This document shows positions 1-64,000 of a stretch of 64,000 nucleotides of DNA, one piece after another. The DNA is taken from positions 2,081-66,080 of the IMG/VR virus record IMGVR_UViG_3300009826_000003. One strand, written 5' to 3'. How positions within the stretch are numbered: the stretch's first letter is position 1; each line of letters begins with the position of its first letter. Both the position numbers and the translations under genes were made by a program. This stretch comes from a virus. The notes beneath the pieces are model-generated. The model was not told where the DNA came from. It searched no databases and worked only from the letters and a program-made list of their open reading frames with translations.

Positions 1-2867
1 CGCGCGAAAAGGAAGAGGCAGAAAAAGCAAAGAAGGAAGCGGAAGAGGCCAAGAAAGAAGCCGAAAAAGCAAAAGAGGAAGCAGAAAAAGCAAAGAAAGA
101 CGCCGAACAAGCACAGGAGCCAGGAAAACCGGAGCCACCTAAACCGGAGCCTGAAAAGCCTGCTCCCCCAACAACTTTCATTCCTCCGCCAGAGGCACCA
201 CCTGCGCCTCCGCCTGCTGCTGAGCCTCCGCCTGTGCCGACACCAGAGAGGCCACCTGAGCCGCACGCAGCGCCACCAGCAGCGCCACCTCCGCCACCTG
301 TACCGGCTCAGCCAGAAGTGCCGCCAGCGGCTCAGCCAGAGGCCGCGAATGTGCCTGTGCCGCAACCGATTTCGCCAGAGGAAGTTGCCGAAGCGACCAA
401 GCCAGCAATAGATGCCGCAAAGAATGCTGGCGAGAATTTCGCGAAAGGCTTTGCAGATGGCATCATTTCGGGCGTTCATTATGTACGGCAGGCCGCAATT
501 CAAGCGGCAGAGGCAGCAGCGGGAGCATTGCCCGGATCGCCTGCTAAATATGGACCTTTGAGTGGTGAAGGATATACGCTTTATCGCGGAAAGAAATTCA
601 CCTCTGCATTTGCAGAAGGAATTGCGGCCAATGTTGGCGAAGTCAAATCAAATGCGGTTTCTGTTGCGCATGGCGCGGCAAAACCTATGTCCGACAGGTT
701 TACTCAATTTATCGAAGACATGAATGAGATGTCTTCCTTTGGAAGAAAGATCGCCAATTTTCTTACTAGTATTGTCAATATAGGTGTGCAGGTTGGCAAG
801 CTATTTGAATCCTTTATGAAGCCAGGTAAAGGAAAAGGAAAAGAAGGCGAAATGACGCCTGAGCAATACGCCAGGTATCAACAACAAGCCGGATTAATGG
901 GACAACCTGCATTACCTGCGCCTGGTGGAATTAGTACCGGAAAAGGCGGTACTGGTGGCCAAACACCAGGCGCGGCAGGGGGAATGGGAGCACCGCCTGC
1001 TCCGCCTCCGCCTGCTGGCGCTGGAAAAGCTGCAAATGCGAGATACATTTATCATACGGCAAGAGCGCGCGGATATAACGATTCGCAAGCAAGAGACATC
1101 GTTGCTTATGGACTTGGCGAAAGTGGTTTGAATCCAGCAATTTCCGGTCAGGCGAATGACCCTTATGGGCAAGCGGTCGGTGGAATCTTCCAAATGACAC
1201 CAACTTTCGCGCAGGGCGGAGGTATTCGACCAGAGGAACGATTCCAATTAGATAAAAACACTGAAGCCTATTTGAACCAATTAGAGAGAAACCGTCATTT
1301 GCCAATGGCAGGTTTTGGTGTTGGGCAGGGTGCTCTTGCAACAACTTCCGTGGGCGGACCTCTTACGCGGGAAGGCAAACAAGATTGGGACCGCTTAAGA
1401 AGCGAAACGGATGCGCTTTTAACTGGTGTAAACACCAGCGCAACTACATTCGGAGATGCCGCGCAAAATGCGACAAAAGGTGTGGATAGCCTTGGGACAT
1501 CAGCGAATTCAGCAAGCAATTCTCTAGGCACATTTTCCACCACTGCTGGAAAAGGTGGCGTTGGTGGCGTTGCTGGTCTAGCTCCACAAGCGGCAAAGGG
1601 TCAAAGGGAACCATATAGTTTGCCGGTTGGCGCAGGTGGCGTTGGTGGTTATGGCGTTGGTGGTCAGGAATACTTTTCGAAAATTCCTTGGGTACAAGCC
1701 ATTGAGCAGACTTTCGGAATTAAGGCCAGTACCTATCAAGGGCACCAAGCACAAGGTAATGTTCAAAAAGGAATTGACTGGATAGGCTCAGCACCAGGCG
1801 GTCGCCATGCGCCTGAAAATGTACGGAGAATGAATGCCTTTGCCGAATACCTTTATGCTAATCCTCAATTAGTAGAACAGTTGATATTCCAAAATCCACA
1901 GACAGGCCAGCAGTTCGGAATTATCAACGGGCAGAGGAACATTCAAGGTATGGCAGGCGAATATCCAACACATATGGATCACGTCCATATTCGTACTAGC
2001 TATTCAATTCCTTTGCCTGATGGCACTTACATTTCTACGCCAGGTGGTCTACAAGCAACCCAAGGAATGACACCAGAACAATATCAGCGCTATCAACAAC
2101 AGACCGGATTAATGGGTCAGCCAGCAGCGCCATTTGGTATTTCTGGCGAAGCTGGTACTGAGGGTGCTGGATTTATGGATCAGGTTGGAAATATCGCTAG
2201 TGGTATTTCGTCCATTGTTAATGATGTATTTGATCTTTTCGACACCTCATTAAAGGCAATTGCTGACACTAAGAAGACGACAGGCATTCTGGCACGCGGT
2301 ATTTCGAATACCGAAGACATAATGAAAATGATTGACACGGTACAGACCTTTATTGAGCTAGGCGCAAAGGTCGCGCAAACCGTGAGTGACGTTGCAAGCA
2401 CTATCAATTCATTTATTCCTGACGCTGGTGGCGCAGACTTCGGAGGAACAGCAGCAGCAAAAGCTGCATTGCAAGCTGTATCTGCAATTGCCGGAATTAT
2501 CGCGGCCACGCTCCAAACGATAAATACCGGAATTGAATTGGCGCAAGAGGCTTATAAGATTGGCACTAAGTATATGGGTCGAATGCTACAGGCTTGGTAC
2601 GGATTAACTGGTGCGACTGACATTCGCTATTTGCTGGATACCATCGAAGGTCAATTGCAAGTGTATACGTCCGAAAACCCTGAATTCAAACAGACTTTCA
2701 ACACCTTATCGCGACAACTAGGTGCAAGGTATGGTGAAAGGCAAGGCGCACAAAACCAATTCAATATCTATCAGGGACCAGGCCAAGACCCGCGCGATAC
2801 GATGAATGATGCAATGTTTGCGATAAGGTCAAGTGGCGTAGGTGCTTTCGGATACTCAGGAATGTAG
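1..2867 (+). CDS. Tape measure protein, C-terminal part (5'-truncated by window) with lysozyme/SLT-like and peptidase-like domains
   Basis: Frame of ORF 234..2867 is open from base 3 (EAEKAK and Pro-rich linkers). Contains IVAYGLGESGLNP...GGIFQM (lytic transglycosylase-like) and HMDHVHI (motif seen in actinophage TMPs). Followed by minor tail genes. Confidence 0.85.
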   Translation, partial: REKEEAEKAKKEAEEAKKEAEKAKEEAEKAKKDAEQAQEPGKPEPPKPEPEKPAPPTTFIPPPEAPPAPPPAAEPPPVPTPERPPEPHAAPPAAPPPPPVPAQPEVPPAAQPEAANVPVPQPISPEEVAEATKPAIDAAKNAGENFAKGFADGIISGVHYVRQAAIQAAEAAAGALPGSPAKYGPLSGEGYTLYRGKKFTSAFAEGIAANVGEVKSNAVSVAHGAAKPMSDRFTQFIEDMNEMSSFGRKIANFLTSIVNIGVQVGKLFESFMKPGKGKGKEGEMTPEQYARYQQQAGLMGQPALPAPGGISTGKGGTGGQTPGAAGGMGAPPAPPPPAGAGKAANARYIYHTARARGYNDSQARDIVAYGLGESGLNPAISGQANDPYGQAVGGIFQMTPTFAQGGGIRPEERFQLDKNTEAYLNQLERNRHLPMAGFGVGQGALATTSVGGPLTREGKQDWDRLRSETDALLTGVNTSATTFGDAAQNATKGVDSLGTSANSASNSLGTFSTTAGKGGVGGVAGLAPQAAKGQREPYSLPVGAGGVGGYGVGGQEYFSKIPWVQAIEQTFGIKASTYQGHQAQGNVQKGIDWIGSAPGGRHAPENVRRMNAFAEYLYANPQLVEQLIFQNPQTGQQFGIINGQRNIQGMAGEYPTHMDHVHIRTSYSIPLPDGTYISTPGGLQATQGMTPEQYQRYQQQTGLMGQPAAPFGISGEAGTEGAGFMDQVGNIASGISSIVNDVFDLFDTSLKAIADTKKTTGILARGISNTEDIMKMIDTVQTFIELGAKVAQTVSDVASTINSFIPDAGGADFGGTAAAKAALQAVSAIAGIIAATLQTINTGIELAQEAYKIGTKYMGRMLQAWYGLTGATDIRYLLDTIEGQLQVYTSENPEFKQTFNTLSRQLGARYGERQGAQNQFNIYQGPGQDPRDTMNDAMFAIRSSGVGAFGYSGM
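852..2126 (+). repeat. Two ~60-bp direct repeats (852-911, 2067-2126) encoding MTPEQY.RYQQQ.GLMGQPA
   Basis: Near-identical peptides MTPEQYARYQQQAGLMGQPA and MTPEQYQRYQQQTGLMGQPA flank the enzymatic block. Confidence 0.9.
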
Positions 2868-2874
2868 GCGAAAT

Positions 2875-4542
2875 ATGTTGAACCGCAACCTTTTACCAGG
2901 TCAGTATCAAATAGGCAATTTCGTATTTGGTGCTCACACGATGTTTCGCATTGAATCGTGCGACATTGGCGCGTATGAGTTGAATGTTCAAGACTATCAA
3001 CGTGGTTCGTCTGATGAATTAAGTTTTGGTGAGGACACACTTAAGCCAATGCCAATGACGTTGACTATCAACGCATTAAACAACTATGCGATGCCTCATG
3101 TTGGCGCGATTATGAAGGACTTTCGCGAATTGAATTTTGATAATGACCGGCAACCGGGCATCTTCGCGCGGGAATGGCGCGCGGATGAGACCCGCCATAA
3201 ATGGGGCGAATTGAAGCCATTAAAGATATGTCGTCCTAGAGATGGAACTGTGGTTAGAGTGTATGGCAGGCCAGGGAAATTGGCTGTGACTCCGCTTGGA
3301 AGGCCACCAAATAACCAGGCGCGCAAGATGATTGCGGAGTTTCGGAGGTCTGATACGTTGTACTACAGCGATTACGAATATATGCTTTCCACTAAGCCAA
3401 ATGAAATCAAAACCGTTGTGCGCAATGCGAATCACGACATGGGAGATGCGCCAAGTTGGTTGCGCCTCATACTAGTTGGGCCAATGACGCATCCAATCAT
3501 CCAATTAGGTTTTGTAACAATAGAATTGGATGCTACCATTGCTATTGGTTCTATGGTCGAAATCTCTAGCTATCCGTGGGCTAGGCGCGCGGTAGACCTT
3601 GATAGCGGAATCTCCTTGAATTCCAGGGTAACTCGACCATATCTAGACAAACTCTTGTTTGAGACTAATAGCAAAGTTGAATTCTCTTGGAACGCAAGCG
3701 GTTTGAAACCTAGCTTTGGAGATGTCGAAGAGGATTTTGGTGAGTATGATTTAGATATGCTAAAGGAGAAATGGCTTATTCATTATATGGGGCCAGGCCA
3801 GGGAGAAATAGCGCCGAAAATTCAAGTGCTGCCAGGACTTCCGCTGATCCATGCTGTATTAGCTTGGCACGATAGCGGCAACCGTTGGCGATTAGGGACC
3901 GCTATTCGCAAATTAAAGAAAACGATAAGTGACTGGCAAAAGGTCGGAATGCAAATTGGAATTGCGCCTGAGCCAAGTCTTTTCGAAGAGGAATGTGCAA
4001 ATCGAATCATAGGACGCAGCAACGCGGAAGGCACGCGGTATCACTATTGGGATATTCGCTATCCGAATTTCATTTTCGGAGTACATATTGATGGAACTGA
4101 TTACGAAATTAGTAAGACATTCAAAATCCCAAGAGTGCTAGCGGTTTTGGAGAACATCATCGACAATTTCAAAGGTCTATTTGGAAGGGGAGACCACGCT
4201 GGCGCTGGTTGGTATTGGGAAGCGGAATTTGGCAGTGGTGAAGACATCCACACTCATACGCTTTGGATCAATAAACATCGCGTTTGTGTATTTCGAAATG
4301 TGAATGGTTGGGGATACCTTGGGCCAGAGTATCGGCATTATGGATTTGGAATGAAAGCAACGCAAAGGCTTTTGGGCCAGTCAACACCTGGTCCTCTTAT
4401 TAGGTTTTGGGCCAGTGACAATTACCCTCCTAGCATTGCAGAGGAAATTCTAAGAGAAGCCGAAGCAGCAGCGGAAAAGGAATATGGGTTAATTAATTCT
4501 ATGTGCTATTTGTTGTGGAGGGACGCATGGCAAACCCTATAG
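2875..4542 (+). CDS. Minor tail protein (distal-tail-like, with insertion)
   Basis: First gene after TMP. Start moved to ATG 2875. Confidence 0.7.
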   Translation: MLNRNLLPGQYQIGNFVFGAHTMFRIESCDIGAYELNVQDYQRGSSDELSFGEDTLKPMPMTLTINALNNYAMPHVGAIMKDFRELNFDNDRQPGIFAREWRADETRHKWGELKPLKICRPRDGTVVRVYGRPGKLAVTPLGRPPNNQARKMIAEFRRSDTLYYSDYEYMLSTKPNEIKTVVRNANHDMGDAPSWLRLILVGPMTHPIIQLGFVTIELDATIAIGSMVEISSYPWARRAVDLDSGISLNSRVTRPYLDKLLFETNSKVEFSWNASGLKPSFGDVEEDFGEYDLDMLKEKWLIHYMGPGQGEIAPKIQVLPGLPLIHAVLAWHDSGNRWRLGTAIRKLKKTISDWQKVGMQIGIAPEPSLFEEECANRIIGRSNAEGTRYHYWDIRYPNFIFGVHIDGTDYEISKTFKIPRVLAVLENIIDNFKGLFGRGDHAGAGWYWEAEFGSGEDIHTHTLWINKHRVCVFRNVNGWGYLGPEYRHYGFGMKATQRLLGQSTPGPLIRFWASDNYPPSIAEEILREAEAAAEKEYGLINSMCYLLWRDAWQTL

Positions 4543-5711
4543 ACTATTATGATCGTTTTCGCTTTTGTATCGAAGACGTGCATGGCAACATTGTTGCCAG
4601 AGATGTTGTGGGACAAGAGGTTAAAATCAACCGCGCGCTTAGTGGTCCGTCCGAAATCAGCATGAAGCTGCATCCGAAAGAGCCTAGTATTCAACAACTT
4701 TCAGGCGCGGGACCAATTCAGTTGAAACCGTGGGGCCACTGGATACATGCCTTGAAATACAACCAATTTGGCGAAGAGGTGTTTATAGCGTCTTGTATCA
4801 TGGAACCAAGCGAAATAGAGCCAGAGACAGGTATATTGAATTTGCGCGCAAAGGGTTTCACCAACTATGCGAAAGGCATCCCCTGGCTACAGAATTGGAA
4901 TCCCATTGCTGTTGATCCTTTTGAAATAATGGATCGCATTTGGAAGCACATTCAGAGTTATCACAATGCCGCGCTTGGGGTTTCAGTGTATCCGGCATCA
5001 AGTGGAACACTTATGTTGCCGGGATGGAGCTTTAACAATGAGCAATTCATTCAGGACTTTTTCGCTATATTCATTCGCGCCTCTGATAAAACAGACTGTG
5101 GCGAATACATTGAAAAGCTGGCGCGCGACATCCCTTTCGATTATGTCGAAGAGAGTGGATGGAATGAAAATAGGACGGCAATTAAAAAGGGAATTCGATT
5201 AGGGTATCCAAGCGGCGGAACAAAGCAACATGGCCTTGCATTTCGGAGGGGAGAGAATGTCACTGTGGCCGCGCCGAAATTAGAGTCAGAAGTGGAATGG
5301 ATGTCTGACATCATTATCGACGGATTTTTCCCTGGAAAGACTTACAGCGCAACGATTTCCAACTATGACCCTGACCGATTCCGACGTGTGATGAACGAAA
5401 TGGATTTGAGAATTGATTCGAATGAGCGCGCAGCGGCATGGGCCAAAAGGAAATTGACACGAAGGCAATTCCCTTATCAATATGAATCTCTATTTATTGA
5501 CCCTTACCATCCGAATGCACCATTTGGGACATTTGACGTTGGCGACGAAATTCTAATTGAGGGCAATATGCCTTGGGTCGGAGAAGGGATAAAACAATGG
5601 CATCGAATAATGGGGATGTCTTGGGATGAAACGAAAAAGGATGGACGGTTAGGATTGGCAGTAATGGCAGAAGGTGCATTTAACTACGATCCGATTGTGT
5701 ATATAAAATGA
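4527..5711 (+). CDS. Minor tail protein (baseplate hub/Tal-like)
   Basis: Second gene after TMP, ~394 aa. Synteny only. Confidence 0.65.
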   Translation: MANPIDYYDRFRFCIEDVHGNIVARDVVGQEVKINRALSGPSEISMKLHPKEPSIQQLSGAGPIQLKPWGHWIHALKYNQFGEEVFIASCIMEPSEIEPETGILNLRAKGFTNYAKGIPWLQNWNPIAVDPFEIMDRIWKHIQSYHNAALGVSVYPASSGTLMLPGWSFNNEQFIQDFFAIFIRASDKTDCGEYIEKLARDIPFDYVEESGWNENRTAIKKGIRLGYPSGGTKQHGLAFRRGENVTVAAPKLESEVEWMSDIIIDGFFPGKTYSATISNYDPDRFRRVMNEMDLRIDSNERAAAWAKRKLTRRQFPYQYESLFIDPYHPNAPFGTFDVGDEILIEGNMPWVGEGIKQWHRIMGMSWDETKKDGRLGLAVMAEGAFNYDPIVYIK

Positions 5712-8700
5712 CTACTCTATTTGGTGGACCTGGCTTTGGTGGTGGCGGGACTATGCCACCGACGCGAGAAGCAAAAGCGTTGGCGGCTATTGATTCTCGC
5801 ACGCAGACTTTCGTCAATCAGGATTTTGTCCGAAACATTCAGTGGCTCAACAATTCTGTGGACACATTATCCGCTTACACACAGAAATTGCAACAGGGAG
5901 TGGACGCTGCAAATCAAAATGCATTAGAGCAATTGCAGGGAATTATCGCTGATCTAATTGTGATATTCGCAGGCGGAACACCAACGGGAATTGATTTGGG
6001 AGACCTCAAATACATTTTCCAAGCATTAGGGACTTTGTTAGGTATCAACCCTGATACTGTATTTCCGCTGAATCTTATTGAGGCAGCAGGGAATCTGTTT
6101 CGCCAATTCATTGTTCCTTTACCGCAATTCACGGACATTATATTTGACGCAATGGAATTATGGTTGGAAAGGTTTGGGTTTTCCGACGAAGCAATCGAAG
6201 CGGTCAGGGAATTCAATGATGCTGTGACCGATTTATATTTTGGCATAACGGATTTTACGTCTGGCATCATTCCCGCTCTGAATCGACTATTAAAGCAAAT
6301 AGGACTTGGATTCGGTTGGTTAGACCTCACTCTATTACGCAGGCTTGTGGATGACCTCCGCGCGAAAATTCAGAAGTTGTTAAGTGGCCCAAGGGATTTC
6401 CTTTTGAATATCTTGAGCATCTTGATAACAACTGTATTTAAAGCGATGACGTGGTTGGTCAATTTGATTAATCCACGAAACCTTATGCGTAGCTTGGGAT
6501 TAGAGAGCTTGGGACCGGACCTAGCGCCGAATATCTCTGACCTGACAACCATTTGGCAAGTAGGCTCAAATCCAAATACGCAATGGGTATTTGACGCTAC
6601 ACAATGGAGTCCTGGCACGCCTCTTGAAGATTTGGTTAATGGTCGCGGTCAAGGATCGTTTAGGACTATCGGAAACGCTTATGGCAAAAGGATTTTGACG
6701 CAAGGTACTGAAACCTGTACTCCTGGTGAGACTTTCGCGTTTAGTGGTTGGCTGAGATGGCAAGGTGTTGCTACTCATCAGAATCAATGGGGGCCATGTA
6801 TTGTCTTCTATGCCGGTCTAAATGAAATAGAGCAACAGAATATTGATGCGCCATCTGATCGCGAAACTGATGGCGGTTGGTTACAGGTTGGCCGAAACAT
6901 CATAGTTCCCAACAACGTTGACGGCTTTAAGCTTGGCTATCGTTGTGGTGCGCAGGTCGGAGCAGGGACCATTTGGGGCGGAACACTTACTTGCTCGAAA
7001 TTGTCGCTTGGTCTCGAATTCAGTTTGTTTAACCTATTTGTACCGTGGAATATCTTTAAGAATATTCCCTCACTTGGCGACCTCTCTATTGGTGGCGTAA
7101 ACGCTTGGCTCAAAACGTTTTTGACCTCTCTTAGTCCGCTGAATGCCAACAATATATATGGATTCATTCCCGACAATTTGTTAGCGAAAGTTCCGATTGC
7201 TAGCCTATTCGCTGGCCAGACTGAGCTTTTGATGCATCCCGGCTTCGACAATTTGAATACCCTTGAGGGACAAGGTGTTTGGCACCATGATGAAAACATA
7301 GGCCATTCGAAATTTGGCTCTGTGTATGTGGATTGCGACGGTACGCTAAAGGAATTGTATAACCGCAACATAATTCCGGTTGAGGCGAAGCAAGGTTTTA
7401 CCTGGCGCGTCTGGGTACGCTGGCAAGCTTTAGGTGGATTTTCCACTAATCCTGCTTGTATCGTAATTCAGGAATACGCAGACGACGAATGCGAAGAATT
7501 TGTTGCTGAAAAGACAATGAACTTTGCAGGCGGAACAGGGCCGAACAGCGGTTGGCAACAGATGACATCGAATTACACTGTGCCGCAAGGTGTTTCGATG
7601 ATTAAGTACAAATTGCAGGTGAAAGCGTCTGCGACCTCTGGACGTGTATGGTTCGATGACGCAAGCGGAAAGCGGACTAACCTCCTTGGTTGGAACTTGA
7701 TTGACAGTCTCGAAAGTGCTTGGAGCGCTTTGATTTCCGCGCTTAGGGGATGGACATTCAACTTTGGTGATGGCTTGTCTGGTCTGTGGGAAAGCATTAC
7801 AGACATTGCAGCGCGCTTCCGAAACCTGTTGCCTACAGGGTGGTTTGACGCTTCTTGGCTGACAAACATATTCAACATCCCTAGCTTGTCTGACCTCAGT
7901 GTACCTGGTGTATTGACCCTTGTTGACAATATTACCACTGGAATATTCGGTTGGGCCGGATTTGGATTTAGACATGAAGATTCAAAAGAAGCGTTGGAAT
8001 CAATACGAATTCGGATGGAACAACATTCAACAGCACTTGAATCCTTTTTGGCAAAAGAGTCTAGCGGCTTTGTTATTGAGGACAATTTCCGAAGGAATGG
8101 AAACAATTTAGATAACTCTAAATGGTCACAAATGTATGCTGGTTCAAGCGGCAGATACGAAACACGAATAGACAGAGGCGCGGTCTGGAATACTGGATCA
8201 GGTATTACGCACGGAACTTTCATTTGGATTGGTAATGCGCCATCTACCCAAACACAAAGCAATTACCAGGATGTCGGATTAGTGTTGAATAGCGCAAACC
8301 ATGTAAGTTGGGCGGGTAGTAGGTGGGGATCAGTTGAGGTTGTATGTCGATTTCAAGGTGGCCCAAACAATGCAAACGATTTTGTGAAATTCCGCGTAGA
8401 AGGTAATCGTGAATGGTTTTTAATGAGATACAATGGCGGAATTCAAAGGCAGGTAGCAAATGGCAAATTGTCATTCACACCAAATGCCGGAACGTTTGTC
8501 CGAATTATGGCTGGCGACATGGCAATTGGAGACCAGCGCATTTTCAGATGCTTTGTCGGATTAGAGAAGATTTATGATTGGCCTGATGTTGGCCAGGTAA
8601 CAACAATGGGACCGACGGCACGCGGAGTTGGATTTGGCGCAAGCGCATATGATGGGTTATTTACAAGCCAACAAGCGCCAGCAGGTATTTCGCTATTCGT

Positions 8701-8716
8701 AGGAAAGGATCAGTAA
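5708..8716 (+). CDS. Large minor tail protein with carbohydrate-binding-module-like domains
   Basis: 1002 aa, coiled-coil N-terminus, two CBM-like beta segments (GWLQVGRNIIVP; GWQQMTSNYTVP...VWFDD). Confidence 0.7.
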   Translation: MTTLFGGPGFGGGGTMPPTREAKALAAIDSRTQTFVNQDFVRNIQWLNNSVDTLSAYTQKLQQGVDAANQNALEQLQGIIADLIVIFAGGTPTGIDLGDLKYIFQALGTLLGINPDTVFPLNLIEAAGNLFRQFIVPLPQFTDIIFDAMELWLERFGFSDEAIEAVREFNDAVTDLYFGITDFTSGIIPALNRLLKQIGLGFGWLDLTLLRRLVDDLRAKIQKLLSGPRDFLLNILSILITTVFKAMTWLVNLINPRNLMRSLGLESLGPDLAPNISDLTTIWQVGSNPNTQWVFDATQWSPGTPLEDLVNGRGQGSFRTIGNAYGKRILTQGTETCTPGETFAFSGWLRWQGVATHQNQWGPCIVFYAGLNEIEQQNIDAPSDRETDGGWLQVGRNIIVPNNVDGFKLGYRCGAQVGAGTIWGGTLTCSKLSLGLEFSLFNLFVPWNIFKNIPSLGDLSIGGVNAWLKTFLTSLSPLNANNIYGFIPDNLLAKVPIASLFAGQTELLMHPGFDNLNTLEGQGVWHHDENIGHSKFGSVYVDCDGTLKELYNRNIIPVEAKQGFTWRVWVRWQALGGFSTNPACIVIQEYADDECEEFVAEKTMNFAGGTGPNSGWQQMTSNYTVPQGVSMIKYKLQVKASATSGRVWFDDASGKRTNLLGWNLIDSLESAWSALISALRGWTFNFGDGLSGLWESITDIAARFRNLLPTGWFDASWLTNIFNIPSLSDLSVPGVLTLVDNITTGIFGWAGFGFRHEDSKEALESIRIRMEQHSTALESFLAKESSGFVIEDNFRRNGNNLDNSKWSQMYAGSSGRYETRIDRGAVWNTGSGITHGTFIWIGNAPSTQTQSNYQDVGLVLNSANHVSWAGSRWGSVEVVCRFQGGPNNANDFVKFRVEGNREWFLMRYNGGIQRQVANGKLSFTPNAGTFVRIMAGDMAIGDQRIFRCFVGLEKIYDWPDVGQVTTMGPTARGVGFGASAYDGLFTSQQAPAGISLFVGKDQ

Positions 8717-9013
8717 ATGCCAAGAGGAAGCGCAAAGCCGAAACCTGTTGAGACACAATACTTTTCGCTGGAAACGCCAGAAGATTTCTTGGAGTTGTCT
8801 AAAGCTGCTCTAGGTTGGGGATACGCTGGACTTATTTCTAGTCGAATGAATCCAGACATGGGCGGAGGTCCGCTAATAGAAACGTGGCATATACAGTTAG
8901 ACAGTGAATTGCAGGTCGGATTTGAAGCGAATAAGGGAGAGGTAATCCTTTGGGAGTCAGGACATTTCAGGGCGATCACGGCTAATGAGTTTCAGGAGAA
9001 GTATAACGCATGA
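8717..9013 (+). CDS. Hypothetical protein, tail region
   Basis: 98-aa ORF abutting both neighbours. Confidence 0.7.
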   Translation: MPRGSAKPKPVETQYFSLETPEDFLELSKAALGWGYAGLISSRMNPDMGGGPLIETWHIQLDSELQVGFEANKGEVILWESGHFRAITANEFQEKYNA

Positions 9014-11286
9014 CCGAACCAGGTTGGCACGCAAGGATTTTCAAGGATTTTGAGCTAGCTATTACTCCTAGCTTGGAATTCGGCGCAGGTGGCAAAAGCG
9101 CGGCCAGTTTCGCGCTAGACGTGAGTGATGTTGTCGGTCTCGAAATCGCTTGTGCGCCAAGGCTTCCTGCTGGCTTTGAGCTTGAGGTCAACCCTGAGAT
9201 GACTTTTGCCGTTCCGGTACCTGCTGACTTTGGTTTAGAAATTCAGCCGGAAATGAGCTTTACAGGTTACGAAAAGAATTACCGACAATTCGAATTGTCT
9301 GTGGCTGAGTTTATCGAAATGGGGATGTCTGGAAAAGCTAAGGCGCAGAAGGGTTTTGAGCTGGCTGTTTCTCCTTCAATGAGTATGAAAGGTGATTTGA
9401 TCGCACCATTAGCGCCAACAGTATTGGGTATTACAGGGACCGGCGCGAACAATGGAAATGCTATAAATTGGGAATCAGCTTATATTGCAACAAATACGGC
9501 ATACGCTTTGGTAATGCTGGTAAGTAGAGCAGCAGCGATGACTATTTTTCCTGTTTTAATGAAATCATATGGCGATGTTGCTGTGGATTCTAGCGGTAAC
9601 ATTTATGTTATTACTGATAACAATACTATCAATAGGGTTACTCCTGCTGGTGTAGTGACCACCCTGCCATTTACAGGACTTAATGACCCGCGCGGAATTG
9701 CTGTGGATTCTGGTGGAAATGTGTATGTTACCAATGATGGAGCTAATAATGTTCTTAGATTAACCCCTGCGAATGTGCAAACAACATTACCTTTTACTGG
9801 AATTAATGGTCCTAGAGGAATTGCTGTAGATTCCAGCAATAATGTGTATGTGGTCAATTATAGCGCGCGAACTGTCTTGCGCCGCACCACTTCTGGCACA
9901 GGTACGCAAACCACCGTAACTCCTTCGCATTCATCAATAGCAAGCAACGTTTCTCCGTGGAGTATTGCTGTGGACTCTAGCGGAACTATTTATGTTGGCT
10001 ATTACACTAGCAATCTTATTGCTAGACGAACTAGCGCAGGCGCGACAACTATTCTCCCCTATACCGGAGGCCATGCTTGCGGAATTGCTGTAGATTCAAA
10101 TGGGAATGTATATGTAGCAGCATGGAATGGTAGCAATATTCAAATGATTACTCCTGCTGGCGTACAATCAACAGTTCCGAATTTTAACGTTGGAAATAAC
10201 TATTCGGGAATTGCAGTGGATTCATCAGGTGCAATATATTCTATGCATTGGAATGCCAGTCCATTGCGCAGTGTTGTTTCTACTAAAATTCCAGACATTC
10301 CCGCTCGAATCCCTACTCTAGAAACAGTTCCCATGAAATCGCTTGGGTCTTTTTCTGCGCACAATATGAGAGCTGACCTTTTCGGTTTACTAGATACACC
10401 AGAAAACGTTTGGCGTCCAATTGCTGTTCCAGCAGCAGCAAATTCCGCTGTTGCTTCGCAATTGGTAATTGCCACGCGGTTTAATGCTCCAATTGATTTT
10501 GATGGTCCCATTATTCCATTTCAAGCTGCGAATGTTGCTGCTGTAACTAGGAATTGGGCTAGCATGAGCGCTGCTGTTCGCGCTTTTCAATTGTTTGCAA
10601 ATTCCCAAGCGACCATTACCGCTAGCGCAGTTCCAAATACAACAGCTAATCGTTATTTGAATAATAGCTATACACAAAAGGCTGTTGTTTTCCATGAACG
10701 CGGAGATGCTACCTTTAATGCTACTACGCCAAGTAATGTTGATTGGATGGGATTAGGCGCCCCTCTTAGATTAGCAAAGGCAATTAATGGAAGATACCTT
10801 TATTCGTCTATTGGTGGTCAAGCTACATTTACCAATAATACTGACCCGGCAAATGTCGCGTGGAATCAATTTAGCGCAGGCGAAGCTTTAGTTAGGACAC
10901 AACTGTTTACAGGCGGTATTGTCAATTGGGCAATGCGAATTCAAGCAATTACTGCTGGTACTTTTCCAGGGATGGTAACCTCACAACTTCCGGTCTCCGC
11001 TGGTAAATATGTTCACTTAGACGCTGAAATCCAGTGTGCCGCAGGGGGTTCCAATACTGCTGTTGGTGTATTGATTCGGTATTTTAATTCTGCTGGCGCA
11101 TGGATTACTCAGGACGCTAATGTCCAAAATTGTCCAAATGGAAAATGGACGCCAATTTCACTCACTGAAACATGCCCTGCTGGAACAGCTTCGGTCGATT
11201 TCCTTATCTGTATGGGATTAGCTGGCACTTATAACATTAACGATATGTTCTTTGCTACTAATATCAACGCTCTAACAGAAGGGTAA
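9010..11286 (+). CDS. Tail fibre / receptor-binding protein with six NHL repeats
   Basis: Six [GS]IAVDS.G..YV-type repeats between ~9570 and 10240, plus a C-terminal CBM-like domain. Confidence 0.75.
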   Translation: MTEPGWHARIFKDFELAITPSLEFGAGGKSAASFALDVSDVVGLEIACAPRLPAGFELEVNPEMTFAVPVPADFGLEIQPEMSFTGYEKNYRQFELSVAEFIEMGMSGKAKAQKGFELAVSPSMSMKGDLIAPLAPTVLGITGTGANNGNAINWESAYIATNTAYALVMLVSRAAAMTIFPVLMKSYGDVAVDSSGNIYVITDNNTINRVTPAGVVTTLPFTGLNDPRGIAVDSGGNVYVTNDGANNVLRLTPANVQTTLPFTGINGPRGIAVDSSNNVYVVNYSARTVLRRTTSGTGTQTTVTPSHSSIASNVSPWSIAVDSSGTIYVGYYTSNLIARRTSAGATTILPYTGGHACGIAVDSNGNVYVAAWNGSNIQMITPAGVQSTVPNFNVGNNYSGIAVDSSGAIYSMHWNASPLRSVVSTKIPDIPARIPTLETVPMKSLGSFSAHNMRADLFGLLDTPENVWRPIAVPAAANSAVASQLVIATRFNAPIDFDGPIIPFQAANVAAVTRNWASMSAAVRAFQLFANSQATITASAVPNTTANRYLNNSYTQKAVVFHERGDATFNATTPSNVDWMGLGAPLRLAKAINGRYLYSSIGGQATFTNNTDPANVAWNQFSAGEALVRTQLFTGGIVNWAMRIQAITAGTFPGMVTSQLPVSAGKYVHLDAEIQCAAGGSNTAVGVLIRYFNSAGAWITQDANVQNCPNGKWTPISLTETCPAGTASVDFLICMGLAGTYNINDMFFATNINALTEG

Positions 11287-11290
11287 ACAA

Positions 11291-11638
11291 ATGGCAATTC
11301 CACCTAGCACGCATCAAGCATTATGCGACCATTTTAGAGGTCTTGGCACTTGGATTACTGTATTCACCGGACCAGGCGGAACAACCGGAGCTAACGAAGC
11401 TGTATTGCCTTCTGGCAGAAAGCAAACCGTCTTTCCAGCAGCGTCTTTGGCTGCGCCATCTGTCACGCAAGGGTCAACCGTGAATATCCCTGTTAGCAAT
11501 GGCACCTACACTGAAGGCGGAATTTTCAGCGCGGAATCTGGCGGCATTTTCAGAGGGAGCGAAGCCTTTTCGGACGGAATAGTAATGGTGAGCGGATCAG
11601 GTAGCTCAATTGATGTAACGCCTATGTTGAAAGCTTAA
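11291..11638 (+). CDS. Small tail-associated protein
   Basis: 115-aa Gly/Ser/Thr-rich ORF following the fibre gene. Confidence 0.6.
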   Translation: MAIPPSTHQALCDHFRGLGTWITVFTGPGGTTGANEAVLPSGRKQTVFPAASLAAPSVTQGSTVNIPVSNGTYTEGGIFSAESGGIFRGSEAFSDGIVMVSGSGSSIDVTPMLKA

Positions 11639-11658
11639 GCGGGAGAAGGGAATTCGAA

Positions 11659-11934
11659 ATGCCGTATGGTGTACGCACGGATCATAAAGTGGTTCCTTTT
11701 GGTGACAATAGAATGGTGCTGTTTGAAACAGCAAGTGGCACAAGGCTTGTCACTGCTAATCGCGCTAGTGAGTTTCCGAAATGGGTTGTCCACGTTGAGA
11801 ATTCGCCGCGCGAAGATGTAGAAGCTGATGACCGTCAATCCGCTATTATGGCTATGATTGATTTAGCTCTGGAAAAGCTTGGCGGAAAAGGGTATTCGAC
11901 AACTGTCCCGCATGGATTATTGGAACTTCCATAA
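11659..11934 (+). CDS. Hypothetical protein
   Basis: 91-aa ORF with GGAGAAGG RBS, upstream of lysin. Confidence 0.65.
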   Translation: MPYGVRTDHKVVPFGDNRMVLFETASGTRLVTANRASEFPKWVVHVENSPREDVEADDRQSAIMAMIDLALEKLGGKGYSTTVPHGLLELP

Positions 11935-11947
11935 AAGGAATTTGAAG

Positions 11948-13534
11948 ATGACGCGAAGAATTTTGCCATTTGACAGGAATATCGTTCCTCAAGAAACAGG
12001 CTTTTGGTGCGGTCCAGCTTCCGCGCAAATTGTATTGAATTCGCGCGGAATCCACGTTCCAGAAAGCGAATTGGCGCGTGAAATAGGCACACATACCGGA
12101 GGTACGGATCACGTCGGACTCATCGTACAACGCACATTAAATAGGAGATTGCCGGAAGCACAATATCAAGTTGTGCAAATGCCAAATGATCCGCCAACGC
12201 CAACACAACAAAGCGCATTGTTTTCGAATATAACCCGAAGTATTGATGCCGGTTACGGTTTGGTGGTAAATTGGTGGGCACCTCCGAACAATTACCCGCG
12301 CGGAATTCTTGGTTCACCTTCCCCGAATTACGGTCGAATTGGTGGCCTGGTAAAACATTATGTAACCTATATGGGTTACGATTCAGGAGACATCAAAGGT
12401 GTATTTGTTGTTGATCCTGGCTTTGCTCCATTTGAGGGATTTTTCGTCAGCGCACATCAAGCCGGGACGCTCATACCTCCTATGGGATACGCATTTAGTG
12501 CTGCTGCGAAACCTGCTGTGACACAAGGGAATCCGCTTGAAATCCTTATTTCTGCAATGCGGAATGGTGTTAGCCGCGAACGTTATTCCGCGCTTTTGCC
12601 TAGTGTGCAAGAGGCATTAGTGAGATGTCATTGTGATAATCCAAATCGAATAAGTTCGTGGATGGCTCAGGTTGGCCATGAGAGTAACGGTTTATTGTGG
12701 TTTAGAGAATTATGGGGGCCAACGCCAGACCAATTAACATATGAGGGAAGAAAGGAATTGGGAAATACCATTCCTGGTGATGGTAGACGCTTTTTAGGTC
12801 GCGGTCCCATACAATTGACGGGAAGGGGCCACTACCAACGCCTTTCAGATTGGGCGTATGACCAAAAATTAGTACCAGCTAGGAATTTCTTTACCGACAA
12901 TCCAGAACAATTGGAATCTGATAAATACGGATTTCTAGGTGTAATTTGGTACTGGACTGTAGCTAGACCAACCATTAACACTATGAGCGATCATAAGGAT
13001 TTAGAAGGAGTTACGCGCGCAATTAATGGTGGTCTCAATGGATTAACTGACCGGCGGAATCGCTGGAATCACTGTCTGTCCCTTGGTGATTCGATCATGG
13101 GAATTTTACCGAAAGAGACCATTACCGTCACGCCTCCGAAAGAGCCTGCGCCAGAAGAGATTTCAGATGAGAAGCAACAAGTATCTGTTGCTGAATTGCT
13201 AAATGACGTAAGGGATTTGAAGCGCGCACTATTGGAAAAGGTACCTTCGCAATCCAGATACCGGCATGATAACGAAGACCTTTGGACGACAATAGAATTC
13301 ATTCGAAATGCTGATGCGATGATCCATGAAGAGTACGCGGAAAGGCTTGCGCTGCTTGGGGAACCGTGGTACGTCCAGCGAATAACAAGAAATGCACGGA
13401 GAGGAGACCGAATTGCCTATTCTGTTTTCGAGCGGATTGACTCAAAAGTGTTGCGGGAGTTGGGGATTAGTGCTTCCCAAGTCGAAAAGGAATTCAACGA
13501 AGCCGGAAAATACGAAACAGAGTATAAGGATTAG
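11948..13534 (+). CDS. lysA: Endolysin (lysin A): peptidase C39-like + glycoside hydrolase 19 + C-terminal domain
   Basis: QETGFWCGPAS...HY (C39-like); AQVGHES, GRGPIQLTG, VTRAINGG.NGL.DR (GH19). Start moved to ATG 11948. Confidence 0.9.
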   Translation: MTRRILPFDRNIVPQETGFWCGPASAQIVLNSRGIHVPESELAREIGTHTGGTDHVGLIVQRTLNRRLPEAQYQVVQMPNDPPTPTQQSALFSNITRSIDAGYGLVVNWWAPPNNYPRGILGSPSPNYGRIGGLVKHYVTYMGYDSGDIKGVFVVDPGFAPFEGFFVSAHQAGTLIPPMGYAFSAAAKPAVTQGNPLEILISAMRNGVSRERYSALLPSVQEALVRCHCDNPNRISSWMAQVGHESNGLLWFRELWGPTPDQLTYEGRKELGNTIPGDGRRFLGRGPIQLTGRGHYQRLSDWAYDQKLVPARNFFTDNPEQLESDKYGFLGVIWYWTVARPTINTMSDHKDLEGVTRAINGGLNGLTDRRNRWNHCLSLGDSIMGILPKETITVTPPKEPAPEEISDEKQQVSVAELLNDVRDLKRALLEKVPSQSRYRHDNEDLWTTIEFIRNADAMIHEEYAERLALLGEPWYVQRITRNARRGDRIAYSVFERIDSKVLRELGISASQVEKEFNEAGKYETEYKD

Positions 13535-13540
13535 GGAGAA

Positions 13541-14008
13541 ATGAAATACTTTAAGCGCACCAGATTCGATCACGGACCAATGTTTGTGTCCATCAATGCC
13601 GGACTTTGGGCAGGAGCCATTTATATCCTTTCCCATTTCAATGACCAAACACCTATTTTCGCTGGAATGTCTCTCCAAAGCGAAAATGCAATGGGAATTG
13701 TGCAATTCCTTGGAACGTCTGGTGTCATCTTCGGACAACTAAGTGGCACAAGGGTTTTGAAGCAAGGAATGGATATTCGCGATTCGTATAATATCGTTAA
13801 ATGGTCTTGTGTGGCAGTAATGGTTGCTTTTGGCACGCTAATTGTGGCCACCATTGTTACTGGTGTAATTACTCCGCCCTGGTCTGAGATAATGCTATTG
13901 GCCGCAGGCGCGGAGGTCGGATATTTTCTTGTGGCAACCGAATTGAATTTCGAAGCAAAAAGATTAACGCAGGATTTGAACCGTCGGATAGAATTGATGA
14001 TGCAATAA
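13541..14008 (+). CDS. Multi-pass membrane protein, putative holin
   Basis: About four hydrophobic segments, directly after lysA. Confidence 0.6.
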   Translation: MKYFKRTRFDHGPMFVSINAGLWAGAIYILSHFNDQTPIFAGMSLQSENAMGIVQFLGTSGVIFGQLSGTRVLKQGMDIRDSYNIVKWSCVAVMVAFGTLIVATIVTGVITPPWSEIMLLAAGAEVGYFLVATELNFEAKRLTQDLNRRIELMMQ

Positions 14009-14298
14009 TGAATGGGAAATGGCTTGAATTGATTAGTCTTGGCGGAGGTTTAGTGGTCGCGCTATTTGGCGTATTTATGTCTATTCGACAACGCCAAAGA
14101 GAGGATAAAGCGAATGAGGCCAAAGCTGGCGTTGATGCTGTGGCTCAGTCAAAGATGGTGCAAGACATAGCAATTGACCTGCAAAATACCTACCTTCAAA
14201 GGGTGCAAGATAATGTGTCTTTATTGGAAGCTGAATTAATAAGAACAAAGCGCCGATTGGCAGAAGTATTGGGAGAAAAGGAAATTCAGCATGACTGA
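14008..14298 (+). CDS. Single-pass membrane/coiled-coil lysis-cassette protein
   Basis: N-terminal TM helix then coiled coil; TAATG overlap. Confidence 0.6.
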   Translation: MNGKWLELISLGGGLVVALFGVFMSIRQRQREDKANEAKAGVDAVAQSKMVQDIAIDLQNTYLQRVQDNVSLLEAELIRTKRRLAEVLGEKEIQHD

Positions 14299-14866
14299 TC
14301 CAACTATTAGGCAACAAACGGTAATTCGTGGACGCTCTGGTCCTACCGGCCCAATTGGTGTGCCATTGGAAAATCCACTTTCTGAATTAGAAATGAATGA
14401 GGATGTCGCGCTATATGTCGGAATGCTGGAAGGGCAATTAGCAGCGTATGCAATTAATGAGGTCAAATATCGCACGCTATTGGAAATGCTGACCGGCAAA
14501 CCGTGGGACGCGACTATGGTTGATGTTGACTCAAATGTGTTGGTAGACATCGCATCTCAGGCTTTAATCAGGCGCGGAATGGATGGTGTAGAAGCCAGAA
14601 CAACTGTAATGCGCAGATTCCAACGCGCGGATAATTCGCCCACACAACCTCCGGCAATGCCGGTCAATATCCCAACGCATGTACCGCTGGAAGAGCGTTA
14701 TCGTGAATGGCAGAATCGCAGGCGCGGAAGACTTCCCATGTCTAATGCACCAGGACCGGAATATGTCAATCCTGTTGGCGCGCAACGGTTTTCAGCACCA
14801 GAGCCGGAACCTGTTGTGCCACAAGAGGATTCGCCAGAGCCAGAGGAAAAGCGGACCAAATCTTAG
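14291..14866 (+). CDS. Hypothetical protein, last gene of rightward operon
   Basis: 191-aa ORF overlapping the previous stop. Confidence 0.7.
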   Translation: MTDPTIRQQTVIRGRSGPTGPIGVPLENPLSELEMNEDVALYVGMLEGQLAAYAINEVKYRTLLEMLTGKPWDATMVDVDSNVLVDIASQALIRRGMDGVEARTTVMRRFQRADNSPTQPPAMPVNIPTHVPLEERYREWQNRRRGRLPMSNAPGPEYVNPVGAQRFSAPEPEPVVPQEDSPEPEEKRTKS

Positions 14867-14881
14867 GTTCGCAAGAGGGAC

Positions 14882-14946
14882 AAAAAAAAGCGCGCCAGGC
14901 GAAATCATCTCCGGGGAAACGAAATCGCTTGGCGCGCTTGGTTTTT
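14882..14946. terminator. Bidirectional intrinsic terminator
   Basis: A8 tract, AAGCGCGCCAGGCGA/TCGCTTGGCGCGCTT stem, then GGTTTTT; lies between convergent operons. Confidence 0.8.
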
Positions 14947-15142
14947 AGTGATTGTCGCAAATCCACTCTCTGCATTCTAGGAGCGTTCTGCCTGTGTATT
15001 CGATGATACCGAAATAGACCACGCGCCAAGCGATTTCGCCATTATGACGAATTCGGATAACGTCGCAACCTTCTACCATCCAGTGACCAGGCTTGACGCA
15101 TCTTTGCTCCAAACCTGCTAAGCCATAAGACTTTTCACTCAT
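14945..15142 (-). CDS. Small hypothetical protein (array gene)
   Basis: 65 aa, start directly after repeat RBS. Confidence 0.75.
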   Translation of the reverse strand: MSEKSYGLAGLEQRCVKPGHWMVEGCDVIRIRHNGEIAWRVVYFGIIEYTGRTLLECREWICDNH

Positions 15143-15218
15143 TCACTTTCCACCCTCTTCCTGTCCTAGTTGGACAACACCAAACAGGTTGTGCGCCAAC
15201 CTGTTTGATGCAATGCAA

Positions 15219-15452
15219 CTAGCCTCGCGCGTTACGCTCAGCTATAGCGCGATCTAGGCACGCTCCGTAATCACCTGGCACTCCGCACCAGTGACAAGGT
15301 GCTGGTTGTGCTAAGCGCTCCGCCTCCGTGCGAAGCTGATTAGCGGTCCAACTGCAATTGCCAGGGAAGGGATAACCGTATTCCTTTCCTAGCTCTTCCA
15401 GCAGGATAGCGGCCTGAATCATACGCTCTGGCAAGGCTTTTCGGTTACTCAT
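15219..15452 (-). CDS. Small hypothetical protein (array gene)
   Basis: 77 aa with C-terminal CxxC; TAG stop is the CTAG of repeat 1. Confidence 0.75.
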   Translation of the reverse strand: MSNRKALPERMIQAAILLEELGKEYGYPFPGNCSWTANQLRTEAERLAQPAPCHWCGVPGDYGACLDRAIAERNARG

Positions 15453-15454
15453 GG

Positions 15455-15706
15455 TTAAACTCCCTTCGAGTAATACCGAATGTTGGTGTGCTCAAACAAT
15501 TGTCGCAAGCCTAACTCCGAAAGTTCAAGAGTTAGAACAAGATTCGCGAACAGGTAGTCTTTGTCATAAAAGACATAAGACGTGTGAATGTCACACTTGG
15601 CCCTATTCACCAGATCGCGATTGATCCACTGAATCATCAACCCTTTGTTGGCATTCCGCGTGAACGGTGGAATGTCTTTAGGGTCAACCCTTTTCACTGT
15701 ATCCAT
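15455..15706 (-). CDS. Small hypothetical protein (array gene)
   Basis: 83 aa, start after repeat 2 RBS. Confidence 0.75.
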   Translation of the reverse strand: MDTVKRVDPKDIPPFTRNANKGLMIQWINRDLVNRAKCDIHTSYVFYDKDYLFANLVLTLELSELGLRQLFEHTNIRYYSKGV

Positions 15707-15780
15707 GATTCCATCCTCTCTTTCTGTCCCTAGTGGACAACGCCAAACCTGTTGGCTAGCAACAGGTTTGACGCAATCAA

Positions 15781-16065
15781 CTAGCGAACCGCATTCGCAG
15801 CTTTGAATTCGACTGCGTTGTTTGCGATTTCGTTTGCCTTCTGGTGTAAGTCATCCGGCAAACGTTGGCCCATCCGACCAAGCGCGGAAACTGCGAGGTC
15901 AATTGCACCTCTTAGCTTCCATCCAGACTGGCGAACTATGGCCTGTGGAGCGTAACTAGGCCGGTAATGAACCATGTTGTTACTGACACGATTGGCCAGC
16001 GCATTCAGTTCTGCCACAATAACTTTCGCGGCCTGCTCTTCGAATCCTTCTGGAATGTATACCAT
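15781..16065 (-). CDS. Small hypothetical protein (array gene)
   Basis: 94 aa, bounded exactly by repeats 2 and 3. Confidence 0.8.
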   Translation of the reverse strand: MVYIPEGFEEQAAKVIVAELNALANRVSNNMVHYRPSYAPQAIVRQSGWKLRGAIDLAVSALGRMGQRLPDDLHQKANEIANNAVEFKAANAVR

Positions 16066-16139
16066 TTTTCCATCCTCTTTTCTTGTCCTTAGCGGACAAC
16101 ACCAAACCCCTTGACTAGCAAGGGGTTTGATGCACTCAG

Positions 16140-16343
16140 CTAAGAACTAGCTTCACCTTCGGGCGAAACGCCAACGTACAGAGTCCTTTTCAGTGGTCCC
16201 TGTCCGCTGTGGTCGATTCCTCCGACCCAACCGGCAACCCAACCTTTCGGAAGGTCGAATGCCAAGTTGTAATCGCTTTCGCGAAATGCGACTTTGTAAC
16301 TGGCACAAAGCTTTTGGAGCGTTTCACGCTGTTTCGGATTCAT
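16140..16343 (-). CDS. Small hypothetical protein (array gene)
   Basis: MNPKQRETLQ..., 67 aa; GGAGG RBS and ATGA overlap; stop in repeat 3. Confidence 0.75.
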   Translation of the reverse strand: MNPKQRETLQKLCASYKVAFRESDYNLAFDLPKGWVAGWVGGIDHSGQGPLKRTLYVGVSPEGEASS

Positions 16344-16543
16344 ACCGATTTCACCTCCGCCTGTCCCAAACCACAAGCGCGCAAGAACCTTTCGCGGTCA
16401 AAGCGCGGATTGTCTGATTTGAATTTAGCGGCCAGTTGGTTAGCGATTGCTTCAATGGCTTTATTTGAGTCACTGAATTTCAAATCGCTTGCCAGCTTTA
16501 TGATTTGAGCAATTTGCTCGAAATCCCTTCTGGTAACTGCCAT
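16340..16543 (-). CDS. Small hypothetical protein (array gene)
   Basis: MAVTRRDFEQIA...DNPRFDRERFLRACG, 67 aa, after repeat 4 RBS. Confidence 0.8.
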   Translation of the reverse strand: MAVTRRDFEQIAQIIKLASDLKFSDSNKAIEAIANQLAAKFKSDNPRFDRERFLRACGLGQAEVKSV

Positions 16544-16632
16544 TTCAATCCATCCTCTCTTTCTGTCCCTAGTGGACAAGACGAAAACCCTTGCGAAACA
16601 AGGGTTTTCATCCAATCAACTAGTGATTTGTG

Positions 16633-16881
16633 TTAGCGGCAATCGTCCCGCAAAACAGGGTTGACATCAGGGACAAGTGACACAACGATTTTCGTTTCGA
16701 CGCGAAAACCTTTGGCCTTCACCTGTTCTAGATGATGAACCGCATTGCGCAAGTGTAATGCACTGGCGCGCTGGCGATCTCGAACATGAGTGAATCCTTC
16801 ACTCTCTGCCCTGTCCGCTTCGCAATCCAAAGCAACCGACAAATCGGTTGCGTTGATGTCGAATGCATATTGAACACTCAT
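16633..16881 (-). CDS. Small hypothetical protein (array gene)
   Basis: MSVQYAFD..., 82 aa, after repeat 5 RBS. Confidence 0.75.
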   Translation of the reverse strand: MSVQYAFDINATDLSVALDCEADRAESEGFTHVRDRQRASALHLRNAVHHLEQVKAKGFRVETKIVVSLVPDVNPVLRDDCR

Positions 16882-16954
16882 TTTTCCATCCTCTTTTCTT
16901 GTCCTAACGGACAACACGAAAAGCGTTCTGTATGAACGCTTTTCGTGCACTCCG

Positions 16955-17383
16955 TTAGGGAGTTAGTGCGCGATACCGACCCATTGCGACCCTACGCGCG
17001 TAACCCAATTTGATTAGCGTGTAGCATCTTTGGCCAGCAGCACTAGATGAAATATTCAAATGGCGTCCTAGTGCGTTAAGGTGAACGCCCACCTCGCAAT
17101 CATTCTCCGCGAGGTATTCCCAAGCGTCATACTGTGACCTGTTAAGCGCTCCATCGTGCGGAGTATGCACACCAGGCCGCGTACCCTTCGAAATGGGTTG
17201 TAACGCTTGCGGTTTCGGGTCATCCACTTCTAGCGTCACTCTCTGCCTACCCTGAAAAGGGTTGGCCTGTAACGCTATACGCTGCTCAGACTGTAACGCG
17301 CGGATAAAATCCAGCGCAGCTTGAGCTTCACCATTCGAAATATCAAGTGTCACGTCACCTTTGGCGTTGACGGTAACCTTCAA
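16955..17383 (-). CDS. Putative DNA-binding protein with C-terminal winged HTH
   Basis: LNRSQYDAWEYL...LGRHLNISSSAAGQRCYTLIKLGYARR; TTG start after GAAAGGGATGGAATA. Confidence 0.65.
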   Translation of the reverse strand: MKVTVNAKGDVTLDISNGEAQAALDFIRALQSEQRIALQANPFQGRQRVTLEVDDPKPQALQPISKGTRPGVHTPHDGALNRSQYDAWEYLAENDCEVGVHLNALGRHLNISSSAAGQRCYTLIKLGYARRVAMGRYRALTP

Positions 17384-17534
17384 TATTCCATCCCTTTCTA
17401 TCTGAAATCTGACCATCAGCATTGATGGCCTGTCCTAGCGGACAAGACCAAACCCCTTGACTAGCAAGGGGTTTGATCCAGAGCGCTAGGCTCTTACCCT
17501 GTCGATTCCTCAAATCGACTGTAGGAGAACAACT

Positions 17535-18677
17535 TTAGGACTTGGCCGCTACTAGCTCAGGCCGGTCTAGAACCTTCGCCAGTGCAATCACGCTCTTTTG
17601 GTCAACCTCTCCAAACTGACCGCGAATTGCCTTATCCAAGTTACGCTCCACACGATTACCCTTTACCGTCCGGTAGTGAGTTTCGTATGTGTTGAGCGCT
17701 TGCACTACACCTAGAGCAGTACCACGCCATTGTGCCGACATTGGATCACGATGGTAAGTGTGGTTAAGCACTTCCCTTTTGTTTTCCGCAATCGACATTT
17801 TGCGCTTGGTTGTCTCTGGGTCTTTAGCGTCGGGCATAGGGAAGATTTCATTCATCACCTTTACCCATTGCTGCGTAGTGACCGGAATAGATGCCAATTC
17901 GTGTAGCTCATCCATCATGGCATCGTTCGTCTGGTGAATGATCCTTAGCGCTTGCCGCACGTCTTTAATCCTGTTGTAATCCAAGGACTTTGACGTGTGA
18001 CGTGCCTTGTAAATTCGACCTGACGATTCCGCCTGGTGAAGCGCTGCGTTTCTGGTGTTATCGCAAACAACGTAAAGCGTTTGACCGCTGAAAGTTGTTG
18101 GGATAGAACCATCTAACGAAGTGCTTCCCATGATGTATGGCCAGAATTCCGCGCCTGTGGTCTCATCGTGCGAAGTCTCCGGTAAGGCTACTTGCACGAA
18201 AGCTTGAGCACCATTGCGAAGCAAACCAGCGCCAAGGATGGTCAGAGTATCGCCAATTACGTTGGCCTGCAATTGCATTAGCCATCTTTCGTAATTGTGA
18301 ATGCGGTACTCATCGCTGTGGTGGCCTAGCTCAAGGTGGTTGTCACTTCTAACAACACCTTGCATGTCAGGTACCACAACGATTTTGACCGGCTGACCTT
18401 GCTTGAAGTCTTCACCTCCAAGCGAAAGGTCTTGTGGCAGAAAGAAATTCGCATCCTTTCGTTCACAAGGCACCAGGTTTGCCGTAGGAACGGACATTGG
18501 CGTCCAAGGGAACAGACGCTCTTTAACCGTTTTGTAGGGTATTGGCCCTTCAAAGTGGTTGGACGGCAACCCAAGCCGCTCGCGCAGCTCTGGGTTATCG
18601 TGCCATGCCTTCGGTCGATTCGCGCAGTTCCCAACCAAGATAAACTCATTGAGCCACCTTGAGGTTTCCTGTGACAT
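17535..18677 (-). CDS. DUF932 / TIGR03299-like phage-plasmid protein
   Basis: VVRSD...Y.IHNY, AGLLRNGAQAFVQV, STSLDGS...VVCDNT...HT pattern. Start moved to ATG 18677. Confidence 0.7.
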   Translation of the reverse strand: MSQETSRWLNEFILVGNCANRPKAWHDNPELRERLGLPSNHFEGPIPYKTVKERLFPWTPMSVPTANLVPCERKDANFFLPQDLSLGGEDFKQGQPVKIVVVPDMQGVVRSDNHLELGHHSDEYRIHNYERWLMQLQANVIGDTLTILGAGLLRNGAQAFVQVALPETSHDETTGAEFWPYIMGSTSLDGSIPTTFSGQTLYVVCDNTRNAALHQAESSGRIYKARHTSKSLDYNRIKDVRQALRIIHQTNDAMMDELHELASIPVTTQQWVKVMNEIFPMPDAKDPETTKRKMSIAENKREVLNHTYHRDPMSAQWRGTALGVVQALNTYETHYRTVKGNRVERNLDKAIRGQFGEVDQKSVIALAKVLDRPELVAAKS

Positions 18678-18754
18678 ATCGTTATTCTCCAATCTATCTG
18701 TGCGCCAATGGAATTGGCGACTTTTCACGCGAACCGTGTAAGTGGCCGCGCTAG

Positions 18755-18930
18755 TGGCTGTAGCCAGATTCGAACTGGCCCAAGGCTTTTCGGCTCTTGT
18801 TCCTAATCCGCTCTTATTTGGCTTCTAAGCCTTCGGAGCGTCTGTCAGGTACTAAGACCCTTGGACGCTCCGAAAACGGCTCAGAAGCGCTCTCAGGCCG
18901 GTCTAATGGCCTGTTTGGAGCGGTACAGCC
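18755..18930 (-). ncRNA. 176-nt tRNA-like RNA with large structured insertion
   Basis: Acceptor GGCTGTA/TACAGCC, T-arm GCCAG-TTCGAAT-CTGGC, nested internal helices; fills the intergenic gap. Confidence 0.8.
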
Positions 18931-18939
18931 AGCAGCAGG

Positions 18940-19428
18940 TTACTGCTGCATGTTGAGATGACCTTTGGCAAGACGGAGAAGCGAATTGTATTCATCCCGC
19001 TTCTCTTTGGGAACTTCAATGTAGTTACCCATACCAACCACGAAACGCCAAAGACCTTCCAGCACAACAACTTTCTCTCTAGCTTTCATTTTCGGATAGC
19101 TAGGTGAACGGTTGTATGAACGTCGCGCGAAGCGCTCCGTTTCTTTGGCTTCCGCTATCACCAGGTCAATCAGTTGCCTTCTGCTGTAGGACTTTTCGAG
19201 TCCCTTAGCAATGTGGTTGTCCCACAAGGCTTTCCATGCTTCGATGTCATCGCTGTTCCAGAAAGAGCGATTCTGAAACTCGAATTTCGCAGGGGGAGTA
19301 ACGATTTCGTCGTTTTTCCGCCACGAATCAATGATGACGGCATCTGCGCCGATTGCGCGCGAGATGTCATAAATCGAAAGCATGACAACTTCCTTACCTG
19401 TTGACAGGTCAGTGATTTTCTCTGCCAT
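18940..19428 (-). CDS. Hypothetical protein, possible N-terminal HTH (array gene)
   Basis: 162 aa, LSIYDISRAIGADAVIIDSWR; start after repeat 7 RBS. Confidence 0.7.
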   Translation of the reverse strand: MAEKITDLSTGKEVVMLSIYDISRAIGADAVIIDSWRKNDEIVTPPAKFEFQNRSFWNSDDIEAWKALWDNHIAKGLEKSYSRRQLIDLVIAEAKETERFARRSYNRSPSYPKMKAREKVVVLEGLWRFVVGMGNYIEVPKEKRDEYNSLLRLAKGHLNMQQ

Positions 19429-19512
19429 GTTTCCATCCCTTTCTGTCCCTAGATCGTTCGTCTAGCGGACAACACCAAAAGCGTTAGCCTGTAACGCTTT
19501 TGATGCAATCAG

Positions 19513-19692
19513 CTAGCTCACAAGCTGCTCAGCAGCTTCTATGGCTTGCTTCTTATTGGCGTAAGAGCCATTCATCAACTGGTGGCCCTTCCAGATACGC
19601 CAGAACTTTTTAGGCGATTGCATAACGTGGATGTCGTGCTTATCGTCATGCATTCCGCCCCAATGGTTTTCACGCCAAACGATGTTACTCAT
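19513..19692 (-). CDS. 59-aa protein missed by ORF track
   Basis: MSNIVWRENHWGG...AIEAAEQLVS; ATGA overlap; stop is the CTAG of repeat 7. Confidence 0.75.
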   Translation of the reverse strand: MSNIVWRENHWGGMHDDKHDIHVMQSPKKFWRIWKGHQLMNGSYANKKQAIEAAEQLVS

Positions 19693-19895
19693 TTTTGCGA
19701 TCCTTCCTCTTGTATCTGCTCCAAGAGACCGCGCAGGCGCGAATTCTCTTCTTGCAGAGCGGAAATGGATTCAGCACGTTCTTTCGCCCAAACGTGTTGC
19801 ATCACTTCCATTTCGTCTGGGTCGCTTGGGTCGAAATCAACACCAGGTACCCAACCGTCACCTTGGACATATTGCCCATCTTCCAGATACGGCAT
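19689..19895 (-). CDS. Small acidic hypothetical protein (array gene)
   Basis: MPYLEDGQ..., 68 aa, after repeat 8 RBS. Confidence 0.75.
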   Translation of the reverse strand: MPYLEDGQYVQGDGWVPGVDFDPSDPDEMEVMQHVWAKERAESISALQEENSRLRGLLEQIQEEGSQK

Positions 19896-19968
19896 TTTTC
19901 CATCCTCTCTTTCTGTCCTAGCGGACAAGGCCAGATACGTTGGCGCGCAACGTATCTCGCCCAATGCG

Positions 19969-20202
19969 CTAGACCGGGAGAAGGTCTTGGTATTCGTTAT
20001 GGTTCAATTCACCAAAAACGAAGCGCTGCATGGCTTTTGCAACGTCTATAGGCTTTCCGCCCATTGGAACGTCGCGACCATGCCCAAGCTCCCAACCATA
20101 ACCAGGCTGTTTGTACCAGATTTGGACGCGACCCTGACTCTCTAGGTGCATCACCTGGTAACGCCAACCTTCGGCATTCTTGAATTCAAGAAGTAGCCTC
20201 AT
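19969..20202 (-). CDS. Small hypothetical protein (array gene)
   Basis: MRLLLEFK..., 77 aa; RBS GAAGGGGATGGAAACC; stop in repeat 8. Confidence 0.75.
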   Translation of the reverse strand: MRLLLEFKNAEGWRYQVMHLESQGRVQIWYKQPGYGWELGHGRDVPMGGKPIDVAKAMQRFVFGELNHNEYQDLLPV

Positions 20203-20294
20203 GGTTTCCATCCCCTTCCAGTGATCCAATTTGAATCACCAACTAGGCCAAGGGATTTCGGTTGTGTAAGCTCGAAATCCCTTGGCAACATTGG

Positions 20295-20453
20295 TTATTC
20301 AACATCATCTTGATGCAGAAGGCGAATATCGTTGCTGTAGACCTTGATTGCTGGAAATTGTCCATTGTCGCCAGCATCCCAAAGAGCAATGTATTCGATA
20401 CCGTCGAACTTGATACGGTCACCTTCACGCACTTTCATTGCAAGTGCCATCAT
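20295..20453 (-). CDS. Small hypothetical protein (array gene)
   Basis: MMALAMKVREGDRI..., 52 aa, after repeat 9 RBS. Confidence 0.7.
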   Translation of the reverse strand: MMALAMKVREGDRIKFDGIEYIALWDAGDNGQFPAIKVYSNDIRLLHQDDVE

Positions 20454-20526
20454 GTTTTCCACCCTCTTTCTTGTCCTAGCGGACAACGCGAAACCCTAAC
20501 GCAGAGTTAGGGTTTCACGCAATCAG

Positions 20527-20760
20527 CTAGAAATCGTTTCTAGCGCAGGCGATTTCGTAACCTTCCATGTCTCCGATTTCGTCATCGTAGACAGAAGGGT
20601 TATCGCGCCAGTTGTCGCGCAACCGCTGACCAAAAGCGTTGTATTGCGCGTTGCACTCAGGGCAGGAAACGTCACCCTGACCACGGTACCGGGAAACTAT
20701 TGCGCCGCAAGCGCATTCCCATTCCGAATGTCCATCATCGAACCTCTTGACGTTGGCCAT
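20527..20760 (-). CDS. Small zinc-ribbon protein (array gene)
   Basis: CACG...CPECNAQYNAFGQRLR, 77 aa, bounded exactly by repeats 9 and 10. Confidence 0.8.
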   Translation of the reverse strand: MANVKRFDDGHSEWECACGAIVSRYRGQGDVSCPECNAQYNAFGQRLRDNWRDNPSVYDDEIGDMEGYEIACARNDF

Positions 20761-20840
20761 TTTTCCATCCTCTCTTTCTGTCCTAGCGGACAACCCCAAA
20801 CCCCTTCTCGCGGAAGGGGTTTCGGGCAATGCGCTAGGCA

Positions 20841-21437
20841 TTACGCGGCAACGAAGGCATCGCCAACCTGCGCCAGATGAATTTGCTTGTTAGCTTCCAT
20901 CTGGAATTCGCGCAGGCGACCCTTGCCGACGTGCGCCAGGCGCATAGGGATAAGAGCAATTCCCTTGAGCACCTTGGCATTCCGCCGCGCTTCGAAAAGT
21001 TCGTTGTCAATCACCATGAGGTCACCGGCAACAACGTTCTTAGCTGCTTTCCGAAGGTTCATTTTTCCATCTCCTTTTGGTTGGTGGTTGCGACGTTGTG
21101 CCACAACCTTTTTCGGCTCAGCCTTCTTAGGCTGTTCCTTTGGCTCTTCCTTCTCTAGACCCTTGACGCATGGGAAAATGTCTACGTCAGAACCGTATTG
21201 CTTGCGTCCTTCCTCATCGCTCAAATCCCAATCGCTGTAGTGATCGCTGTAAATAGCGTCCACAATTTCATCAGCGTTTTTGGCATCCAAGATCCAAGGT
21301 GCTCCGCAGGCGCGATCTTCAAGCACTGCCCAATGGTATTTGGGTTGCTTGATGTCTCGACAGTCTGGCGCGTGGACGTGCATTGCGCCGCGACCGAAGT
21401 TGATTCCGTTGGGGCCAAGTATCCGAACCTTAACCAT
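20841..21437 (-). CDS. Hypothetical two-domain protein with internal in-frame start
   Basis: MVKVRILG..., 198 aa; internal GGAGATGGAAAA-ATG at 21062. Confidence 0.75.
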   Translation of the reverse strand: MVKVRILGPNGINFGRGAMHVHAPDCRDIKQPKYHWAVLEDRACGAPWILDAKNADEIVDAIYSDHYSDWDLSDEEGRKQYGSDVDIFPCVKGLEKEEPKEQPKKAEPKKVVAQRRNHQPKGDGKMNLRKAAKNVVAGDLMVIDNELFEARRNAKVLKGIALIPMRLAHVGKGRLREFQMEANKQIHLAQVGDAFVAA

Positions 21438-21564
21438 TTTTCCATCCCCTATCTTGTCCACTGTCTAGCGGACAACGCCAGAAGCGTTGATTACCAACGC
21501 TTCTCGCGCAATCAGCTAGCTTCGAATCATCACCAGGCCAGCGTAACCAAGGCCGCGATTCTCA

Positions 21565-21663
21565 TTAATCGTCATGGCACCTGCACAGGCACCACTCATG
21601 CGTGCAGTTCTCATGCCCGTTCAATTCACAGACACGCTGGTCAAACTCCCGTTGTTCGTTCAT
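21565..21663 (-). CDS. 32-aa Cys/His-rich peptide
   Basis: MNEQREFDQRVCELNGHENCTHEWCLCRCHDD, directly after repeat 12 RBS. Confidence 0.55.
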   Translation of the reverse strand: MNEQREFDQRVCELNGHENCTHEWCLCRCHDD

Positions 21664-21739
21664 TTTTCCATCCCCTATCTTGTCTGCTGTTCTAGCGGAC
21701 AACGCCGAAATCGTTACCGTGGTAACGATTTCCGCGCAA

Positions 21740-21985
21740 TCAGCTAAACATTTCCTTCTCTAGTTGGAACCTGTCATCTTCGGCTTGCTGCGCCAGCGCC
21801 AATCGGAGTACCGATTTCCAGTTAGCGATTCTTGCTGCCTCTTGCATGTAAGAGCCGCAACCGTGACCGTGCATTTTCTCCGAAAGTGCTTCCAGCACAA
21901 GCATTTTGCTTACCCTCTGTTCGTTCTTTCGAGCGTTAACAGCGATAAAGTTTGCCATGACCTTAGCAGCTTCCATCTTTTTCAT
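21740..21985 (-). CDS. Small hypothetical protein (first array gene)
   Basis: 81 aa, RBS GGGGATGGAAAA; TGA stop inside repeat 12. Confidence 0.75.
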   Translation of the reverse strand: MKKMEAAKVMANFIAVNARKNEQRVSKMLVLEALSEKMHGHGCGSYMQEAARIANWKSVLRLALAQQAEDDRFQLEKEMFS

Positions 21986-22040
21986 TTTTCCATCCCCTAT
22001 CTGTAGGTTGCCGAAATAACCCTTCCGGCAAGGGAAGTGA

Positions 22041-22119
22041 GAGCCAAGGCCGGAATCGAACCGGCACAGGTAGGGCGATCATCTTCGCGGTACCTGCTTT
22101 CATCAGCGGCCACCAGGCT
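22041..22119 (-). ncRNA. 79-nt tRNA-like RNA with aberrant D and anticodon arms
   Basis: Acceptor AGCCTGG/CTTGGCT (one mismatch), T-arm GCCGG-TTCGATT-CCGGC, central helix CAGGTA/TACCTG. Confidence 0.65.
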
Positions 22120-22522
22120 AGCTCATGTCTAAGGGCGAATCTCATTGCGCCATCAAGCTTTTCAGTTGCGCTCATTGCCTAGCTGGATTGACTAGTTTGT
22201 CAGAACAACTGAAAAGCCAGAAGGCGCAACGGATTTCGCAATCCGTTGCACCCTTTGAGGGATAGAATGGAAAATATTTTCATCTACTACCTAGGGTCCG
22301 TTTCCGCTTCGCCTCTTTCGTCATCTTGCAGCTAGTCCCTTCGCGCGCAACCGCTTTCATCAGGAAACTCCGAATAGTGTTGGCTAGCTCCGCATCTCGC
22401 GGACCTTCGGCTTTCGACTCTGTTCAGTTCTCAAATTTCACGCTGACCCTGGCTGGCGGGGGAAGTTCGTCGGTCCCGTTTGCGCGGGGGAGAGGTTCGC
22501 GCCTCTCCTAACTTCCAACTAC

Positions 22523-22552
22523 ACCGTATCACGTTTTTAGGCACCATGTCAA
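22523..22552 (-). promoter_or_regulatory. Sigma70/SigA-type leftward promoter for the array
   Basis: TTGACA-N18-TACGGT on the minus strand. Confidence 0.6.
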
Positions 22553-23414
22553 ATCGGCGTTAATCCCTTGTGGCAGAACACAATTGGACGATACTGAAAG
22601 CCTTACGGTAAGCCTCACTGTAATCCTTACCGAAAGCCTATCCCCAGAAGTGCCAGGTCGCGCACCTAGCGCGCGAAATCCCTTGGCGCGTAAGGGTTTA
22701 ACGCTCTATATCTGGCCTGCGCTGGCTCTTCCTGGTCGAATACCCTGACCAGGGAAAACGTCTGAAATGGCCTGTGGCGCGCGAAAATAACCCTCCTGGT
22801 ACGTCCGTTCATGGGAGCGCTGAAAACGGCTCAGAATCGCTCTGAGCGCCAGCAATGGCCCTTCTAGCGTTTGGCGCTGTGAATCAAGCGCTTTGAGCGT
22901 TTCCGGCCGGAAATCGCTTGGGAAATCGGCTGATTCGCCCTCTAACGCTGCTAGACCTCGCACGGGACCAGAGCCACCAGCAGCGCGGAAACTTCGCCTG
23001 GCGTGGCGCTGAGAAGGGTGTAAGGTGGCCTGCATGGTGGCAGGCTAGCAGGTGGTCCCGACAGGGTATCTCCGCCTGGTCAGAGCACTTGTCTAGACTG
23101 TCTAAGTAAATTGGTCGGTGGTCTGTGGTCAGACCTCGCGCGTAGGGTCGAAGCAAGCGAAAACCCTTGGGAAATCAAGGCTTTCGCAAAAGGGTTGGTA
23201 TATAAGGGATTAACGCAAGAGCCATCTAAATCCAGTTGGTGTCTAAGTTGGCCAATCTGGATGGTGGGCATTTTGCCCAATCTAAACGTTAATCCCTTAT
23301 ATACCAGGTGATTTGACCTCTGACCTCTGTTATGGTAGCGTCTGTATATCCCCTGCTCAGGGGACGGATTCTAGCGAATCCTGTTCTTACACATAGAGAA
23401 TAGAGGAAATCACG

Positions 23415-24245
23415 ATGGCTAATCAGTCAGTCATCAGTGATGCCAAGGTATTTGGGCAATCGGTCAAAGCCGGTGGTTTGTACCTTGGCGTCATTGTGGC
23501 CAGAAACGTCGAACCAGCTTCACCAGGTAGACCTCCGAAAAACGTTCCCAAGGAAACGAATTCGAGCGGCAAGGTCTCAATGAATGAGTTTGCCAAGCTA
23601 TCTGGTGTAAGCCTTGCTACGGTCCAGCGGTATTACCGCGCCTATGAGGAGCTGAGTAAGGCTGAGGCAGGCTTTGAGCCACCAGACCAGTTACAGCCTG
23701 GTGTTGATCCTGCTGAGCTTGAAAACGCTTCTGAGGAAACAACTTCGGAGATGGAAGACCTTTGGAAAAAGTGTGTTCGTCGCGCTCGAAACGGCGATGA
23801 AGACACGAAATCCCAAGGTACAGAACAGAAGTCACCGAAGGAAGAGAAGCCGAAACGTCTGTCGATTGATCCTGAAGATGAGGACAACAACGAACCTAGC
23901 AGCGAAGAGGTTGAGAAGGTCGGAGCAGAATTGCGCCAGGACGCTCAAATCGACGCTGTATCAAAGGAATCCGCGGAGGAAGCTACATTTGAGCTTCTGA
24001 CTGAGTTGATCCAGATTCGGCAGGACATCGAAAGAGCAAAGGAAGCAATGGATTTGGCGGTTATGTATGCGCCAGTAGACGATGAGCGATCCAGCGAACA
24101 ACTGGACTTGATCGAAAACTACGCTACCGCAATCCTTTCCGCGCTCCCCAAGTTCAAGAGCGATGAGGCGGAAGCCAAAGAGCTTGAGAACAAAGAGGTT
24201 TCGGAGCCACAACAGAAACCGGCAACAACTGAAACTAAAAAATAG
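23415..24245 (+). CDS. Acidic early protein with HTH-like segment
   Basis: VSMNEFAKLSGVSLATVQRYY; first rightward gene after the divergent region. Confidence 0.65.
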   Translation: MANQSVISDAKVFGQSVKAGGLYLGVIVARNVEPASPGRPPKNVPKETNSSGKVSMNEFAKLSGVSLATVQRYYRAYEELSKAEAGFEPPDQLQPGVDPAELENASEETTSEMEDLWKKCVRRARNGDEDTKSQGTEQKSPKEEKPKRLSIDPEDEDNNEPSSEEVEKVGAELRQDAQIDAVSKESAEEATFELLTELIQIRQDIERAKEAMDLAVMYAPVDDERSSEQLDLIENYATAILSALPKFKSDEAEAKELENKEVSEPQQKPATTETKK

Positions 24246-24253
24246 AAAGCGAC

Positions 24254-24295
24254 CCTCCACGCGGAATTCATATTCTGTTCTCCGCGTGGAGGTTT
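24254..24295 (+). terminator. Hairpin (terminator or processing site)
   Basis: CCTCCACGCGGA/TCCGCGTGGAGG 12-bp stem followed by only TTT. Confidence 0.55.
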
Positions 24296-24296
24296 C

Positions 24297-24361
24297 GCCG
24301 TTCCCTGGTGGCGCGCTACCCTGCTGTGGTAGCGTGAAAGGTTCAAATCCCTTGAGCGGCA
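24297..24361 (+). ncRNA. 65-nt D-armless tRNA-like RNA, anticodon-position GCT (Ser)
   Basis: Acceptor GCCGTTC/GAGCGGC, 9-bp stem with 7-nt loop CTGCTGT, T-arm AAAGG-TTCAAAT-CCCTT. Confidence 0.65.
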
Positions 24362-24389
24362 CGGTATTTGAGGAAAGGAGATTATAGGA

Positions 24390-24572
24390 ATGGAGCCAGA
24401 ATGGGAAGATCGCTTTTCTGATGATGACATCCAACCGGATGTTGAGCTATCACCAGAAGAGGAAGAGAAACGGAAGATGGCGCAATTAAAGGAATTGTGT
24501 GATCTAGAAGGTCTTCCGTACCCTAACGAATTGCGCGAATATATCGGCAGAATGAGGGGGATAACTGAATGA
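24390..24572 (+). CDS. Small acidic hypothetical protein
   Basis: 60 aa, ATGA overlap with next gene. Confidence 0.65.
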   Translation: MEPEWEDRFSDDDIQPDVELSPEEEEKRKMAQLKELCDLEGLPYPNELREYIGRMRGITE

Positions 24573-24841
24573 GCAACAATAAGTCTCCTTCTGATAGACG
24601 CCGAAACTTCGCTTCTCACAACAGTTTTAACCCGATTCACAAGGTAGAGCTAGACCAGCGTAAAACCATTTGGTGTACGGAATGCGAATGGCACCAATCG
24701 GATAGCTGGAAAGCAAGAAATAGACTTGGGCACCATATGGTAAATGAGCACCCTGATATTGTGCTATTTAAGCGTGGCCAATTACCACCAGATTTCGTTG
24801 ATGAGGTCAACCCAATAGGAGGAAGGTGTGTTAATGAATGA
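24569..24841 (+). CDS. Small protein with C2H2-like zinc finger
   Basis: WCTECEW...GHHMVNEH. Confidence 0.65.
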   Translation: MSNNKSPSDRRRNFASHNSFNPIHKVELDQRKTIWCTECEWHQSDSWKARNRLGHHMVNEHPDIVLFKRGQLPPDFVDEVNPIGGRCVNE

Positions 24842-26768
24842 TTCAGATTCATTTGTACCGGCCTTCCTTCCGCCCAATGTATCTGTTCCGCCATATCTGC
24901 GACGTGTCACTAAGACTGAGCTTGAGCTTCTGAATGGTGAAGGGCCACAACGGTTTCCGTTCTCTTACGACGAAGCTAAACGAATCTTCTTGGCGCACAA
25001 GGAAAAAGGTGTTCGTATCAGGGTTGAGCCGAAGCTAGCGGCCTGGCTCAAGGATGAGACTAAAATGCGGAATGAATGGAATTTAGACATGATTCCAATT
25101 GATACCGCATTAGGACAAGCCTTGGCGCACAGGCACTTTCAGCGCGAAAGTGTCGATTTCGCTGTTAGGAATCGCGAAGTGTTAATTGCTGATGAGCCTG
25201 GCCTTGGAAAGACATTGCAAGCAATTGCTGCAATTGTGCAAGCTGACATTACAGGGTCAATATTGGTGGTCGCGCCTAAAACGGCTTGTTATGTGACCTG
25301 GCCGCATGAATTGCAAAGGTGGTTGCCGGAAGTCGCGCCATATGATGAATGGGTAATTATTGGCGGCAAAATGACTAAGCTTGGCAGGTTGCGCGCTGTA
25401 AAGCGTGCTCTCCGTTGGGATTTGGGCAAAGGTCGCACAGGTCCGCGCCAGTGGATTGTTGTGTCTCCCAACTATTTACGGTTAAAACCGAAATTAGATT
25501 GGAAGGGACGATTCATTTATGACGATGACGGCAATAAGATAATCAAGCCAGTTCGCGAAGCATTTCCCGCGTTGCTGGCTATTGATTGGGCAGGCATTAT
25601 TGTTGATGAATGTCACCAAACCCTAAGTGGCGCAACAGGAAATCTCAAAAATCAGAGCGCGCAACGTCAGGGATTGGGACTATTAACAACTGCGCCAAAT
25701 GCATTGCGAATTGCGATGTCTGGCACGCCATTTCGCGGCAAACATGAGAATTTGTGGGGAACGCTAAATTGGTTAAAGCCAAGCGATTACCGCTCCGGTC
25801 CCGCTAGTTATTGGGCATGGGTACAAACGCATTTCTACGTTTATCAAGATTATATGGGTAAACGTGTTGTTGGTTCTATGATTGACGAAAAACGATTTGC
25901 GCGCGAAGTACAGAATTTAATGGTACGTCGCACGAAACGTGAAGTGGCACCGGAACTTCCGCAAAAGCTTTATGGCGGAACACCTTTGTATCCAAATGGA
26001 TCGCCAAATAACAAGAATGATAAAGGTCCGGTTGCTGTATGGCTTGATATGTTCGGATCACAAAAACGTGTTTATGAACAAATGGCGCAACAGGCAATGG
26101 CTGAATTGGAGGGCGGAACATTAATGGCTAATGGTGTATTAGCACATATGATCCGGCTAAAGCAATTCGCGACATCGCACGGATTTCTTGGTGGATCGAA
26201 TGATGAGTTTTTCCCGACATTCCCAAGTAACAAATTCGATTGGTTAATTGATTTCTTGTCTGATCGCGGCATTGATGGTAAGGGACCAGGAGAGTCGAAA
26301 GTCATTGTGGCAAGCCAGTTTACGAAAGTCATAAACCTGTATGCGGCGCATATGCGCGATAAATTGGGAATTCCTGTTTTTGTGTTGACCGGCGAAACCA
26401 ACGAAAAAGAGCGTGAATTCTTACAGCGCGATTTTCAAAGGGGAACGCTAGATAATGGTGAACCTTCGCCAGATGTCTTTATGCTCAATACAAAAGCCGG
26501 TGGCGTTTCTCTGACTTTGGACGCGGCAGATGATGTTGTGATTCTGGATCAGACTTTTACGTCAGATGACCAATTACAGGTTGAGGATCGCGTTCATCGT
26601 ATTTCTCGAATTCACCACGTTAATGTCTGGTATTTGGCATCTGTTGGTTCTATTGATGAATCAATCGCCAAGCACACATACAAAATGGAGACCAGCATTA
26701 AGAAGATTCTAGATGGTGAACGTGGAATGGATTTCGCGAAAGTGCTGTTGAGGGATGCGCTAGGATGA
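24828..26768 (+). CDS. SNF2-family DNA helicase
   Basis: ADEPGLGKT, DECH, SGTP, QVEDRVHRI motifs. Confidence 0.92.
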   Translation: MLMNDSDSFVPAFLPPNVSVPPYLRRVTKTELELLNGEGPQRFPFSYDEAKRIFLAHKEKGVRIRVEPKLAAWLKDETKMRNEWNLDMIPIDTALGQALAHRHFQRESVDFAVRNREVLIADEPGLGKTLQAIAAIVQADITGSILVVAPKTACYVTWPHELQRWLPEVAPYDEWVIIGGKMTKLGRLRAVKRALRWDLGKGRTGPRQWIVVSPNYLRLKPKLDWKGRFIYDDDGNKIIKPVREAFPALLAIDWAGIIVDECHQTLSGATGNLKNQSAQRQGLGLLTTAPNALRIAMSGTPFRGKHENLWGTLNWLKPSDYRSGPASYWAWVQTHFYVYQDYMGKRVVGSMIDEKRFAREVQNLMVRRTKREVAPELPQKLYGGTPLYPNGSPNNKNDKGPVAVWLDMFGSQKRVYEQMAQQAMAELEGGTLMANGVLAHMIRLKQFATSHGFLGGSNDEFFPTFPSNKFDWLIDFLSDRGIDGKGPGESKVIVASQFTKVINLYAAHMRDKLGIPVFVLTGETNEKEREFLQRDFQRGTLDNGEPSPDVFMLNTKAGGVSLTLDAADDVVILDQTFTSDDQLQVEDRVHRISRIHHVNVWYLASVGSIDESIAKHTYKMETSIKKILDGERGMDFAKVLLRDALG

Positions 26769-27043
26769 ACACCATTGAAATCCTCTGTGTAGCAACGGGT
26801 CTGGGCGTCGGCGCTGGTGTATTCACCGGCGCTGGCGTTTATCTTCGCCTGGTGGCGCGTCTGAGGGCCAAAGAAGCGCGGCAGGCTGTGGCTAGCGACC
26901 TCGAAAAGCGCAGGGAGACTTACCTTTCCGGTCGCGACCAGGAGCCGCGCGAAAACGCTGGTGTACCAGCAACTTCCAACAGCTTGTTTCCAATTAAGCG
27001 GTTGGGATCGCTGGCCCAAAGAAAAAGAGGGGAAGGTATTTGA
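26765..27043 (+). CDS. Small membrane protein
   Basis: N-terminal hydrophobic helix; ATGA overlap. Confidence 0.65.
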   Translation: MNTIEILCVATGLGVGAGVFTGAGVYLRLVARLRAKEARQAVASDLEKRRETYLSGRDQEPRENAGVPATSNSLFPIKRLGSLAQRKRGEGI

Positions 27044-27067
27044 CAGGCGCGAATCTTTTGGTATTCT
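27040..27067 (+). promoter_or_regulatory. Sigma70/SigA-type promoter
   Basis: TTGACA-N16-TATTCT with TGn extended -10. Confidence 0.55.
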
Positions 27068-27110
27068 TTAGTGGTACCCGAAAGGGCAGGTCAGAAAGGA
27101 AATTTCGGAA

Positions 27111-27605
27111 ATGTCAACCGACATAACAGACGCCAAGATAGAGAATGGCGAAAAGAAAAAGACTGGTGGACCGCGAGGTCCGCGCCAGTGGAAAGACAAG
27201 CCTACTCTGCGCGAACGTGTGATGACGCAGAGCTTGGCCACCTATATCAAGGATGAAACCGGCAAGGATGTATCAGCGGAAACTGTTCGCGCAGTTCGCT
27301 TTTGCCTTCCCAAATGGTCTACCTCTGATGAGACCTCCAAATTGCGGCAGAATATGGACCGCAAGCTGGAAAAGGCCAAGTTTCAGGACAAGCGCGAAAA
27401 AGCGCTTGCAATGCTCCGCGAAGCCGAAAGCGAACTTGAAAAGTACGCTGACGCAACCGATTTGGATGAGTCCGATTTGGACGATGACGAAGAGGATGAC
27501 GACGCCGATTCGGTCGCGGATTACGATGATGACGCTGATGACGAAACCGAAGATGAGGAAGACATTTTTGGTGACGACGAAAAGGTCAGCGTTACAACCA
27601 AATAA
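27111..27605 (+). CDS. Hypothetical protein with basic N-terminus and very acidic C-terminal tail
   Basis: 164 aa, DLDESDLDDDEEDDDAD... Confidence 0.75.
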   Translation: MSTDITDAKIENGEKKKTGGPRGPRQWKDKPTLRERVMTQSLATYIKDETGKDVSAETVRAVRFCLPKWSTSDETSKLRQNMDRKLEKAKFQDKREKALAMLREAESELEKYADATDLDESDLDDDEEDDDADSVADYDDDADDETEDEEDIFGDDEKVSVTTK

Positions 27606-27705
27606 ATAAACACGTCTACCTGGATGGGAATTTATTAAGAGGTCCAATTCCATCCCACCTCGAAGTAGCAGCATTGAGTGTAAGCAATGCGCTCTCCCAT
27701 TCAGG

Positions 27706-27854
27706 TAGGCTCAAACGGGTTGCGGGACAGTGACATTCACTAGACCGGAGCTAGGAATAAGACACTGTGAAAGAGCAACAGACCTTTTTCCCTACTCAGG
27801 GCAGGCAAATGTTGCATAATCCAGTTTAGTTGTCCCGCAACCTTTTTGAGCCTA
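27706..27854. ncRNA. Candidate ~150-nt structured ncRNA
   Basis: 24-nt terminal inverted repeat (22/24 match) enclosing two branched hairpins, in an intergenic gap. Confidence 0.6.
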
Positions 27855-27887
27855 ATCGTTTCCAAGGAAATAAAAGAAGGATAATTA

Positions 27888-28052
27888 GTGTCTAAAAGCG
27901 TCAACTATGAATTGGCCTATAAGGTGAAATGTCCACAATGTAATGCAGAGCCTAAAAAGCCTTGTATAACAGTGGTATTCAATGCAGGTCAGGTTATGAA
28001 AACCTTTCATTCCGCGCGGTATGCGGCGGCAGGGTGTGAGCAATGGGCATGA
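27888..28052 (+). CDS. 54-aa zinc-finger protein missed by ORF track
   Basis: KCPQCNAEPKKPC...FHSAR; GTG start; ATGA overlap with next gene. Confidence 0.7.
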   Translation: MSKSVNYELAYKVKCPQCNAEPKKPCITVVFNAGQVMKTFHSARYAAAGCEQWA

Positions 28053-29077
28053 ATCCTGTTCCGCTGCTTAGGAATTCAGAACGTGCTGATTTCAAACGTT
28101 GTCCGCAACGTTGGAATTGGCGATGGAATGAACATCTTGTATCGTCCCAAAAGGGTGCTGGCCCTTTGGTTTTCGGACAGTACGCACATTTGGCGCTGGC
28201 TGAGTGGTACCAGGCCGGAACCAAGCGCGGAAGACATCCCGCAGAGACTTGGACCGAAGTAACCCAAGAATATGTGGATGCAATAAAGAATGAATCCGCG
28301 TCATATATTGACGACGAAATCGAAGGCACTTGGGAAGACGCGCGTGTATTAGGCGCGGTAATTCTCGACAATTACGTCAAAGAGTATGGCAATGATGACC
28401 ATTGGGAAGTGTTATGGGTCGAAAGGCCAGGCAAGCAATTAATTCCGCATCCCTACGGTAAACAGTATGGCCCCATCGTAAACTATTGCTACACAATGGA
28501 TTTGATTGTTCGCGATCATATGGTTGGTGGTCGAATCCGCTATGTAGATCATAAGTTTGTGAAAAGCGTTGCTACAGAACATCTTTGGATAGATGACCAG
28601 AACGGCGGCTATCTGGCTATCGGGACGCATGAGCTTAGGCGCGCGGGAATTATTAGGCCGCGCGAAGCAGTTCGTGACTTGGTGTATAACTTTGTGCGCA
28701 AAGCGATTCCGCCCGATAAGCCGCGCGATGTCAGGACAGGCGAATACCTCAATAAAGATGGCTCTGTGATGAAGCGGCCACCTCCGCCTTTCTTTGAGCG
28801 CTTTGTGGTGAATAAGACTGTGGCAGAACGCAATTCGCAGATTCGCGCAATTGGTCGAGAAGCGTTGCATATGAAGGCAATTCGTAACGGCAAGCTCCCT
28901 ATCTATAAAACGCCGACGCGGGACTGCAAATGGGACTGTGCCTTTTTCGATTTGTGCCAGGCGCACGAAACAGGCGCAGACATCGAAGAGATGAAATCTG
29001 TATTGTTCAAAAGGGAAGACCCTTACGCTGAGTATTACGAAGGCGCGGAGTCTCCAAAACGATTGGGGGATAAGTGA
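28049..29077 (+). CDS. Cas4/RecB-like PD-(D/E)xK exonuclease
   Basis: RCPQRW...MDLIV...VDHKF...CKWDCAFFDLC (four Cys). Confidence 0.85.
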   Translation: MNPVPLLRNSERADFKRCPQRWNWRWNEHLVSSQKGAGPLVFGQYAHLALAEWYQAGTKRGRHPAETWTEVTQEYVDAIKNESASYIDDEIEGTWEDARVLGAVILDNYVKEYGNDDHWEVLWVERPGKQLIPHPYGKQYGPIVNYCYTMDLIVRDHMVGGRIRYVDHKFVKSVATEHLWIDDQNGGYLAIGTHELRRAGIIRPREAVRDLVYNFVRKAIPPDKPRDVRTGEYLNKDGSVMKRPPPPFFERFVVNKTVAERNSQIRAIGREALHMKAIRNGKLPIYKTPTRDCKWDCAFFDLCQAHETGADIEEMKSVLFKREDPYAEYYEGAESPKRLGDK

Positions 29078-29078
29078 T

Positions 29079-29264
29079 TTGGCAACGTTAATCTTGTGTC
29101 CAGAATGCCAGCGGCATAGGGCAATTCTTAGAGTGGTAGATTCTATTGAGGGCGATAAAAAGATTTTTGTATTAGATTGCCGACAAAGGCCAAACCATTT
29201 AGGACGGTTTCATACTGTGCCAAAAGATGAGGCAACAGGAATGACTATTGAGGAGGTAATGTGA
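29079..29264 (+). CDS. Small zinc-ribbon protein
   Basis: CPECQ...DCRQ; TTG start. Confidence 0.6.
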   Translation: MATLILCPECQRHRAILRVVDSIEGDKKIFVLDCRQRPNHLGRFHTVPKDEATGMTIEEVM

Positions 29265-30082
29265 CCGAATTGCCAAGTGAGATAGTACCTTTGGAGGCGG
29301 TAGCTCCGCATCCAAATATATTGGTGTATGCGAGAAGTGGAACAGGAAAAACGGTATTTGCCGGTAGTGATGATTCTGTTCTAATTCTCAACACTGAACC
29401 GGAGGGTGAGGTCTCCGCGCGCAACCTTGGGTCGAAGGCGAAGCAGTGGAAAATTCACTCTTCCAAAGACCTTGATAAAGTGTATGATTGGGCTATGTCC
29501 CTGGTCGAATCGGGCAAACGAATTCCGTTCAAGTGGTTTTGCTTTGACAGTCTAACTACTTACCAGCGAATTGATATGGACGAATTGTTGGAAGAGGGAG
29601 TAGCTATCAAATCGGCAAAAGACCCATTTGTACCGGAAATAAAGGACTACCTCAAAAATCAGCGCCGAATCGTAAGGCGCATAAAGGAATTCAACCAATT
29701 GCCGGTCAATATGCTGTATACTTGCCTGACAATGGATAAGGTGGACACCGAAGGAAACGAATTTGTATTTCCGCAAATTCACGGCAAGGATTACGAAGTC
29801 GCGGAACAGGTTTGCGCGTCTATGACCAGCTTTGGCTATCTGTTCACCAAACCGAAGACGAAAGTTGTTGATGGCCAACGGAAACGAATTGCTGGTATTG
29901 ACCGCTATATTCAATGGGAGACTATGCGGAATGTTCCTGGCAAAGACCGTACATTGGCCCTTGCGCCATACACAAAGCTACCGGAGCGGGATGCGCTCAA
30001 GTATATTAGGGAAAGGATGGAAAAGGCAGCAGCACAACACAATTCAGCAAATGGAACTGTGAAAATAGAAGGGAAAAAGTAA
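29261..30082 (+). CDS. AAA/RecA-like ATPase (Sak4-like recombinase)
   Basis: YARSGTGKT Walker A, FDSLT Walker B; sits between exonuclease and SSB-like gene. Confidence 0.8.
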   Translation: MTELPSEIVPLEAVAPHPNILVYARSGTGKTVFAGSDDSVLILNTEPEGEVSARNLGSKAKQWKIHSSKDLDKVYDWAMSLVESGKRIPFKWFCFDSLTTYQRIDMDELLEEGVAIKSAKDPFVPEIKDYLKNQRRIVRRIKEFNQLPVNMLYTCLTMDKVDTEGNEFVFPQIHGKDYEVAEQVCASMTSFGYLFTKPKTKVVDGQRKRIAGIDRYIQWETMRNVPGKDRTLALAPYTKLPERDALKYIRERMEKAAAQHNSANGTVKIEGKK

Positions 30083-30769
30083 ATGGTTAGAATGAAACCA
30101 AGTTTCGATGGCTCGAATGCCGCTCCGCCTGCCGGTGGTGGTATATACGATGGACCTCCGCCTACGCCTGGAATGTATACTGGCACAGTTGAAAAGATGG
30201 GACTGGCCAAAATCAATTCGGGTCAAAACAAAGGAGAAGATCGCATAGCGCTTTTGATCCGAATTTCGGAGGGGAAATTCACTGGCGCTGGTGTATTCCA
30301 TTCGCTGAATTTGATTCCGCAGAGCGCTTTCTTTATCAATCAATTTCTCCACGCCATGACTGATGGATCGCAACAGCAAAAAGCCGCGATTCTGAATATG
30401 TTTTACAAAAAGGGTTATGACGCTGAAAAAGACGAAGACGGCAAAATGGGCAGGCCAATAACGGTTATCGGAGCGAAATTCCGGCCTATCGGTCGCACTG
30501 TCAAATTTGTGACGGCAATGGATAAAGACCTATCAGGTGAACCGCGTGCCAAGATCAGCCGTTTCCTAGTGGCTGTGCCTGGTGGCGAAAGTGAGCTAGA
30601 AGCCACTGAGCCGGTCGATATGGTCGAAAGTGCTGATGGCATAGGCGAATTCGCGCCTGAGACCACCAGCAATCCGGTTGAGGAATCCGACGATGATCTG
30701 GAATCTGTTGAGCCAGAAGCCATTTCGGATATTGTTGACTTAGACGATGACGATGATCCTTGGGCATGA
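30083..30769 (+). CDS. ssDNA-binding-like protein (DUF669-like)
   Basis: PPTPGMYTGTVEK N-terminus; acidic tail ending DDDDDPWA. Confidence 0.65.
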   Translation: MVRMKPSFDGSNAAPPAGGGIYDGPPPTPGMYTGTVEKMGLAKINSGQNKGEDRIALLIRISEGKFTGAGVFHSLNLIPQSAFFINQFLHAMTDGSQQQKAAILNMFYKKGYDAEKDEDGKMGRPITVIGAKFRPIGRTVKFVTAMDKDLSGEPRAKISRFLVAVPGGESELEATEPVDMVESADGIGEFAPETTSNPVEESDDDLESVEPEAISDIVDLDDDDDPWA

Positions 30770-30803
30770 AATCGTCTGAGACATAACTAAATACAGTTAC
30801 GAT

Positions 30804-30848
30804 AGGGGGAGAGTAGCTTTTAGCTACCGGGCTACTCTCCCCCTTTAT
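30804..30848 (+). terminator. Hairpin/terminator
   Basis: Perfect 14-bp stem AGGGGGAGAGTAGC/GCTACTCTCCCCCT then TTAT. Confidence 0.6.
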
Positions 30849-30862
30849 AAAAGGGGAATGGA

Positions 30863-31138
30863 ATGGCGAATAAAGAGACTCCTATTCAAGTATTGTTGGC
30901 GCTTCCGCCCATTAAGATTGGCGATTTGGATGGCGTCGAATCTGTAAGCGACATTATCGAATTACTGGCAAAAGGCCAGCGGGACAACGCAGTTGAGCAA
31001 GAGTTAGAAGCAAAGAAACGTCTGATGGAAGTGTTCTCTTTGAGCCTTGACCGCATTTTGAATGACATACAAGACCCTTTCCAAAAAGCAAGTGCGCTAA
31101 GGGATTTGGCGCAGACTATGAGGAAATACTGTGATTAG
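30863..31138 (+). CDS. Hypothetical protein
   Basis: 91 aa with RBS. Confidence 0.65.
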   Translation: MANKETPIQVLLALPPIKIGDLDGVESVSDIIELLAKGQRDNAVEQELEAKKRLMEVFSLSLDRILNDIQDPFQKASALRDLAQTMRKYCD

Positions 31139-31280
31139 GAAAAAGACACGAACAGTGGACACCTATGGTAAATTGCCGTTTATAGGTAAAGAGGGGATCA
31201 CCTATTTTGTGGCAGATAGAAAGGAGCGGTTTGTGTGGCATAAAAAGGGCAAATGCTATGTGCAAGTTGAAAAGCAATGA
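31131..31280 (+). CDS. 49-aa hypothetical protein missed by ORF track
   Basis: GTG start; fills the gap; ATGA overlap with next gene. Confidence 0.55.
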   Translation: MIRKKTRTVDTYGKLPFIGKEGITYFVADRKERFVWHKKGKCYVQVEKQ

Positions 31281-31459
31281 GCGATTATAAAGAGTTTCCA
31301 CCAGAGGGCGAATGGAAAGTGATTCGGTCGGATGGCCTGAATCTTCCGCCCTTTGTGGTGATTCGCGAGGGCAAAACGTATCGGCGCTATATTGCGTATT
31401 TTGGCGCAAAGGCGGACGCTGATGAATATGTAATTTTCCTGAAAGGAAAAAAGGAGTAA
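31277..31459 (+). CDS. Small hypothetical protein
   Basis: 60 aa, TAATG overlap with dnaE. Confidence 0.65.
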   Translation: MSDYKEFPPEGEWKVIRSDGLNLPPFVVIREGKTYRRYIAYFGAKADADEYVIFLKGKKE

Positions 31460-32415
31460 TGCGTTATGTTTCATTACACACTCATACCACCTTTTCCTAT
31501 GGTGATGGTTATGGGACTGTGGCACAGCATGTTTCGCGCGTTGCGGACTTAGGGATGTCTGCGCTAGCTCTGACCGAACACGGCAACGTATCCAGTTGGG
31601 TACAGCTTGAAATCGCTTGCAAGAGAGCAGGAATCAAGCCTATCTATGGATGCGAAATCTACACTGGCCCAAGGGAAGTCAAAGAGAAGATAGGCCGCAA
31701 AACACATATGACGCTGTTGGCCGCGAATTCCGTTGGCCTGCAAAACCTTAACTATCTTGTGATGGAATCGTGGAAAACTCTTGGGCCAGACGCTAAATGG
31801 CCTTCGAAGTCGAAATTTCCTACTGTGCATTGGGAGAAGTTGAAAGAGAACGCGGATGGAATTATTGCGTTGTCTGGCTGTGCGGACTCTTTCCTATCAT
31901 GCGTCTTATTGGGCGGAAAGTCTTATGGCCCAAAGCGATTGGAATTGCGAGAGGGAGACCTCAAACGTGCAATTGACTATGCCCGGTTATACAAAGAAGT
32001 ATTTGGAGAGCGCTATTTCCTTGAGGTTCAGCGATTTCCTCGCCTTGAGCGCACTTGTGTACTTAATCCGGCCTTCGCGGAGATTTCCGAAATTGCCGGA
32101 ATTCCCCTTGCTGCTACAAGCGATGTCCATTATCCCTATCCAAACCAAAACGAAATGCAGCGCATATTGCACGCGGCGCATCGCGGCCAAACTGTCGAAA
32201 GTGCTGACGCCAGTTGGGAATACGGAGTGTTGCTGACCTATCCCGAATCCGACAGGGAAATCTTCAAAGACCTTGTGGCAACTGGACTTTCGAAAGAAAA
32301 AGCCAAGGGTGCTGTGTTGAACACAGAGCGAATTTCCGCGCTGTGTAACGTCGAACTTCCGAAGGTGCCTGTGGCGAAATACGTTGTGGGAGAAGGTGAT
32401 TGGGAACCGTGGTGA
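31459..32415 (+). CDS. dnaE: DNA polymerase III alpha, N-terminal PHP domain (split gene, part 1)
   Basis: YVSLHTHTTFSYGDG, ALTEHGN, KPIYGCE, ATSDVHY. Confidence 0.92.
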   Translation: MRYVSLHTHTTFSYGDGYGTVAQHVSRVADLGMSALALTEHGNVSSWVQLEIACKRAGIKPIYGCEIYTGPREVKEKIGRKTHMTLLAANSVGLQNLNYLVMESWKTLGPDAKWPSKSKFPTVHWEKLKENADGIIALSGCADSFLSCVLLGGKSYGPKRLELREGDLKRAIDYARLYKEVFGERYFLEVQRFPRLERTCVLNPAFAEISEIAGIPLAATSDVHYPYPNQNEMQRILHAAHRGQTVESADASWEYGVLLTYPESDREIFKDLVATGLSKEKAKGAVLNTERISALCNVELPKVPVAKYVVGEGDWEPW

Positions 32416-34745
32416 GTGAAAATAGAGCGCACGAAACGCTCTTACGTTTTTGGGTCGCGCAAGGTTGGCGGTATCGTCGCAGGGAAAACGCCCGAATGAA
32501 CGATAAAAGCTATGTGCAAGAATACAAGTCGCGCATAAAGCTTGAATTCGATGTAATCGTCGAAAAGGATTTCGTTGACTACTTCCTAATTGTGTCCGAT
32601 TTAGTGCGATATGCAAAGGACAACGGAATTGCTGTGGGGCCAGGCCGCGGAAGCTCCGCCGGGTCTCTTATCTGTTATTTGTTGCGTATTACCGAAGTTG
32701 ATTCAATGCAATTCCCTGTATTGTTCGAACGTTTTCTTGACCCTACACGAACTGACCCACCGGACATAGATATTGATTTTCAGGATCAACAAAGGGATGC
32801 GATATTCTTTTATGCCGCAGAGAAATACGGTGACGAATTTGTAGCGAATATTGGAACGTATACGCGATATAAAGGTCGAAATTCACTAGATGACGTTGGT
32901 CGCGTGTATCGAATTCCAAAATGGAAAATCGAGAATGTGAAAGATAAGCTGTTAGACCGGGAAGCTGGACATCCACGCTTCGCGAAATCTCTTGTGGATA
33001 CCTATAATACGTTTCCAGAGATAAATGATTTAGTAAACAAAACTCCCGAATTGCGGTATGCGCCAAAGCTTGAGGGAAATTATCGAAATTTCGGAATTCA
33101 TGCGGCAGGAATGGTTATTTCAACTGTCCCTATTCACGAAGTCTGCTCAACATTCCCCAAGAAAATTGGTGGTGGTCGCGGAGGTACTGGCCAGCGCTCA
33201 GGCTACACTTCTGACAGAGGGAGCGGAACGCAGGGAATACCTCGCGAAAGAGACTTTCGCGCAATAGCTTTCGATAAGTATGATGCTGCATATCTTGGCC
33301 TGTTGAAAATTGATGCCCTTAGCCTGTCCACTCTAGAAGTCTTGACGACAACCTGCGACCTGGCAGGGATTCCGTTTAATGACTTATACCGAAAACCGTT
33401 GACAGACAAGACGGTTCTAGATGCTTTCACGCGCGGAGATGTATTGGGAATCTTCCAGTTTGAAGGTGTGACAACTAGACGAATCCTAAAGGCAGTAGAG
33501 CCAACAGAATTCATGCATCTATCGGACATTAATGCTCTATCCCGGCCTGGTGCGCAGGATAAAGAGTATGTATTCAACAAGGCGAATTTTGGCGAGGGTG
33601 GACCCGGCGCGGAGGAATTCGCGCATCCTGTTATGCACCAACACCTTTCGTGGACATATGGCGTTATTGTGTATGAAGAGCAAATCTTGATGATCCTCCG
33701 CGACCTTGGGGGATTCGAACCAAAAGAATTAAATCGTATGCGAAAGATTATCCATGACAAATTGGGGGGAACGGTATTTAACGAATATTTCGCGCGCTTC
33801 ACGAAAGGCGCAGCGGCGCAAGGCGTTTCTGAAGATGATGCTAGGTCTATTTGGGATAGTATGGTTAATGCTTCTGGCTATGCTTTTAACATTGCTCATT
33901 CCGTTAGCTATACTATGATTAGTTATTGGTGCCAATGGCTGAAAATCAATTACCCTGCGGAATTCTATACCGGATTACTAACACGCGGAGGAGATGCCGC
34001 GCGGAGGGCCAAAATAATTAACGAAGCGGAGCAGGCCGGAATAGAGGTCCGCGCGCTGGATTTGTTAGAATCTGAAGGTAGCTGGACTTTAGCTCAAAAG
34101 CCAAGCGGCCCAATGATTTTGGCAGGGTTTAGTATGATTGAAGGAATTGGCGAGGTGAAAACAGATGATATTTTAGAATGGCGCGAAAAGCGAAAGGCAG
34201 AGCCTCTATTCGGTGGAATAGAAGTGAATGATTTGTTAGAGGTCCACGGTATCGGAAAAGAAACTGTTAAGAAAATTCAGAAATTCATGGATGATCCAGA
34301 CCCTTTCCAAACAGGTCATTTATCGCGTGTATTAAATGGGAAGAGAAAAGCAATTAGACGTGGTGACTATGCTGGAGTTCCCACGCCAACACATACCAGC
34401 GTTGAAATACCTTTGGATAATCAATTTGTTGTATTCATTGGAATTTTGCGCGTGCGCAAGTATTACGACGCTGCAATTCAAAAGGCAAAAAGGGAAAATA
34501 TAGATGAAATAGAAGCTTACGAAAACCTAAGGGATAAGCACCTTTTGAAGTATGTTGCGTTGACTTGTGAAGATGAAGCAGGGGAGCAGGTCAGAATTAG
34601 CGTGCATCGTTGGCTGTATCCAAAATTCGCGCGCCAAATCGAAGCTGCAAAAGTTAACCGGAGTCTTGTTGTGGCGCAAGGGTTTTCGAGCGATTTTCAA
34701 GGTATCAGTATTAACGCAAAGAGTTTGCAGGTGATGGAACCGTGA
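32412..34745 (+). CDS. dnaE: DNA polymerase III alpha, catalytic part (split gene, part 2)
   Basis: GPGRGSSAGS, PDIDIDF, HAAG, LLKID, YAFNIAHS; GTGA overlap with part 1. Confidence 0.92.
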   Translation: MSENRAHETLLRFWVAQGWRYRRRENARMNDKSYVQEYKSRIKLEFDVIVEKDFVDYFLIVSDLVRYAKDNGIAVGPGRGSSAGSLICYLLRITEVDSMQFPVLFERFLDPTRTDPPDIDIDFQDQQRDAIFFYAAEKYGDEFVANIGTYTRYKGRNSLDDVGRVYRIPKWKIENVKDKLLDREAGHPRFAKSLVDTYNTFPEINDLVNKTPELRYAPKLEGNYRNFGIHAAGMVISTVPIHEVCSTFPKKIGGGRGGTGQRSGYTSDRGSGTQGIPRERDFRAIAFDKYDAAYLGLLKIDALSLSTLEVLTTTCDLAGIPFNDLYRKPLTDKTVLDAFTRGDVLGIFQFEGVTTRRILKAVEPTEFMHLSDINALSRPGAQDKEYVFNKANFGEGGPGAEEFAHPVMHQHLSWTYGVIVYEEQILMILRDLGGFEPKELNRMRKIIHDKLGGTVFNEYFARFTKGAAAQGVSEDDARSIWDSMVNASGYAFNIAHSVSYTMISYWCQWLKINYPAEFYTGLLTRGGDAARRAKIINEAEQAGIEVRALDLLESEGSWTLAQKPSGPMILAGFSMIEGIGEVKTDDILEWREKRKAEPLFGGIEVNDLLEVHGIGKETVKKIQKFMDDPDPFQTGHLSRVLNGKRKAIRRGDYAGVPTPTHTSVEIPLDNQFVVFIGILRVRKYYDAAIQKAKRENIDEIEAYENLRDKHLLKYVALTCEDEAGEQVRISVHRWLYPKFARQIEAAKVNRSLVVAQGFSSDFQGISINAKSLQVMEP

Positions 34746-35335
34746 GTAAGGGTCACTCGAAGCGCTCCGCGCGGAAGGGTCGCGGCCAGAAGGCCAGGGC
34801 CACAACGAAAGTCGCTCAGCGTGGCTCTGAGGGCCAGCAAGCGACCACTCCGCGTGGAGATGAGCAGGTCAGGAAGGGGGCAGAGGTCGCGAAATCGCCT
34901 GTGGCAGAAGAGCTTTCGCCAGAGGACCAGGCCGCAGCGACTCAGCGCATGGCGGAGGTCTTCAAAGCGCTTGCTTCCGCGCCTGAAGGCTTTTTGCCTA
35001 TGCTGGAAAGATTAGAGGTCAATTATCAGATTGTTCCGCTTTCCGCTGAAAGCGCGCAGACTGTTCTATTCGAAGTCTCTGAAAGTGACTCTGACTCAAT
35101 GTATTTGGTGGTCAAGATGACTGACCTAATAGAAGGCGAAGAGCGAAATCAAAAACAAGGTTCGCTGCTGGATCGCTTGTCTGTCGAGAAACCTGGTGAT
35201 AAGGTAGCTAAATTGGCAAAACGGTTGTCTGGCTTCGGAATTCGGTCGGATGTTTTTGGACTGAATGCCGACAATCTGCCAAAACCTGTATGGGACAAGA
35301 TAATTGGAGAGGATCAAAAAGAAGGTGACTGCTAA
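34742..35335 (+). CDS. Hypothetical protein
   Basis: 197 aa, GTGA overlap. Confidence 0.7.
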   Translation: MSKGHSKRSARKGRGQKARATTKVAQRGSEGQQATTPRGDEQVRKGAEVAKSPVAEELSPEDQAAATQRMAEVFKALASAPEGFLPMLERLEVNYQIVPLSAESAQTVLFEVSESDSDSMYLVVKMTDLIEGEERNQKQGSLLDRLSVEKPGDKVAKLAKRLSGFGIRSDVFGLNADNLPKPVWDKIIGEDQKEGDC

Positions 35336-35702
35336 TCCAAATCCGCACAATACTTTACGGAGGGTGCGTGGATCAGCTAGTCTTTACCGTTGTGTAGACT
35401 GCGGAAAGCAAGCGCGGGATTGGTCGCATACTCATAAAACAGACCCAGATGATATAGACAATTATCATCCACGTTGCGCTATTTGTCATAAACAATACGA
35501 TAAAGAATCGTATTGGGAGAATGAAGAGTATAGAAAGAAACAATTGGCAATGCCGCAACGTCAAAGCTCTTTATCTGAAGATCAAAAAGAGCAATTGGTG
35601 ACATTGTATGCTACAGGTAAGTACACGCAAAAACAATTGGCAGAAAGGTTTGGAGTATGTCAGAAAACGATCTCTATTTGGACAAGAAAAGGGAAAAGAT
35701 AA
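35325..35702 (+). CDS. HNH endonuclease-like protein with C-terminal HTH
   Basis: RCVDCG...WSH...NYHPRCAICHKQYD; YTQKQLAERFGVCQKTIS. Confidence 0.75.
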   Translation: MTANPNPHNTLRRVRGSASLYRCVDCGKQARDWSHTHKTDPDDIDNYHPRCAICHKQYDKESYWENEEYRKKQLAMPQRQSSLSEDQKEQLVTLYATGKYTQKQLAERFGVCQKTISIWTRKGKR

Positions 35703-35878
35703 TGGCTTGGTACGGTATTTTGTTTGTATGCTTAGGCTTTAGCATTTGGAGTCTTGTGTGCGCAATGGTCGGAGCGTCAATTGTGATGACCACGCGCAGG
35801 CAAGCCGATATTGTGAGAGCAGCAGCAGAACAATCGAAATGGCAAGCGCCAGATGACATTTCGGAAATGGGCGAATGA
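35702..35878 (+). CDS. Small membrane protein
   Basis: MAWYGILFVCLGFSIWSLVC... Confidence 0.65.
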   Translation: MAWYGILFVCLGFSIWSLVCAMVGASIVMTTRRQADIVRAAAEQSKWQAPDDISEMGE

Positions 35879-35970
35879 ACTGGAATATCGTCTATCATAT
35901 CGCTAACGCAATTAACGCAATCGCCGTTATCTATCTTCTGATAGAAAGGCATTTTAGAGAATGGAAATAA
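35875..35970 (+). CDS. 31-aa membrane peptide missed by ORF track
   Basis: MNWNIVYHIANAINAIAVIYLLIERHFREWK; ATGA overlap. Confidence 0.55.
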   Translation: MNWNIVYHIANAINAIAVIYLLIERHFREWK

Positions 35971-35976
35971 AAAGGA

Positions 35977-36300
35977 ATGGATGACACGCTTATTCCTGTC
36001 TTCAGACATGCTGGCCAGCAGGACAAAAGGATGTTACGGCATTCTCACGGCTCGAAAGATATTGGCGCACAAGGGAAGTCGATTATCGAAAAGCTCCAAG
36101 ACGATATGGATAGGCAACGAAAGAAGCTGGAAGCCATCGTAACTAAGTATGGTAAAGATGTTCCTATTGAAATAGCATTTCAATTTGAGAGACAACGCGG
36201 AAGGTATGAAGGGATCGCAGCATCTTTAGCTAGAATGCGGAATTCGTCTGTGGCAGAAGAGATTTCGCGGAGTGATGAAAGGTTGGGAATTGAACAATGA
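35977..36300 (+). CDS. Hypothetical protein
   Basis: 107 aa, coiled-coil. Confidence 0.65.
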   Translation: MDDTLIPVFRHAGQQDKRMLRHSHGSKDIGAQGKSIIEKLQDDMDRQRKKLEAIVTKYGKDVPIEIAFQFERQRGRYEGIAASLARMRNSSVAEEISRSDERLGIEQ

Positions 36301-36488
36301 CCACCTCATTCGAAGAGGAATTAACGAAACTCATCAACAGGCATAGCATCGAAAATCAAAGCGACACACCAGATTTCATCTTGGCGCAGTATGTGCGTAA
36401 TTGTCTCCATGCGTACAATGTTGCTGTTCTGCGAAGGGATAAATGGTATGGCGAACAGGGATTAAAGAAAATAGGGTTAAAGCCATGA
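36297..36488 (+). CDS. Small hypothetical protein
   Basis: INRHSIENQSDTPDFILAQY; ATGA overlaps. Confidence 0.7.
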   Translation: MTTSFEEELTKLINRHSIENQSDTPDFILAQYVRNCLHAYNVAVLRRDKWYGEQGLKKIGLKP

Positions 36489-36820
36489 GTGTATGCATTG
36501 ACCCTACGCGCGATTGGGCTAGTTTAGTTATGGGAGTGGTTGCGGGACAAGCTCTTTGGTCGCTTGGCCGAAATGTGTTTGTTCGAACGCAAACGCGGAC
36601 CACGCATGACATCGCCAGGGAAGTTCATTCGCGCACGTTGGTTCCGCTTGTGTGGACAACTGATGAAAATGGCGACGATAAGCTAACGCTCCAAAACGGT
36701 TGTGAGATAGGCATTCCCGCGCGGCAGGCCAGATTGACTAAGCGGAATTTCGATGAAATTGTTGACCGCATCGTGAAAGTTGTTGAGGAACAACATAATT
36801 CAGAGGATTACGATGATTGA
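36485..36820 (+). CDS. Hypothetical membrane-anchored protein
   Basis: Start moved to ATG 36485. Confidence 0.6.
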   Translation: MSVCIDPTRDWASLVMGVVAGQALWSLGRNVFVRTQTRTTHDIAREVHSRTLVPLVWTTDENGDDKLTLQNGCEIGIPARQARLTKRNFDEIVDRIVKVVEEQHNSEDYDD

Positions 36821-37520
36821 AAAGAAGGCGATACCTATGTTTGTTGGACCGCGCAAGGCGGAATGGCGTGCTTCCGCGCGGGTTATGAAGCCGGATATTG
36901 TGGAGCATCCGCGAAATGCGTTGCCTCTGTTGGCTTTTGATCCTGGCCAGACAACCGGATGGAGCCTAATTGTATTGCCGCGCAAGGGTTTAGATGGAAA
37001 AGACATCTTCTCCTCAAATTTCGAGACTCTTCTATTGAACCGTTTAGAATGGCGGCATGGCCAAATCAATTGTGAGCACGAAGATTTCGGAGCGCGCGAA
37101 ATGATGAAGCTTTGCGAAAAATGGCCCAACGCAGCGGTTTTGGTGGAGGATTTTATATTGCGCGCCAATCGAAATGAAATGACGCGAAATCTGTTGTCTC
37201 CGGTAAGGGTTACAGCGAAATTAGAGCACTATTTGTGGAGGGTAGGTAGACAAATGATATTGCAACAGCCATCAATGGCGAAAACAACTGTGACAGATGA
37301 CCGGCTGAAAATCTGGAATTGCTATGTACCTGGACAACCTCACGCGCGGGATGCTGACCGGCATATATTGACCTACATTCGCAGATGCTATGGGCCACAA
37401 GGGGTTTCCGCGCGCTTAGCGGCTTGGCCTTACGCTTATGAAGTTAAGGTAGATAGCGGCAGAAAAGGTAAGGAGGTGAAAGGTGTTGTAAGAGAAGGTG
37501 TTTCGGTGGTGTCCAAATGA
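36813..37520 (+). CDS. RuvC-like Holliday junction resolvase
   Basis: LLAFDPGQTTGW, VLVEDF, HARDA acidic motifs. Confidence 0.75.
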   Translation: MIEKKAIPMFVGPRKAEWRASARVMKPDIVEHPRNALPLLAFDPGQTTGWSLIVLPRKGLDGKDIFSSNFETLLLNRLEWRHGQINCEHEDFGAREMMKLCEKWPNAAVLVEDFILRANRNEMTRNLLSPVRVTAKLEHYLWRVGRQMILQQPSMAKTTVTDDRLKIWNCYVPGQPHARDADRHILTYIRRCYGPQGVSARLAAWPYAYEVKVDSGRKGKEVKGVVREGVSVVSK

Positions 37521-37810
37521 ACTGGTTTAAGAGCGCAAACAATAGACATCACTATTTGCGAATAGTTAGCGGTCCAGCGCAGGGTAGAACCGTTGAATAT
37601 TACGGAACGCCGAAAGTCATTGTGATAGCGGAAGTTTCGAAGGTTGGCCTAGTGGATCGCACTTTTTGGCATGACTATAGCCAGAACAAATACGGCAATT
37701 ACGCGCATTCCCGCGATTGTCGCTGTAATTGGCATGAAGGAAGGGTGGAAACCATTCGCGCTTCTGTTAAGGAAAATGACAATGAAATACGCGATCAATC
37801 AAGGGAATAG
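37517..37810 (+). CDS. Hypothetical protein
   Basis: 97 aa, ATGA overlap. Confidence 0.6.
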   Translation: MNWFKSANNRHHYLRIVSGPAQGRTVEYYGTPKVIVIAEVSKVGLVDRTFWHDYSQNKYGNYAHSRDCRCNWHEGRVETIRASVKENDNEIRDQSRE

Positions 37811-37985
37811 AGACCGCACTTTATCATGGACTTGCGAATTAGGTTTGGAGCTATTCCTTCGCGACTATGCAAGGGAAATGGGAATATCTCTTTCGTCGGC
37901 AATTAGGAGGTTGGTGCTTATTGGCGCGCGTTGTGAAAAAGAGCATTCGAAATCTGTTCCTTCCCAAGATATTTCAACACTCTAA
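37776..37985 (+). CDS. Ribbon-helix-helix-like DNA-binding protein
   Basis: RTLSWT...LRDYAREMGISLSSAIRRLV. Confidence 0.65.
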   Translation: MTMKYAINQGNRDRTLSWTCELGLELFLRDYAREMGISLSSAIRRLVLIGARCEKEHSKSVPSQDISTL

Positions 37986-38006
37986 GGGTCGAAGAAAGAA
38001 CGGAGA

Positions 38007-38192
38007 ATGATTAACGTTGTATGCGACAACTGCCAAAAAGTGTTGCGGGACAGTCCATCTGAGGGAGAGGTGAATTTCCAACCAGAGAAAAGAGTAACGC
38101 TTATAATGCAAATTCAGGGAACCGGGTCACGTCCAATTGATATGGATTTGTGTGTTGCCTGCGCTAAAAAGTACATAGCGAAATTGCGCTAA
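38007..38192 (+). CDS. Small zinc-binding protein
   Basis: CDNC...DLCVAC. Confidence 0.65.
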   Translation: MINVVCDNCQKVLRDSPSEGEVNFQPEKRVTLIMQIQGTGSRPIDMDLCVACAKKYIAKLR

Positions 38193-38208
38193 TGACTAAG
38201 AAGGGGAA

Positions 38209-38487
38209 ATGAAAAGAGAGCCTAAATTGTGGAGATATTGTCCCTGGTGCGGACATCGAATTCATTACCATTCGAATAAAGGATGTCGAGTTAATCAGGC
38301 CATCGAAAGCAAGGTTCCCACAAAAGGTGAAAAGGTGATTTTGGATGAAACGCTGGAAGGGCCGGAAATCGTAACTGTAGCAACGGGTTTGGAAGGGAGC
38401 GAAAATCATCAGCTTGTGTTAGTTAACCGAAAATGCGAATGCAAAGCACAATCTGACCTTTTTGATTTAATTAGTGAACCTAAATAA
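38209..38487 (+). CDS. Small Cys-containing hypothetical protein
   Basis: YCPWCGH...C...CEC. Confidence 0.6.
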   Translation: MKREPKLWRYCPWCGHRIHYHSNKGCRVNQAIESKVPTKGEKVILDETLEGPEIVTVATGLEGSENHQLVLVNRKCECKAQSDLFDLISEPK

Positions 38488-38624
38488 TTGGTGGTTGGGT
38501 TGTGAACAGCCTGTGGATAAAGCTGTGGATAACACAACATATGGGCATAGTTAGACTGTCTAACCACAAAATAGAGGTTAAATTCGAGATTGAATGAATA
38601 ATGACTTTTGTTTATACAAAAGCC

Positions 38625-38683
38625 TTGACCTGCGGCGATGTCGCGCGTAGGGTGAAACGAAGGCGTTGTTACACAACGTTTTT
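38625..38683 (+). promoter_or_regulatory. Promoter with overlapping dyad upstream of primase-helicase
   Basis: TTGACC-N17-TAGGGT followed by GAAGGCGTTG-TTACA-CAACGTTTTC. Confidence 0.5.
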
Positions 38684-38803
38684 CAACCGGATAACAATAT
38701 ACTCGATCGCTGCGAAGCGGTCCTAAAAAAGCATGTTGTATCGTTGTTACGAAAACCTTTGCGTCCGTTAGGTTTTCGTAAGGGTCGAAAGGGGAATGGA
38801 ATA

Positions 38804-41800
38804 GTGGATTTTGTGCGCCATTTTGGGTCAGCACGTCCGTATGGTGACTTTGCGAAGAAGTACCGCGAAAATGGTTGGAAGAATCCAATTCCCTTACCTG
38901 CTAAAAAGAAGGGACCACCTCCAAAGGGCACAACTGGCCATAATGCGCCAAATGTAAACGGAGAGCTTATATCTCACTGGATCGAAAGAGAACCGAAAAA
39001 CAATATCGGGTTGCGTTTGCATTCAATAGAATTCGGTGACTGGAAATTTGATGCTCAAAACGATCAGTGGCAGGATTTAGAGAATAAGACTTTCGACGTA
39101 ATTGGGATTGATATAGACGAACATCCAGAAGAAGATAAAACCGGATGGTCTCAATATCTCACTCTTGCAGAAGGTTACAAACACAAAGGAAAAGTGGTGA
39201 AAGGTCTTGGGCCACTACCGAATACCTGGACCTCTTCCGCGCGGAGTAATTCGAAAGCCGGAATTCGCTTCTTTTTAGCTCCTAGTGGTCTCTATTGGCG
39301 CGGTGACTGTGGACGCTTCGGATCGAATATTGATGTAATTTCGCCTGCGTACCGTTTCGCTGTTGTATTTCCTAGCTTTCATCCAAAAGCCGGAAATGAC
39401 GGTATCGGCCAATATCTTTGGTACGCACCAGGTTTCGCGCCTGATGGCCAGGACTTTTCTGCGGAAATCCCGAAGGTGAAAGAGCTTCCGCTGTTGCCGG
39501 ATTCTTGGGTCGAATTTCTGACTCAGGGTTATATCAAGTACGAAGCTATCCCAATGGATATGACCTCTAGTTACGAAGAGTTAAAGTCTTGGGCCACAGT
39601 ATATTTCGCGAATCATAAAGGTATGTGCAAGAGCGATGATCCACGAAAGCCGGGTATGGAGGATCGCCTAGCGAAAAGGCTTGCGGAGCTTAATGATTCG
39701 GAAGAGGGTTTAGATCGCGGGTCTCATCCTTTGTTAACGAAGGTCCATTATGAGTTTTTTAGTATGGGATCAGTGAATGGTCACACTGGTTGGATGACGG
39801 CAATTAAGGAGTTTGAAAACGCTTGGCGCGCAGACGTTTTGGCGCGTCATAAGCGGACTACGAAAGAAGCCGATTCTGAAATTGAGCGGTCTAGAACTGG
39901 CGCGCTGCGAAAGCTCAAGGGAAAATGGGAAGAGTTTGCGGTTAATGGCAATTCCTATTTTAAGGATTATGACCCTTGTATAGCGGACGCTAGTCCAAAC
40001 GGTGACTGTGGCGGCTCGAAAGATGTTGAGGGAGCGGTACTTTCAAGGGAAGCAAAGTTGGCGGAGGCCAAACTTTCGGTTGTCGGTAAAGGCTTTAGTG
40101 GTGACTGGATTACTAAGGGCGACAACGGAATTGGCGAGAAGGGCGGAAGCGGAAGTGAGGGTAGCGGTAAAGGTAAGACTGGTGAAGGTGGAGGGTTAGC
40201 AACGGGCGGAGGGTTTCCGCGCACGAAGGCCAGAGAACCGGGCGACTATGAGCTAAACGATGACGGCAACGCAAAGCACTTCCTAGATTTGCACAAAGGC
40301 TATATTCTCTGGATTCCTAATGGCCCCTGTAATTGGCTGTTGTGGTACCCGAAAGCTATAAGACGGCCTAGTGTTGGTGGTGGCGTAGGGGATGGCGTAA
40401 CTGTCGAGGGCGGAAGGTGGCGGTTTGACGAAATCGACCTAACCGCAACGCTTTTCAGGAGGGTCAAGGAACGCCAGCAGAAGTATGCGAAAAAGTTGAC
40501 GGCTGACTACATGAGGGTAAAGGGCCAAAGCGGAAGCCAGGCTAATAAGGGACTAGGTACTCTGGCGAAACGGTGGGAGAATTGGGCCAATAGGAGCGGC
40601 TTTCATGGTGCTATCAAGAGCGCGCTAAGCGCAGCGAAAAGCGTTCGCGGAGGCCAAATTTCGGTACTGTTTGAGGAACTAGACGCCGACAGAAGGGTAC
40701 TAGGGTGCAATGGCCAGGTCATTAAAATTGAGCGGGATGGCCAAATTTCGATCATGGAAAATAGTCGAGAGTTGTTGATTACCAAGGATACTCACGTTAA
40801 ATACCTACCGCTCAAGGAACAACGCCGTCTAATAAAGGAACCGGGGTATTATCAGTATCTCGAATTGAGTTTGGCAGAGGTGGAGAATTTAGAAAGGGGC
40901 TATTTCGCCTTTCGCCTCTTTTTAAAGCGTTTTCGCCCGATGGACGATTTAGGGTATTTCCAAAAGCTTTGCGGGAGCGTGCTTTTGGGCGATACGCCAG
41001 AAAAGGCGGTTTGGTTCTTTTGGGGCGAACCGGATTCCGGCAAGACGACGATGATCGAGTTGCTGCGAAAAACGTTGGGGGACTACGCTTGTGCGCGGTC
41101 GCCGGATATTTTCAAGAGTGTTCACCTTAACCCGGCTTTAGCGACCGCGTTAAGTATGAGACTTATGGCGGTACATGAAATGGGCGATAATGAGATAAAT
41201 TGCCCGCTATTTAAGACCCTCAGCGGCGGAGACCAGGTCGCCGTTGAAATGAAGGGCCAAAATAACATCATCACCGACGTTCCCCAATTCACGGTAATCG
41301 TTGACACCAACACGATTCCGCGCGTCCCTAATGAAGATTTAGCCTTTCGAAATAGGTTGCGGGTCATAAGGTTTCGGCATAAAGCGACGGATTGGGAAAA
41401 AGGCAAGGAAGGCAAAAAGGCGCAGCAAGAGCTTTACGAATTCGGCAGGGAAGCCTGTTTAGCCTGGCTAGTTGAGGGAGCAAGCCGATACGTTACGGAA
41501 GGGCTAGATCCTGTACCGGACGAAATTAGGCTAGCGACAACGGAATTCACTTCGCAGCTAAGCGACATTTCGGTTTTCGTGGAGGAATGTTTGGTTAAGA
41601 AGGAGGGCGAATTTACGCGAAATGAGGATATTAAGGCTTATTTGGAGGCTTGGCTATTAAGGAATAATTTGGATTTAAGGGGATGGACGCAATCGAAGAT
41701 TACCCAAAGGCTTAAGGATATGGGTTACACTAATGGCGTGAAAAAGGTAGAAAGGTCAGATGGAAAGGGTAAGACGGCAAGTAGAGGTTTTTTCGACGTT

Positions 41801-41830
41801 ACATTGCGTCATCCAAAAGGCGAAATATAG
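38804..41830 (+). CDS. Bifunctional primase/polymerase fused to SF3 (D5/P4-type) helicase
   Basis: IGLRL...IGIDID prim-pol-like N-terminus; GEPDSGKT Walker A, VHEM Walker B. Start moved to GTG 38804. Confidence 0.85.
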   Translation: MDFVRHFGSARPYGDFAKKYRENGWKNPIPLPAKKKGPPPKGTTGHNAPNVNGELISHWIEREPKNNIGLRLHSIEFGDWKFDAQNDQWQDLENKTFDVIGIDIDEHPEEDKTGWSQYLTLAEGYKHKGKVVKGLGPLPNTWTSSARSNSKAGIRFFLAPSGLYWRGDCGRFGSNIDVISPAYRFAVVFPSFHPKAGNDGIGQYLWYAPGFAPDGQDFSAEIPKVKELPLLPDSWVEFLTQGYIKYEAIPMDMTSSYEELKSWATVYFANHKGMCKSDDPRKPGMEDRLAKRLAELNDSEEGLDRGSHPLLTKVHYEFFSMGSVNGHTGWMTAIKEFENAWRADVLARHKRTTKEADSEIERSRTGALRKLKGKWEEFAVNGNSYFKDYDPCIADASPNGDCGGSKDVEGAVLSREAKLAEAKLSVVGKGFSGDWITKGDNGIGEKGGSGSEGSGKGKTGEGGGLATGGGFPRTKAREPGDYELNDDGNAKHFLDLHKGYILWIPNGPCNWLLWYPKAIRRPSVGGGVGDGVTVEGGRWRFDEIDLTATLFRRVKERQQKYAKKLTADYMRVKGQSGSQANKGLGTLAKRWENWANRSGFHGAIKSALSAAKSVRGGQISVLFEELDADRRVLGCNGQVIKIERDGQISIMENSRELLITKDTHVKYLPLKEQRRLIKEPGYYQYLELSLAEVENLERGYFAFRLFLKRFRPMDDLGYFQKLCGSVLLGDTPEKAVWFFWGEPDSGKTTMIELLRKTLGDYACARSPDIFKSVHLNPALATALSMRLMAVHEMGDNEINCPLFKTLSGGDQVAVEMKGQNNIITDVPQFTVIVDTNTIPRVPNEDLAFRNRLRVIRFRHKATDWEKGKEGKKAQQELYEFGREACLAWLVEGASRYVTEGLDPVPDEIRLATTEFTSQLSDISVFVEECLVKKEGEFTRNEDIKAYLEAWLLRNNLDLRGWTQSKITQRLKDMGYTNGVKKVERSDGKGKTASRGFFDVTLRHPKGEI

Positions 41831-41832
41831 GC

Positions 41833-42227
41833 ACGGTTACACTTTTGAAAGTGTAACCGTTTTGGTTAGGGAAAGCCGTTGTGGGAGAGGGGATTACGGA
41901 ATGAGGTGGAATAGAGGTACGGTTACACTTTTTTGGAGTGTAACCGGGGGCGAAATGGCCTGTTACAGAAGTGAATTCGGGGAGGGAGTGTAACCGGAGT
42001 TTGGGCAGGTCGGATAGGTTAAATGGTGGTAAGGTTACAGTTACACTTTAAGTTGAATAGATATGAAGGAAAAGTAGTTAGCTATGCTAATAAAAAATGG
42101 TGCGGGGGTATTGCGTTTTATAAAAAAGAACTGGACCCAAAGTGTAACCGTAACCGCTTGTCCAGCAAACACTTTCGGACCTGCGAAAATGCTTGCGGCG
42201 CGACGCATTTCGCCTGGTTACACTTTT
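41833..42227. repeat. Cluster of GGTTACACT/AGTGTAACC iteron-like repeats (candidate origin)
   Basis: Inverted pairs 41833-41860 and 41920-41946; further copies at about 41987, 42033, 42139, 42216. Confidence 0.8.
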
Positions 42228-42298
42228 GAAAAATTCGAAGTCGAGTAACAAATCGCAGGTCAGCGCTTTTTGTATAATGTTAGCTGAGAAAGGAGACC

Positions 42299-42443
42299 GA
42301 AATATGTTGTGTAACAACATCTTTCGATTAGAGACCGAAAAGCGTTGTGCGACAACGCTTTTCGCCAAATTGAGCGCAGCGCAAAACAACGAAAGTTGTT
42401 GTGCGCGAAGCGAATTGAAAAGCCTTGCAACGCAAGGGTTTTC
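42299..42443. repeat. Three 11-bp/5-nt-loop dyads
   Basis: 42299-42325, 42337-42363 (perfect) and 42417-42443; same geometry as the array hairpin cores. Confidence 0.8.
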
Positions 42444-42521
42444 GGATTTCGCGCGAGCAAGCGCGAGCGCCAACCCCTCCGCGAAGTTTTCAACCGAAAA
42501 AGTGAAAAAGGGTGAATTAGC

Positions 42522-42917
42522 ATGTCAACACCATTAGACCCGTCAAATTTACCGGACGGCAATTCCGAATATTGTTGGGGGAGTGGAATTTTCCCACCAG
42601 GCATAGCCTCCAATATCGGCCAGCAAAACCAGCAAGACGATTTCGGAGAGGACTACCCCTCTCAAGGTCTTCAGGCCAAACATTCAGGCGGGTACGAAAA
42701 CCCAATTACCGGCTCAGGCCCCGACGGTTACGCTTTAGCCGTTGCCGCGCGAAGAACTGATACATTAGATAGTGATTCGCCGATTGATTTCGAAATAGAA
42801 GGTAACGTAGATCGTTACGGACCTAATCCCGCTTTGGTTCAAGAGCCGCCACAACCAAACGTTCCTTGGTGGACCGAATTCGAAATTCTCCCACCGGAAA
42901 CGCCAAGAGCGCCATAA
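42522..42917 (+). CDS. Acidic hypothetical protein
   Basis: 131 aa, first gene after the non-coding region. Confidence 0.65.
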   Translation: MSTPLDPSNLPDGNSEYCWGSGIFPPGIASNIGQQNQQDDFGEDYPSQGLQAKHSGGYENPITGSGPDGYALAVAARRTDTLDSDSPIDFEIEGNVDRYGPNPALVQEPPQPNVPWWTEFEILPPETPRAP

Positions 42918-43017
42918 TAAATTAGGAGCACGCGCACCTTAACCAGCACACCACACCGCGGAACCCCAACTAGCACAAAGGATTTCAAAAGAACAATCAA
43001 TTTGAATTGGAGTTGAA

Positions 43018-43242
43018 ATGAGAAACAAGCAAGCGATCCTCTTAGTCATCTTAGGCGTTGTTATTCTGTTGATGCTCTTAGCTTTTTGTGACAGGCCAGA
43101 GGACAACCAAATTCACCCGAAACATCCTTATCAGCAACGGGATTCGACCATCTATTACAGGGAGCCACCAGACAACCGACAACCAATTGTCATCAATTAT
43201 CCTGACCCGCTGCTAAATTCACCTTACTACGGAGCGCGCTAA
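43018..43242 (+). CDS. Small membrane/secreted protein
   Basis: Signal-like hydrophobic N-terminus ending LLAFC. Confidence 0.65.
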   Translation: MRNKQAILLVILGVVILLMLLAFCDRPEDNQIHPKHPYQQRDSTIYYREPPDNRQPIVINYPDPLLNSPYYGAR

Positions 43243-44286
43243 ATGACGAAACCTCCACTCCCACAACAAGATTCAGACAACAGCCAAAATAGTTCTCAGG
43301 TGCAACTAGTTGGAAGCGCGGAAGGTCCAGACGTTTTCGTAGCGACAATAGGAATGAACCTTCCTACCTTTACCAAAACAAAGGAGCAATTCGAACAGGA
43401 AGCTATAGCTAAAGGTGAAAAACCATCTATTCGCGACTTTCTTAAATGGCACGTTCCCCTATTGATGCGCGGAGACTTCCGGCCGCAAGACCTCGCGAAT
43501 TATGACCCTAACAAGAAATACCGCACAGACCCGACAGGCCGGTTACTTTGTTACGGTTACACAAAAGCCGGTTTCCGTTGCAAGCATTTAGCGGTTAACC
43601 GTTATCCGCGCTGCAAATTTCACGGAGGCCAGCTTCACCCGTTTGATAAGATCAAGCCTCCTGCCACCAGCGCGGAATCCCTTGGCGCACAGGAGAATTC
43701 GCGCGAAAAATCACGCTATCGTTTATTTCAGGAAGGATTACTGACCACCGACGATTTAGACGACGAAGAGCTAGCGACCTGTTCTTTTCGCGGATCAAAC
43801 GGCAGATTATACAAGCCGAAAACGGTTTCTCGCGAAATGGCGCACGCTTTCACGCGCGCAATTTTCGACCGCGCACAGACTGAAATGCGAAGTCACACAG
43901 TCGAAGCCGCGAAGACGATAGCCCAAATAATGATGGATGACCACAACGATCCAGAAATTCGGTTAAAGGCCGCGAAGGAACTAATTGAGCGCAACTTAGG
44001 ACGCACGCCTCAAGTTGTCGCGATAACGGCAACCGCGCCTTGGGAGCAGATTTTCGACGGAATCGCTTCTGGCACAAGGGAAGAGAGCCGCGCCAAAAGG
44101 CAAATAGAAACCACGCGCGGAGACACGCCACCAAATCAACCAAAACCGTTGCAACAACCGGCAATAGACGCGGAGGTGATAGAAGACCAAGAAGCACACA
44201 AACCCAAAGACAGGCTATTTGAGCGCAACCCGGCAATTCTGGCGCAGACACTCGAAATCGACCCTGACGCTGAGCCGCCGCGCTAG
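43243..44286 (+). CDS. Putative terminase small subunit
   Basis: C...C...RCKFHGG motif, helical core, position upstream of terL. Confidence 0.55.
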   Translation: MTKPPLPQQDSDNSQNSSQVQLVGSAEGPDVFVATIGMNLPTFTKTKEQFEQEAIAKGEKPSIRDFLKWHVPLLMRGDFRPQDLANYDPNKKYRTDPTGRLLCYGYTKAGFRCKHLAVNRYPRCKFHGGQLHPFDKIKPPATSAESLGAQENSREKSRYRLFQEGLLTTDDLDDEELATCSFRGSNGRLYKPKTVSREMAHAFTRAIFDRAQTEMRSHTVEAAKTIAQIMMDDHNDPEIRLKAAKELIERNLGRTPQVVAITATAPWEQIFDGIASGTREESRAKRQIETTRGDTPPNQPKPLQQPAIDAEVIEDQEAHKPKDRLFERNPAILAQTLEIDPDAEPPR

Positions 44287-44418
44287 CCAACCCCACGCGG
44301 AAACCGCAGGGTCAGGGTGCTTGACCTCGCAGGCGGAGCGGAGTAAAGTCCCTGGTGGGACGCGAAAAGCGCTCCGCCACAACACATTTCGAGCGAAATT
44401 TCGAGAAAGGGTCGAAAA

Positions 44419-44619
44419 ATGGGACAAGTTGGGCAAAGGCCAAAACAATTCAACCCAATCCAGCGATACAAGGACAATACGGACGATTTGCTTTTGACAC
44501 AGGCAGTTGTCGAAAAACGTTATCGTAACCGTCCAATCTCCGATTTCACCGGATTCAAAGAATCCACGAAATCGAAGAGCGTACCGCCAATGCCGCCAAG
44601 GGAGCCAGGCGGTCTGTAA
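44419..44619 (+). CDS. Small hypothetical protein
   Basis: 66 aa, GAAAGGG RBS. Confidence 0.55.
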   Translation: MGQVGQRPKQFNPIQRYKDNTDDLLLTQAVVEKRYRNRPISDFTGFKESTKSKSVPPMPPREPGGL

Positions 44620-44645
44620 TCGAAAGGTAAACGGAGGCAACCCAT

Positions 44646-44891
44646 TTGAGCGCGAAAGGAAAGATTCATGCATTCCCCCCTGAATCGACCAACCGCGATC
44701 ATGGGTCGGGAGTCCCGGCAAAATCGACCCTTGCCGGGAATTCCCGATTTTCGAAAGCTATTGCTAGGCTTCCTCTTTCTGATCCATTCTTCTTACAAGA
44801 ATTGCATTTCTTTTCGGGAGTGGATTTATCCGGTAGGGTCAAATTATCAGCGCACACTCTCAGCAATCCCCTTTTGAGAAAGCAGGAATAA
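44646..44891 (+). CDS. Possible hypothetical protein
   Basis: TTG start with GGAGG; TAATG overlap; overlaps a strong hairpin. Confidence 0.35.
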   Translation: MSAKGKIHAFPPESTNRDHGSGVPAKSTLAGNSRFSKAIARLPLSDPFFLQELHFFSGVDLSGRVKLSAHTLSNPLLRKQE

Positions 44892-45628
44892 TGGTATTTC
44901 TTTACAAGGCAACTTTGCACAGGGTTGTCTCTCCGGTCACGTTATCGGTGAATTTGGATTTGGGGTTTAATCTGGTTAAGACGCAATTGATTCGCCTAAA
45001 TGGTGTTTCGATGCCAGCTACGTCAGAAGCGAAGGCGAAAGCTGTTGCTATCATTGATGATTGGCTCAATAGGCATCCGATTTTCGTTGTCCACACTCTT
45101 CAGAGCAGGGAGCCTTTTGGTCGCTTTTTCGGTACCGTTTACAGCAGGTGGGGAACTTCGCTCAACCGTAAATTGGTGAGAGCTGGTGTGGCACAAGAGA
45201 TTCCAGACGCGGAAATCCCCACAGACGAACCGGAAGAGGATTTGGATTCTGTTATCTGTGAAGTGGTTTCAGACGACGAATTGCCGGAAATTGTCCAAGA
45301 GCCAGAAGACGAACCGGAAGAGGACCGCGAACCGGAAATAGACGAAGATGAGCTAGTGGCCGAAGATGACGAATCTGATGGTACAGATGCTCTAAAGGAT
45401 TCTATGGCTTCTGAAGTGCAAGATTTCGGAGAACAGGAATTGACTGGTGAACCGGAAGATTTGCTAGAAGAAATGGACGAAGCCGAATTGATTGATGAAA
45501 TCAGAGAGGAATTGCCACGTCGCAGGCGTTGGCGGTTGAAATCTGCCGATAGAGGCGCGAAAACGCAAGTGCCAGAAGGCGATCCGCACGAAGCTGACCC
45601 AATTTCAGCAGAGGCGGAGACTCCGTGA
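44891..45628 (+). CDS. Staphylococcal-nuclease-like fold (degenerate active site) with acidic tail
   Basis: VVSPVTL..DLGF...IRLNGV..P...EPFGRFFGTVY...SLNRKLVRAG. Confidence 0.6.
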   Translation: MVFLYKATLHRVVSPVTLSVNLDLGFNLVKTQLIRLNGVSMPATSEAKAKAVAIIDDWLNRHPIFVVHTLQSREPFGRFFGTVYSRWGTSLNRKLVRAGVAQEIPDAEIPTDEPEEDLDSVICEVVSDDELPEIVQEPEDEPEEDREPEIDEDELVAEDDESDGTDALKDSMASEVQDFGEQELTGEPEDLLEEMDEAELIDEIREELPRRRRWRLKSADRGAKTQVPEGDPHEADPISAEAETP

Positions 45629-45764
45629 TCTACTTTGAAGCCTCATGCCTGCGATCAATGAATTTTCAAGGGAGACAGGACAATTCCATCAGCACCAGTA
45701 GTCAAGACGGTTGGCGACGTGATACGGCACGTTGCACCGAATTCAGCAAGAAAGAAAAGGAAAA

Positions 45765-45851
45765 ATGGCAAAAAAGGGAAAGCTAAGCAACTTCGGCGGA
45801 AAAAAGGCACAGCCCTATAAAAAGGGTGGCGGTCGCAAAAAGAAGGGATAA
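45765..45851 (+). CDS. 28-aa Lys/Gly-rich microprotein
   Basis: MAKKGKLSNFGGKKAQPYKKGGGRKKKG with AAGGA RBS. Confidence 0.6.
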   Translation: MAKKGKLSNFGGKKAQPYKKGGGRKKKG

Positions 45852-45879
45852 CGCCGAAAACCGTTGAAAGACAAGGGAA

Positions 45880-47424
45880 TTGGCGACACTCGACAAATGG
45901 GCCATCTATGACCATCCGCTAATAGCTTGGGAGCCTAACGCGGGACAGTTAGAGATTGCCGAAAACAATTGTCGTCACCAAGTCCTTTGCGCGGGAAGAC
46001 GTTTCGGTAAATCGCGCTGTGGAGCGATGAAGATTGTTCCCGAAATCTTTTATACCAAGCCACTTTCCAGCACGCTTTTAGAGAAGGGTCAACGTCGCGA
46101 ATTCTGGATAGTAGGACCGGAATATTCGGACTCCGAAAAGGAATTTCGCGTAATTTGGAATATTGTTAAAAAGCTCGAAATGCCAATGGAAAAGGGCAGT
46201 TACAACAATCTCGAATCAGGAGATATGCAAATTGTCTTATGGGATGGGACGTTTGTTGTTGCAGCTAAATCCGCGCGCTACCCTGATCGCCTTGTGGGAG
46301 AAGGACTTTCAGGCGTTATTTTGGCAGAAGCCGCAAAGCTCAAACGCAATTTGTGGACAAAGCATATTCGTCCTGCCCTTTCTGACTTTAACGGTTGGTC
46401 TTTCCATTCCTCCACACCAGAGGGAAAGAATTGGTTTTATGAACTATTCACGCGCGCAATTGACCCAGAGAATACGGAATGGTCTGGTTGGAAAATGCCA
46501 GCGTGGAGAAATCCCTACGTTTATCGGCAACCTACTTTAGACGAACACGTCGCGAAACTCCTTGAATTGCAACGGACTTCCTACGAATCCGTTTTCAAAT
46601 TGAAAAGAGACCATAATCTCCAAATTGACTCAGAGATTATGGATGAGATAAATGACCTTACGCCAGAGGCTTTCAAGCAAGAAATAGGCGCGGATTTCAC
46701 CGAATACGTTGGTCGCGTATTCAACGAATTTGATGAAGACATCCACGTTTCCTCTTTGAATTACAATCCGGCCTGGCAATCATTCGGCGCGGTAGACTAC
46801 GGATACACCAATCCTAGCGTTTGGTTATTGGTGCAAATTGGTCCGTGGGGAGAAATCAACGTGCTTAATGAAGTGTACGAAGAGGGTTTGGCCCCAACGG
46901 ATTTCGCGGATTTGATCCTTTATCGTAATCTGCGACCTTCCAATATGACTTGCTTTTATGCTGACCCTGCCGACCCTGGCGCGTCCCGCATTCTTGAAAG
47001 CAAGTTACAAATTCGCTCCAAGCCTCATACGGGCGGAGAATTGCAGGTCCGCTTGCGGCAGATTCGAAAAGCGTTGCGCGAGACCAGAAACGTGATACCG
47101 GAATACTGGATGCCGGATGAGCCGATACCGGGATCAAATAGGCCGCGCTTAATGTTTGATCGCAAATGCAAAAGGACAATTCAAGATTTCCTCAATTATC
47201 GTTATCCTGAATTGAAAACCGAAGTCTCCGAAGTCACCGAAAAGCCAATGAAAAAGGATGACCACGGACCAGAAGCGTTGGGACGCTTGTTCGCTGGCCT
47301 ATGGGGAGCAGAAGACAAGCCAAAAGGCGCAGTAGTACACCAAGCAACCTTCAAACGTGAAGGGAAACAACAGGTTCCAGCAGGGCCAGTCTTTCTAGAT
47401 GCCCTCGCAAATTGGCGCAGATAG
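45880..47424 (+). CDS. terL: Terminase large subunit
   Basis: AGRRFGKS Walker A, ILAEAA Walker B, STP, GAVDYG and DDHGPEA nuclease motifs. Confidence 0.93.
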   Translation: MATLDKWAIYDHPLIAWEPNAGQLEIAENNCRHQVLCAGRRFGKSRCGAMKIVPEIFYTKPLSSTLLEKGQRREFWIVGPEYSDSEKEFRVIWNIVKKLEMPMEKGSYNNLESGDMQIVLWDGTFVVAAKSARYPDRLVGEGLSGVILAEAAKLKRNLWTKHIRPALSDFNGWSFHSSTPEGKNWFYELFTRAIDPENTEWSGWKMPAWRNPYVYRQPTLDEHVAKLLELQRTSYESVFKLKRDHNLQIDSEIMDEINDLTPEAFKQEIGADFTEYVGRVFNEFDEDIHVSSLNYNPAWQSFGAVDYGYTNPSVWLLVQIGPWGEINVLNEVYEEGLAPTDFADLILYRNLRPSNMTCFYADPADPGASRILESKLQIRSKPHTGGELQVRLRQIRKALRETRNVIPEYWMPDEPIPGSNRPRLMFDRKCKRTIQDFLNYRYPELKTEVSEVTEKPMKKDDHGPEALGRLFAGLWGAEDKPKGAVVHQATFKREGKQQVPAGPVFLDALANWRR

Positions 47425-47445
47425 AAACATTACCAGGGAGACATT

Positions 47446-47886
47446 ATGCCGAAGCGTGGATGGTCAGACGCAGCTAGAGCGAAATCCCTTGCGGTTAGAC
47501 GTGCTAAAGCAACGGGAAAACCTGTTGGAAAAAGCACTATTGTTTATCACCATACAACGCCAGCAAATGCGGCAAAGATAATGAAAGGCGGTTTCAAATC
47601 TGGAAAGGTAATGGCAGGGGATAGAAACATCTATTTCTCAAATGTTAAGCGCGGAGCAGCAGGTATGTTTGGGCCAACTGCAATAGGTGTGAAAGTGCCA
47701 CGTCGCAAATTGAAAAAGGACACAAACGCATTTGCGGGAGCACCAGGCATAGTTAAAGCTGTAAAGGGTGAAAAGTGGTATAAGGCACCAGCTTCCAGCT
47801 TAAAAAACGCGCAAATTAAATCGGTAAGTGGCAAGAGGACGCGAAAACGCAAGCGCCGCAAGACATTAAGCTTAGAAACGTTGTGA
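47446..47886 (+). CDS. Basic protein with WSDAAR tag and ADP-ribosyltransferase-like core
   Basis: MPKRGWSDAARAKSLAVRRAK; VYHHTTPANAAKIMKGGF...IYFS...GEKWY. Confidence 0.6.
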   Translation: MPKRGWSDAARAKSLAVRRAKATGKPVGKSTIVYHHTTPANAAKIMKGGFKSGKVMAGDRNIYFSNVKRGAAGMFGPTAIGVKVPRRKLKKDTNAFAGAPGIVKAVKGEKWYKAPASSLKNAQIKSVSGKRTRKRKRRKTLSLETL

Positions 47887-47890
47887 TGAA

Positions 47891-49387
47891 ATGCCTTACA
47901 TACCAAGACAATACGATTCCGCCAAAGACTTTCGGAGTCAGAAGGCGATTCCGAATATTGTTGATGACATGGACGCGCAACGCATCCATTCTTATCAGCT
48001 TTATGACGATTTCTATTACAACCGGCCTGAGACCTTTTGCGTGACAGTTCGCGAGAATTCAGATACCGAAATCTATTTGCCGTCAACAAAGAAGATCGTT
48101 AATGCGACCGCGCGATTCCTCGCGGTCGATTTCAATTTCACCCTCAAGGGCGGAAGTATCGACCAGGTAGAAAACTTCTTGCACAATCTCTTTGCGCGAG
48201 AAGAGATTATGCGCCGCTTTATTCGTGGCAAGCGCTCCATGCTGACGCGCGGAGACTTGGTTTGGTACATAACCGCAGACCCAGACAAACCAGAGGGAAA
48301 ACGGTTGACAGTCAACACAATTCACCCTGGCAACGTCTTCCCAATAGAACATCCCGACGATGACACGCGCGTAATCGGTTGGCACATAGTCGATTTGGTC
48401 TCTGACCCTCGCGATAAAGATGATCCAGATAAACAGGTGGCTAGACGACAGACCTACAGGCGGAATGCCAGCGGCGAAATCACTTATGAGGCAGCAACTT
48501 TCGAAATTGGTACATGGGATGACCGAAATCTGAAAAAGGACGAAATCAAGCCGGTCTCAATCATCAAAAAGCAATTCACGTTGCCGCGCGAAATCACTGC
48601 GTTTCCAGTGTATTTGGTGCCTAATCACGAACCTGATGGTAGCTCTTGGGGAATGTCATTGGTCGCAGGCATGGAATACATCATAAACGCTCTGAATCAG
48701 TCTATAACCTACGAAGATTTGACGTTGGTGTTACAGGGTTTAGGTCTTTATGTTTCGACTGCTGGACCTCCTATAGACGCAGCAACCGGAAAAGCCGGAA
48801 AATACAAATTGCATCCTGGTAATGTTGTCGAAATAGAACACGATGACGATTTCAAAAGGGTTACCGGAGTAACTAGTTTATCGCCATTCCAAGAGCACAT
48901 AAACGCTTTAGATCGTTGGGGAATGGATGGCTGTGGCGTGCCTGATATGGCTACTGGCTCAATAGAAGTCAGCGTAGCGCAGAGCGGAATTGCGCTGGCG
49001 CTGAAAATGGGACCAATTATTGCGGAGAATTCAGACCGTGAATTGGCATTAGGTGGTAAATGGGACCAAATAGGATATGACCTCATAAATGGATGGATGC
49101 CTGCTTATGAGGGAATTCGTTCCGATACCGAATTCAAAGCGATATTTGGCGATCCAATGCCGATTAACCGTGAAGCCTATATTAACGAATTAATCCAATT
49201 ATCGGTAATGAATTTGATTACGCTTGATGAGGTCCGCGAAAAGCTCGAAGTAATTGGTTATGAGAATACTGCTGGTGTTGTCGAACAGCTTTACGAACAA
49301 ATGGAAAGGCGCGCAATTTCGAATTCAGGCGGAGCTTTCATGGAAGAAACGCCGAATCCCCAAGAGGAACAACAATATTCGGAGTGA
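47891..49387 (+). CDS. Portal protein
   Basis: 498 aa after terL; SGIALALKMGPI motif near the C-terminus. Confidence 0.85.
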   Translation: MPYIPRQYDSAKDFRSQKAIPNIVDDMDAQRIHSYQLYDDFYYNRPETFCVTVRENSDTEIYLPSTKKIVNATARFLAVDFNFTLKGGSIDQVENFLHNLFAREEIMRRFIRGKRSMLTRGDLVWYITADPDKPEGKRLTVNTIHPGNVFPIEHPDDDTRVIGWHIVDLVSDPRDKDDPDKQVARRQTYRRNASGEITYEAATFEIGTWDDRNLKKDEIKPVSIIKKQFTLPREITAFPVYLVPNHEPDGSSWGMSLVAGMEYIINALNQSITYEDLTLVLQGLGLYVSTAGPPIDAATGKAGKYKLHPGNVVEIEHDDDFKRVTGVTSLSPFQEHINALDRWGMDGCGVPDMATGSIEVSVAQSGIALALKMGPIIAENSDRELALGGKWDQIGYDLINGWMPAYEGIRSDTEFKAIFGDPMPINREAYINELIQLSVMNLITLDEVREKLEVIGYENTAGVVEQLYEQMERRAISNSGGAFMEETPNPQEEQQYSE

Positions 49388-49391
49388 TGAA

Positions 49392-49730
49392 ATGGCGTGG
49401 ACAGATGCCGCAAGATTAGCCAGCGCCGCCGCGCGAAGGGCGAAAAAAGGCACTGGTATTGGTTCTATGAGCTTTAATCCAAACAAGCATCTTAGAACAC
49501 CAAAGGGGAGAATAAGCAAAACGGGAAAGGCGGCATTAAAGAAGCAATATATAAAACAGGGTGGCAGCAATACATTACGCGGAGGGTTAGGGAAGGCAAA
49601 TAAAAAGAAAAGCGCCGCTTCAGATTCCGCAAAGAATTTGAATAAAACCAAAAAGGCTTATATAAGGCCAACACATACAAGCGGAAAAAGAGTAAAGGGT
49701 GCCACTGGTAGATCAATTAGGATGAGATAG
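49392..49730 (+). CDS. Basic MAWTDAAR-family protein
   Basis: MAWTDAARLASAAARRAK; Lys/Arg-rich; start moved to ATG 49392. Confidence 0.85.
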   Translation: MAWTDAARLASAAARRAKKGTGIGSMSFNPNKHLRTPKGRISKTGKAALKKQYIKQGGSNTLRGGLGKANKKKSAASDSAKNLNKTKKAYIRPTHTSGKRVKGATGRSIRMR

Positions 49731-49734
49731 TGAA

Positions 49735-50466
49735 ATGTCCGAAAGGCCAGAGCTATTCACACTTGAATTTTGGCAAGCCACCATAACCCAAGCGGTACAT
49801 GGAATGGCGGCAGGGGGAATTGGTCCGTTAGTTGCGCATCAAGCGAATTTGATTGGAGATGTCCCTTGGTACGGTATTATGTCATCAATGGCCGCAGGTG
49901 CTTTAATCTCCTTTTTGGGATCGCTTACTACACTTAGGATTCCAGGCCGCGTACCTGGCTCTTTCCTCAAAGAGACCACCGAAGAGGCGCGGGTAGAGCG
50001 AATGGTGTTGCGAGAAGAGGCAATTGCCTTGGAGCGCAAGCGAATTCGAAACGCTATAGAAGACAAGAACTTTGGTGATTATATGGACAGGCATAGAGCG
50101 GACGAACCTCGCGAATATGGCCTAAGCGGTGAGATGCATAGCGTCGAAGGCGAAAACGCTACTTGGACAGACCCTTTCGAAGCTAACCAAAATTGCTCTG
50201 TAACAGACACGGAGGGGAACAAGGTTGCTGAATTCAATAACGAATCGCGGCCTGTTCCAATGCAAGACGTTCCAAGACGCGAACCACCGGAAACCTATGC
50301 GCCACAACGGATTTCGCAAGAGCCAGAGATTTCCGGCCTACCAACTTGGGCACAAACGGAGCGTGATCTAGACATCTATCCCGAAGTGCCTGAGCCACAA
50401 CACAATTCAGAAGAGGATTGGCCGCAGGGCGGAAAGCGCGGAAAACATTCGCAAGGAAAGGAATAA
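49735..50466 (+). CDS. r1t-type holin-like domain fused to a long acidic soluble tail
   Basis: FTLEFWQATITQAV...VPWYGIMSSMAAGALISFLGSL resembles the phage r1t holin family. Confidence 0.55.
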   Translation: MSERPELFTLEFWQATITQAVHGMAAGGIGPLVAHQANLIGDVPWYGIMSSMAAGALISFLGSLTTLRIPGRVPGSFLKETTEEARVERMVLREEAIALERKRIRNAIEDKNFGDYMDRHRADEPREYGLSGEMHSVEGENATWTDPFEANQNCSVTDTEGNKVAEFNNESRPVPMQDVPRREPPETYAPQRISQEPEISGLPTWAQTERDLDIYPEVPEPQHNSEEDWPQGGKRGKHSQGKE

Positions 50467-50471
50467 GGAAA

Positions 50472-50696
50472 ATGGTAACAACTGCATTAGTGTGGTTTCT
50501 CTGGATCGCTTTATCCGTTTTGATTGTGCTTGTGTTGGTTGAATTGTTTGCTACCGCAACAGCAATCAAGGTGATTAAGCACGTCGAAACAATTGAAGAC
50601 GAATACCGTTCACATTCGCGTGTCACCTATCGGTATCCTGAGCCAAACCAGGTGAAATTGCAAGAGTCACCGACCATTCACCCTCAAGAAGACTGA
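50472..50696 (+). CDS. Small membrane protein
   Basis: Long hydrophobic N-terminal helix. Confidence 0.7.
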   Translation: MVTTALVWFLWIALSVLIVLVLVELFATATAIKVIKHVETIEDEYRSHSRVTYRYPEPNQVKLQESPTIHPQED

Positions 50697-50724
50697 AAAC
50701 TGTTGCTAGAGAAGGGATTTCATC

Positions 50725-51165
50725 ATGGCTTGGACTGATGCGGCTAGGATCGCAAGCGCTGCTGCTAGACGTGCAAAGGGTAAAACTGGACTTCGAAAAG
50801 GAGGAGCTAATCTTAGTCATCGTGGATCAAAAAAGACTTTTCCAACCGCCACAACTGGATATGCAAAATTGAAATCGAATAAGCCAGCAGCATATGGAGT
50901 TAGAGTAAGTGCTAGAACAGGTCAGGGATACCGAAAGGTTGGGAACGCTGTTGGTGTAAAGGCGCCATTTTCTGCCGGTGGAGTTGTAAAGGGTAAAGGA
51001 AAAACTGGATGGAAAAAGCCTAGTCAAATGGGTGCTCCATTAATTAGGACAAAAAACAAGGTGAAAATGAATAAAACTTTTGATTCTCCAAAAGCAATGG
51101 AAAGGGCAAGAAAAGCCAATAAAGGTGCAATGCTTCGGCGCAGGGCAAAACGTCGCAAGGGATAA
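50725..51165 (+). CDS. Basic MAWTDAAR-family protein
   Basis: MAWTDAARIASAAARRAK; Lys/Arg/Gly-rich. Confidence 0.85.
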   Translation: MAWTDAARIASAAARRAKGKTGLRKGGANLSHRGSKKTFPTATTGYAKLKSNKPAAYGVRVSARTGQGYRKVGNAVGVKAPFSAGGVVKGKGKTGWKKPSQMGAPLIRTKNKVKMNKTFDSPKAMERARKANKGAMLRRRAKRRKG

Positions 51166-51193
51166 TATGGGCTATTCGACAGAAGGTGATATT

Positions 51194-51340
51194 GTGCCTT
51201 TCAAATCGAAAGCGCAGCAGCGCTTTGCATTCGGGACGCATCAGCCTTGGGCTAAGACGTGGGCCAGACATACCAAAAGCTTCAAAAAGCTACCTGCTCG
51301 AAAACACAAGCGCCACAAGGGAAGACGAAAGAGGAAGTAA
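51194..51340 (+). CDS. 48-aa basic protein
   Basis: MPFKSKAQQRFAF...RKHKRHKGRRKRK; GTG start after GAAGGTG. Confidence 0.7.
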   Translation: MPFKSKAQQRFAFGTHQPWAKTWARHTKSFKKLPARKHKRHKGRRKRK

Positions 51341-51546
51341 TGCTAGATAGGTTGTGGGAGAAGCTAGCTCAAAAGGTCGCGGTCAGGGTAGGCGAAATTC
51401 TCCAAGCGAATTTGCCGAAGATCATTGAGACCATCGTTAGCACAGTGATAAACGAAGTCTTCAAACGCTATCAAATTCTGGCCCCTACCAACGAAATTCG
51501 AAATACCGTCAACGATATAATGTCTCGAATGGGAATCAGGCGATGA
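51340..51546 (+). CDS. Small hypothetical protein
   Basis: MLDRLWEK..., TAATG overlap. Confidence 0.65.
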   Translation: MLDRLWEKLAQKVAVRVGEILQANLPKIIETIVSTVINEVFKRYQILAPTNEIRNTVNDIMSRMGIRR

Positions 51547-51926
51547 AACGTGATGACATCGTAAAATGGTTGCAGCGCAGGGCAATTCAGGCCGCACCAT
51601 TCGAAGCGTGCGGTTTTATTTTGAACGATGGCGAAATCATCGAGATTCCAAATGGCGCGGAAGACCCTTCGCGTCATTTTTTGATGACCTCTGATGGCTT
51701 GGCGAAAACCCTTAAGCCAGGCCAGATTTCGCGAATTATCGGCATCTGGCATACGCACCCTAAAGGCTCAAATGAGCCTAGCTACACAGACATTCACGCG
51801 ATGAGTATTGGTGCGGTACAACCGGATTGGCTCTATCTGATCGCCACTGGAAGCGCGGTAACCTGGTGGAATCCGAAAGACTATGTGCCACAAGACAATT
51901 CGTTTTGGAATGAATTTGTAGCATGA
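51543..51926 (+). CDS. JAB/MPN+ metalloprotease
   Basis: EACGFI...WHTHPKGSNEPSYTD = E...HxH-x7-S-x2-D. Confidence 0.85.
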   Translation: MKRDDIVKWLQRRAIQAAPFEACGFILNDGEIIEIPNGAEDPSRHFLMTSDGLAKTLKPGQISRIIGIWHTHPKGSNEPSYTDIHAMSIGAVQPDWLYLIATGSAVTWWNPKDYVPQDNSFWNEFVA

Positions 51927-53737
51927 GCGCTCCCTTTTTCGATGATGAAGAGGAATGGGATGAATTCCATGAATTAGAAGGTTTTCCTAGGCCACTAGTA
52001 AAGATGTCTAAGAGGGCCAGGCGCGCACGTTGGCTAGGTGGTCTCCTGGCAGCAAATGCGGTATTTGAAAAGAGCTTAAAAGGCGCATTAAACAAGACTT
52101 CTGGTGCTGTGGCAGAAGCGTTCTCCCCCAAGAGATTTGAAGGACTTTCACCAGAGGCAGAAAAAGCTCAAATTGTGTTGGCGCAGAACGATATTCGGCA
52201 AGATTTGGAAAAGCTTTTCCAGTCCACTCAAGGCTTTGTGGATACTGGAAAGCGCCGCGCGGCAGGGGAATCCGCTAACGCTTCGATGTCTGAGCAGCGC
52301 CATTTAATCGAACGAATTTTTCCCAATCAGAATGACCGGAACAGATACCGGGAATCGTTGCTAGCCACTGCAATTCGGAATCAAGAATCAAGGGAGACCC
52401 GAATCCGTGATACGAAAATTCCTCTCTCACAACAGGTTTGGAAGACACAAGCGCTTTCGCGTGGTCTTGTGGATAAAGTTATTAATGATGGCTTGGCGTC
52501 TGGCAAAGGTTATCGTCAAATTGCTAAAGAGGTCCGACATCTGGTGAATCCTGGTGCGCCAGGCGGTATTTCGTATGCAGCACTTCGCTTGGGACGCACG
52601 GAGATTAACAACGCATTTCACGCGCAGAGCATAGCCGACGCGCGGAACCAACCGTGGATTGACCATATGCGTTGGAATTTGGGAATGAGGCATCACGTTC
52701 CTGATGAATGTGATGAATGGGAAGATAGGTTATTTAGAGCGGACGAAGTGCCACCATTACCTCATCCGAATTGTTGGTGTTACACAACGCCGGAAATGCC
52801 TGATTGGGAAACCTTTTCGCAGAATTTGACAATGGGAGTTTATGACCCTTACATAAATCAGGTAATGGCAGATTGGGATAAAAACGTTGCGGCCAGAGCG
52901 TATGTATTTCGTGATTTTGATACTGGAAAAGAGTACGCAGTCGAAGGACCAGAATGGCGCGTAAGATCGCCAGAGGACTACGCACGGAATAAGGCTGCGC
53001 TAGAACGGATTAACGCAGTATATCCAGAATTGCATGGTGGCTTTTATGGCGTGTCAATTCCTGGCCAGCGCGGAACAACAATTGATCCGCGCTCAACAGA
53101 AGAATTGGCGGAAGCCGTCGAAACAATGGCCAAGAAATATCCAGATGTTAAATTGCTGCGCTTGGGATTTGGTGATACCGGAAAGGATTATGGCATTACA
53201 TTTTGCTCTGATCCTAATGGCTCTGTAACTGTGCCGACAAAATGGGGAACTGAATTACCAATTCCAAATTCATATTACAGTCGAATTGTGCTGAATCAGG
53301 ATATGGCTAAAGAGTATTCTGGATGGTGGGAAAAGGCTAAAAGCGATGAAATGTCGCGATTTCACACTGTAGGCGCGGCTTCTCAACCTATTCTGTCCAC
53401 CTATTACCATGAATTCGGTCACGCAATGGTTAATGCGTTGGGTAACAAGGGGTTACCGGACGCTAAACCGCCTGACATGATTACCGGAGTACAGGTGAAT
53501 AGAGCGGTAAAGGACGCATGGAAAGCGCAAAAGACATCTGTTCCGTATAAGGAATGGATTAGAAACAATTTGTCTGGTTATTCATTTCAGAAAAGAGGGA
53601 GTCATTTACTTGATAAAGACGAAGCATTAGCGGAGGCATTCGATGTTGTGGAGCGGTTAGGCAAAGAGGGGGCCACTCCTGCTGAATGGGCATTGCATAA
53701 ACTACTAACAGATAGGTACAAGGCACGTTATGGGTAG
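51923..53737 (+). CDS. MuF-like minor capsid protein fused to zincin metallopeptidase domain
   Basis: RLGRTEINNA...HPNCWC (MuF/SPP1 gp7-like); HEFGH...EALAEAF (zincin). Confidence 0.8.
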   Translation: MSAPFFDDEEEWDEFHELEGFPRPLVKMSKRARRARWLGGLLAANAVFEKSLKGALNKTSGAVAEAFSPKRFEGLSPEAEKAQIVLAQNDIRQDLEKLFQSTQGFVDTGKRRAAGESANASMSEQRHLIERIFPNQNDRNRYRESLLATAIRNQESRETRIRDTKIPLSQQVWKTQALSRGLVDKVINDGLASGKGYRQIAKEVRHLVNPGAPGGISYAALRLGRTEINNAFHAQSIADARNQPWIDHMRWNLGMRHHVPDECDEWEDRLFRADEVPPLPHPNCWCYTTPEMPDWETFSQNLTMGVYDPYINQVMADWDKNVAARAYVFRDFDTGKEYAVEGPEWRVRSPEDYARNKAALERINAVYPELHGGFYGVSIPGQRGTTIDPRSTEELAEAVETMAKKYPDVKLLRLGFGDTGKDYGITFCSDPNGSVTVPTKWGTELPIPNSYYSRIVLNQDMAKEYSGWWEKAKSDEMSRFHTVGAASQPILSTYYHEFGHAMVNALGNKGLPDAKPPDMITGVQVNRAVKDAWKAQKTSVPYKEWIRNNLSGYSFQKRGSHLLDKDEALAEAFDVVERLGKEGATPAEWALHKLLTDRYKARYG

Positions 53738-53984
53738 ACGAAAGCACTTGTCTAACATAGAGATTCAGGCCAACTTTGATGAATGGCTCAAAAAGGCGAT
53801 GAAGGGAGAATATCCGCGTGCTGAATTAGGATTAGAGGAAGAGGTAATTGCTGCGCTGACGGCAATTGCGTACAGATTTCCAAACTTCAGAAATGAAGAC
53901 ATCAGAATTGCAAGAGAGCAATTCCAGAAGCAGAAGCGCGGAGACTTCCGCCGCGAAGAGGAACGGACGCTGAAAAGACTGTGA
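53730..53984 (+). CDS. Small hypothetical protein (possible partner of the MuF fusion)
   Basis: 84 aa overlapping the MuF stop. Confidence 0.65.
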   Translation: MGRRKHLSNIEIQANFDEWLKKAMKGEYPRAELGLEEEVIAALTAIAYRFPNFRNEDIRIAREQFQKQKRGDFRREEERTLKRL

Positions 53985-54110
53985 CCTCCGCGCGGAAACG
54001 CTGCTGACCTGCGGAAATTCGACCTGCGAAAACCCTTGTGCCACAAGGCCATCAGGACTAATATGTGGCTTAAGGTCCGACCGGCTGAAAAACGAAAAGT
54101 GAGAAATTCG

Positions 54111-54770
54111 ATGGTTTCAGAGAAGTTTTGGACAATTTGGGGATTACCGCTCCCTTTTGGCGCAGAAGAGGAAGAGGAAAAGGAAAAGCCGAAAGATGAA
54201 GCGGGACAACAGAATTCGCCGGATTCGAAACCTCCTGAAAAGAAGGAAGATTCAGACGACGAAGACAATCCATATGCAGGACTCTCCGCTAAGGAACTTC
54301 GCCGTATTATCTCTGATACTGAGCAATCGAAGAAAGACGTTGAGGCAGAACGGGATTCATTCAAAGAAAAGGTAGACGAAGCGGAACGCGCAACAAAGAC
54401 CAAAGAAGAAAATCTCGAAAATGACGTAAAGGCAAGGGACGCAACGATTTCCACGCTCCGCGCAACTAATGCGAAGTTGGCCATCATCAACGGGATTCTG
54501 ATGGAAACGAAGTGGCGTTGGCACAATCCCGAAATCGTTGCGCAGCAACTAGATTCAAAGCTAGTCAAGGTCACTGACGACGGCAAGGTTGATGGGTTGC
54601 AGCGCGAATTAGCAAGGGTCGCAAAGGATCACAGTTATCTCTTGGTAAAGGGGAATTCGAATAACCAAGGGTCAACAGGAATTCAGCCCGGTCAGGGCAG
54701 TAGTCCAAATCAAGGGAAAAGTCCCAAAGATTTGGCGAAAGATTATCCCGCACTACTAGGTCGAATCTAG
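54111..54770 (+). CDS. Capsid scaffolding protein
   Basis: Charged coiled coil upstream of capsid genes. Start moved to ATG 54111. Confidence 0.75.
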   Translation: MVSEKFWTIWGLPLPFGAEEEEEKEKPKDEAGQQNSPDSKPPEKKEDSDDEDNPYAGLSAKELRRIISDTEQSKKDVEAERDSFKEKVDEAERATKTKEENLENDVKARDATISTLRATNAKLAIINGILMETKWRWHNPEIVAQQLDSKLVKVTDDGKVDGLQRELARVAKDHSYLLVKGNSNNQGSTGIQPGQGSSPNQGKSPKDLAKDYPALLGRI

Positions 54771-54799
54771 TTGCGCGGCAACCTGATTGGAAGGGCAGA

Positions 54800-55198
54800 A
54801 TGTCGAGATATGATAAATATGACCCAAAGAGCGGAGGCTTTCGTGCTCCGCTTGCTGGTGACTTCGATCCTGAAGACGTCGAAAAGCTAATTGGCGTTGG
54901 CCTAGACGAAAATGGCCGCGTTGTCAAAGGTGAAGGGAACACTGGAATTAAAGGTGTTCTAGTTTTGACAATGGTTCGTAAAGCCGGTGAAGTAATCGAC
55001 GTAATGACAGATGGTGAAATTGTCGAATTCGAAGGCGAAGATGGCGTGCCAGGAAAAGACCTTGCAAAACCTGGTACCAATTACTTTGTTGATGGAGATG
55101 GCAAAGTCGCTGAAGATGGCGATTTATACGTTGGGGCCACTGTCCAAAATCACAGGCTAGTTGTTCGATTTGGAAGGGCGGTACCTGAAAGTGACTAG
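54800..55198 (+). CDS. Capsid decoration/stabilising protein
   Basis: 132 aa, beta-rich, between scaffold and capsid genes. Confidence 0.6.
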   Translation: MSRYDKYDPKSGGFRAPLAGDFDPEDVEKLIGVGLDENGRVVKGEGNTGIKGVLVLTMVRKAGEVIDVMTDGEIVEFEGEDGVPGKDLAKPGTNYFVDGDGKVAEDGDLYVGATVQNHRLVVRFGRAVPESD

Positions 55199-56426
55199 CA
55201 CTCTTTATCTTCCAGATACCGTTGGTTTATCTGAAGTTAAATTGCCTTTTGGCGCGGAGACTTCGACCACTTACGAACATACAGACGTTAATGCGCAGGG
55301 TTACCATACTGAGGGAGACATTTTATATGTCACCAATGATGGAATTGACATCAACGCTTTGTGGGCGGAAGCTCTTGGCGTGCTTGACGTTTGGAACGCA
55401 GGGAGAGACCGCCTTGTGGCTCTTATGTCTTTCCCTGTTGTCAGAGAAATAGAGACAATTCCGCAGGTTGGCGAAGCGACGTTTGAACTTGCTTCGGAAT
55501 TCGGTGAGCCAGAAGGCGAACGCCTGAAAATCGGGTACTTTAACCTTGGATTCGATTTTAGGGATTATGACCGCGCAACCCGATTTACTTGGAAAGCGTT
55601 GCGGGACATGGACGCTCGCCAGGTTCGCGCTGTGAATGATGCTCTGTTGCAAGCGGATCGCCGTCTGATCTTTAAGCAAGTAATGGCGGCAATATTCGAT
55701 AATCGCGAAAGGCAAACATCCATTCGCGGAAATCCGTATAAGGTTTATTCGCTATACAATGGCGATGACACCGAACCTCCGCCATATTTGGGAACTAGGT
55801 TCTCTGTTCCGCACGATCATTATATGGTTAGCGGAAATGAGCTAATTGATTCGCAGGATTTGGAAGACGCTTACGATAACATTTCGGAGCACGGTTATTC
55901 AATTGACAATGGTACGCAAATTGTCTGCTTGCTTAACCGAAACCAAATCAAGGAAACGCGACGTTTCCGAATGGATAAAGAGAATAACAATGGCGCAATA
56001 GCCAATTATGACTTTATTCCTTCGCGTAATCAGCCTGCTCAATTGCTTGAAACGCCAATGGGTTTGATTGGTTCTCTTCCGCCTGACACTTGGAATGGTC
56101 TTCGCGTTTATGGTTCTTATGGCGACATTCTTTTGATCGAAGAGCCATTTATGCCGGACAAGTATTTCCTTATGTTTGGCACGGGCGGAGTCGAGAATCT
56201 GCAAAATCTTGTTGGTTTGCGCGAGCACGCAAATCCGCAATATCGCGGTCTGAAGATAATTCCTGGCCGCGATCAGCGTTACCCTTTGATAGAGTCTTAC
56301 TACACAAGGGGTTTCGGAACCGGAATTCGACAAAGGGGCGGAGCCGTTGTTATGCAAATTGGCGACGTTTCAGAGTACGAAATTCCAGACCAGTTCGATA
56401 GGGAAAACGGAAAGTTCGTCAGTTAG
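55191..56426 (+). CDS. Major capsid protein
   Basis: ~411 aa, position and HK97-like size. Start moved to GTG 55191. Confidence 0.8.
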   Translation: MTSTLYLPDTVGLSEVKLPFGAETSTTYEHTDVNAQGYHTEGDILYVTNDGIDINALWAEALGVLDVWNAGRDRLVALMSFPVVREIETIPQVGEATFELASEFGEPEGERLKIGYFNLGFDFRDYDRATRFTWKALRDMDARQVRAVNDALLQADRRLIFKQVMAAIFDNRERQTSIRGNPYKVYSLYNGDDTEPPPYLGTRFSVPHDHYMVSGNELIDSQDLEDAYDNISEHGYSIDNGTQIVCLLNRNQIKETRRFRMDKENNNGAIANYDFIPSRNQPAQLLETPMGLIGSLPPDTWNGLRVYGSYGDILLIEEPFMPDKYFLMFGTGGVENLQNLVGLREHANPQYRGLKIIPGRDQRYPLIESYYTRGFGTGIRQRGGAVVMQIGDVSEYEIPDQFDRENGKFVS

Positions 56427-56432
56427 CTTGGG

Positions 56433-56487
56433 GGATAAGGGGTTTCGTATCAGCGTCCAGCAGCGTCTTCCGCGAAATCCCTTATCC
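56433..56487 (+). terminator. Long hairpin after capsid gene (attenuator or stabiliser)
   Basis: GGATAAGGGGTTTCG/CGAAATCCCTTATCC 15-bp stem; no U-tract. Confidence 0.5.
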
Positions 56488-56509
56488 ACCAACAAGATTG
56501 GTGGTAAGC

Positions 56510-56863
56510 ATGGCTAGGGTTATTCCGCTAGACAAACCGCTTTCTGACGAAGACGAAAAGTACCTTCGATCCAGAGGCCGCTTTGCCGACATAGAAAGAA
56601 ATAGGAAAAAGTTCGCAGATGCGAAATCATCGAAATCACAACAGGATTCAAAGAAGGCAGAAGAGAAGCCAGCGCCGAAACCTGAAGGAGCGCAAAAATT
56701 CTCACTAGACCAAGACATCTTCGAAAAGGTCAAAGCATTTACACATGAAGATTTGAATGTGGAATTTGCAAAGGCCGGTCTAGACGCTCCCTCTACCGTT
56801 CGCGAAATGAGAGTTGTTCTGGCACAACATCTTCAGAATGAACGGAATAAGGGGAGTGGATAA
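56510..56863 (+). CDS. Hypothetical head-region protein
   Basis: MARVIPLDKPLSDED... Confidence 0.7.
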   Translation: MARVIPLDKPLSDEDEKYLRSRGRFADIERNRKKFADAKSSKSQQDSKKAEEKPAPKPEGAQKFSLDQDIFEKVKAFTHEDLNVEFAKAGLDAPSTVREMRVVLAQHLQNERNKGSG

Positions 56864-57187
56864 ATGGCTTGGACAGATGCCGCGCGCGCTGCGTCTGCTG
56901 CTGCCAGACGTGCGAAAGCTACTGGTGGCAAACGGCGTTCGACAGGTAAAAGGCGTTCAAAAACACGAAACAAAATGCTTAAACGGAAGCGACCTACTTC
57001 TGGCATTACAATTCCAAAAGGGAAAAATCAACGCAGGCAACGCGGAAGAGCCTTCAAAAAAGTAGGCAGAGGTCAAGCCGGAAGAATGCGTGGATTTGGA
57101 CAAAAGAAAAGCCGCAAAACCAAAAAGCAATCAGAGGTTTATAAAGCTAAGAGAAGGTCACCATTAAAGTATAGAAAGAAACGATAA
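56864..57187 (+). CDS. Basic MAWTDAAR-family protein (protamine-like)
   Basis: 107 aa, extremely Arg/Lys-rich. Confidence 0.85.
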   Translation: MAWTDAARAASAAARRAKATGGKRRSTGKRRSKTRNKMLKRKRPTSGITIPKGKNQRRQRGRAFKKVGRGQAGRMRGFGQKKSRKTKKQSEVYKAKRRSPLKYRKKR

Positions 57188-57609
57188 TGGCGTGGACAGA
57201 TGCAGCTAGAGCCGCCTCCGCAGCAGCACGTCGCGCGAAAGCTACTGGTAGGAAAAGGAATAACCCAAGCTGGCCTAAGAAAAGACGTTCGACAGGTAAA
57301 AAGCGATCAAAACCTAGAAATACACCAGCGGCTAGACGTGGTGAATCAGCTAGGCGAAAGGCTAGCCGTGTCCGTAAAAAGGAAACGTTATCTAGCTCAA
57401 AACGTCAGCGCGGCAGGGGAGTTCGGAGGTCAGGACGTGGTGCTGGTCAGAAACAAGCGGATTATAGGCGTGGAAGTAAAACGCGCGCAGGTAAAAAGGC
57501 TAGTCTAAAAAGAGGGTTAAAAGCAAAGGCAAATCGAAAGAGGTATGCGAGGTCAACAGCAAAGAAATTTAGTAAGGGGAGTTGGGCTAAAAGAGGAAAG
57601 AAACGATAA
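57187..57609 (+). CDS. Basic MAWTDAAR-family protein (protamine-like)
   Basis: 140 aa tandem paralogue; TAATG overlaps. Confidence 0.85.
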   Translation: MAWTDAARAASAAARRAKATGRKRNNPSWPKKRRSTGKKRSKPRNTPAARRGESARRKASRVRKKETLSSSKRQRGRGVRRSGRGAGQKQADYRRGSKTRAGKKASLKRGLKAKANRKRYARSTAKKFSKGSWAKRGKKR

Positions 57610-57938
57610 TGACTTTTCCTATTTATGCAGACAAAGAGGGAATTGTCGGATACCTTCCGGCAGATTCCGATAAACTGTATGGATGGGATGAGGAAAAAAT
57701 TGAAAAAGTGCTAATGGAATATGATGGCTCATTATCGCGAACGATGCAGCGATTTTGGCTTGAAAGATGGGCCAACACACACGAATTCATCAACATTAGC
57801 GAAGCAGGCACCAACCGTGCCTTAGAACAAATCTGGCAACATATTAAGGATATGCTTGCATATTGGGACGATAAGGTCGCGAAAGAGTTTCGCGGAATTA
57901 GGTTCGGTGAAATCGAACGTCCCACAGGAGATTGCTAG
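57609..57938 (+). CDS. Putative head-tail adaptor
   Basis: Position and size. Confidence 0.55.
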   Translation: MTFPIYADKEGIVGYLPADSDKLYGWDEEKIEKVLMEYDGSLSRTMQRFWLERWANTHEFINISEAGTNRALEQIWQHIKDMLAYWDDKVAKEFRGIRFGEIERPTGDC

Positions 57939-57951
57939 AAGGTAAAGCGAA

Positions 57952-58467
57952 ATGACGCGGGTCTGGAAAAGGCGCGGTCTGGATGCTTTGCGCCGCAATA
58001 CAATTTGGTTCATTGATGATTCGCCCTCCACTATTCGCTTGATTCCGCACGTCCAAGTCGATAGGCCAGGCGGAACGCACGAATTGGTTGCCCAAAAGCC
58101 AAGAGCGCCACAGACTTTCAGACTCATTCCAGTTGCGCAGAATTACGATGACGGCATCAATCATCTTGAAGGCGCGGACATCTCGAAATGGTCATATCAT
58201 CTAATTGGCAAGCACAATTGCGAAATGGCCGAAGGTGACACTTGGACCTGGCGCGGAATCCAGTATCGGATTAGATCGCTTTTGCCTGATAACAATTGGG
58301 AAAGACGTGCTCTAGTAACAACTTTCGGCAAAGCTCCGCCCGAAAATATTCCGCCTTGGATTCCGCCTCAAGGTGGATGGCGCGAAAAGCTGAAAGTTGC
58401 TGTGCCAGAAGACATTCCAGTGATAGGCGATGAAGTACCTTTGGTTGGTGAATATAATGAAGGTTGA
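57952..58467 (+). CDS. Putative head-tail stopper
   Basis: Position; MAEGDTWTWRGIQYRI beta pattern. Confidence 0.55.
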   Translation: MTRVWKRRGLDALRRNTIWFIDDSPSTIRLIPHVQVDRPGGTHELVAQKPRAPQTFRLIPVAQNYDDGINHLEGADISKWSYHLIGKHNCEMAEGDTWTWRGIQYRIRSLLPDNNWERRALVTTFGKAPPENIPPWIPPQGGWREKLKVAVPEDIPVIGDEVPLVGEYNEG

Positions 58468-58882
58468 AATCCGTGCTGACACAAGGAATTTGGAGACCAG
58501 ACTGCGCACCTTCGATGAGCGTAATCGTCGCGTGGTAACTGGTGTAATGGCCTATCATCAAGGCATTCTGACTAATCAAATGAAAAAGAATGCTCCGTGG
58601 ACAGATGACTCAGGCGCAGCGCGGAAAGGCTTGCACGCCAGACTAGATCGACCAGGCGCAAATGAATGGAATTTGATTTGTGCTCATGCAGTGAATTACG
58701 GAATTTGGCTTGAAACTAAATGGATGGGAACAGGAGCGCACGGTTTCGGGAAATATGCAGTTGTTTTGCCGACAATTGTTGAATGGTCGCCAGTGATAAT
58801 GAAGCGCATTATTGACAAAATTTGCGATGTTAAAGGTGGCGAAGCTGGCGTTATGAATTGGTCATTTGATTACAATGAGTAG
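58457..58882 (+). CDS. Neck protein (HK97 gp10-like)
   Basis: NAPWTDDSGAARKGL...VNYGIWLE. Confidence 0.65.
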   Translation: MKVEIRADTRNLETRLRTFDERNRRVVTGVMAYHQGILTNQMKKNAPWTDDSGAARKGLHARLDRPGANEWNLICAHAVNYGIWLETKWMGTGAHGFGKYAVVLPTIVEWSPVIMKRIIDKICDVKGGEAGVMNWSFDYNE

Positions 58883-59321
58883 AGCAGCGGTTTTCGAGAG
58901 GTTGGCCAACAATGCTGGCTTGAATTCCCTTGGGCTAGAGCGGAATCGGATATTTCCGAACTGGTCAAACGAAGAGCGGCCTATTCCATCTGGTCCCTTT
59001 CTTATATTGCGTTGGGACACAATGGATGACACACGTTGGCAAACCGTGAAAGAGCCTGTGCGCCTTTACATTTCAGCACATATGCCTATAGAGGTGATGG
59101 ATGACTTCTCTTATATAGATCATATTTTGGACGCTTGCGATTCCGCGCTGCGTCCTATGTGGGATATTGTCGGAGAAGACGGTTATACCGTTTCGCAAAT
59201 TAGGGTCTGTGGTCGCTCTGCGGACGTGAAAGACCAAGGCTTTCAAACGATTACGAAAAATGCTGCGTACCAAGTGCTTTCGCGCAGAACCGAACAGGAA
59301 AGAAAACATGACCGAACATGA
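58875..59321 (+). CDS. Putative tail terminator
   Basis: Position upstream of major tail gene. Confidence 0.55.
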   Translation: MSRAAVFERLANNAGLNSLGLERNRIFPNWSNEERPIPSGPFLILRWDTMDDTRWQTVKEPVRLYISAHMPIEVMDDFSYIDHILDACDSALRPMWDIVGEDGYTVSQIRVCGRSADVKDQGFQTITKNAAYQVLSRRTEQERKHDRT

Positions 59322-59874
59322 GGAATACGATTATTTCGAGGCTCAGCAAGAAGAGCCGAAAGATGAAGCGCCACAACCACTTTCGGAAGATCAGCTAATT
59401 GATGAGGTTAACAGGCTACAGCAGAGATTTAATCCGCCAGACCAAGCCAAGGTTGAATGGGGAAGTGGTGTACCTCGCGCGGAAGATGGTGGTAGACATA
59501 GGATTTCGGACGAAATAGAGACAACGCCAGTTGTCCCGCGCCATGATCCATCAGACCAGGTTGTCGAATTACCGCCTATACCAACACCTTCTGTGCAACC
59601 GCAAATGCCTGGCGTGCAAGAGGTTTTGATGCCTCAAGCAATGGATTTGCAAGAGCAAGACCCGACGGCAAAAGGTCCGTGGATTCAATATAACGGAGTT
59701 GCAACTGTCCGAATTATCACGCCTAGTGATTGGGTCGCGGCAGGAGTCCAGTCACGAAAATACTGCGAATGGAATTATCTAAACGGAAAACGCTTGCCGC
59801 GCAGCATGTTTAACGATGAGGAATTGCAATATCTGTTGCGCGTTGATGGTCGCTTTTCACTGGAAAAAGAATGA
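59308..59874 (+). CDS. Hypothetical protein
   Basis: Acidic/Pro-rich N-terminus; start moved to ATG 59308. Confidence 0.65.
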   Translation: MTEHEEYDYFEAQQEEPKDEAPQPLSEDQLIDEVNRLQQRFNPPDQAKVEWGSGVPRAEDGGRHRISDEIETTPVVPRHDPSDQVVELPPIPTPSVQPQMPGVQEVLMPQAMDLQEQDPTAKGPWIQYNGVATVRIITPSDWVAAGVQSRKYCEWNYLNGKRLPRSMFNDEELQYLLRVDGRFSLEKE

Positions 59875-60152
59875 CAGAAGAGCTTACTTCCACCGGATTT
59901 GTACCGGACAACCAAAGGGTTGATTCGGTGAAATTCCGTTGTGAAGGAGGGATACAGGGCATCGTAAAGAAATACCCAAATGGAAGGGTATTTTTGGAAA
60001 TGCGTTGTATTGATAAGAGATGCGCTGATCGAAATGTCGGAGAAGTGGTTTTTCACTATTTCGACATTGAGACCGGCAAATTGGATCACACTAAGAAATA
60101 CCGTGATCCAAGAAAACCGAAAAGTATGTCAGGACAAGACAAGTCAGAATAG
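59871..60152 (+). CDS. Small Cys-containing protein
   Basis: FRCEGG...RCIDKRC. Confidence 0.65.
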   Translation: MTEELTSTGFVPDNQRVDSVKFRCEGGIQGIVKKYPNGRVFLEMRCIDKRCADRNVGEVVFHYFDIETGKLDHTKKYRDPRKPKSMSGQDKSE

Positions 60153-60186
60153 GCATGTTCACGAAACACGTTGAAAGGCAACGTAA

Positions 60187-61143
60187 ATGAGTACACCTAT
60201 TGTGGTTGGTCCTGGTGGGCCAAGCGGCGGAGGTGGCGTTTTAGGAGCGCCAGCAGTTCTACCTACTCCGCTTCCCTTCGGTATGCGGGATGTCAAAATC
60301 TATCCCTATTTGGACGCGCAAGGAACTATATTGGCGGCCAAGGGATTTGACCTTCCCCATGCGCAAACATTCAGCTTTGCTGACGCGGAGGATTTCGTAG
60401 ACCTCCGTGGTGACGATGAATTGGTGGCCACGCACGGTAATGGAGCACAGGTTAACTGGACTCTTGAAGCCGGTGGTATTGCTCTTGAATGTTGGGCAAT
60501 TTTCACAGGCGGTCAAATCATTGAACAGGGAGTAGCGCCAAACAGAACAATTACTCTCCGTAAATGCTCTGATGACGCGCGACCCTATTTCATGGTTAGC
60601 GGCCAAATCATGTCTGACTCAGGCGGTTCCGTGACTGGTGTTGTTTACCGCGCGAAATGCAACGCGGACATTTCCGGTCAATTCTCAGATGGTGCATTCT
60701 TTATCACCGCTGCGAATGGAATTGGTTTGCCAATTCCCGGTACTAGGTTGCTTTATGACCTTAAGCAATCTGAAGCGCGGACATTCCTGTCACTTAAGCC
60801 GAAGCCAATTCCGCTTATGCCACCGAAAAACTTTGGCACAACGGACATTACAGAGGATTCGGTTTCGGTCATTTGGGAACCTGTCACTGGCGCAACGGGT
60901 TACGTTGTGCAATACAGCGATGATGAAGGTTCAACGTGGCAAACTCAAGACTTCGAAGAGTCTGAGGGTGAAGTCACTGGTTTGACCAAGGGTAAAGCGT
61001 ATATCTTCCAAGTCGCCACCAAAGTTGGCACCGACCAATCTTATTGGAGCGAAACGATTTACGCGACTACTCTTACTGACGAAGAGGAAGAGCCAGGCGG
61101 AGGTACAGAGCCAGAGGAACCGGAGGAACCAGAAGAACCGTAA
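60187..61143 (+). CDS. Major tail protein with C-terminal fibronectin type III domain
   Basis: LPFGMRDVKIYP N-terminus; PPKNF...VSVIWEPV...YVVQY...GLTKGKAYIFQV FN3 pattern. Confidence 0.85.
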   Translation: MSTPIVVGPGGPSGGGGVLGAPAVLPTPLPFGMRDVKIYPYLDAQGTILAAKGFDLPHAQTFSFADAEDFVDLRGDDELVATHGNGAQVNWTLEAGGIALECWAIFTGGQIIEQGVAPNRTITLRKCSDDARPYFMVSGQIMSDSGGSVTGVVYRAKCNADISGQFSDGAFFITAANGIGLPIPGTRLLYDLKQSEARTFLSLKPKPIPLMPPKNFGTTDITEDSVSVIWEPVTGATGYVVQYSDDEGSTWQTQDFEESEGEVTGLTKGKAYIFQVATKVGTDQSYWSETIYATTLTDEEEEPGGGTEPEEPEEPEEP

Positions 61144-61192
61144 ACAGTTGCACCACAACATAATTCACTAGATCAGAGAAAAGAGATCAGAA

Positions 61193-61861
61193 ATGACTCA
61201 GGCAGAAAACGCCTCCGCTGGAATGCCAAAGATGAATCCTGTTGGGTCACAGGAGGTTCCAGCGGAGTTGAAAGCAGCAGTGGCACAAGCGTTTCGGGAA
61301 GAATTTGCAGTTACCGAAGCGTGGAAACCCAGACAACGCATACGATTTCGTTTCACTTGTCCAAGCGGTCAGCCTGTATTGCTACAGCATTTGACCACAA
61401 TGGATTTGCTAGAAGCTGACCTAATCGAAGAAATTGACTTTTTCACGAAACGTCTATTTCCTTCGAATATAGATCAGAATGGCAATCCCGTTGATGAGAA
61501 CAAAGAAGACGAAGATAGCATGGATTCCGTTTGGGGATTGCTAAAGGATGTCAATAAGCGTGCTAGGTTCTTTGCTTTATTGAATAAGATAATGGTGGTT
61601 GGTGTTGTGCGACCGCGCATTCTTGACGATGGCGTAGAAACGTACACCAATAAAGCCGGAAAGCAAATGGTGCGTTTAGGCATGAAAAAGATTGAGCCGC
61701 AAGAGGGCCAAGTCCTTGCTAGCGCAATTGATTTCGCAGATAGAATGGCAATTTTCGCCGAATTGAATAGGCCATTAAACGAAATCAAACCTTTTCGCAA
61801 AGAACAGGTTGCTGGTGTGGCAAATATGGAATCAATGCAAAGCGTTACAGACAAGACCTAG
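61193..61861 (+). CDS. Tail assembly chaperone (gpG-like)
   Basis: Between major tail and TMP genes. Confidence 0.8.
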   Translation: MTQAENASAGMPKMNPVGSQEVPAELKAAVAQAFREEFAVTEAWKPRQRIRFRFTCPSGQPVLLQHLTTMDLLEADLIEEIDFFTKRLFPSNIDQNGNPVDENKEDEDSMDSVWGLLKDVNKRARFFALLNKIMVVGVVRPRILDDGVETYTNKAGKQMVRLGMKKIEPQEGQVLASAIDFADRMAIFAELNRPLNEIKPFRKEQVAGVANMESMQSVTDKT

Positions 61862-62153
61862 CGTGCTGTATGGCGTCCAAAACCCTTTGGCGGCTTTCTA
61901 TTTGGATAGAGGAGTGTATTGGTGGGGTAATTTCGTGGAGTCTAAAATGGATGAAGCAGAGACCACAATTCGAAAGTCAATGCAAAACCGTAAGGGTGTA
62001 GAGACTTTCGTGGCTTCTGCTCGAATCTCCATGTATAACAAGATATTTGGACTCAACCCTAGTGGCGCGTATAGGTCTCCCACCTTGCCTCCTGCCGAAA
62101 GTGCTGATGGCGCAATAGATTTGGCCGCGTTCAATAAGAAGGAAAAGCCGTGA
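61779..62153 (+). CDS. Tail assembly chaperone extension (gpT-like), probably reached by +1 frameshift
   Basis: +1 frame is open 61779-62153; candidate slip site CCT TTT CGC at 61790-61798. Confidence 0.7.
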   Translation, partial: TKSNLFAKNRLLVWQIWNQCKALQTRPSVLYGVQNPLAAFYLDRGVYWWGNFVESKMDEAETTIRKSMQNRKGVETFVASARISMYNKIFGLNPSGAYRSPTLPPAESADGAIDLAAFNKKEKP

Positions 62154-64000
62154 CCACTCCGAATTTGGGCGAAGTTGCCGGTAGAGTCCATATTACCTAT
62201 GACTCAACAGGCGCGGGAAGAGTAACCAATGAGTTACAGAACCTAAAGACGTATGCGCAAGGTGCGCAGGGCGGATTAGGTGGTCTCTCAGGAGCTTTCA
62301 CCAATTTAGGCGGAGTAGGCCGGAACGTATCAGGCGCGCTTAGCGGCCAATTGCAAGGTCTAGTAACATCTTTCGCGACGTTAGGACGAAGTGGCACACA
62401 AGGTTTGGGAGCGGTTACAGCGTCCTTCTCCATAATGAGCCGCGGAGTGACCCAAGGGTTAGGCCAAACCCTAAGAGCCATAAGCGGTTTCGGGCCAAAA
62501 TTCGCTGCTGAAGGAACCAAGCTAGGCTCAATGTTTTCGATGGCATTGGGCGGAGCAATTACCGCTGGTCTTGCAGTGGCGACCGCTGGAATTGTTGGTG
62601 TATTAGCTGGCGTTGGTTATACCATCAACGCAGGCATGAAAAGGCTTGTGGGACTTGATGAAGCGAAGCACAAGCTAAAAGCTCTTGGGCATGAAGGCGA
62701 AGCTGTTAAAGGCATTATGGATAATGTCAATAATGCAGCTTTAGGGACGGCATACTCACTAGATGAAATGGCAACAGCGGCAGGACAAGCATTAGCCGCT
62801 GGCGTTAAACCTGGCCAGGATTTAGAGAAATATCTAAAAGGTGTTGCAAGCGCTGCTGCAATTACCAATAAAGACTTTAACGAAATGCAGATGATTTTTG
62901 GTCGCATTCGTGGTCAGCAAAAGATGATGGGAATGGACCTCCGCCAGCTTGAATATGCTGGAATGGCACCAGTTTCCATGCTAGCCAAGCATCTTGGGAA
63001 GAGCGAAGCGCAAATTCGCGATATGGTGAAGGCCGGTCAGGTTTCCGCCAAACTTTGGGAAGAAACGGTTACTTCTCAAATAGGTAATGCCGCTGACATA
63101 ATGGGTAAATCCATTACTGGTAGCCTTCGAAATCTCCGTGCGGCGGTAGGACGTTTAGGTGAAAGCATTTTGGCACCTTTATTTTCATCAGAGGATGAGG
63201 ATAAAGCGGCTTTAGTTCCGCGATTAATCAATAACATTAGTACCGCTGTTGATGGTTTGGGCAAAACCATTAAGACGTGGATGACTGCAAACAAAGCAGA
63301 AATCAACGCCTTTATGCAAACAATGCAGGCAATGGGAGCGGTCGCATTAAAGGTAATTGGTGGGACATTTAAGGTTGTATTCGCTGTTGCCGGAACAGCT
63401 ATCAAAGCTTTTTGGGAAGTGGCAAAAGCGGTTGGGCAATCGCTTGCGCCAGTATTCCAAAAATGGGGAAAAGTCTTTGCGGATGTCTTCAAACAATTCG
63501 GTATAAGCGTTGATGCAATCACCTCCAAGATAAAGGAATTCGGACCTACAATTGCCGGAGTCTTGGCAAAGGGTGCTGCTGTTTCATTAAAGGCCATTTC
63601 GTTAATGATTAGGGGGATGACTAATCTTGTCGAAATGTGCGCAAATGTAGGGAAATCTGTTTTAAGCCTTGCTGAAATGTTCATTGGTGCATTTGAAGGA
63701 ATGGGCACAGTAAGCGGCTTTTTAGGTGGCGCATTAGAAAAGGTTCCCGGTCCCATTGGGGAAGCCGGGAAGAGGATGAAAGACTTTGGGGATGCCACCA
63801 AAAATGCCCGAAAGCATATTGATGGCGCGAAGAATGGATTGGATGCTGTAACAAAAGGCGCGCCAAAAATGCGCGAATTGGGGGATGACATTTGGGAAGC
63901 GGCCAAAAAGGTTGAGGAATTTGACTTTGCTGCTGCATTTGCCGCGACCTCTGCAAAGAAATTGGAAGAGGCGCAGCGCCAAGGCGGAGCAGCGGCAGAA
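62150..64000 (+). CDS. Tape measure protein, N-terminal part (runs off window; absent from ORF track)
   Basis: GTG start with GTGA overlap; MTTPNLGEVAGRVHITYD...AYSLDEMATAAGQALAAGV, typical TMP N-terminal domain. Confidence 0.9.
   Translation, partial: MTTPNLGEVAGRVHITYDSTGAGRVTNELQNLKTYAQGAQGGLGGLSGAFTNLGGVGRNVSGALSGQLQGLVTSFATLGRSGTQGLGAVTASFSIMSRGVTQGLGQTLRAISGFGPKFAAEGTKLGSMFSMALGGAITAGLAVATAGIVGVLAGVGYTINAGMKRLVGLDEAKHKLKALGHEGEAVKGIMDNVNNAALGTAYSLDEMATAAGQALAAGVKPGQDLEKYLKGVASAAAITNKDFNEMQMIFGRIRGQQKMMGMDLRQLEYAGMAPVSMLAKHLGKSEAQIRDMVKAGQVSAKLWEETVTSQIGNAADIMGKSITGSLRNLRAAVGRLGESILAPLFSSEDEDKAALVPRLINNISTAVDGLGKTIKTWMTANKAEINAFMQTMQAMGAVALKVIGGTFKVVFAVAGTAIKAFWEVAKAVGQSLAPVFQKWGKVFADVFKQFGISVDAITSKIKEFGPTIAGVLAKGAAVSLKAISLMIRGMTNLVEMCANVGKSVLSLAEMFIGAFEGMGTVSGFLGGALEKVPGPIGEAGKRMKDFGDATKNARKHIDGAKNGLDAVTKGAPKMRELGDDIWEAAKKVEEFDFAAAFAATSAKKLEEAQRQGGAAAE

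Follow-up and report, generated by a model that had tools for sequence, protein, structure and literature searches.

A D-arm-less tRNA-like element of an uncultured actinophage is best explained as a member of an unannotated family of tRNA top-half mimics

The DNA analysed here, called the window in the following, is a 64-kb stretch of a 71,237-bp IMG/VR virus record which represents the complete 71-kb genome of an uncultured actinophage. The record carries a 123-bp exact terminal repeat. Canonical tRNA or tmRNA genes are absent from the whole 71,237-bp genome; the cultured relatives possess one or two tRNAs each, compared with none in the window phage. The locus of interest lies between two open reading frames at 23415-24245(+) and 24390-24572(+). 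The upstream gene codes for an HTH-like protein and ends with a TAG stop codon at 24243-24245. It is followed by a hairpin at 24254-24292(+), apparent from sequence and fold, which consists of a 12-bp stem (CCTCCACGCGGA / TCCGCGTGGAGG) and a 15-nt loop and runs into TTTC. A tRNA-like element begins 52 nt after the stop codon. Downstream of it, at 24363-24392(+), a combined trailer and 5′ leader (GGTATTTGAGGAAAGGAG) with a Shine-Dalgarno sequence leads to the ATG at 24390. A promoter scan detected no sigma-70-like promoter near the element.

The element comprises 65 nt at 24297-24361(+) and, as read from the sequence, has no D-arm. All of the parts named by the first-pass annotation, i.e. acceptor, linker, 9-bp hairpin, T-arm and terminal A, are present on this strand. 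The 5′ acceptor strand GCCGTTC (24297-24303) pairs 7/7 with the 3′ strand GAGCGGC (24354-24360), which results in a 7-bp helix including one U-G pair. In the place of the D-arm there is an 8-nt linker, CCTGGTGG (24304-24311), and then a middle hairpin at 24312-24336, evident in sequence and fold. Its 9-bp stem, CGCGCTACC / GGTAGCGTG (24312-24320 / 24328-24336), contains one G-U pair and closes the 7-nt loop CTGCTGT (RNA CUGCUGU; 24321-24327). Within this loop the GCT 'anticodon' occupies 24323-24325, the second loop nucleotide (tRNA position 33) is a U and the sixth (tRNA position 37) a purine. The hairpin abuts the T stem with zero junction nucleotides. The T-arm AAAGG / TTCAAAT / CCCTT (24337-24353) forms 4/5 pairs with one A.C mismatch and has a canonical T-loop. 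The discriminator A24361 is followed by C24362, and CCA is not encoded at the 3′ end. The coaxial stack of acceptor and T helices and the docking of GG on the T-loop are the parts of a tRNA which are read by RNase P, RNase Z and the CCA-adding enzyme; the GG in the linker of the element probably mimics the D-loop G18-G19 in this docking. Furthermore, the 22 nt that run from the T-arm through the discriminator recur without change at the 3′ end of a canonical tRNA on an unrelated viral contig.

As the first-pass annotation had expected, standard finders miss the element: neither default ARAGORN nor Rfam at gathering score gave any report in the 64-kb window. At a relaxed threshold the Rfam tRNA model RF00005 aligned it end to end with the D-arm deleted, and the score of 19.6 bits, compared with a gathering score of 29, places it outside the canonical bacterial tRNAs. 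In its metazoan-mitochondrial mode ARAGORN called a D-loop mtRNA-Ser(gct); since this mode yielded 21 calls in total in the 64-kb window, the call carries no weight. The fold has a minimum free energy of −30.2 kcal/mol (z = −3.2), and a descriptor of the whole architecture found no match in 600 shuffled windows. Sequence, fold and shuffles thus bear out a tRNA-shaped RNA without a D-arm at this position. Elsewhere in the window the T-loop recurs exactly at 13972(-) and 33711(-) and nearly so at 27641(+), but none of these three sites has a tRNA shape.

Pattern scans of IMG/VR and the JGI metagenomes revealed no further copies of the window element. In IMG/VR the two-loop pattern met nothing but coding-sequence coincidences, and in the metagenomes 29 sequences carried both loops correctly spaced, all of them lacking the stems (29/29). 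The sole match to the T-arm plus trailer pattern was the phage Indlulamithi itself, and that to the 3′ 22-mer was an unrelated canonical tRNA. A blastn search of the element against 50,697 phage records returned nothing except short T-arm matches.

The nearest cultured relatives are the Mycobacterium phages Cuke, Fowlmouth/MrMiyagi and Indlulamithi; their helicases show 66-67% protein identity. A common gene order comprises the HTH-like protein (~250-276 aa), small ORFs, helicase, methyltransferase, exonuclease, ATPase and a second methyltransferase. The HTH-like proteins of the window phage and its relatives are homologous (E = 2e-16 to 2e-23). The upstream protein of the window phage (276 aa) has no relative in IMG/VR or the JGI metagenomes; a closer relative is only P0002 with 60% identity, encoded on a 6.5-kb Logan contig. 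A search of IMG/VR with the helicase found one relative at 40%, in which the element is absent. In Zenon, a full-length GOLLD RNA (Rfam RF02032, 187.6 bits) was noticed at L040:8252-8711 (KY969628.1 about 51234-51693). It sits in an unannotated 1.1-kb gap between genes 70 and 71, which corresponds approximately in position to a 437-nt non-coding gap of the window (27606-28042) with a large stem structure.

The slot after the HTH-like gene is filled by a tRNA-Gln(UUG) with a hairpin directly before it in Cuke, Fowlmouth, MrMiyagi and Indlulamithi, and that of Cuke additionally holds a tRNA-Lys. The element occupies this tRNA-Gln slot in the window phage, so the slot keeps a tRNA-shaped RNA. Hairpins between the HTH-like gene and the tRNA or element were located in four phages, at 24254-24292 of the window and at L004:2424-2479, L007:3243-3290 and L006:2925-2945. 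Their stems measure 11-12 bp (6 bp in Indlulamithi) and their loops are unusually large (10-27 nt); the sequences differ among the four phages and the arrangement is kept. Between the tRNA-Gln and the tRNA-Lys of Cuke (L004:2600-2660) there is, in addition, an unannotated look-alike of an anticodon arm without a T-arm, in which an 11-bp helix (TCGCTTGGTAG / CTACCAAGCGA) surrounds GGGA-CTCATAA-TCCC with a perfect CAU loop.

Direct alignment to the window element yielded one distant homologue only, which is unannotated and lies in Indlulamithi at L006:3183-3251, 156 nt downstream of the tRNA-Gln of this phage. The alignment is structural and was taken from a covariance model; MAFFT misplaced the acceptor strand. 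Common to both elements are the T-arm, the 3′ acceptor strand and a trailer of ~25 nt. The next ATG follows at +27/+28 in both phages, and the downstream genes are not homologous. From the T-arm to the trailer the two phages are better preserved than in the remaining aligned intergenic region. The acceptor helix of Indlulamithi, GCCCCAT / GTGGGGC, differs by two double compensatory and two one-sided changes with pairing retained, and its middle hairpin consists of 5 bp and a 9-nt loop, CUUUAGCAC.

With the window element as its sole building sequence, a covariance model (R1) recovered the Indlulamithi homologue and, in gaps between genes of Predator, Indlulamithi and Zenon, tRNA top halves of smaller size. 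The Predator member is a bare 33-nt minihelix of acceptor and T arms. A weak R1 match at 22877-22917(-) was judged unconvincing. The second model (R2) was restricted to the acceptor and T arms and was built from five sequences including the window element. It gave 19 matches in the initial set of loci and, at E <= 0.1, 39 matches in five whole genomes (Cuke 9, Indlulamithi 7, Fowlmouth 8, Zenon 10, Predator 5), so that each related genome holds 5-10 copies. Without exception (39/39) they are on the coding (+) strand and fall at ~30-45 kb, within a block of small genes that precedes the helicase. Of the Fowlmouth matches, 8/9 occupy gaps in the gene annotation, and the distance from the stop codon to their first nucleotide is 5-19 nt, mostly 9-10 nt. 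The 52 nt between stop codon and element in the window phage exceed this usual distance because the hairpin intervenes. One Fowlmouth member, L053:2846-2889 (record 35845-35888), is situated inside the annotated 5′ part of gene 47 (35839-36114), whose start may be annotated too far upstream. In MrMiyagi a 126-nt stretch between genes 75 and 76, before the exonuclease gene (L005:7053-7178), has a perfect T-arm and a 7/7 acceptor-like closure and may be a family member with a large insert.

The window element is the top match of R2 with 46.4 bits, a score which is partly due to construction because the element is among the five building sequences; members not used for building reach 21-36 bits. 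The window phage has two R2 matches only, as against 5-10 in the relatives. The other one is a weaker paralogue (17-18 bits) at 22039-22124(-), heading a leftward array of small genes, and the 9-mer CCTGGTGGC follows the acceptor strand both in the window element and in this paralogue (22109-22117(-)). A sequence-independent descriptor matched 15 times in the loci of the relatives, compared with 0.39 in shuffles. In the family alignment 92.9% of the cells are paired and 10 pairs are changed on both sides, which none of 500 shuffles reached and none of the slid controls came near; these values are inflated, as the model served both to choose the sequences and to align them. No Rfam family at gathering score covers the phage elements.

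Two forms can be distinguished. The short forms (42-46 nt) consist of a 6-7-bp acceptor, a linker of ~10 nt usually with UGG(U), a 5-6-bp T stem with a loop of the GGTTCGAnTCC type, and a terminal R-C. The long forms (57-70 nt) have the same parts plus an 8-9-bp hairpin directly adjoining the T stem. The window element corresponds to the long form at every position: its acceptor, within the 6-7 bp of the family, closes on a GGTTCRAnTCC T-arm, the end is R-C, linker and hairpin are arranged as in Fowlmouth L044 and L052, Cuke L047 and Zenon L048, and it occupies, on the coding strand, a gap between genes of the early/replication operons. Most of the members have a (Y)UGGU-like motif after the 5′ acceptor strand and a discriminator A73. 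The acceptor helix and the T-arm are conserved in Indlulamithi and in the family, with compensatory changes in the acceptor helix. What is conserved is the top half (acceptor, GG linker and T-arm) and not the decoding loop. The hairpin loops of the members are unrelated: CUGCUGU in the window, 9 nt in Indlulamithi, and G-rich loops of 4-10 nt in Fowlmouth, Cuke and Zenon. The middle hairpin is free to differ from member to member, so the GCU 'anticodon' of the window element is probably incidental. As a counterpoint, the hairpin of the window element does resemble an anticodon arm with its 7-nt loop, U33 and purine 37, and the other members have no such arm. The window element is best explained as belonging to an unannotated family of tRNA top-half mimics, among which it comes closest to a complete tRNA and which phages of the Cuke / Fowlmouth / Indlulamithi / Zenon / Predator group place between genes of their early operons.

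The position after stop codons, the restriction to the coding strand, the interchange with real tRNA genes and the missing CCA point to a processing signal acting in cis, by which polycistronic phage RNA would be presented to the tRNA-maturation enzymes of the host. We assign this reading a probability of roughly 55%. If the element is transcribed together with its neighbours, RNase P would cut on its 5′ side, before G24297, and the mRNA of the upstream regulator would then end in the 12-bp hairpin, which may protect its 3′ end. RNase Z, which is not blocked in the absence of an encoded CCA, would cut after the discriminator A24361 and thereby give the mRNA of the replication genes a defined 5′ end, 28 nt before the ATG. 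A decoding role of the GCU loop would not be part of this mechanism. The upstream hairpin with its TTT run could also be a terminator, so that little transcript would reach the element, and with only two R2 matches in the window phage this copy could be a relic.

The element had been likened to mammalian mitochondrial tRNA-Ser(AGY), and a minimal tRNA-Ser(GCU) or an anticodon-loop decoy had been suggested. With regard to secondary structure the comparison stands, as a 7-bp acceptor, a short loop replacing the D-arm, an extended anticodon-type helix with GCU in a 7-nt loop, a short variable region and a T-arm occur in both. However, the resemblance is one of convergent shape and is not evidence of a serine adaptor. 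Mitochondrial tRNA-Ser(AGY) decodes, and its T-loop is read by a dedicated mt-SerRS (PMC9976931), whereas the phage has no such partner. Moreover, the T-loop of the phage element is canonical, its middle loop is not conserved, and a long variable arm is required by the SerRS of the phage host, a bacterium. Bacterial serine identity is determined by this arm and by G73, and the anticodon is ignored (PMC9976931). The element has A73 instead, and just 0-4 nt separate the anticodon-type stem from the T stem, which sets it apart from bacterial tRNA-Ser. A class II synthetase core is not encoded by the phage, and AGY makes up 28% of its Ser codons and is not enriched. On these grounds a minimal tRNA-Ser(GCU) is not supported. 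Nor is the anticodon-loop decoy, in view of the unrelated loops of 4-10 nt in the homologue and the long forms, and the conservation of the loop in relatives, proposed as a check, was not found in Indlulamithi, Fowlmouth, Cuke or Zenon. A working D-arm-less tRNA with the anticodon GCU accordingly appears very improbable. The 7-nt loop, in which position 33 is a U and position 37 a purine, the canonical T-loop, the GG in the linker, a 9-bp helix of about the length of stacked D and anticodon stems, the mitochondrial-mode call and the lack of any other tRNA in the phage would all suit such a tRNA. Against it speak, besides the missing serine identity elements and synthetase, the absence of an anticodon-like loop in homologue and paralogues and the codon supplemented by the relatives, which is not AGY but CAA; this codon, served by their tRNA-Gln, accounts for 62% of the Gln codons in the window phage. 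In addition, passages in the literature describe the D-arm-less tRNAs of animal mitochondria as dependent on adapted partners (PMC1636415; PMC9976931), and neither a conserved anticodon loop nor an adapted synthetase was found here. Equally slight is the chance that the excised element is charged and used as a D-arm-less tRNA on bacterial ribosomes or, in a milder version, that the released top-half RNAs would serve as CCA-tagged or charged decoys against defence systems.

A role of the released RNA in trans is less probable than the processing signal and may be regarded as a possible second reading. The RNA would be a stable small RNA which binds or decoys host factors that read the top half of tRNAs; candidates are toxins or defence enzymes acting on acceptor ends, the CCA-adding enzyme, modification enzymes or a synthetase that accepts anticodon-less minimal tRNAs. 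Conservation coincides exactly with acceptor helix, elbow-like linker and T-arm, the early operons of each related genome contain 5-10 copies, and most members end in A73. This nucleotide is of relevance as LeuRS of E. coli charges truncated tRNA-Leu without an anticodon arm if A73 and the contacts between D- and T-loop are kept (PMC9976931). Nevertheless, the fixed distance of 5-19 nt to a stop codon and the exclusive use of the coding strand fit punctuation in cis better than RNA genes, and no partner protein is evident beside the element. The two readings are not exclusive, because a role in trans needs the same cuts. Somewhat less probable still is a functionless remnant in the window phage, i.e. 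a former tRNA gene or family member which lost its D-arm by deletion. This is suggested by the A.C mismatch in the T-arm and the small number of R2 matches in the window phage, and as no near-identical copy exists in the collections searched, purifying selection cannot be demonstrated. On the other hand, acceptor helix (7/7) and hairpin (9/9) are intact, the segment from T-arm to trailer is better kept between window phage and Indlulamithi than the rest of the intergenic alignment in spite of non-homologous downstream genes, and the position-for-position match to the long form, with the hairpin abutting the T stem, argues that the element is not a randomly deleted tRNA. A decayed tRNA-Gln was rejected as well, given that there is no sequence likeness to the tRNA-Gln of the relatives and that Indlulamithi has both tRNA-Gln and element. 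A fold arising by chance, or a phage attachment site that includes a portion of a host tRNA gene, appears essentially excluded on present sequence evidence. In favour of this reading stand the identity of the 3′ 22 nt to a real tRNA end and the former annotation of the upstream homologues in Cuke and Fowlmouth as 'integrase (S-int)'. Yet chance does not account for an architecture found in 0/600 shuffles, and an attachment core would not require the 5′ acceptor strand to covary with the 3′ strand across phages. A tyrosine integrase is absent from the phage; the upstream protein shows weak HTH matches only, and its homologues in MrMiyagi and Indlulamithi are annotated as DNA-binding proteins. 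The attP interpretation was thus rejected.

The proposed processing signal has its closest counterpart in the t-elements of plant mitochondria (Forner et al. 2007, PMC1920247). Both these and the phage elements fold like a tRNA without decoding, have a GGTTCRANYCC T-arm and an acceptor-like helix, and lie beside genes within polycistronic transcripts; the ends of the t-elements coincide with mapped mRNA ends, which are attributed to RNase P and RNase Z (PMC1920247). Once released, t-elements receive non-templated C/CA, and at other junctions their task is taken over by real tRNAs (PMC1920247); the tRNA-Gln of the phage relatives may have a comparable function. In contrast to t-elements, the phage family belongs to bacterial viruses; its members are compact (33-70 nt) and regular, are located mostly 9-10 nt after a stop codon and occur in 5-10 copies per genome. 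A tRNA-like RNA inside a longer transcript is also represented by mascRNA of MALAT1 (Rfam RF01684). There, the RNase P cut creates a structure-protected 3′ end of the upstream RNA, and a small RNA is released. The Rfam mascRNA model gave a weak end-to-end alignment with the element, including a UGGUGGC stretch, at 14.6 bits, which is far below the gathering score of 42.5 and implies no homology. Moreover, mascRNA is eukaryotic and nuclear, whereas the phage elements stand in series between genes. With the accessory tRNAs of mycobacteriophages such as tRNA-Gln(UUG) the element shares the slot, the preceding hairpin, the strand, the T-arm consensus and the lack of an encoded CCA. However, these tRNAs are full cloverleaves with 57 bits on the Rfam tRNA model, as opposed to 19.6 bits, and their anticodons match the A/T-rich codons of the phages. 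Another non-coding RNA of actinobacterial phages is the YrlA-type Y RNA of bacteria and mycobacteriophages, which has a tRNA-like domain recognised by tRNA enzymes (Chen et al. 2014, PMC4201824). In contrast to the element, whose ends form a plain acceptor helix, YrlA possesses a Ro60-binding helix and adjoins the Ro60 gene.

For the window element itself, the practical result is a correction of the reading as mitochondrial tRNA-Ser(AGY). Should the element be charged after all, it would represent the first armless decoding tRNA outside animal mitochondria, and in the milder decoy version released top-half RNAs would blunt host defences aimed at the acceptor ends of tRNAs. If the reading as a processing signal is true, actinobacterial phages use tRNA-shaped signals, interchangeable with tRNA genes, to cut their long early transcripts. 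The mitochondria of animals and plants punctuate transcripts by the same means; no description of tRNA-shaped transcript punctuation in bacterial viruses was found in the literature searched. Many unannotated gaps of 80-100 nt in SEA-PHAGES genomes would then be explained, and for annotators the weak tRNA-like calls in such gaps would be neither tRNAs nor noise. Since Fowlmouth, Cuke and Indlulamithi grow on M. smegmatis, the idea of processing is directly testable in these phages, where the same signals would divide the early operons.

Follow-up and report, generated by a model that had tools for sequence, protein, structure and literature searches.

The window analyzed here, a 64-kb stretch of viral DNA, belongs to a complete 71,237-bp IMG/VR phage genome with direct terminal repeats. 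At 27606-27887 it contains an intergenic gap whose neighboring genes all lie on the + strand. Upstream are an SNF2 helicase gene (24828-26768, 646 aa), a 92-aa ORF and a gene encoding a 164-aa protein with an acidic C-terminal tail (27111-27605; phrog_16368), which is annotated as a methyltransferase, a function that we consider doubtful. Downstream, a 54-aa ORF with a zinc-finger match (Phage_zn_bind_8, 27888-28052) is followed by genes for a Cas4/RecB-like exonuclease (28043-29077) and a Sak4-like ATPase (29261-30082). The SNF2 helicase of one related metagenomic phage (L031, 3498-6416, - strand) is 972 aa long, against 646 aa in the window, and this extra length, together with LAGLIDADG and Hint matches, suggests an intein.

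A preliminary description, made from the window alone, placed the gap downstream of a TTGACA promoter unit. A sigma-70-like match of this kind does exist (TTGACA-16-TATTCT, 27040-27067, + strand, 10/12 with a TG extension), but it lies about 540 nt upstream, ahead of the 27111-27605 ORF. This site, which matches the consensus and no more, is the closest candidate for the start of a transcript that would carry the gap. No sigma-70-like promoter was found within the gap itself, and a scan of 26500-28500 placed no terminator-like site there. The search for tRNA and tmRNA genes was likewise negative, with ARAGORN and the Rfam tRNA model both blank on the window copy of the element described below.

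Within the gap, two 24-nt arms at 27706-27729 and 27831-27854, separated by 101 nt, are 92% complementary (22/24), exactly as the preliminary description had proposed. When the full 64 kb was scanned for 24-nt inverted repeats (minimum 22 Watson-Crick matches, maximum loop 150 nt), this pair and no other was recovered; the chance expectation for a repeat of such quality in the window is 8.6e-5, and none arose in five shuffles. The 149-nt stretch delimited by the arms has a much lower folding energy than its shuffled versions on either strand (z of -6.3 on + and -7.6 on -; 0/200 shuffles). The inner palindromes proposed earlier are also present, both in the sequence and in the minimum-energy fold: CAGTG (27728-27732) with CACTG (27763-27767), ATTC..CTAG with CTAG..GAAT (27735-27758), GCAACA (27775-27780) with TGTTGC (27810-27815), and CCCT with AGGG (27790-27801).

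The extent of about 150 nt assigned to this structure was too short, because the stem makes up only the 3' half of a two-helix element of about 240 nt. Helix H1 adjoins it upstream (27616-27629 with 27695-27708, + strand) and consists of 14 bp, with a G.U at the eighth pair and a 65-nt apical region. Helix H2 abuts H1 without a linker (27709-27729 with 27831-27851, + strand) and is built from 7 bp, a 1x1 mismatch of C27716 opposite U27844, and 13 bp. The TAG at 27706-27708 and the CTA at 27852-27854 could add 3 bp to H2, a pairing that competes with the base of H1. Between the H2 arms lies a variable apex (27730-27830), which in this phage holds two hairpins and takes on a Y shape. Two sequence motifs accompany the helices on the + strand. 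One, ACAACCAAATA (27594-27604), stands in the 5' flank, 8-12 nt ahead of H1, and overlaps the stop codon of the 27111-27605 ORF; the other, the C/U-rich UUCCAUCCCACCUC (27648-27661), lies in the H1 apex.

Both helices recur in eight phage lineages, always between a gene for a protein of about 160 aa and a Cas4-like exonuclease gene. We count as lineages this uncultured phage; the metagenomic L007 and L008; the L031 group (L031, L018, L044 and L047, near-identical and treated as one metagenomic lineage); Fowlmouth/MrMiyagi; Cuke; Indlulamithi; and the cluster R mycobacteriophages (L009 and Papyrus, L040; twelve records of at least 99% identity). The metagenomic relatives and cluster R came to light through pattern and protein searches. 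In every lineage the gene ahead of the element is a homologue of the ~160-aa gene, which establishes a fixed genomic slot. In the Mycobacterium phages Fowlmouth, MrMiyagi, Cuke and Indlulamithi, the flanking genes show 64-68% similarity to those of the window, and the corresponding slot is a gap of 225-290 nt, unannotated in GenBank, with both helices inside.

The family is rare. A pattern for the 5' arm gave 29 matches in IMG/VR, 20 of them without a partner arm, and a strict two-arm pattern matched four of 241 million metagenome records, all in known lineages, and none of 185,579 prokaryote species genomes. An exonuclease profile search uncovered relatives without the element, and phages that have a similar exonuclease and lack it include L054/L055, L061, Streptomyces phage Yara and Rhodococcus phage MacGully. 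The exonuclease gene of L054/L055 is preceded by a promoter-like site of its own, and since these close relatives use that site for the exonuclease, the element is dispensable. In L054 (2270-2445), whose exonuclease is 65% identical, GCTAGGATGGCAACC occurs twice ahead of the exonuclease leader, along with a promoter-like TTGACA-N17-TAGGAT site. A CAGGGTCGA motif present 3' of H2 is assigned to the exonuclease leader because L054 keeps CAGGGTCGA without the element.

This distribution bears on the idea that the arms are the terminal repeats of a miniature mobile element or of a retron-type msr/msd. The inverted repeat is indeed long, and in L007 an imperfect direct repeat (ATAGGGGAC / ATAGGGGTC) flanks H1 and H2. 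However, the element is present once in the complete genome of this phage, in a syntenic slot that is constant across lineages, and with no target duplication in the window. Its matches in metagenomes all belong to known lineages, the prokaryote genomes yielded none, and the element as a whole does not end in inverted repeats. The earlier likening of the arms to those of a retron gains nothing from the complete phage genome, in which no reverse transcriptase (PF00078) was detected, or from Rfam, where no model matched at E up to 10. We find an origin of this kind barely credible.

The alignment of relatives provides strong evidence for the fold. RNAalifold, applied to a nine-sequence alignment, predicted exactly H1 and H2 de novo, with 33 pairs of which 16 show compensatory changes. 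When H2 was scored with the window copy left out, 98.1% of cells were paired and 8/20 pairs carried two-sided changes, values that 0/500 shuffles reached; sliding the arms as a control dropped pairing to 38-50%. H1, in seven aligned sequences, was paired in 100% of cells with two-sided changes in 8/12 pairs, again reached by 0/500 shuffles, and L008 and Indlulamithi have their own H1 with additional compensatory changes. A covariance model of H2 alone (R1), built from eight relatives without the window, found the window copy with 50.9 bits (E 5e-12) and had no match in 27 unrelated loci. Because the H2 arms are nearly palindromic, this model is blind to strand. These results establish the fold and its conservation, and the arm sequences themselves are conserved somewhat beyond what pairing alone would need.

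Elsewhere in the window, the H2 model gave weak matches at 42294-42368 (11.7-15.5 bits, E 0.055-0.63), on both strands and over two adjacent 37-nt dyads. These fall inside a dyad-bearing stretch at 42299-42443 and are probably mere palindromes. Some relatives also appear to form a third helix from the two flanks of the element. This helix is strong in Papyrus, Cuke, L031 and Indlulamithi and absent in the window, L007 and L008; we rejected it as a shared feature and left it out of the family core.

The helices also reveal which strand folds. Counted on the + strand across all lineages, they contain 241 Watson-Crick pairs, 24 G.U pairs at 13 positions and 5 other mismatches, and A.C is limited to a single position. 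On the - strand the 24 wobbles would be C.A mismatches, and the structure therefore forms in one strand, in the mRNA sense. RNA is the natural reading of this pattern, with single-stranded + DNA as the weaker alternative. Since G.T pairs are tolerated in single-stranded DNA hairpins, the strand asymmetry alone does not decide against DNA, and the setting invites the thought that hairpins in single-stranded + DNA serve as a priming or origin signal or as a recombination hotspot: the element sits among helicase, exonuclease and Sak4 genes, and a mosaic breakpoint described below falls exactly at the H2 arms. Yet the GC skew is flat and unchanged across 26-30 kb, and the folded strand is the mRNA sense. 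The 24 wobble pairs, one of them kept in 7/8 lineages, are typical of RNA, and relatives hold bona fide RNAs, GOLLD and a tRNA-like module, in the corresponding slot. A role at the DNA level is thus very improbable.

We regard the element as an uncatalogued small RNA family that is well supported by covariation. The central proposal of the preliminary description, a structured RNA closed by a long stem, is thereby upheld: eight lineages show covariation, and the G.U pairs are restricted to the + strand. The Rfam search that it recommended returned no family: with Rfam 15, nothing in the window passed a gathering score, and permissive searches yielded nothing relevant at E up to 10 over 27400-28100 or at E up to 5 in six relatives. 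In the literature, we found no paper describing the element or the intergenic RNAs of these phages.

Several details of the helices have been held constant. The H2 layout of 7 bp, a mismatch and 13 bp, about 21 bp in length or about two A-form turns, is the same in all lineages. Position 8 of H2 is the sole helix position that is noncanonical in every lineage, and it does so with different residues, A.C in six lineages, C.U in the window and U.U in L008. In H1, the G.U at pair 8 is kept in 7/8 lineages.

A long stem with one conserved noncanonical position recalls the Ro-binding helix of Y RNAs, and we considered whether a host Ro60/Rsr protein has the element as a Y RNA-like partner. Several relatives infect M. 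smegmatis, which is known to encode Rsr, and a T-arm in the H2 apex of MrMiyagi could correspond to the tRNA-like domain of YrlA. The preliminary description, which drew the Y RNA comparison, also stated that no Ro60 or reverse transcriptase gene was visible, and for Ro60 too this holds for the complete 71,237-bp genome: a TROVE (PF05731) search gave no match there and did detect control genomes. Moreover, no Rfam Y RNA or YrlA model matched the window or six relatives, the former at E up to 10. The tRNA-like part occurs in one lineage only and meets the stalk via its acceptor side, and in YrlA the tRNA-like domain is joined in another way. H1 has no counterpart in Y RNAs. Such a partnership is therefore highly improbable.

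Two conserved motifs outside the helices suggest a different possibility. In the 5' flank, the family consensus ACAAYTAAATAG is found 8-12 nt ahead of H1 in 7/8 lineages, cluster R being the exception. The rest of the window shows no enrichment of it, with 14 matches against 8.4 expected, and we rejected a repeated phage promoter as its explanation, there being no enrichment in the genome. The C/U-rich motif of the H1 apex has the family core CCAUCCUC / CCUCC, resembles an anti-Shine-Dalgarno sequence and is present in 8/8 lineages, in an apex that itself varies from 12 to 65 nt. Neither the downstream leader nor the ribosome-binding site is significantly complementary to it. Masking of the start site downstream by this motif was rejected, as complementarity exceeded that of shuffles in no lineage, and so was alternative pairing of the loop motif with the 5' arm of H1, which fits the window by eye and lacks covariation in Fowlmouth and Cuke.

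These motifs would be accounted for if the element were a stable free non-coding RNA that acts in trans, either excised or made from an unrecognized promoter at ACAAYTAAATAG, with the H2 apex as an exchangeable module. The C-rich H1 loop might pair with G-rich, Shine-Dalgarno-like sites of host or phage mRNAs, or the RNA might be a protein scaffold or sponge. In several sRNAs of Gram-positive bacteria and actinobacteria, 6C and the Rsa RNAs among them, a C-rich loop is the seed region. The presence of CCAUCCUC or CCUCC in every H1 apex without a cis partner in the downstream leader, the fixed distance of the 5' motif from H1, the exchange of the apex as a unit and the adjoining of GOLLD, itself a phage RNA of unknown function, are all consistent with such a role. 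On the other hand, neither a sigma-70-like promoter nor a terminator was found in the gap, and the 5' motif is not repeated at other sites of the genome and is absent from cluster R. No specific target of CCUCC can be named, because any strong ribosome-binding site would pair with it. We consider a free RNA, the main rival of the processing model set out below, possible, though rather unlikely.

While the stalk is constant, its apex is free. The H2 interior of relatives ranges from 40 to 107 nt and is unrelated in sequence between lineages, and blastn found nothing related to the window interior, either in the phage collection or in the remainder of the phage's own genome. Because the apex is replaced or unrelated across relatives, the Y shape inferred in the preliminary description belongs to this phage only; its two inner hairpins have no equivalent in the family. 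The clearest exchange separates Fowlmouth (L005 2543-2617) from MrMiyagi (L010 2543-2634). These phages, members of one species, are 99-100% identical over 2.5 kb on each side, and the only difference is the H2 apex, which is replaced wholesale. The breakpoints coincide with the helix arms, which thus delimit a cassette exchange, and it establishes that the apex is exchangeable.

The incoming module has an identifiable relative. In the cluster H phage Predator, the gap that follows gp72 contains a tRNA-like element with which the MrMiyagi apex, the only one among the copies of our element with a T-arm, aligns lengthwise, and the T stem shows a compensatory change between both phages. The MrMiyagi apex is thus homologous to the Predator element, which means that the stalk hosts separate RNA modules. 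In Predator itself, the tRNA-like element (L062, about 1195-1300) is unannotated, lies in a 325-nt gap and is common to cluster H phages; it has a closing stem AAAATGGG/CCCATTTT and a T-arm GTGGGTTCAACTCCCAC, and is not called by ARAGORN or Rfam.

In cluster R, the slot contains a second RNA. The gap there is 1,160 nt long, gene-free and unannotated, with H1-H2 first and then a GOLLD RNA (Papyrus L040, 1341-2500; L009, 1838-3000). GOLLD (Rfam RF02032) scores 180 bits on L009 against a gathering score of 150, and the shared H1-H2 and GOLLD gap is found in 12/12 cluster R records of the collection (at least 99% identical). The element occurs without GOLLD in seven lineages, and neither the window nor the rest of its phage genome has a GOLLD match at E up to 1. 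Conversely, an unrelated 47-kb IMG/VR phage contig (L048, 6954-7394, - strand) carries a GOLLD of 226 bits, with a tRNA embedded in its linker, and no such helices upstream. We therefore rejected the idea that H1-H2 is a general 5' part of GOLLD and conclude that the element is an independent module able to adjoin it.

The junction behind the ~160-aa gene attracts structure more widely. Distant actinophages have a remote homologue of this gene, linked via overlapping PHROG families, and directly after it stand very stable structures unrelated to ours in Gumball (z -4.2), Jalebi (z -4.0) and Nocardia phage P3.1 (z -4.7). Ajin has a single 13-bp GC-rich hairpin in the same slot (z -5.8). The recurrence of strong structures at this junction seems to argue for a role tied to operon position. 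The structures of Gumball (L064 650-840), Jalebi (L065 1345-1505) and P3.1 (L043 2000-2196) share a three-helix layout, unrelated to H1-H2, that comprises a C-rich CCAYCC strand, a hairpin whose loop resembles ACATGGGGATGG and a long helix interrupted by a single mismatch. A P3.1 CDS annotated at 2062-2517 overlaps its structure, and its start is more likely at the ATG near 2196.

Taking the exchange and the GOLLD arrangement together, one could picture H1-H2 as a dedicated cassette holder: a double-stalk scaffold with a hot-swappable slot for RNA modules, such as tRNA-like elements and other folds, at the H2 apex, which in cluster R would also define or tether GOLLD, and with the invariant C-rich H1 loop as a handle for a host partner. 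This proposal is speculative and we judge it unlikely. If it were true, these phages would own an RNA-level platform to acquire, express and release non-coding RNA cargo.

The reading that we favor, with a probability of roughly 40%, is that the element acts in cis between two cistrons on the mRNA of the recombination module, as a signal for processing and stability, and is probably a substrate of the RNase III type. The double-stranded stalk H2, two turns long and possibly stacked coaxially on H1, would be recognized by a host ribonuclease of the RNase III type that is specific for double strands. Whether by cleavage or by the mere presence of the structure, the exonuclease and Sak4 genes would be uncoupled from the ~160-aa gene ahead of them, and protective hairpins would remain on the cut ends. 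The RNA of the H2 apex might be released or presented, as a tRNA-like module in MrMiyagi, and the element might serve as a boundary for GOLLD in cluster R. Transcription within the operon, cleavage and any effect on stability are what we infer.

Several observations argue for processing. RNase III stalks consist of about 20 bp or more of near-continuous double-stranded RNA conserved as a helix, and H2 has this form. A constant stalk of about 21 bp below a free apex of 40-107 nt is the pattern expected if only the stalk is read, as is the case for the RNase III stalks around rRNAs and at the intercistronic sites of T7. Compensatory changes in both helices, wobbles on the + strand, co-directional genes and a gap in which no terminator-like site was found all support the model, and so does cluster R, where GOLLD needs excision from the shared gap. 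Other observations count against it. The phage genome contains no RNase III gene, and H1 alone is too short for the enzyme. The invariant CCUCC loop and the 5' motif ACAAYTAAATAG are left unexplained by simple processing, and neither the conservation of the arms beyond pairing needs nor the dispensability in L054/L055 fits it well.

We also considered a partial terminator or attenuator, in which the GC-rich upper H2 stem and the U-run of its 3' arm would halt some of the polymerases behind the ~160-aa gene and thereby lower the expression of the downstream enzymes. The 3' arm has UUUUU (CUUUG or UUUUG in relatives) right after the 13-bp GC-rich stem, and Ajin has simple GC-rich hairpins in the corresponding slot. 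However, the terminator scan of 26500-28500 was negative, and the U-run is paired to a conserved CUCAAA of the 5' arm. The "loop" would be 40-107 nt long (101 nt in the window), and both H1 and the conserved mismatch would go unexplained. We conclude that attenuation is quite improbable.

Our findings add a covariation-backed, uncatalogued RNA family to the actinobacteriophages, provide a clean example from nature of a cassette exchange that affects the apex of an RNA helix and nothing else, and place a small conserved RNA beside GOLLD, an RNA whose role has long been sought. Should the stalk turn out to be a processing signal, we would understand how these phages cut non-coding RNAs, and genes that differ in expression, from a single long transcript; should it be a scaffold that holds swappable cargo, it would represent a new principle of phage RNA organization. 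Because Fowlmouth, MrMiyagi, Cuke, Indlulamithi and Papyrus grow on Mycobacterium smegmatis, the family is directly testable by phage engineering.

The element has partial likenesses in known systems. GOLLD (RF02032) and ROOL are also phage-borne structured RNAs with a variable segment able to hold tRNAs or tRNA-like modules, but the element is much smaller, shows no hint of multimeric cages and, in the window, comes without a GOLLD match. YrlA resembles the element in its long, not quite regular terminal stem and in a distal part that varies, and a tRNA-like domain is a further likeness in MrMiyagi alone. Unlike YrlA, however, the element has an extra helix H1, no Ro60 gene and no covariance-model match, and the tRNA-like domain is missing from the window copy and attached differently in MrMiyagi. 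The tRNA-like punctuation elements, such as the t-elements of plant mitochondria, are similarly intercistronic, and the MrMiyagi apex belongs to a tRNA-like family. Here, though, it is the double stalk that is conserved and not a tRNA-like top half, and the window copy has no T-arm or tRNA match. With RNase III stalks, such as the R sites of T7 and the stems of 16S and 23S rRNA, there is no sequence relation, and they differ from the element in that it has two abutting helices, a conserved C-rich loop, a 5' motif, a rather well conserved stalk sequence and a cleavage that is predicted only. What the two have in common is a double-stranded stalk of about two turns, placed between genes that are, for the element, presumably co-transcribed, or around a cargo, with the stalk conserved, the apex free and an internal noncanonical position that breaks the helix.

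Follow-up and report, generated by a model that had tools for sequence, protein, structure and literature searches.

The window analysed here is a 64 kb stretch of an IMG/VR record from an uncultured phage, the full genome of which is 71,237 bp. Five ORFs sharing an N-terminal peptide (tag1 to tag5) are all located within its terminase-portal-scaffold-capsid block, the features of which are as follows.

45880..47424, + strand: terminase large subunit (PF03237, phrog_2)
47446..47886, + strand: tag1 ORF (146 aa), flanked by the terminase and portal genes; motif W..K at 47461-47508, after MPKRG
47891..49387, + strand: portal protein (phrog_64, E 5e-43)
49392..49730, + strand: tag2 ORF (112 aa), immediately downstream of the portal gene; motif at 49398-49445
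50725..51165, + strand: tag3 ORF, 146 aa, after a two-TM holin-like gene; motif at 50731-50778
51167..51340, + strand: untagged 57-aa basic 'SKAQ' protein (phrog_1375, function unknown)
51543-51926, + strand: JAB/MPN protein (PF14464, from the PF14464 / PF04233 (MuF) / phrog_17987 set for 51543..53737)
51923-53737, + strand: MuF minor-head protein, HExxH region at its C-terminus (same set for 51543..53737)
54111..54770, + strand: scaffolding protein (PF06810, phrog_4866)
55161..56426, + strand: major capsid protein (phrog_3990, E 2e-160)
56864..57187, + strand: tag4 ORF (107 aa), behind a phrog_5318 gene that follows the capsid gene; motif at 56870-56917
57187..57609, + strand: tag5 ORF, 140 aa; motif at 57193-57240

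The five ORFs are real genes. All are present on the + strand with the shared N-termini reported in the first-pass annotation, which had described them as scattered among terminase, portal and capsid genes; their neighbours are indeed the terminase large subunit, portal, MuF fusion, scaffold and major capsid protein. The ATG of tag2 lies inside a longer TTG-initiated frame starting at 49254, and the start of tag5 overlaps the stop of tag4 (TAATG). Alignment indicates that ATG 54111 is the likely true start of the scaffolding protein, the N-terminus of which carries an LPFGAE motif followed by a poly-acidic run. The major capsid protein is ~70% identical to those of mycobacteriophages Indlulamithi, Cuke and Papyrus. 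When the head block was scanned against Pfam and PHROG, no prohead protease of the T4, HK97, Mu or gp21 type and no T4-type scaffolding core came up; the scans returned only the JAB protein, the MuF fusion with its HExxH region and the PF06810 scaffold.

The N-terminal consensus of the five ORFs is (M)A-W-[ST]-D-A-A-R-x-[AK]-S-x-A-x-R-R-A-K. A regular-expression scan of all six frames found the motif five times, each time at the N-terminus of a tagged ORF, and the whole 71,237-bp genome contains exactly five copies. With a profile HMM built from 37 instances, the five tags scored 39-47 bits and the next best stretch in the window 3.7 bits; the HMM found no copy in the window's scaffold, capsid protein or portal. 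Over the 16 tag codons, nucleotide identity was 54-73%, with pS of 0.60-1.03 (saturated) and pN of 0.06-0.32, and tag4 and tag5 encode the same tag peptide with 13 nucleotide differences (73% nucleotide identity). Since synonymous sites are saturated while the peptide is kept, selection acts on the tag peptide rather than on the DNA, as the earlier remark on differing synonymous codons had implied. Recent gene conversion or duplication was rejected as the source of the shared N-termini because of the same saturation, and an mRNA-level signal was rejected because the codons are variable and because some proteins carry the motif internally. No Pfam or PHROG family covers the motif, PHROGs having been compared with the five tagged proteins and the SKAQ protein; the only matches of multi-motif proteins were to Mu-like_Pro outside it. 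A full-text literature search with motif strings returned only unrelated acronyms, and the motif is not described in the Papyrus/Send513 papers or in the polyvalent-protein paper.

The bodies behind the tags are highly basic, as previously noted, with pI 11.7-12.0, K+R 25-40% and net charge +28 to +51; the individual values are pI 12.0 and K+R 27% for tag2, K+R 40% and +41 for tag4, and K+R 39% and +51 for tag5. They are also mostly unrelated to each other, in agreement with the first description. The sole body-to-body similarity, between tag4 and tag5, is weak (42% over 43 aa, E 0.03) and suggests that tag5 is a tandem paralogue of tag4. None of the five proteins had a Pfam match at E<=1, and PHROGs yielded just two weak off-motif matches (E 0.03 and 0.16), which are uninformative; tag2 has no Pfam or PHROG family. 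Searching for homologues over the full protein length, either with an alignment of all five or with tag1, retrieved only the proteins themselves and one 83-aa JGI protein. The exact tag3 sequence is present in the ESM Atlas with a model pLDDT of 0.40, i.e. disordered, and a look-alike search there found no family. With their extreme Lys/Arg content, high pI and, from the tag3 model, disorder, four of the bodies appear disordered and protamine-like, and the fifth, tag1, is predicted to be a small ART-like domain.

The tag1 body is a small alpha/beta domain homologous to Papyrus gp6, which occupies the same slot (BLASTP E 3e-7). In its AF2 model, which is of low confidence (pLDDT 56), a helix at residues 8-22 spans the tag. 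Foldseek with this low-confidence model gave Tpt1 (E 2.4e-3), exotoxin A, diphtheria toxin and PARP10 as top matches, and AFDB gave HYD1-type ARTs, so that all of its weak fold matches belong to the ART superfamily. The ART split beta-sheet fold goes with an H-Y-[EDQ]-type triad; in a four-sequence alignment a Y-H pair is invariant, and Pfam gave no sequence-profile match to ARTs. The tag1 body weakly resembles, as far as the model goes, an ADP-ribosyltransferase fold.

An HMM search across phages had been proposed as a check in the first-pass annotation. A profile search of 1.84 billion proteins identified 149 protein clusters with the motif at E<=1e-3; the tag is thus not a feature of one phage, but a short, sharply conserved and unannotated head-module motif that extends well beyond it. 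Its general form across phages is W-[ST]-D-[AE]-A-R-x-A-[SA]-x-A-x-R-[RKQ]-A-[KRH], and R12 was found in 232/232 instances, though it lies outside the search pattern. Among small matches (median K+R 19%, D+E 7%), the motif lies within the first 12 residues in 52 of 79; in large matches it is repeated 2-6 times inside the protein. The designation as an N-terminal tag therefore holds for all five window ORFs, but elsewhere the motif often occurs as internal repeats. Tandem pairs joined by short Gly/Pro linkers occur, for example in P0013, P0026, P0028, P0069 and L028. Several genomes carry multiple copies: five in L009, at least six in one 87-kb contig, four each in L026 and L013, three in L175 and two in L052. 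Carriers range across very different uncultured phages and also include prophages of the PVC group (Lentisphaerae, Verrucomicrobia). Every annotated context of the motif is a packaging/head (terminase/portal) module. The bodies joined to it comprise disordered basic tails, the ART-like domain, an SKAQ-like domain and protease/scaffold-slot proteins, and the motif is a portable module placed on unrelated bodies across many phage lineages.

Scanning 185,579 species genomes for the DNA pattern produced 120 stretches, among which the HMM confirmed the true motif at only 12 loci; the others were dismissed as fortuitous matches in GC-rich DNA. When tag1, a three-motif segment of P0009 and P0074 were compared by tblastn with 50,697 GenBank phage records, no cultured carrier of the motif turned up, in a search in which the low-complexity filter may hide some matches.

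The tag is predicted to form a stable, N-capped, alanine-rich helix of ~16-20 residues. Its small residues are heptad-spaced (W0, A4, A7, A/V11, A14), R5, S8 and R12 are invariant on one flank, and Asp2 is near-invariant. The motif is conserved though the portal families in its contexts differ (phrog_64, 145, 10963, 104 and 146) and the capsid genes of its carriers, where annotated, belong to different families or to none, which speaks against docking on a protein partner; a universal ligand such as DNA, or self-association, would explain conservation across such phages more easily than a fast-evolving protein partner.

Self-association would make the motif an 'Alacoil'-type coiled-coil element through which copies pair, so that scaffold-like proteins form oligomers and the small basic proteins are gathered into multivalent DNA condensers; entry into the capsid would then depend on something else, such as electrostatic binding to the acidic scaffold segment. 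The small residues at a/d spacing, the natural tandem pairs, the several copies per polypeptide and per genome, and conservation despite unrelated shell proteins are all in keeping with this. However, the window variants carry nearly all Ala on the putative core, leaving little driving force, and self-association alone does not explain the restriction to head modules. We consider this explanation, which overlaps partly with docking by the helix, rather unlikely.

The invariant R5, S8 and R12 on a single flank, the extremely basic carriers, and the fact that DNA is the only ligand common to all these phages would also fit a nucleic-acid-binding helix, that is, a DNA contact of histone- or protamine-like proteins in the head or in the cell that has no address function. 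Against this, the tails are already poly-cationic, so that an extra conserved helix would be needless for generic DNA binding, and the most conserved face consists of Trp and Ala rather than polar residues, with Asp2 near-invariant. The motif is also found in protease-headed proteins that can be acidic (D+E up to 20%), and such carriers would, by analogy with known scaffold/protease systems, act before DNA entry. A pure DNA contact is accordingly judged unlikely, slightly more so than self-association.

The protease-headed proteins connect the motif to the prohead. A Mu-like_Pro (PF10123) protease domain precedes the motif in four of the ten best large matches, as well as in L018 and L024, and L035 has the gene for such a protein flanked by the Portal_Mu gene and unannotated genes downstream, the position in which Mu-like phages have their protease and scaffold genes. 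Another motif protein, P0005, adjoins polyvalent-type genes and a portal gene. As prohead-protease domains must sit inside procapsids, the position of the motif behind them ties it to the prohead interior.

This link also bears on a packaging-accessory or cytoplasmic role, in which the tag would bind terminase or portal from outside, or a host factor, and modulate packaging initiation or host takeover as a non-virion protein. Tagged genes do occupy the usual small-terminase slot, directly upstream of the large terminase gene, in L008, L013, L019 and L026. Nevertheless, multiple disordered paralogues per genome are unlike small terminases, fusion behind prohead proteases and the protease/scaffold slot indicate the interior, and in L052, as in the window, the genes are spread among portal, capsid and connector genes; we regard such a role as improbable. 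Far less probable still is an arginine-rich RNA-binding motif like the lambdoid N peptides that acts on the hairpin array (15143-21747) elsewhere in the genome. The likeness to N-terminal ARM peptides is superficial, the motif repeats in head-protease fusions of many phages, the genes lie in the late structural block, and no link to the hairpins was found.

We favour, with roughly even confidence, a helix that docks inside the capsid and is carried by internal, DNA-embedded and possibly ejected proteins. It is probably a movable handle by which proteins are placed in the capsid interior, since the same helix occurs in head-assembly proteins of many unrelated phages. Its Trp/Ala face, flanked by R5 and R12, would pack on a helix of an interior head component, for which the shell protein, the scaffold, the portal or another motif copy are candidates, and this binding would recruit or anchor the carrier during prohead assembly. 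After packaging, the Lys/Arg tails would be embedded in the DNA and neutralise its charge, and the proteins may exit with the DNA. Capsid localisation, the binding partner and a DNA-condensing or ejection role are thus putative properties deduced from sequence. A complex prediction for the capsid protein, the scaffold and a 32-residue tag, based on custom alignments, returned 'no answer' with a score of 0.00 and was run without controls, so it weighs neither way.

A further conserved prefix precedes the motif in L013, L030 and related proteins. The motif may therefore represent the N-terminus of the mature protein, or an anchor, and not the address itself, a function that could lie in the prefix. 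In L013 and L030, [LI]-x-E precedes the motif and Pfam showed no T4-type protease; of 191 internal instances outside the window, 20 have an [LIVM]-x-E-x-W pre-motif ahead of the motif. The window tags continue as RRAK-[AGK]-[TGK]-[GT], without Glu.

The capsid-targeting sequence (CTS) of T4, which loads foreign proteins into the scaffolding core, is likewise a short peptide at the extreme N-terminus of diverse, mostly basic, head-encoded proteins (IPI-III, Alt), and the internal proteins of T4 form a similarly hypervariable set that includes an ART-type enzyme (PMC3012670, PMC5512222). The ART-fold matches of tag1, obtained here with a low-confidence model, recall Alt (PMC5512222). In contrast to the CTS, the present motif has no sequence likeness to it, is not followed in the window by an [LI]-x-E cleavage site, and also repeats inside large proteins across unrelated phage lineages. 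The likeness to the CTS that had been suggested thus fails in its defining features, the cleavage motif and the prohead protease both being missing from the head block, where no T4-type core was detected either. The earlier cargo-loading proposal is partly supported: selection on the peptide, its portability, the head-module context and the prohead-protease link favour it, whereas a tag of one phage, a strict leader and the features of the T4 CTS do not hold.

Other systems also offer functional parallels. In P22 and 80alpha/SaPI CpmB, a short, basic, coat-binding helix at the C-terminus of the scaffold brings proteins to the shell interior, and in such systems different proteins that compete for the shell can share one motif. 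The present motif differs in being N-terminal or internal and in its absence from the window's PF06810 scaffold, and capsid-protein binding is putative here. Protease-scaffold fusions are known from Mu gpI/gpZ and herpesvirus, and the motif resembles these in lying behind Mu-like protease domains at the protease/scaffold slot. Small, highly basic proteins such as phiX174 protein J, adenovirus VII/mu and baculovirus P6.9 neutralise packaged DNA, and J has a short segment of its own that serves as its anchor on the inner face of the capsid; these belong to different virus classes and have no sequence relation to the tagged proteins. In tailed phages, such proteins would have to be loaded into the prohead, since proteins cannot come in with the DNA through the portal. 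Encapsulin cargo-loading peptides are short and portable and dock diverse cargo inside an HK97-fold shell, but they are usually C-terminal, extended and Gly/Ser/Leu-rich, without sequence likeness to the motif, and there is no encapsulin here.

Detailed knowledge of internal and ejected head proteins is limited, as far as we are aware, to a handful of model phages (T4, P22, T7 and phiKZ-like), and little has been established on how siphoviruses with separate scaffolds load such proteins. The motif connects small protamine-like proteins with protease/scaffold-slot proteins. If it is an address or anchor, it would aid the annotation of many 'hypothetical' head genes, help to explain the charge neutralisation of packaged DNA and provide a small tag for loading phage capsids with proteins.

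In relatives, equivalent genes share other N-terminal tags, TAKQ-type in mycobacteriophage Papyrus and RD..GRF-type in others; neither these proteins nor the SKAQ protein have a Pfam family. The bodies of tag1 and Papyrus gp6 are homologous, and each carries the tag type of the other small basic head genes of its own genome; the tag is swapped between genomes and common within one. Functional counterparts with other sequences are present in cultured mycobacteriophages and open to experiment. It is possible, if doubtful, that the W-helix is a protease-independent, lineage-spanning 'interior address' common to scaffolds, prohead proteases and cargo, and that related actinophages use interchangeable W, TAKQ and RD..GRF types co-varying with the genome. 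In that case ~18 residues would suffice to load any protein into the head, and the motif would form part of a modular cargo-loading code, usable as a minimal encapsidation tag.

The copy number of tagged genes is accessory and fast-changing among genomes, tag4 being missing from the corresponding slot in the closest relatives (L052 and L053), and this turnover resembles that of T-even internal-protein loci (PMC3012670). On contig L174, the W tag is carried by a SKAQ-like domain related to the window's 57-aa SKAQ protein.

The full IMG/VR record is 71,237 bp long with direct terminal repeats. The window (bases 2081-66080 of the record) has a G+C content of approximately 47%, and its 45.9-64 kb region is a siphovirus late block, syntenic with that of mycobacteriophages Indlulamithi, Cuke, and Papyrus, whose capsid proteins are approximately 70% identical to that of the window. 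The late block contains, in order:

Terminase large subunit
47446-47886, tag1
Portal
49392-49730, tag2
49735-50466, two-TM holin-like protein with an acidic tail
50725-51165, tag3
51167-51340, 57-aa basic 'SKAQ' protein (phrog_1375)
Small ORF; JAB/MPN protein; MuF protein with a C-terminal HExxH region
Small ORF; scaffold (PF06810); phrog_5042 protein; major capsid protein (phrog_3990)
phrog_5318 protein
56864-57187 and 57187-57609, tag4 and tag5
Connector, tail-tube, chaperone, and tape-measure genes

This order bears out the first-pass annotation, in which the five tagged ORFs were described as scattered among terminase, portal, and capsid genes, and all five N-termini read as quoted there. 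The shared N-terminal tag of approximately 16 residues, W-[ST]-D-[AE]-A-R...R-[RKQ]-A-[KRH] (the W motif), was confined to these proteins: six-frame translation gave five matches, every one at these N-termini, and the complete genome contains exactly five copies. The five tags scored 39-47 bits against the motif profile, and the next best stretch of the window 3.7 bits. Over the 16 tag codons, synonymous sites were saturated (pS 0.60-1.03) while replacement differences were few (pN 0.06-0.32); the 16 residues of tag4 and tag5 are identical, although their codons differ at 13 nucleotides. Thus, the peptide is what is conserved, as had been proposed from the differing synonymous codons, and the saturated synonymous sites exclude recent gene conversion as the source of the common N-termini. 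The proteins are Lys/Arg-rich (Lys+Arg 25-40%, pI 11.7-12.0, net charge +28 to +51) and their bodies mostly unrelated, both as described earlier, with weak similarity past the tag for tag4 and tag5 only. One of the five was modelled as disordered.

An AF2 model of tag1, built from four sequences, had low confidence (pLDDT 56). The top Foldseek matches to this model in PDB and AFDB were almost all folds of the ADP-ribosyltransferase (ART) superfamily (Tpt1/KptA, exotoxin A, diphtheria toxin, PARP10, and HYD1 ARTs), with weak E-values of 2e-3 to 4e-5. These matches, weak but consistent, are not proof, and hint that the tag1 body may be ART-superfamily-like. An invariant Y-H pair is kept in the tag1 homologues P0145 and P0125.

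The first-pass annotation had proposed searching the tag across phages. An exhaustive profile search over 1.84 billion representative proteins returned 149 proteins at E ≤ 1e-3, ten of them at E ≤ 1e-10. Among the 79 matches shorter than 250 aa, whose median composition was basic (K+R 19%, D+E 7%), 52 had it in their first 12 residues; the large matches carried 2-5 copies each, usually after h-h-N-x-G or [LI]-x-E-x. In pattern scans of IMG/VR, many unrelated viral contigs of 43-68% G+C carried the motif, often in several copies per genome: five tagged basic ORFs in tandem in the close relative L009 (capsid protein 81% and portal 75% identical), six or more ORFs with the start MTGWTD[AE]AR in an 87-kb contig, and four tagged ORFs each in contigs L026 and L013. 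True copies also occurred in bacterial MAGs (Lentisphaeraceae, Victivallales, Akkermansia, other Verrucomicrobiota, and a few further MAGs), with 1-6 copies per protein and protein lengths of up to 1,740 aa. Pfam has no family spanning the motif, PHROG scans gave no match over it, tblastn against 50,697 GenBank phage records found no carrier, and a literature full-text search for motif strings found nothing.

R12 (numbered from W0), a position outside the pattern used to gather the instances, was invariant in 232 of 232. The small residues A4, A7, A/V11, and A14 follow W0 in 4-3-4-3 spacing, with R5, S8, and R12 alongside, so that the motif resembles an N-capped, Ala-rich amphipathic helix; AF2 modelled tag1 residues 8-22 as a helix.

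In every annotated locus, the carrier neighboured terminase and portal genes. Of the ten best large matches, four begin with a Mu-like prophage I protease domain and continue with 1-3 motifs, as do L018 and L024. In L035 such a protein directly follows a Portal_Mu gene, the position at which the protease and scaffold genes of Mu-like phages lie; prohead proteases and scaffolds work in the procapsid interior. Another multi-motif protein adjoins a portal and a polyvalent-type protein, a class suggested to undergo packaging and injection (PMC5512222); one further carrier has peptidoglycan-binding domains. The motif may mark capsid-interior proteins, with the helix as the element docking them there, a reading of about even probability that fits the link to proteases and the protease/scaffold slot, the strict confinement to head modules, the modular joining to diverse bodies, and the rapid turnover (see below). 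Self-association of the helix or direct DNA binding by it would be compatible with the heptad-like Ala face, the natural tandem pairs, and conservation of the motif across differing portal families (five PHROG families in the annotated loci) and, where annotated, differing capsid families. The helix may also be a mature N-terminus or anchor rather than an address, as some families have a conserved prefix ending [LI]-x-E before the motif. In L013 (8236-10426) and L030 (1820-2866) this prefix is acidic and ends [LI]-x-E-x, matching a T4-type prohead-protease site, so that cleavage there might leave the motif as the mature N-terminus; no T4-type protease was confirmed in the contigs with this prefix. 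Elsewhere in L030 (8063-12738), an HNH endonuclease-like insertion lies in the portal gene, and the head protein next to that gene gave a sub-threshold intein splicing domain match (32.4 bits; cut-off 35.8).

Functionally, the closest system to a docking helix is the capsid-targeting sequence (CTS) of T4 internal proteins. Unlike in T4, the tag is not followed by a cleavage motif, and neither a T4-type protease nor a T4-type core was found here; since these two defining features fail, the motif is not counted as a member of the CTS family. Turnover of the tagged genes resembles that of the T-even internal-protein genes, which are hypervariable with only the CTS in common (PMC3012670). Distinctive here are that the motif crosses lineages and stands behind prohead proteases, and that tag types are interchangeable in a lineage including cultured mycobacteriophages.

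Papyrus gp6, which occupies the matching terminase-portal slot, is a homologue of the tag1 body (E 3e-7). Its N-terminus is instead MPKR-VTTAKQ-AA-NLEKAR, a motif also present in Papyrus gp9 and gp10. Small basic ORFs with this TAKQ-type tag number four in L177 and three in L041, and L178 has one. Nocardia phage P3.1 (L033) has two ORFs starting MARNYKRDG-GRFAK, and Gordonia phage LittleFella (L034) three starting AWGNALGGY..RD..GRF. Homologous bodies with different tags, and relatives with other tags, indicate that tag type is common within a genome and exchanged between genomes. No such tags were seen in Cuke, Fowlmouth, or Indlulamithi, and Pfam has no entry for any of these other motifs. 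The TAKQ-type family, [R]TAKQ.AA[SA][RK].NL.KAR, marks 1-4 small basic head-module proteins per genome in cluster R mycobacteriophages and uncultured relatives; RD..G[RK]F is a third recurring N-terminal type on basic head-module proteins, taking the form HPRDKGGKF in larger neighbouring proteins.

TAKQ-type tag: L001 (Papyrus) 3269-6063; L041; L177 1974-3478; L178 5306-5512
RD..G[RK]F motif: L033 8003-8573; L034 3436-7205; L177 455-1429; L026 1-2559

Tagged genes vary rapidly in copy number. L052 (capsid protein 84% identical) carries a pair of W-tagged genes, of which one is an insertion among the connector genes, and both L052 and L053 are without tag4 and tag5 at the equivalent site. Two short contigs encode tag1-like proteins with additional W-tagged basic ORFs on their flanks, and one of these ORFs fuses the tag to a SKAQ-like domain. 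In L052, the closest complete relative, an N6/N4 DNA methyltransferase gene (2603-3868) lies between terminase and portal, the tag1 slot in the window. Such a fusion, of a W-type tag (MAWTEAAR...) with a SKAQ-like domain, lies at 468-785 of L174; in the window this domain is a separate untagged gene (51167-51340).

Several further features of the head blocks were recorded. A conserved N-terminal L-P-F-G-[AG]-E motif occurs in the scaffold (54141-54164) and the major capsid protein (about 55239-55259), and could be a common maturation-cleavage or docking site. In the capsid protein, P-F-G was invariant in alignment A4 (9 sequences), and in A5 (120 sequences) G was invariant and P nearly so; the P and F were nearly invariant in 11 scaffolds, where a poly-acidic run, kept as D/E in relatives, follows. 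A 245-aa protein just upstream of terminase (44891-45628) and the holin-like protein (49735-50466) have long, very acidic tails; their homologues were seen only in the W-tag relatives L009, L052, and L175, and the two might be chaperones or partners for the superbasic proteins. Two ORFs judged by eye to be HNH endonuclease-like, from Cys/His motifs, are inserted in the L009 head block (3651-4013 and 8766-9284), the first in the terminase-portal gap and the second within the group of tagged genes, and L009 also carries an untagged 73-aa superbasic ORF (3430-3651).
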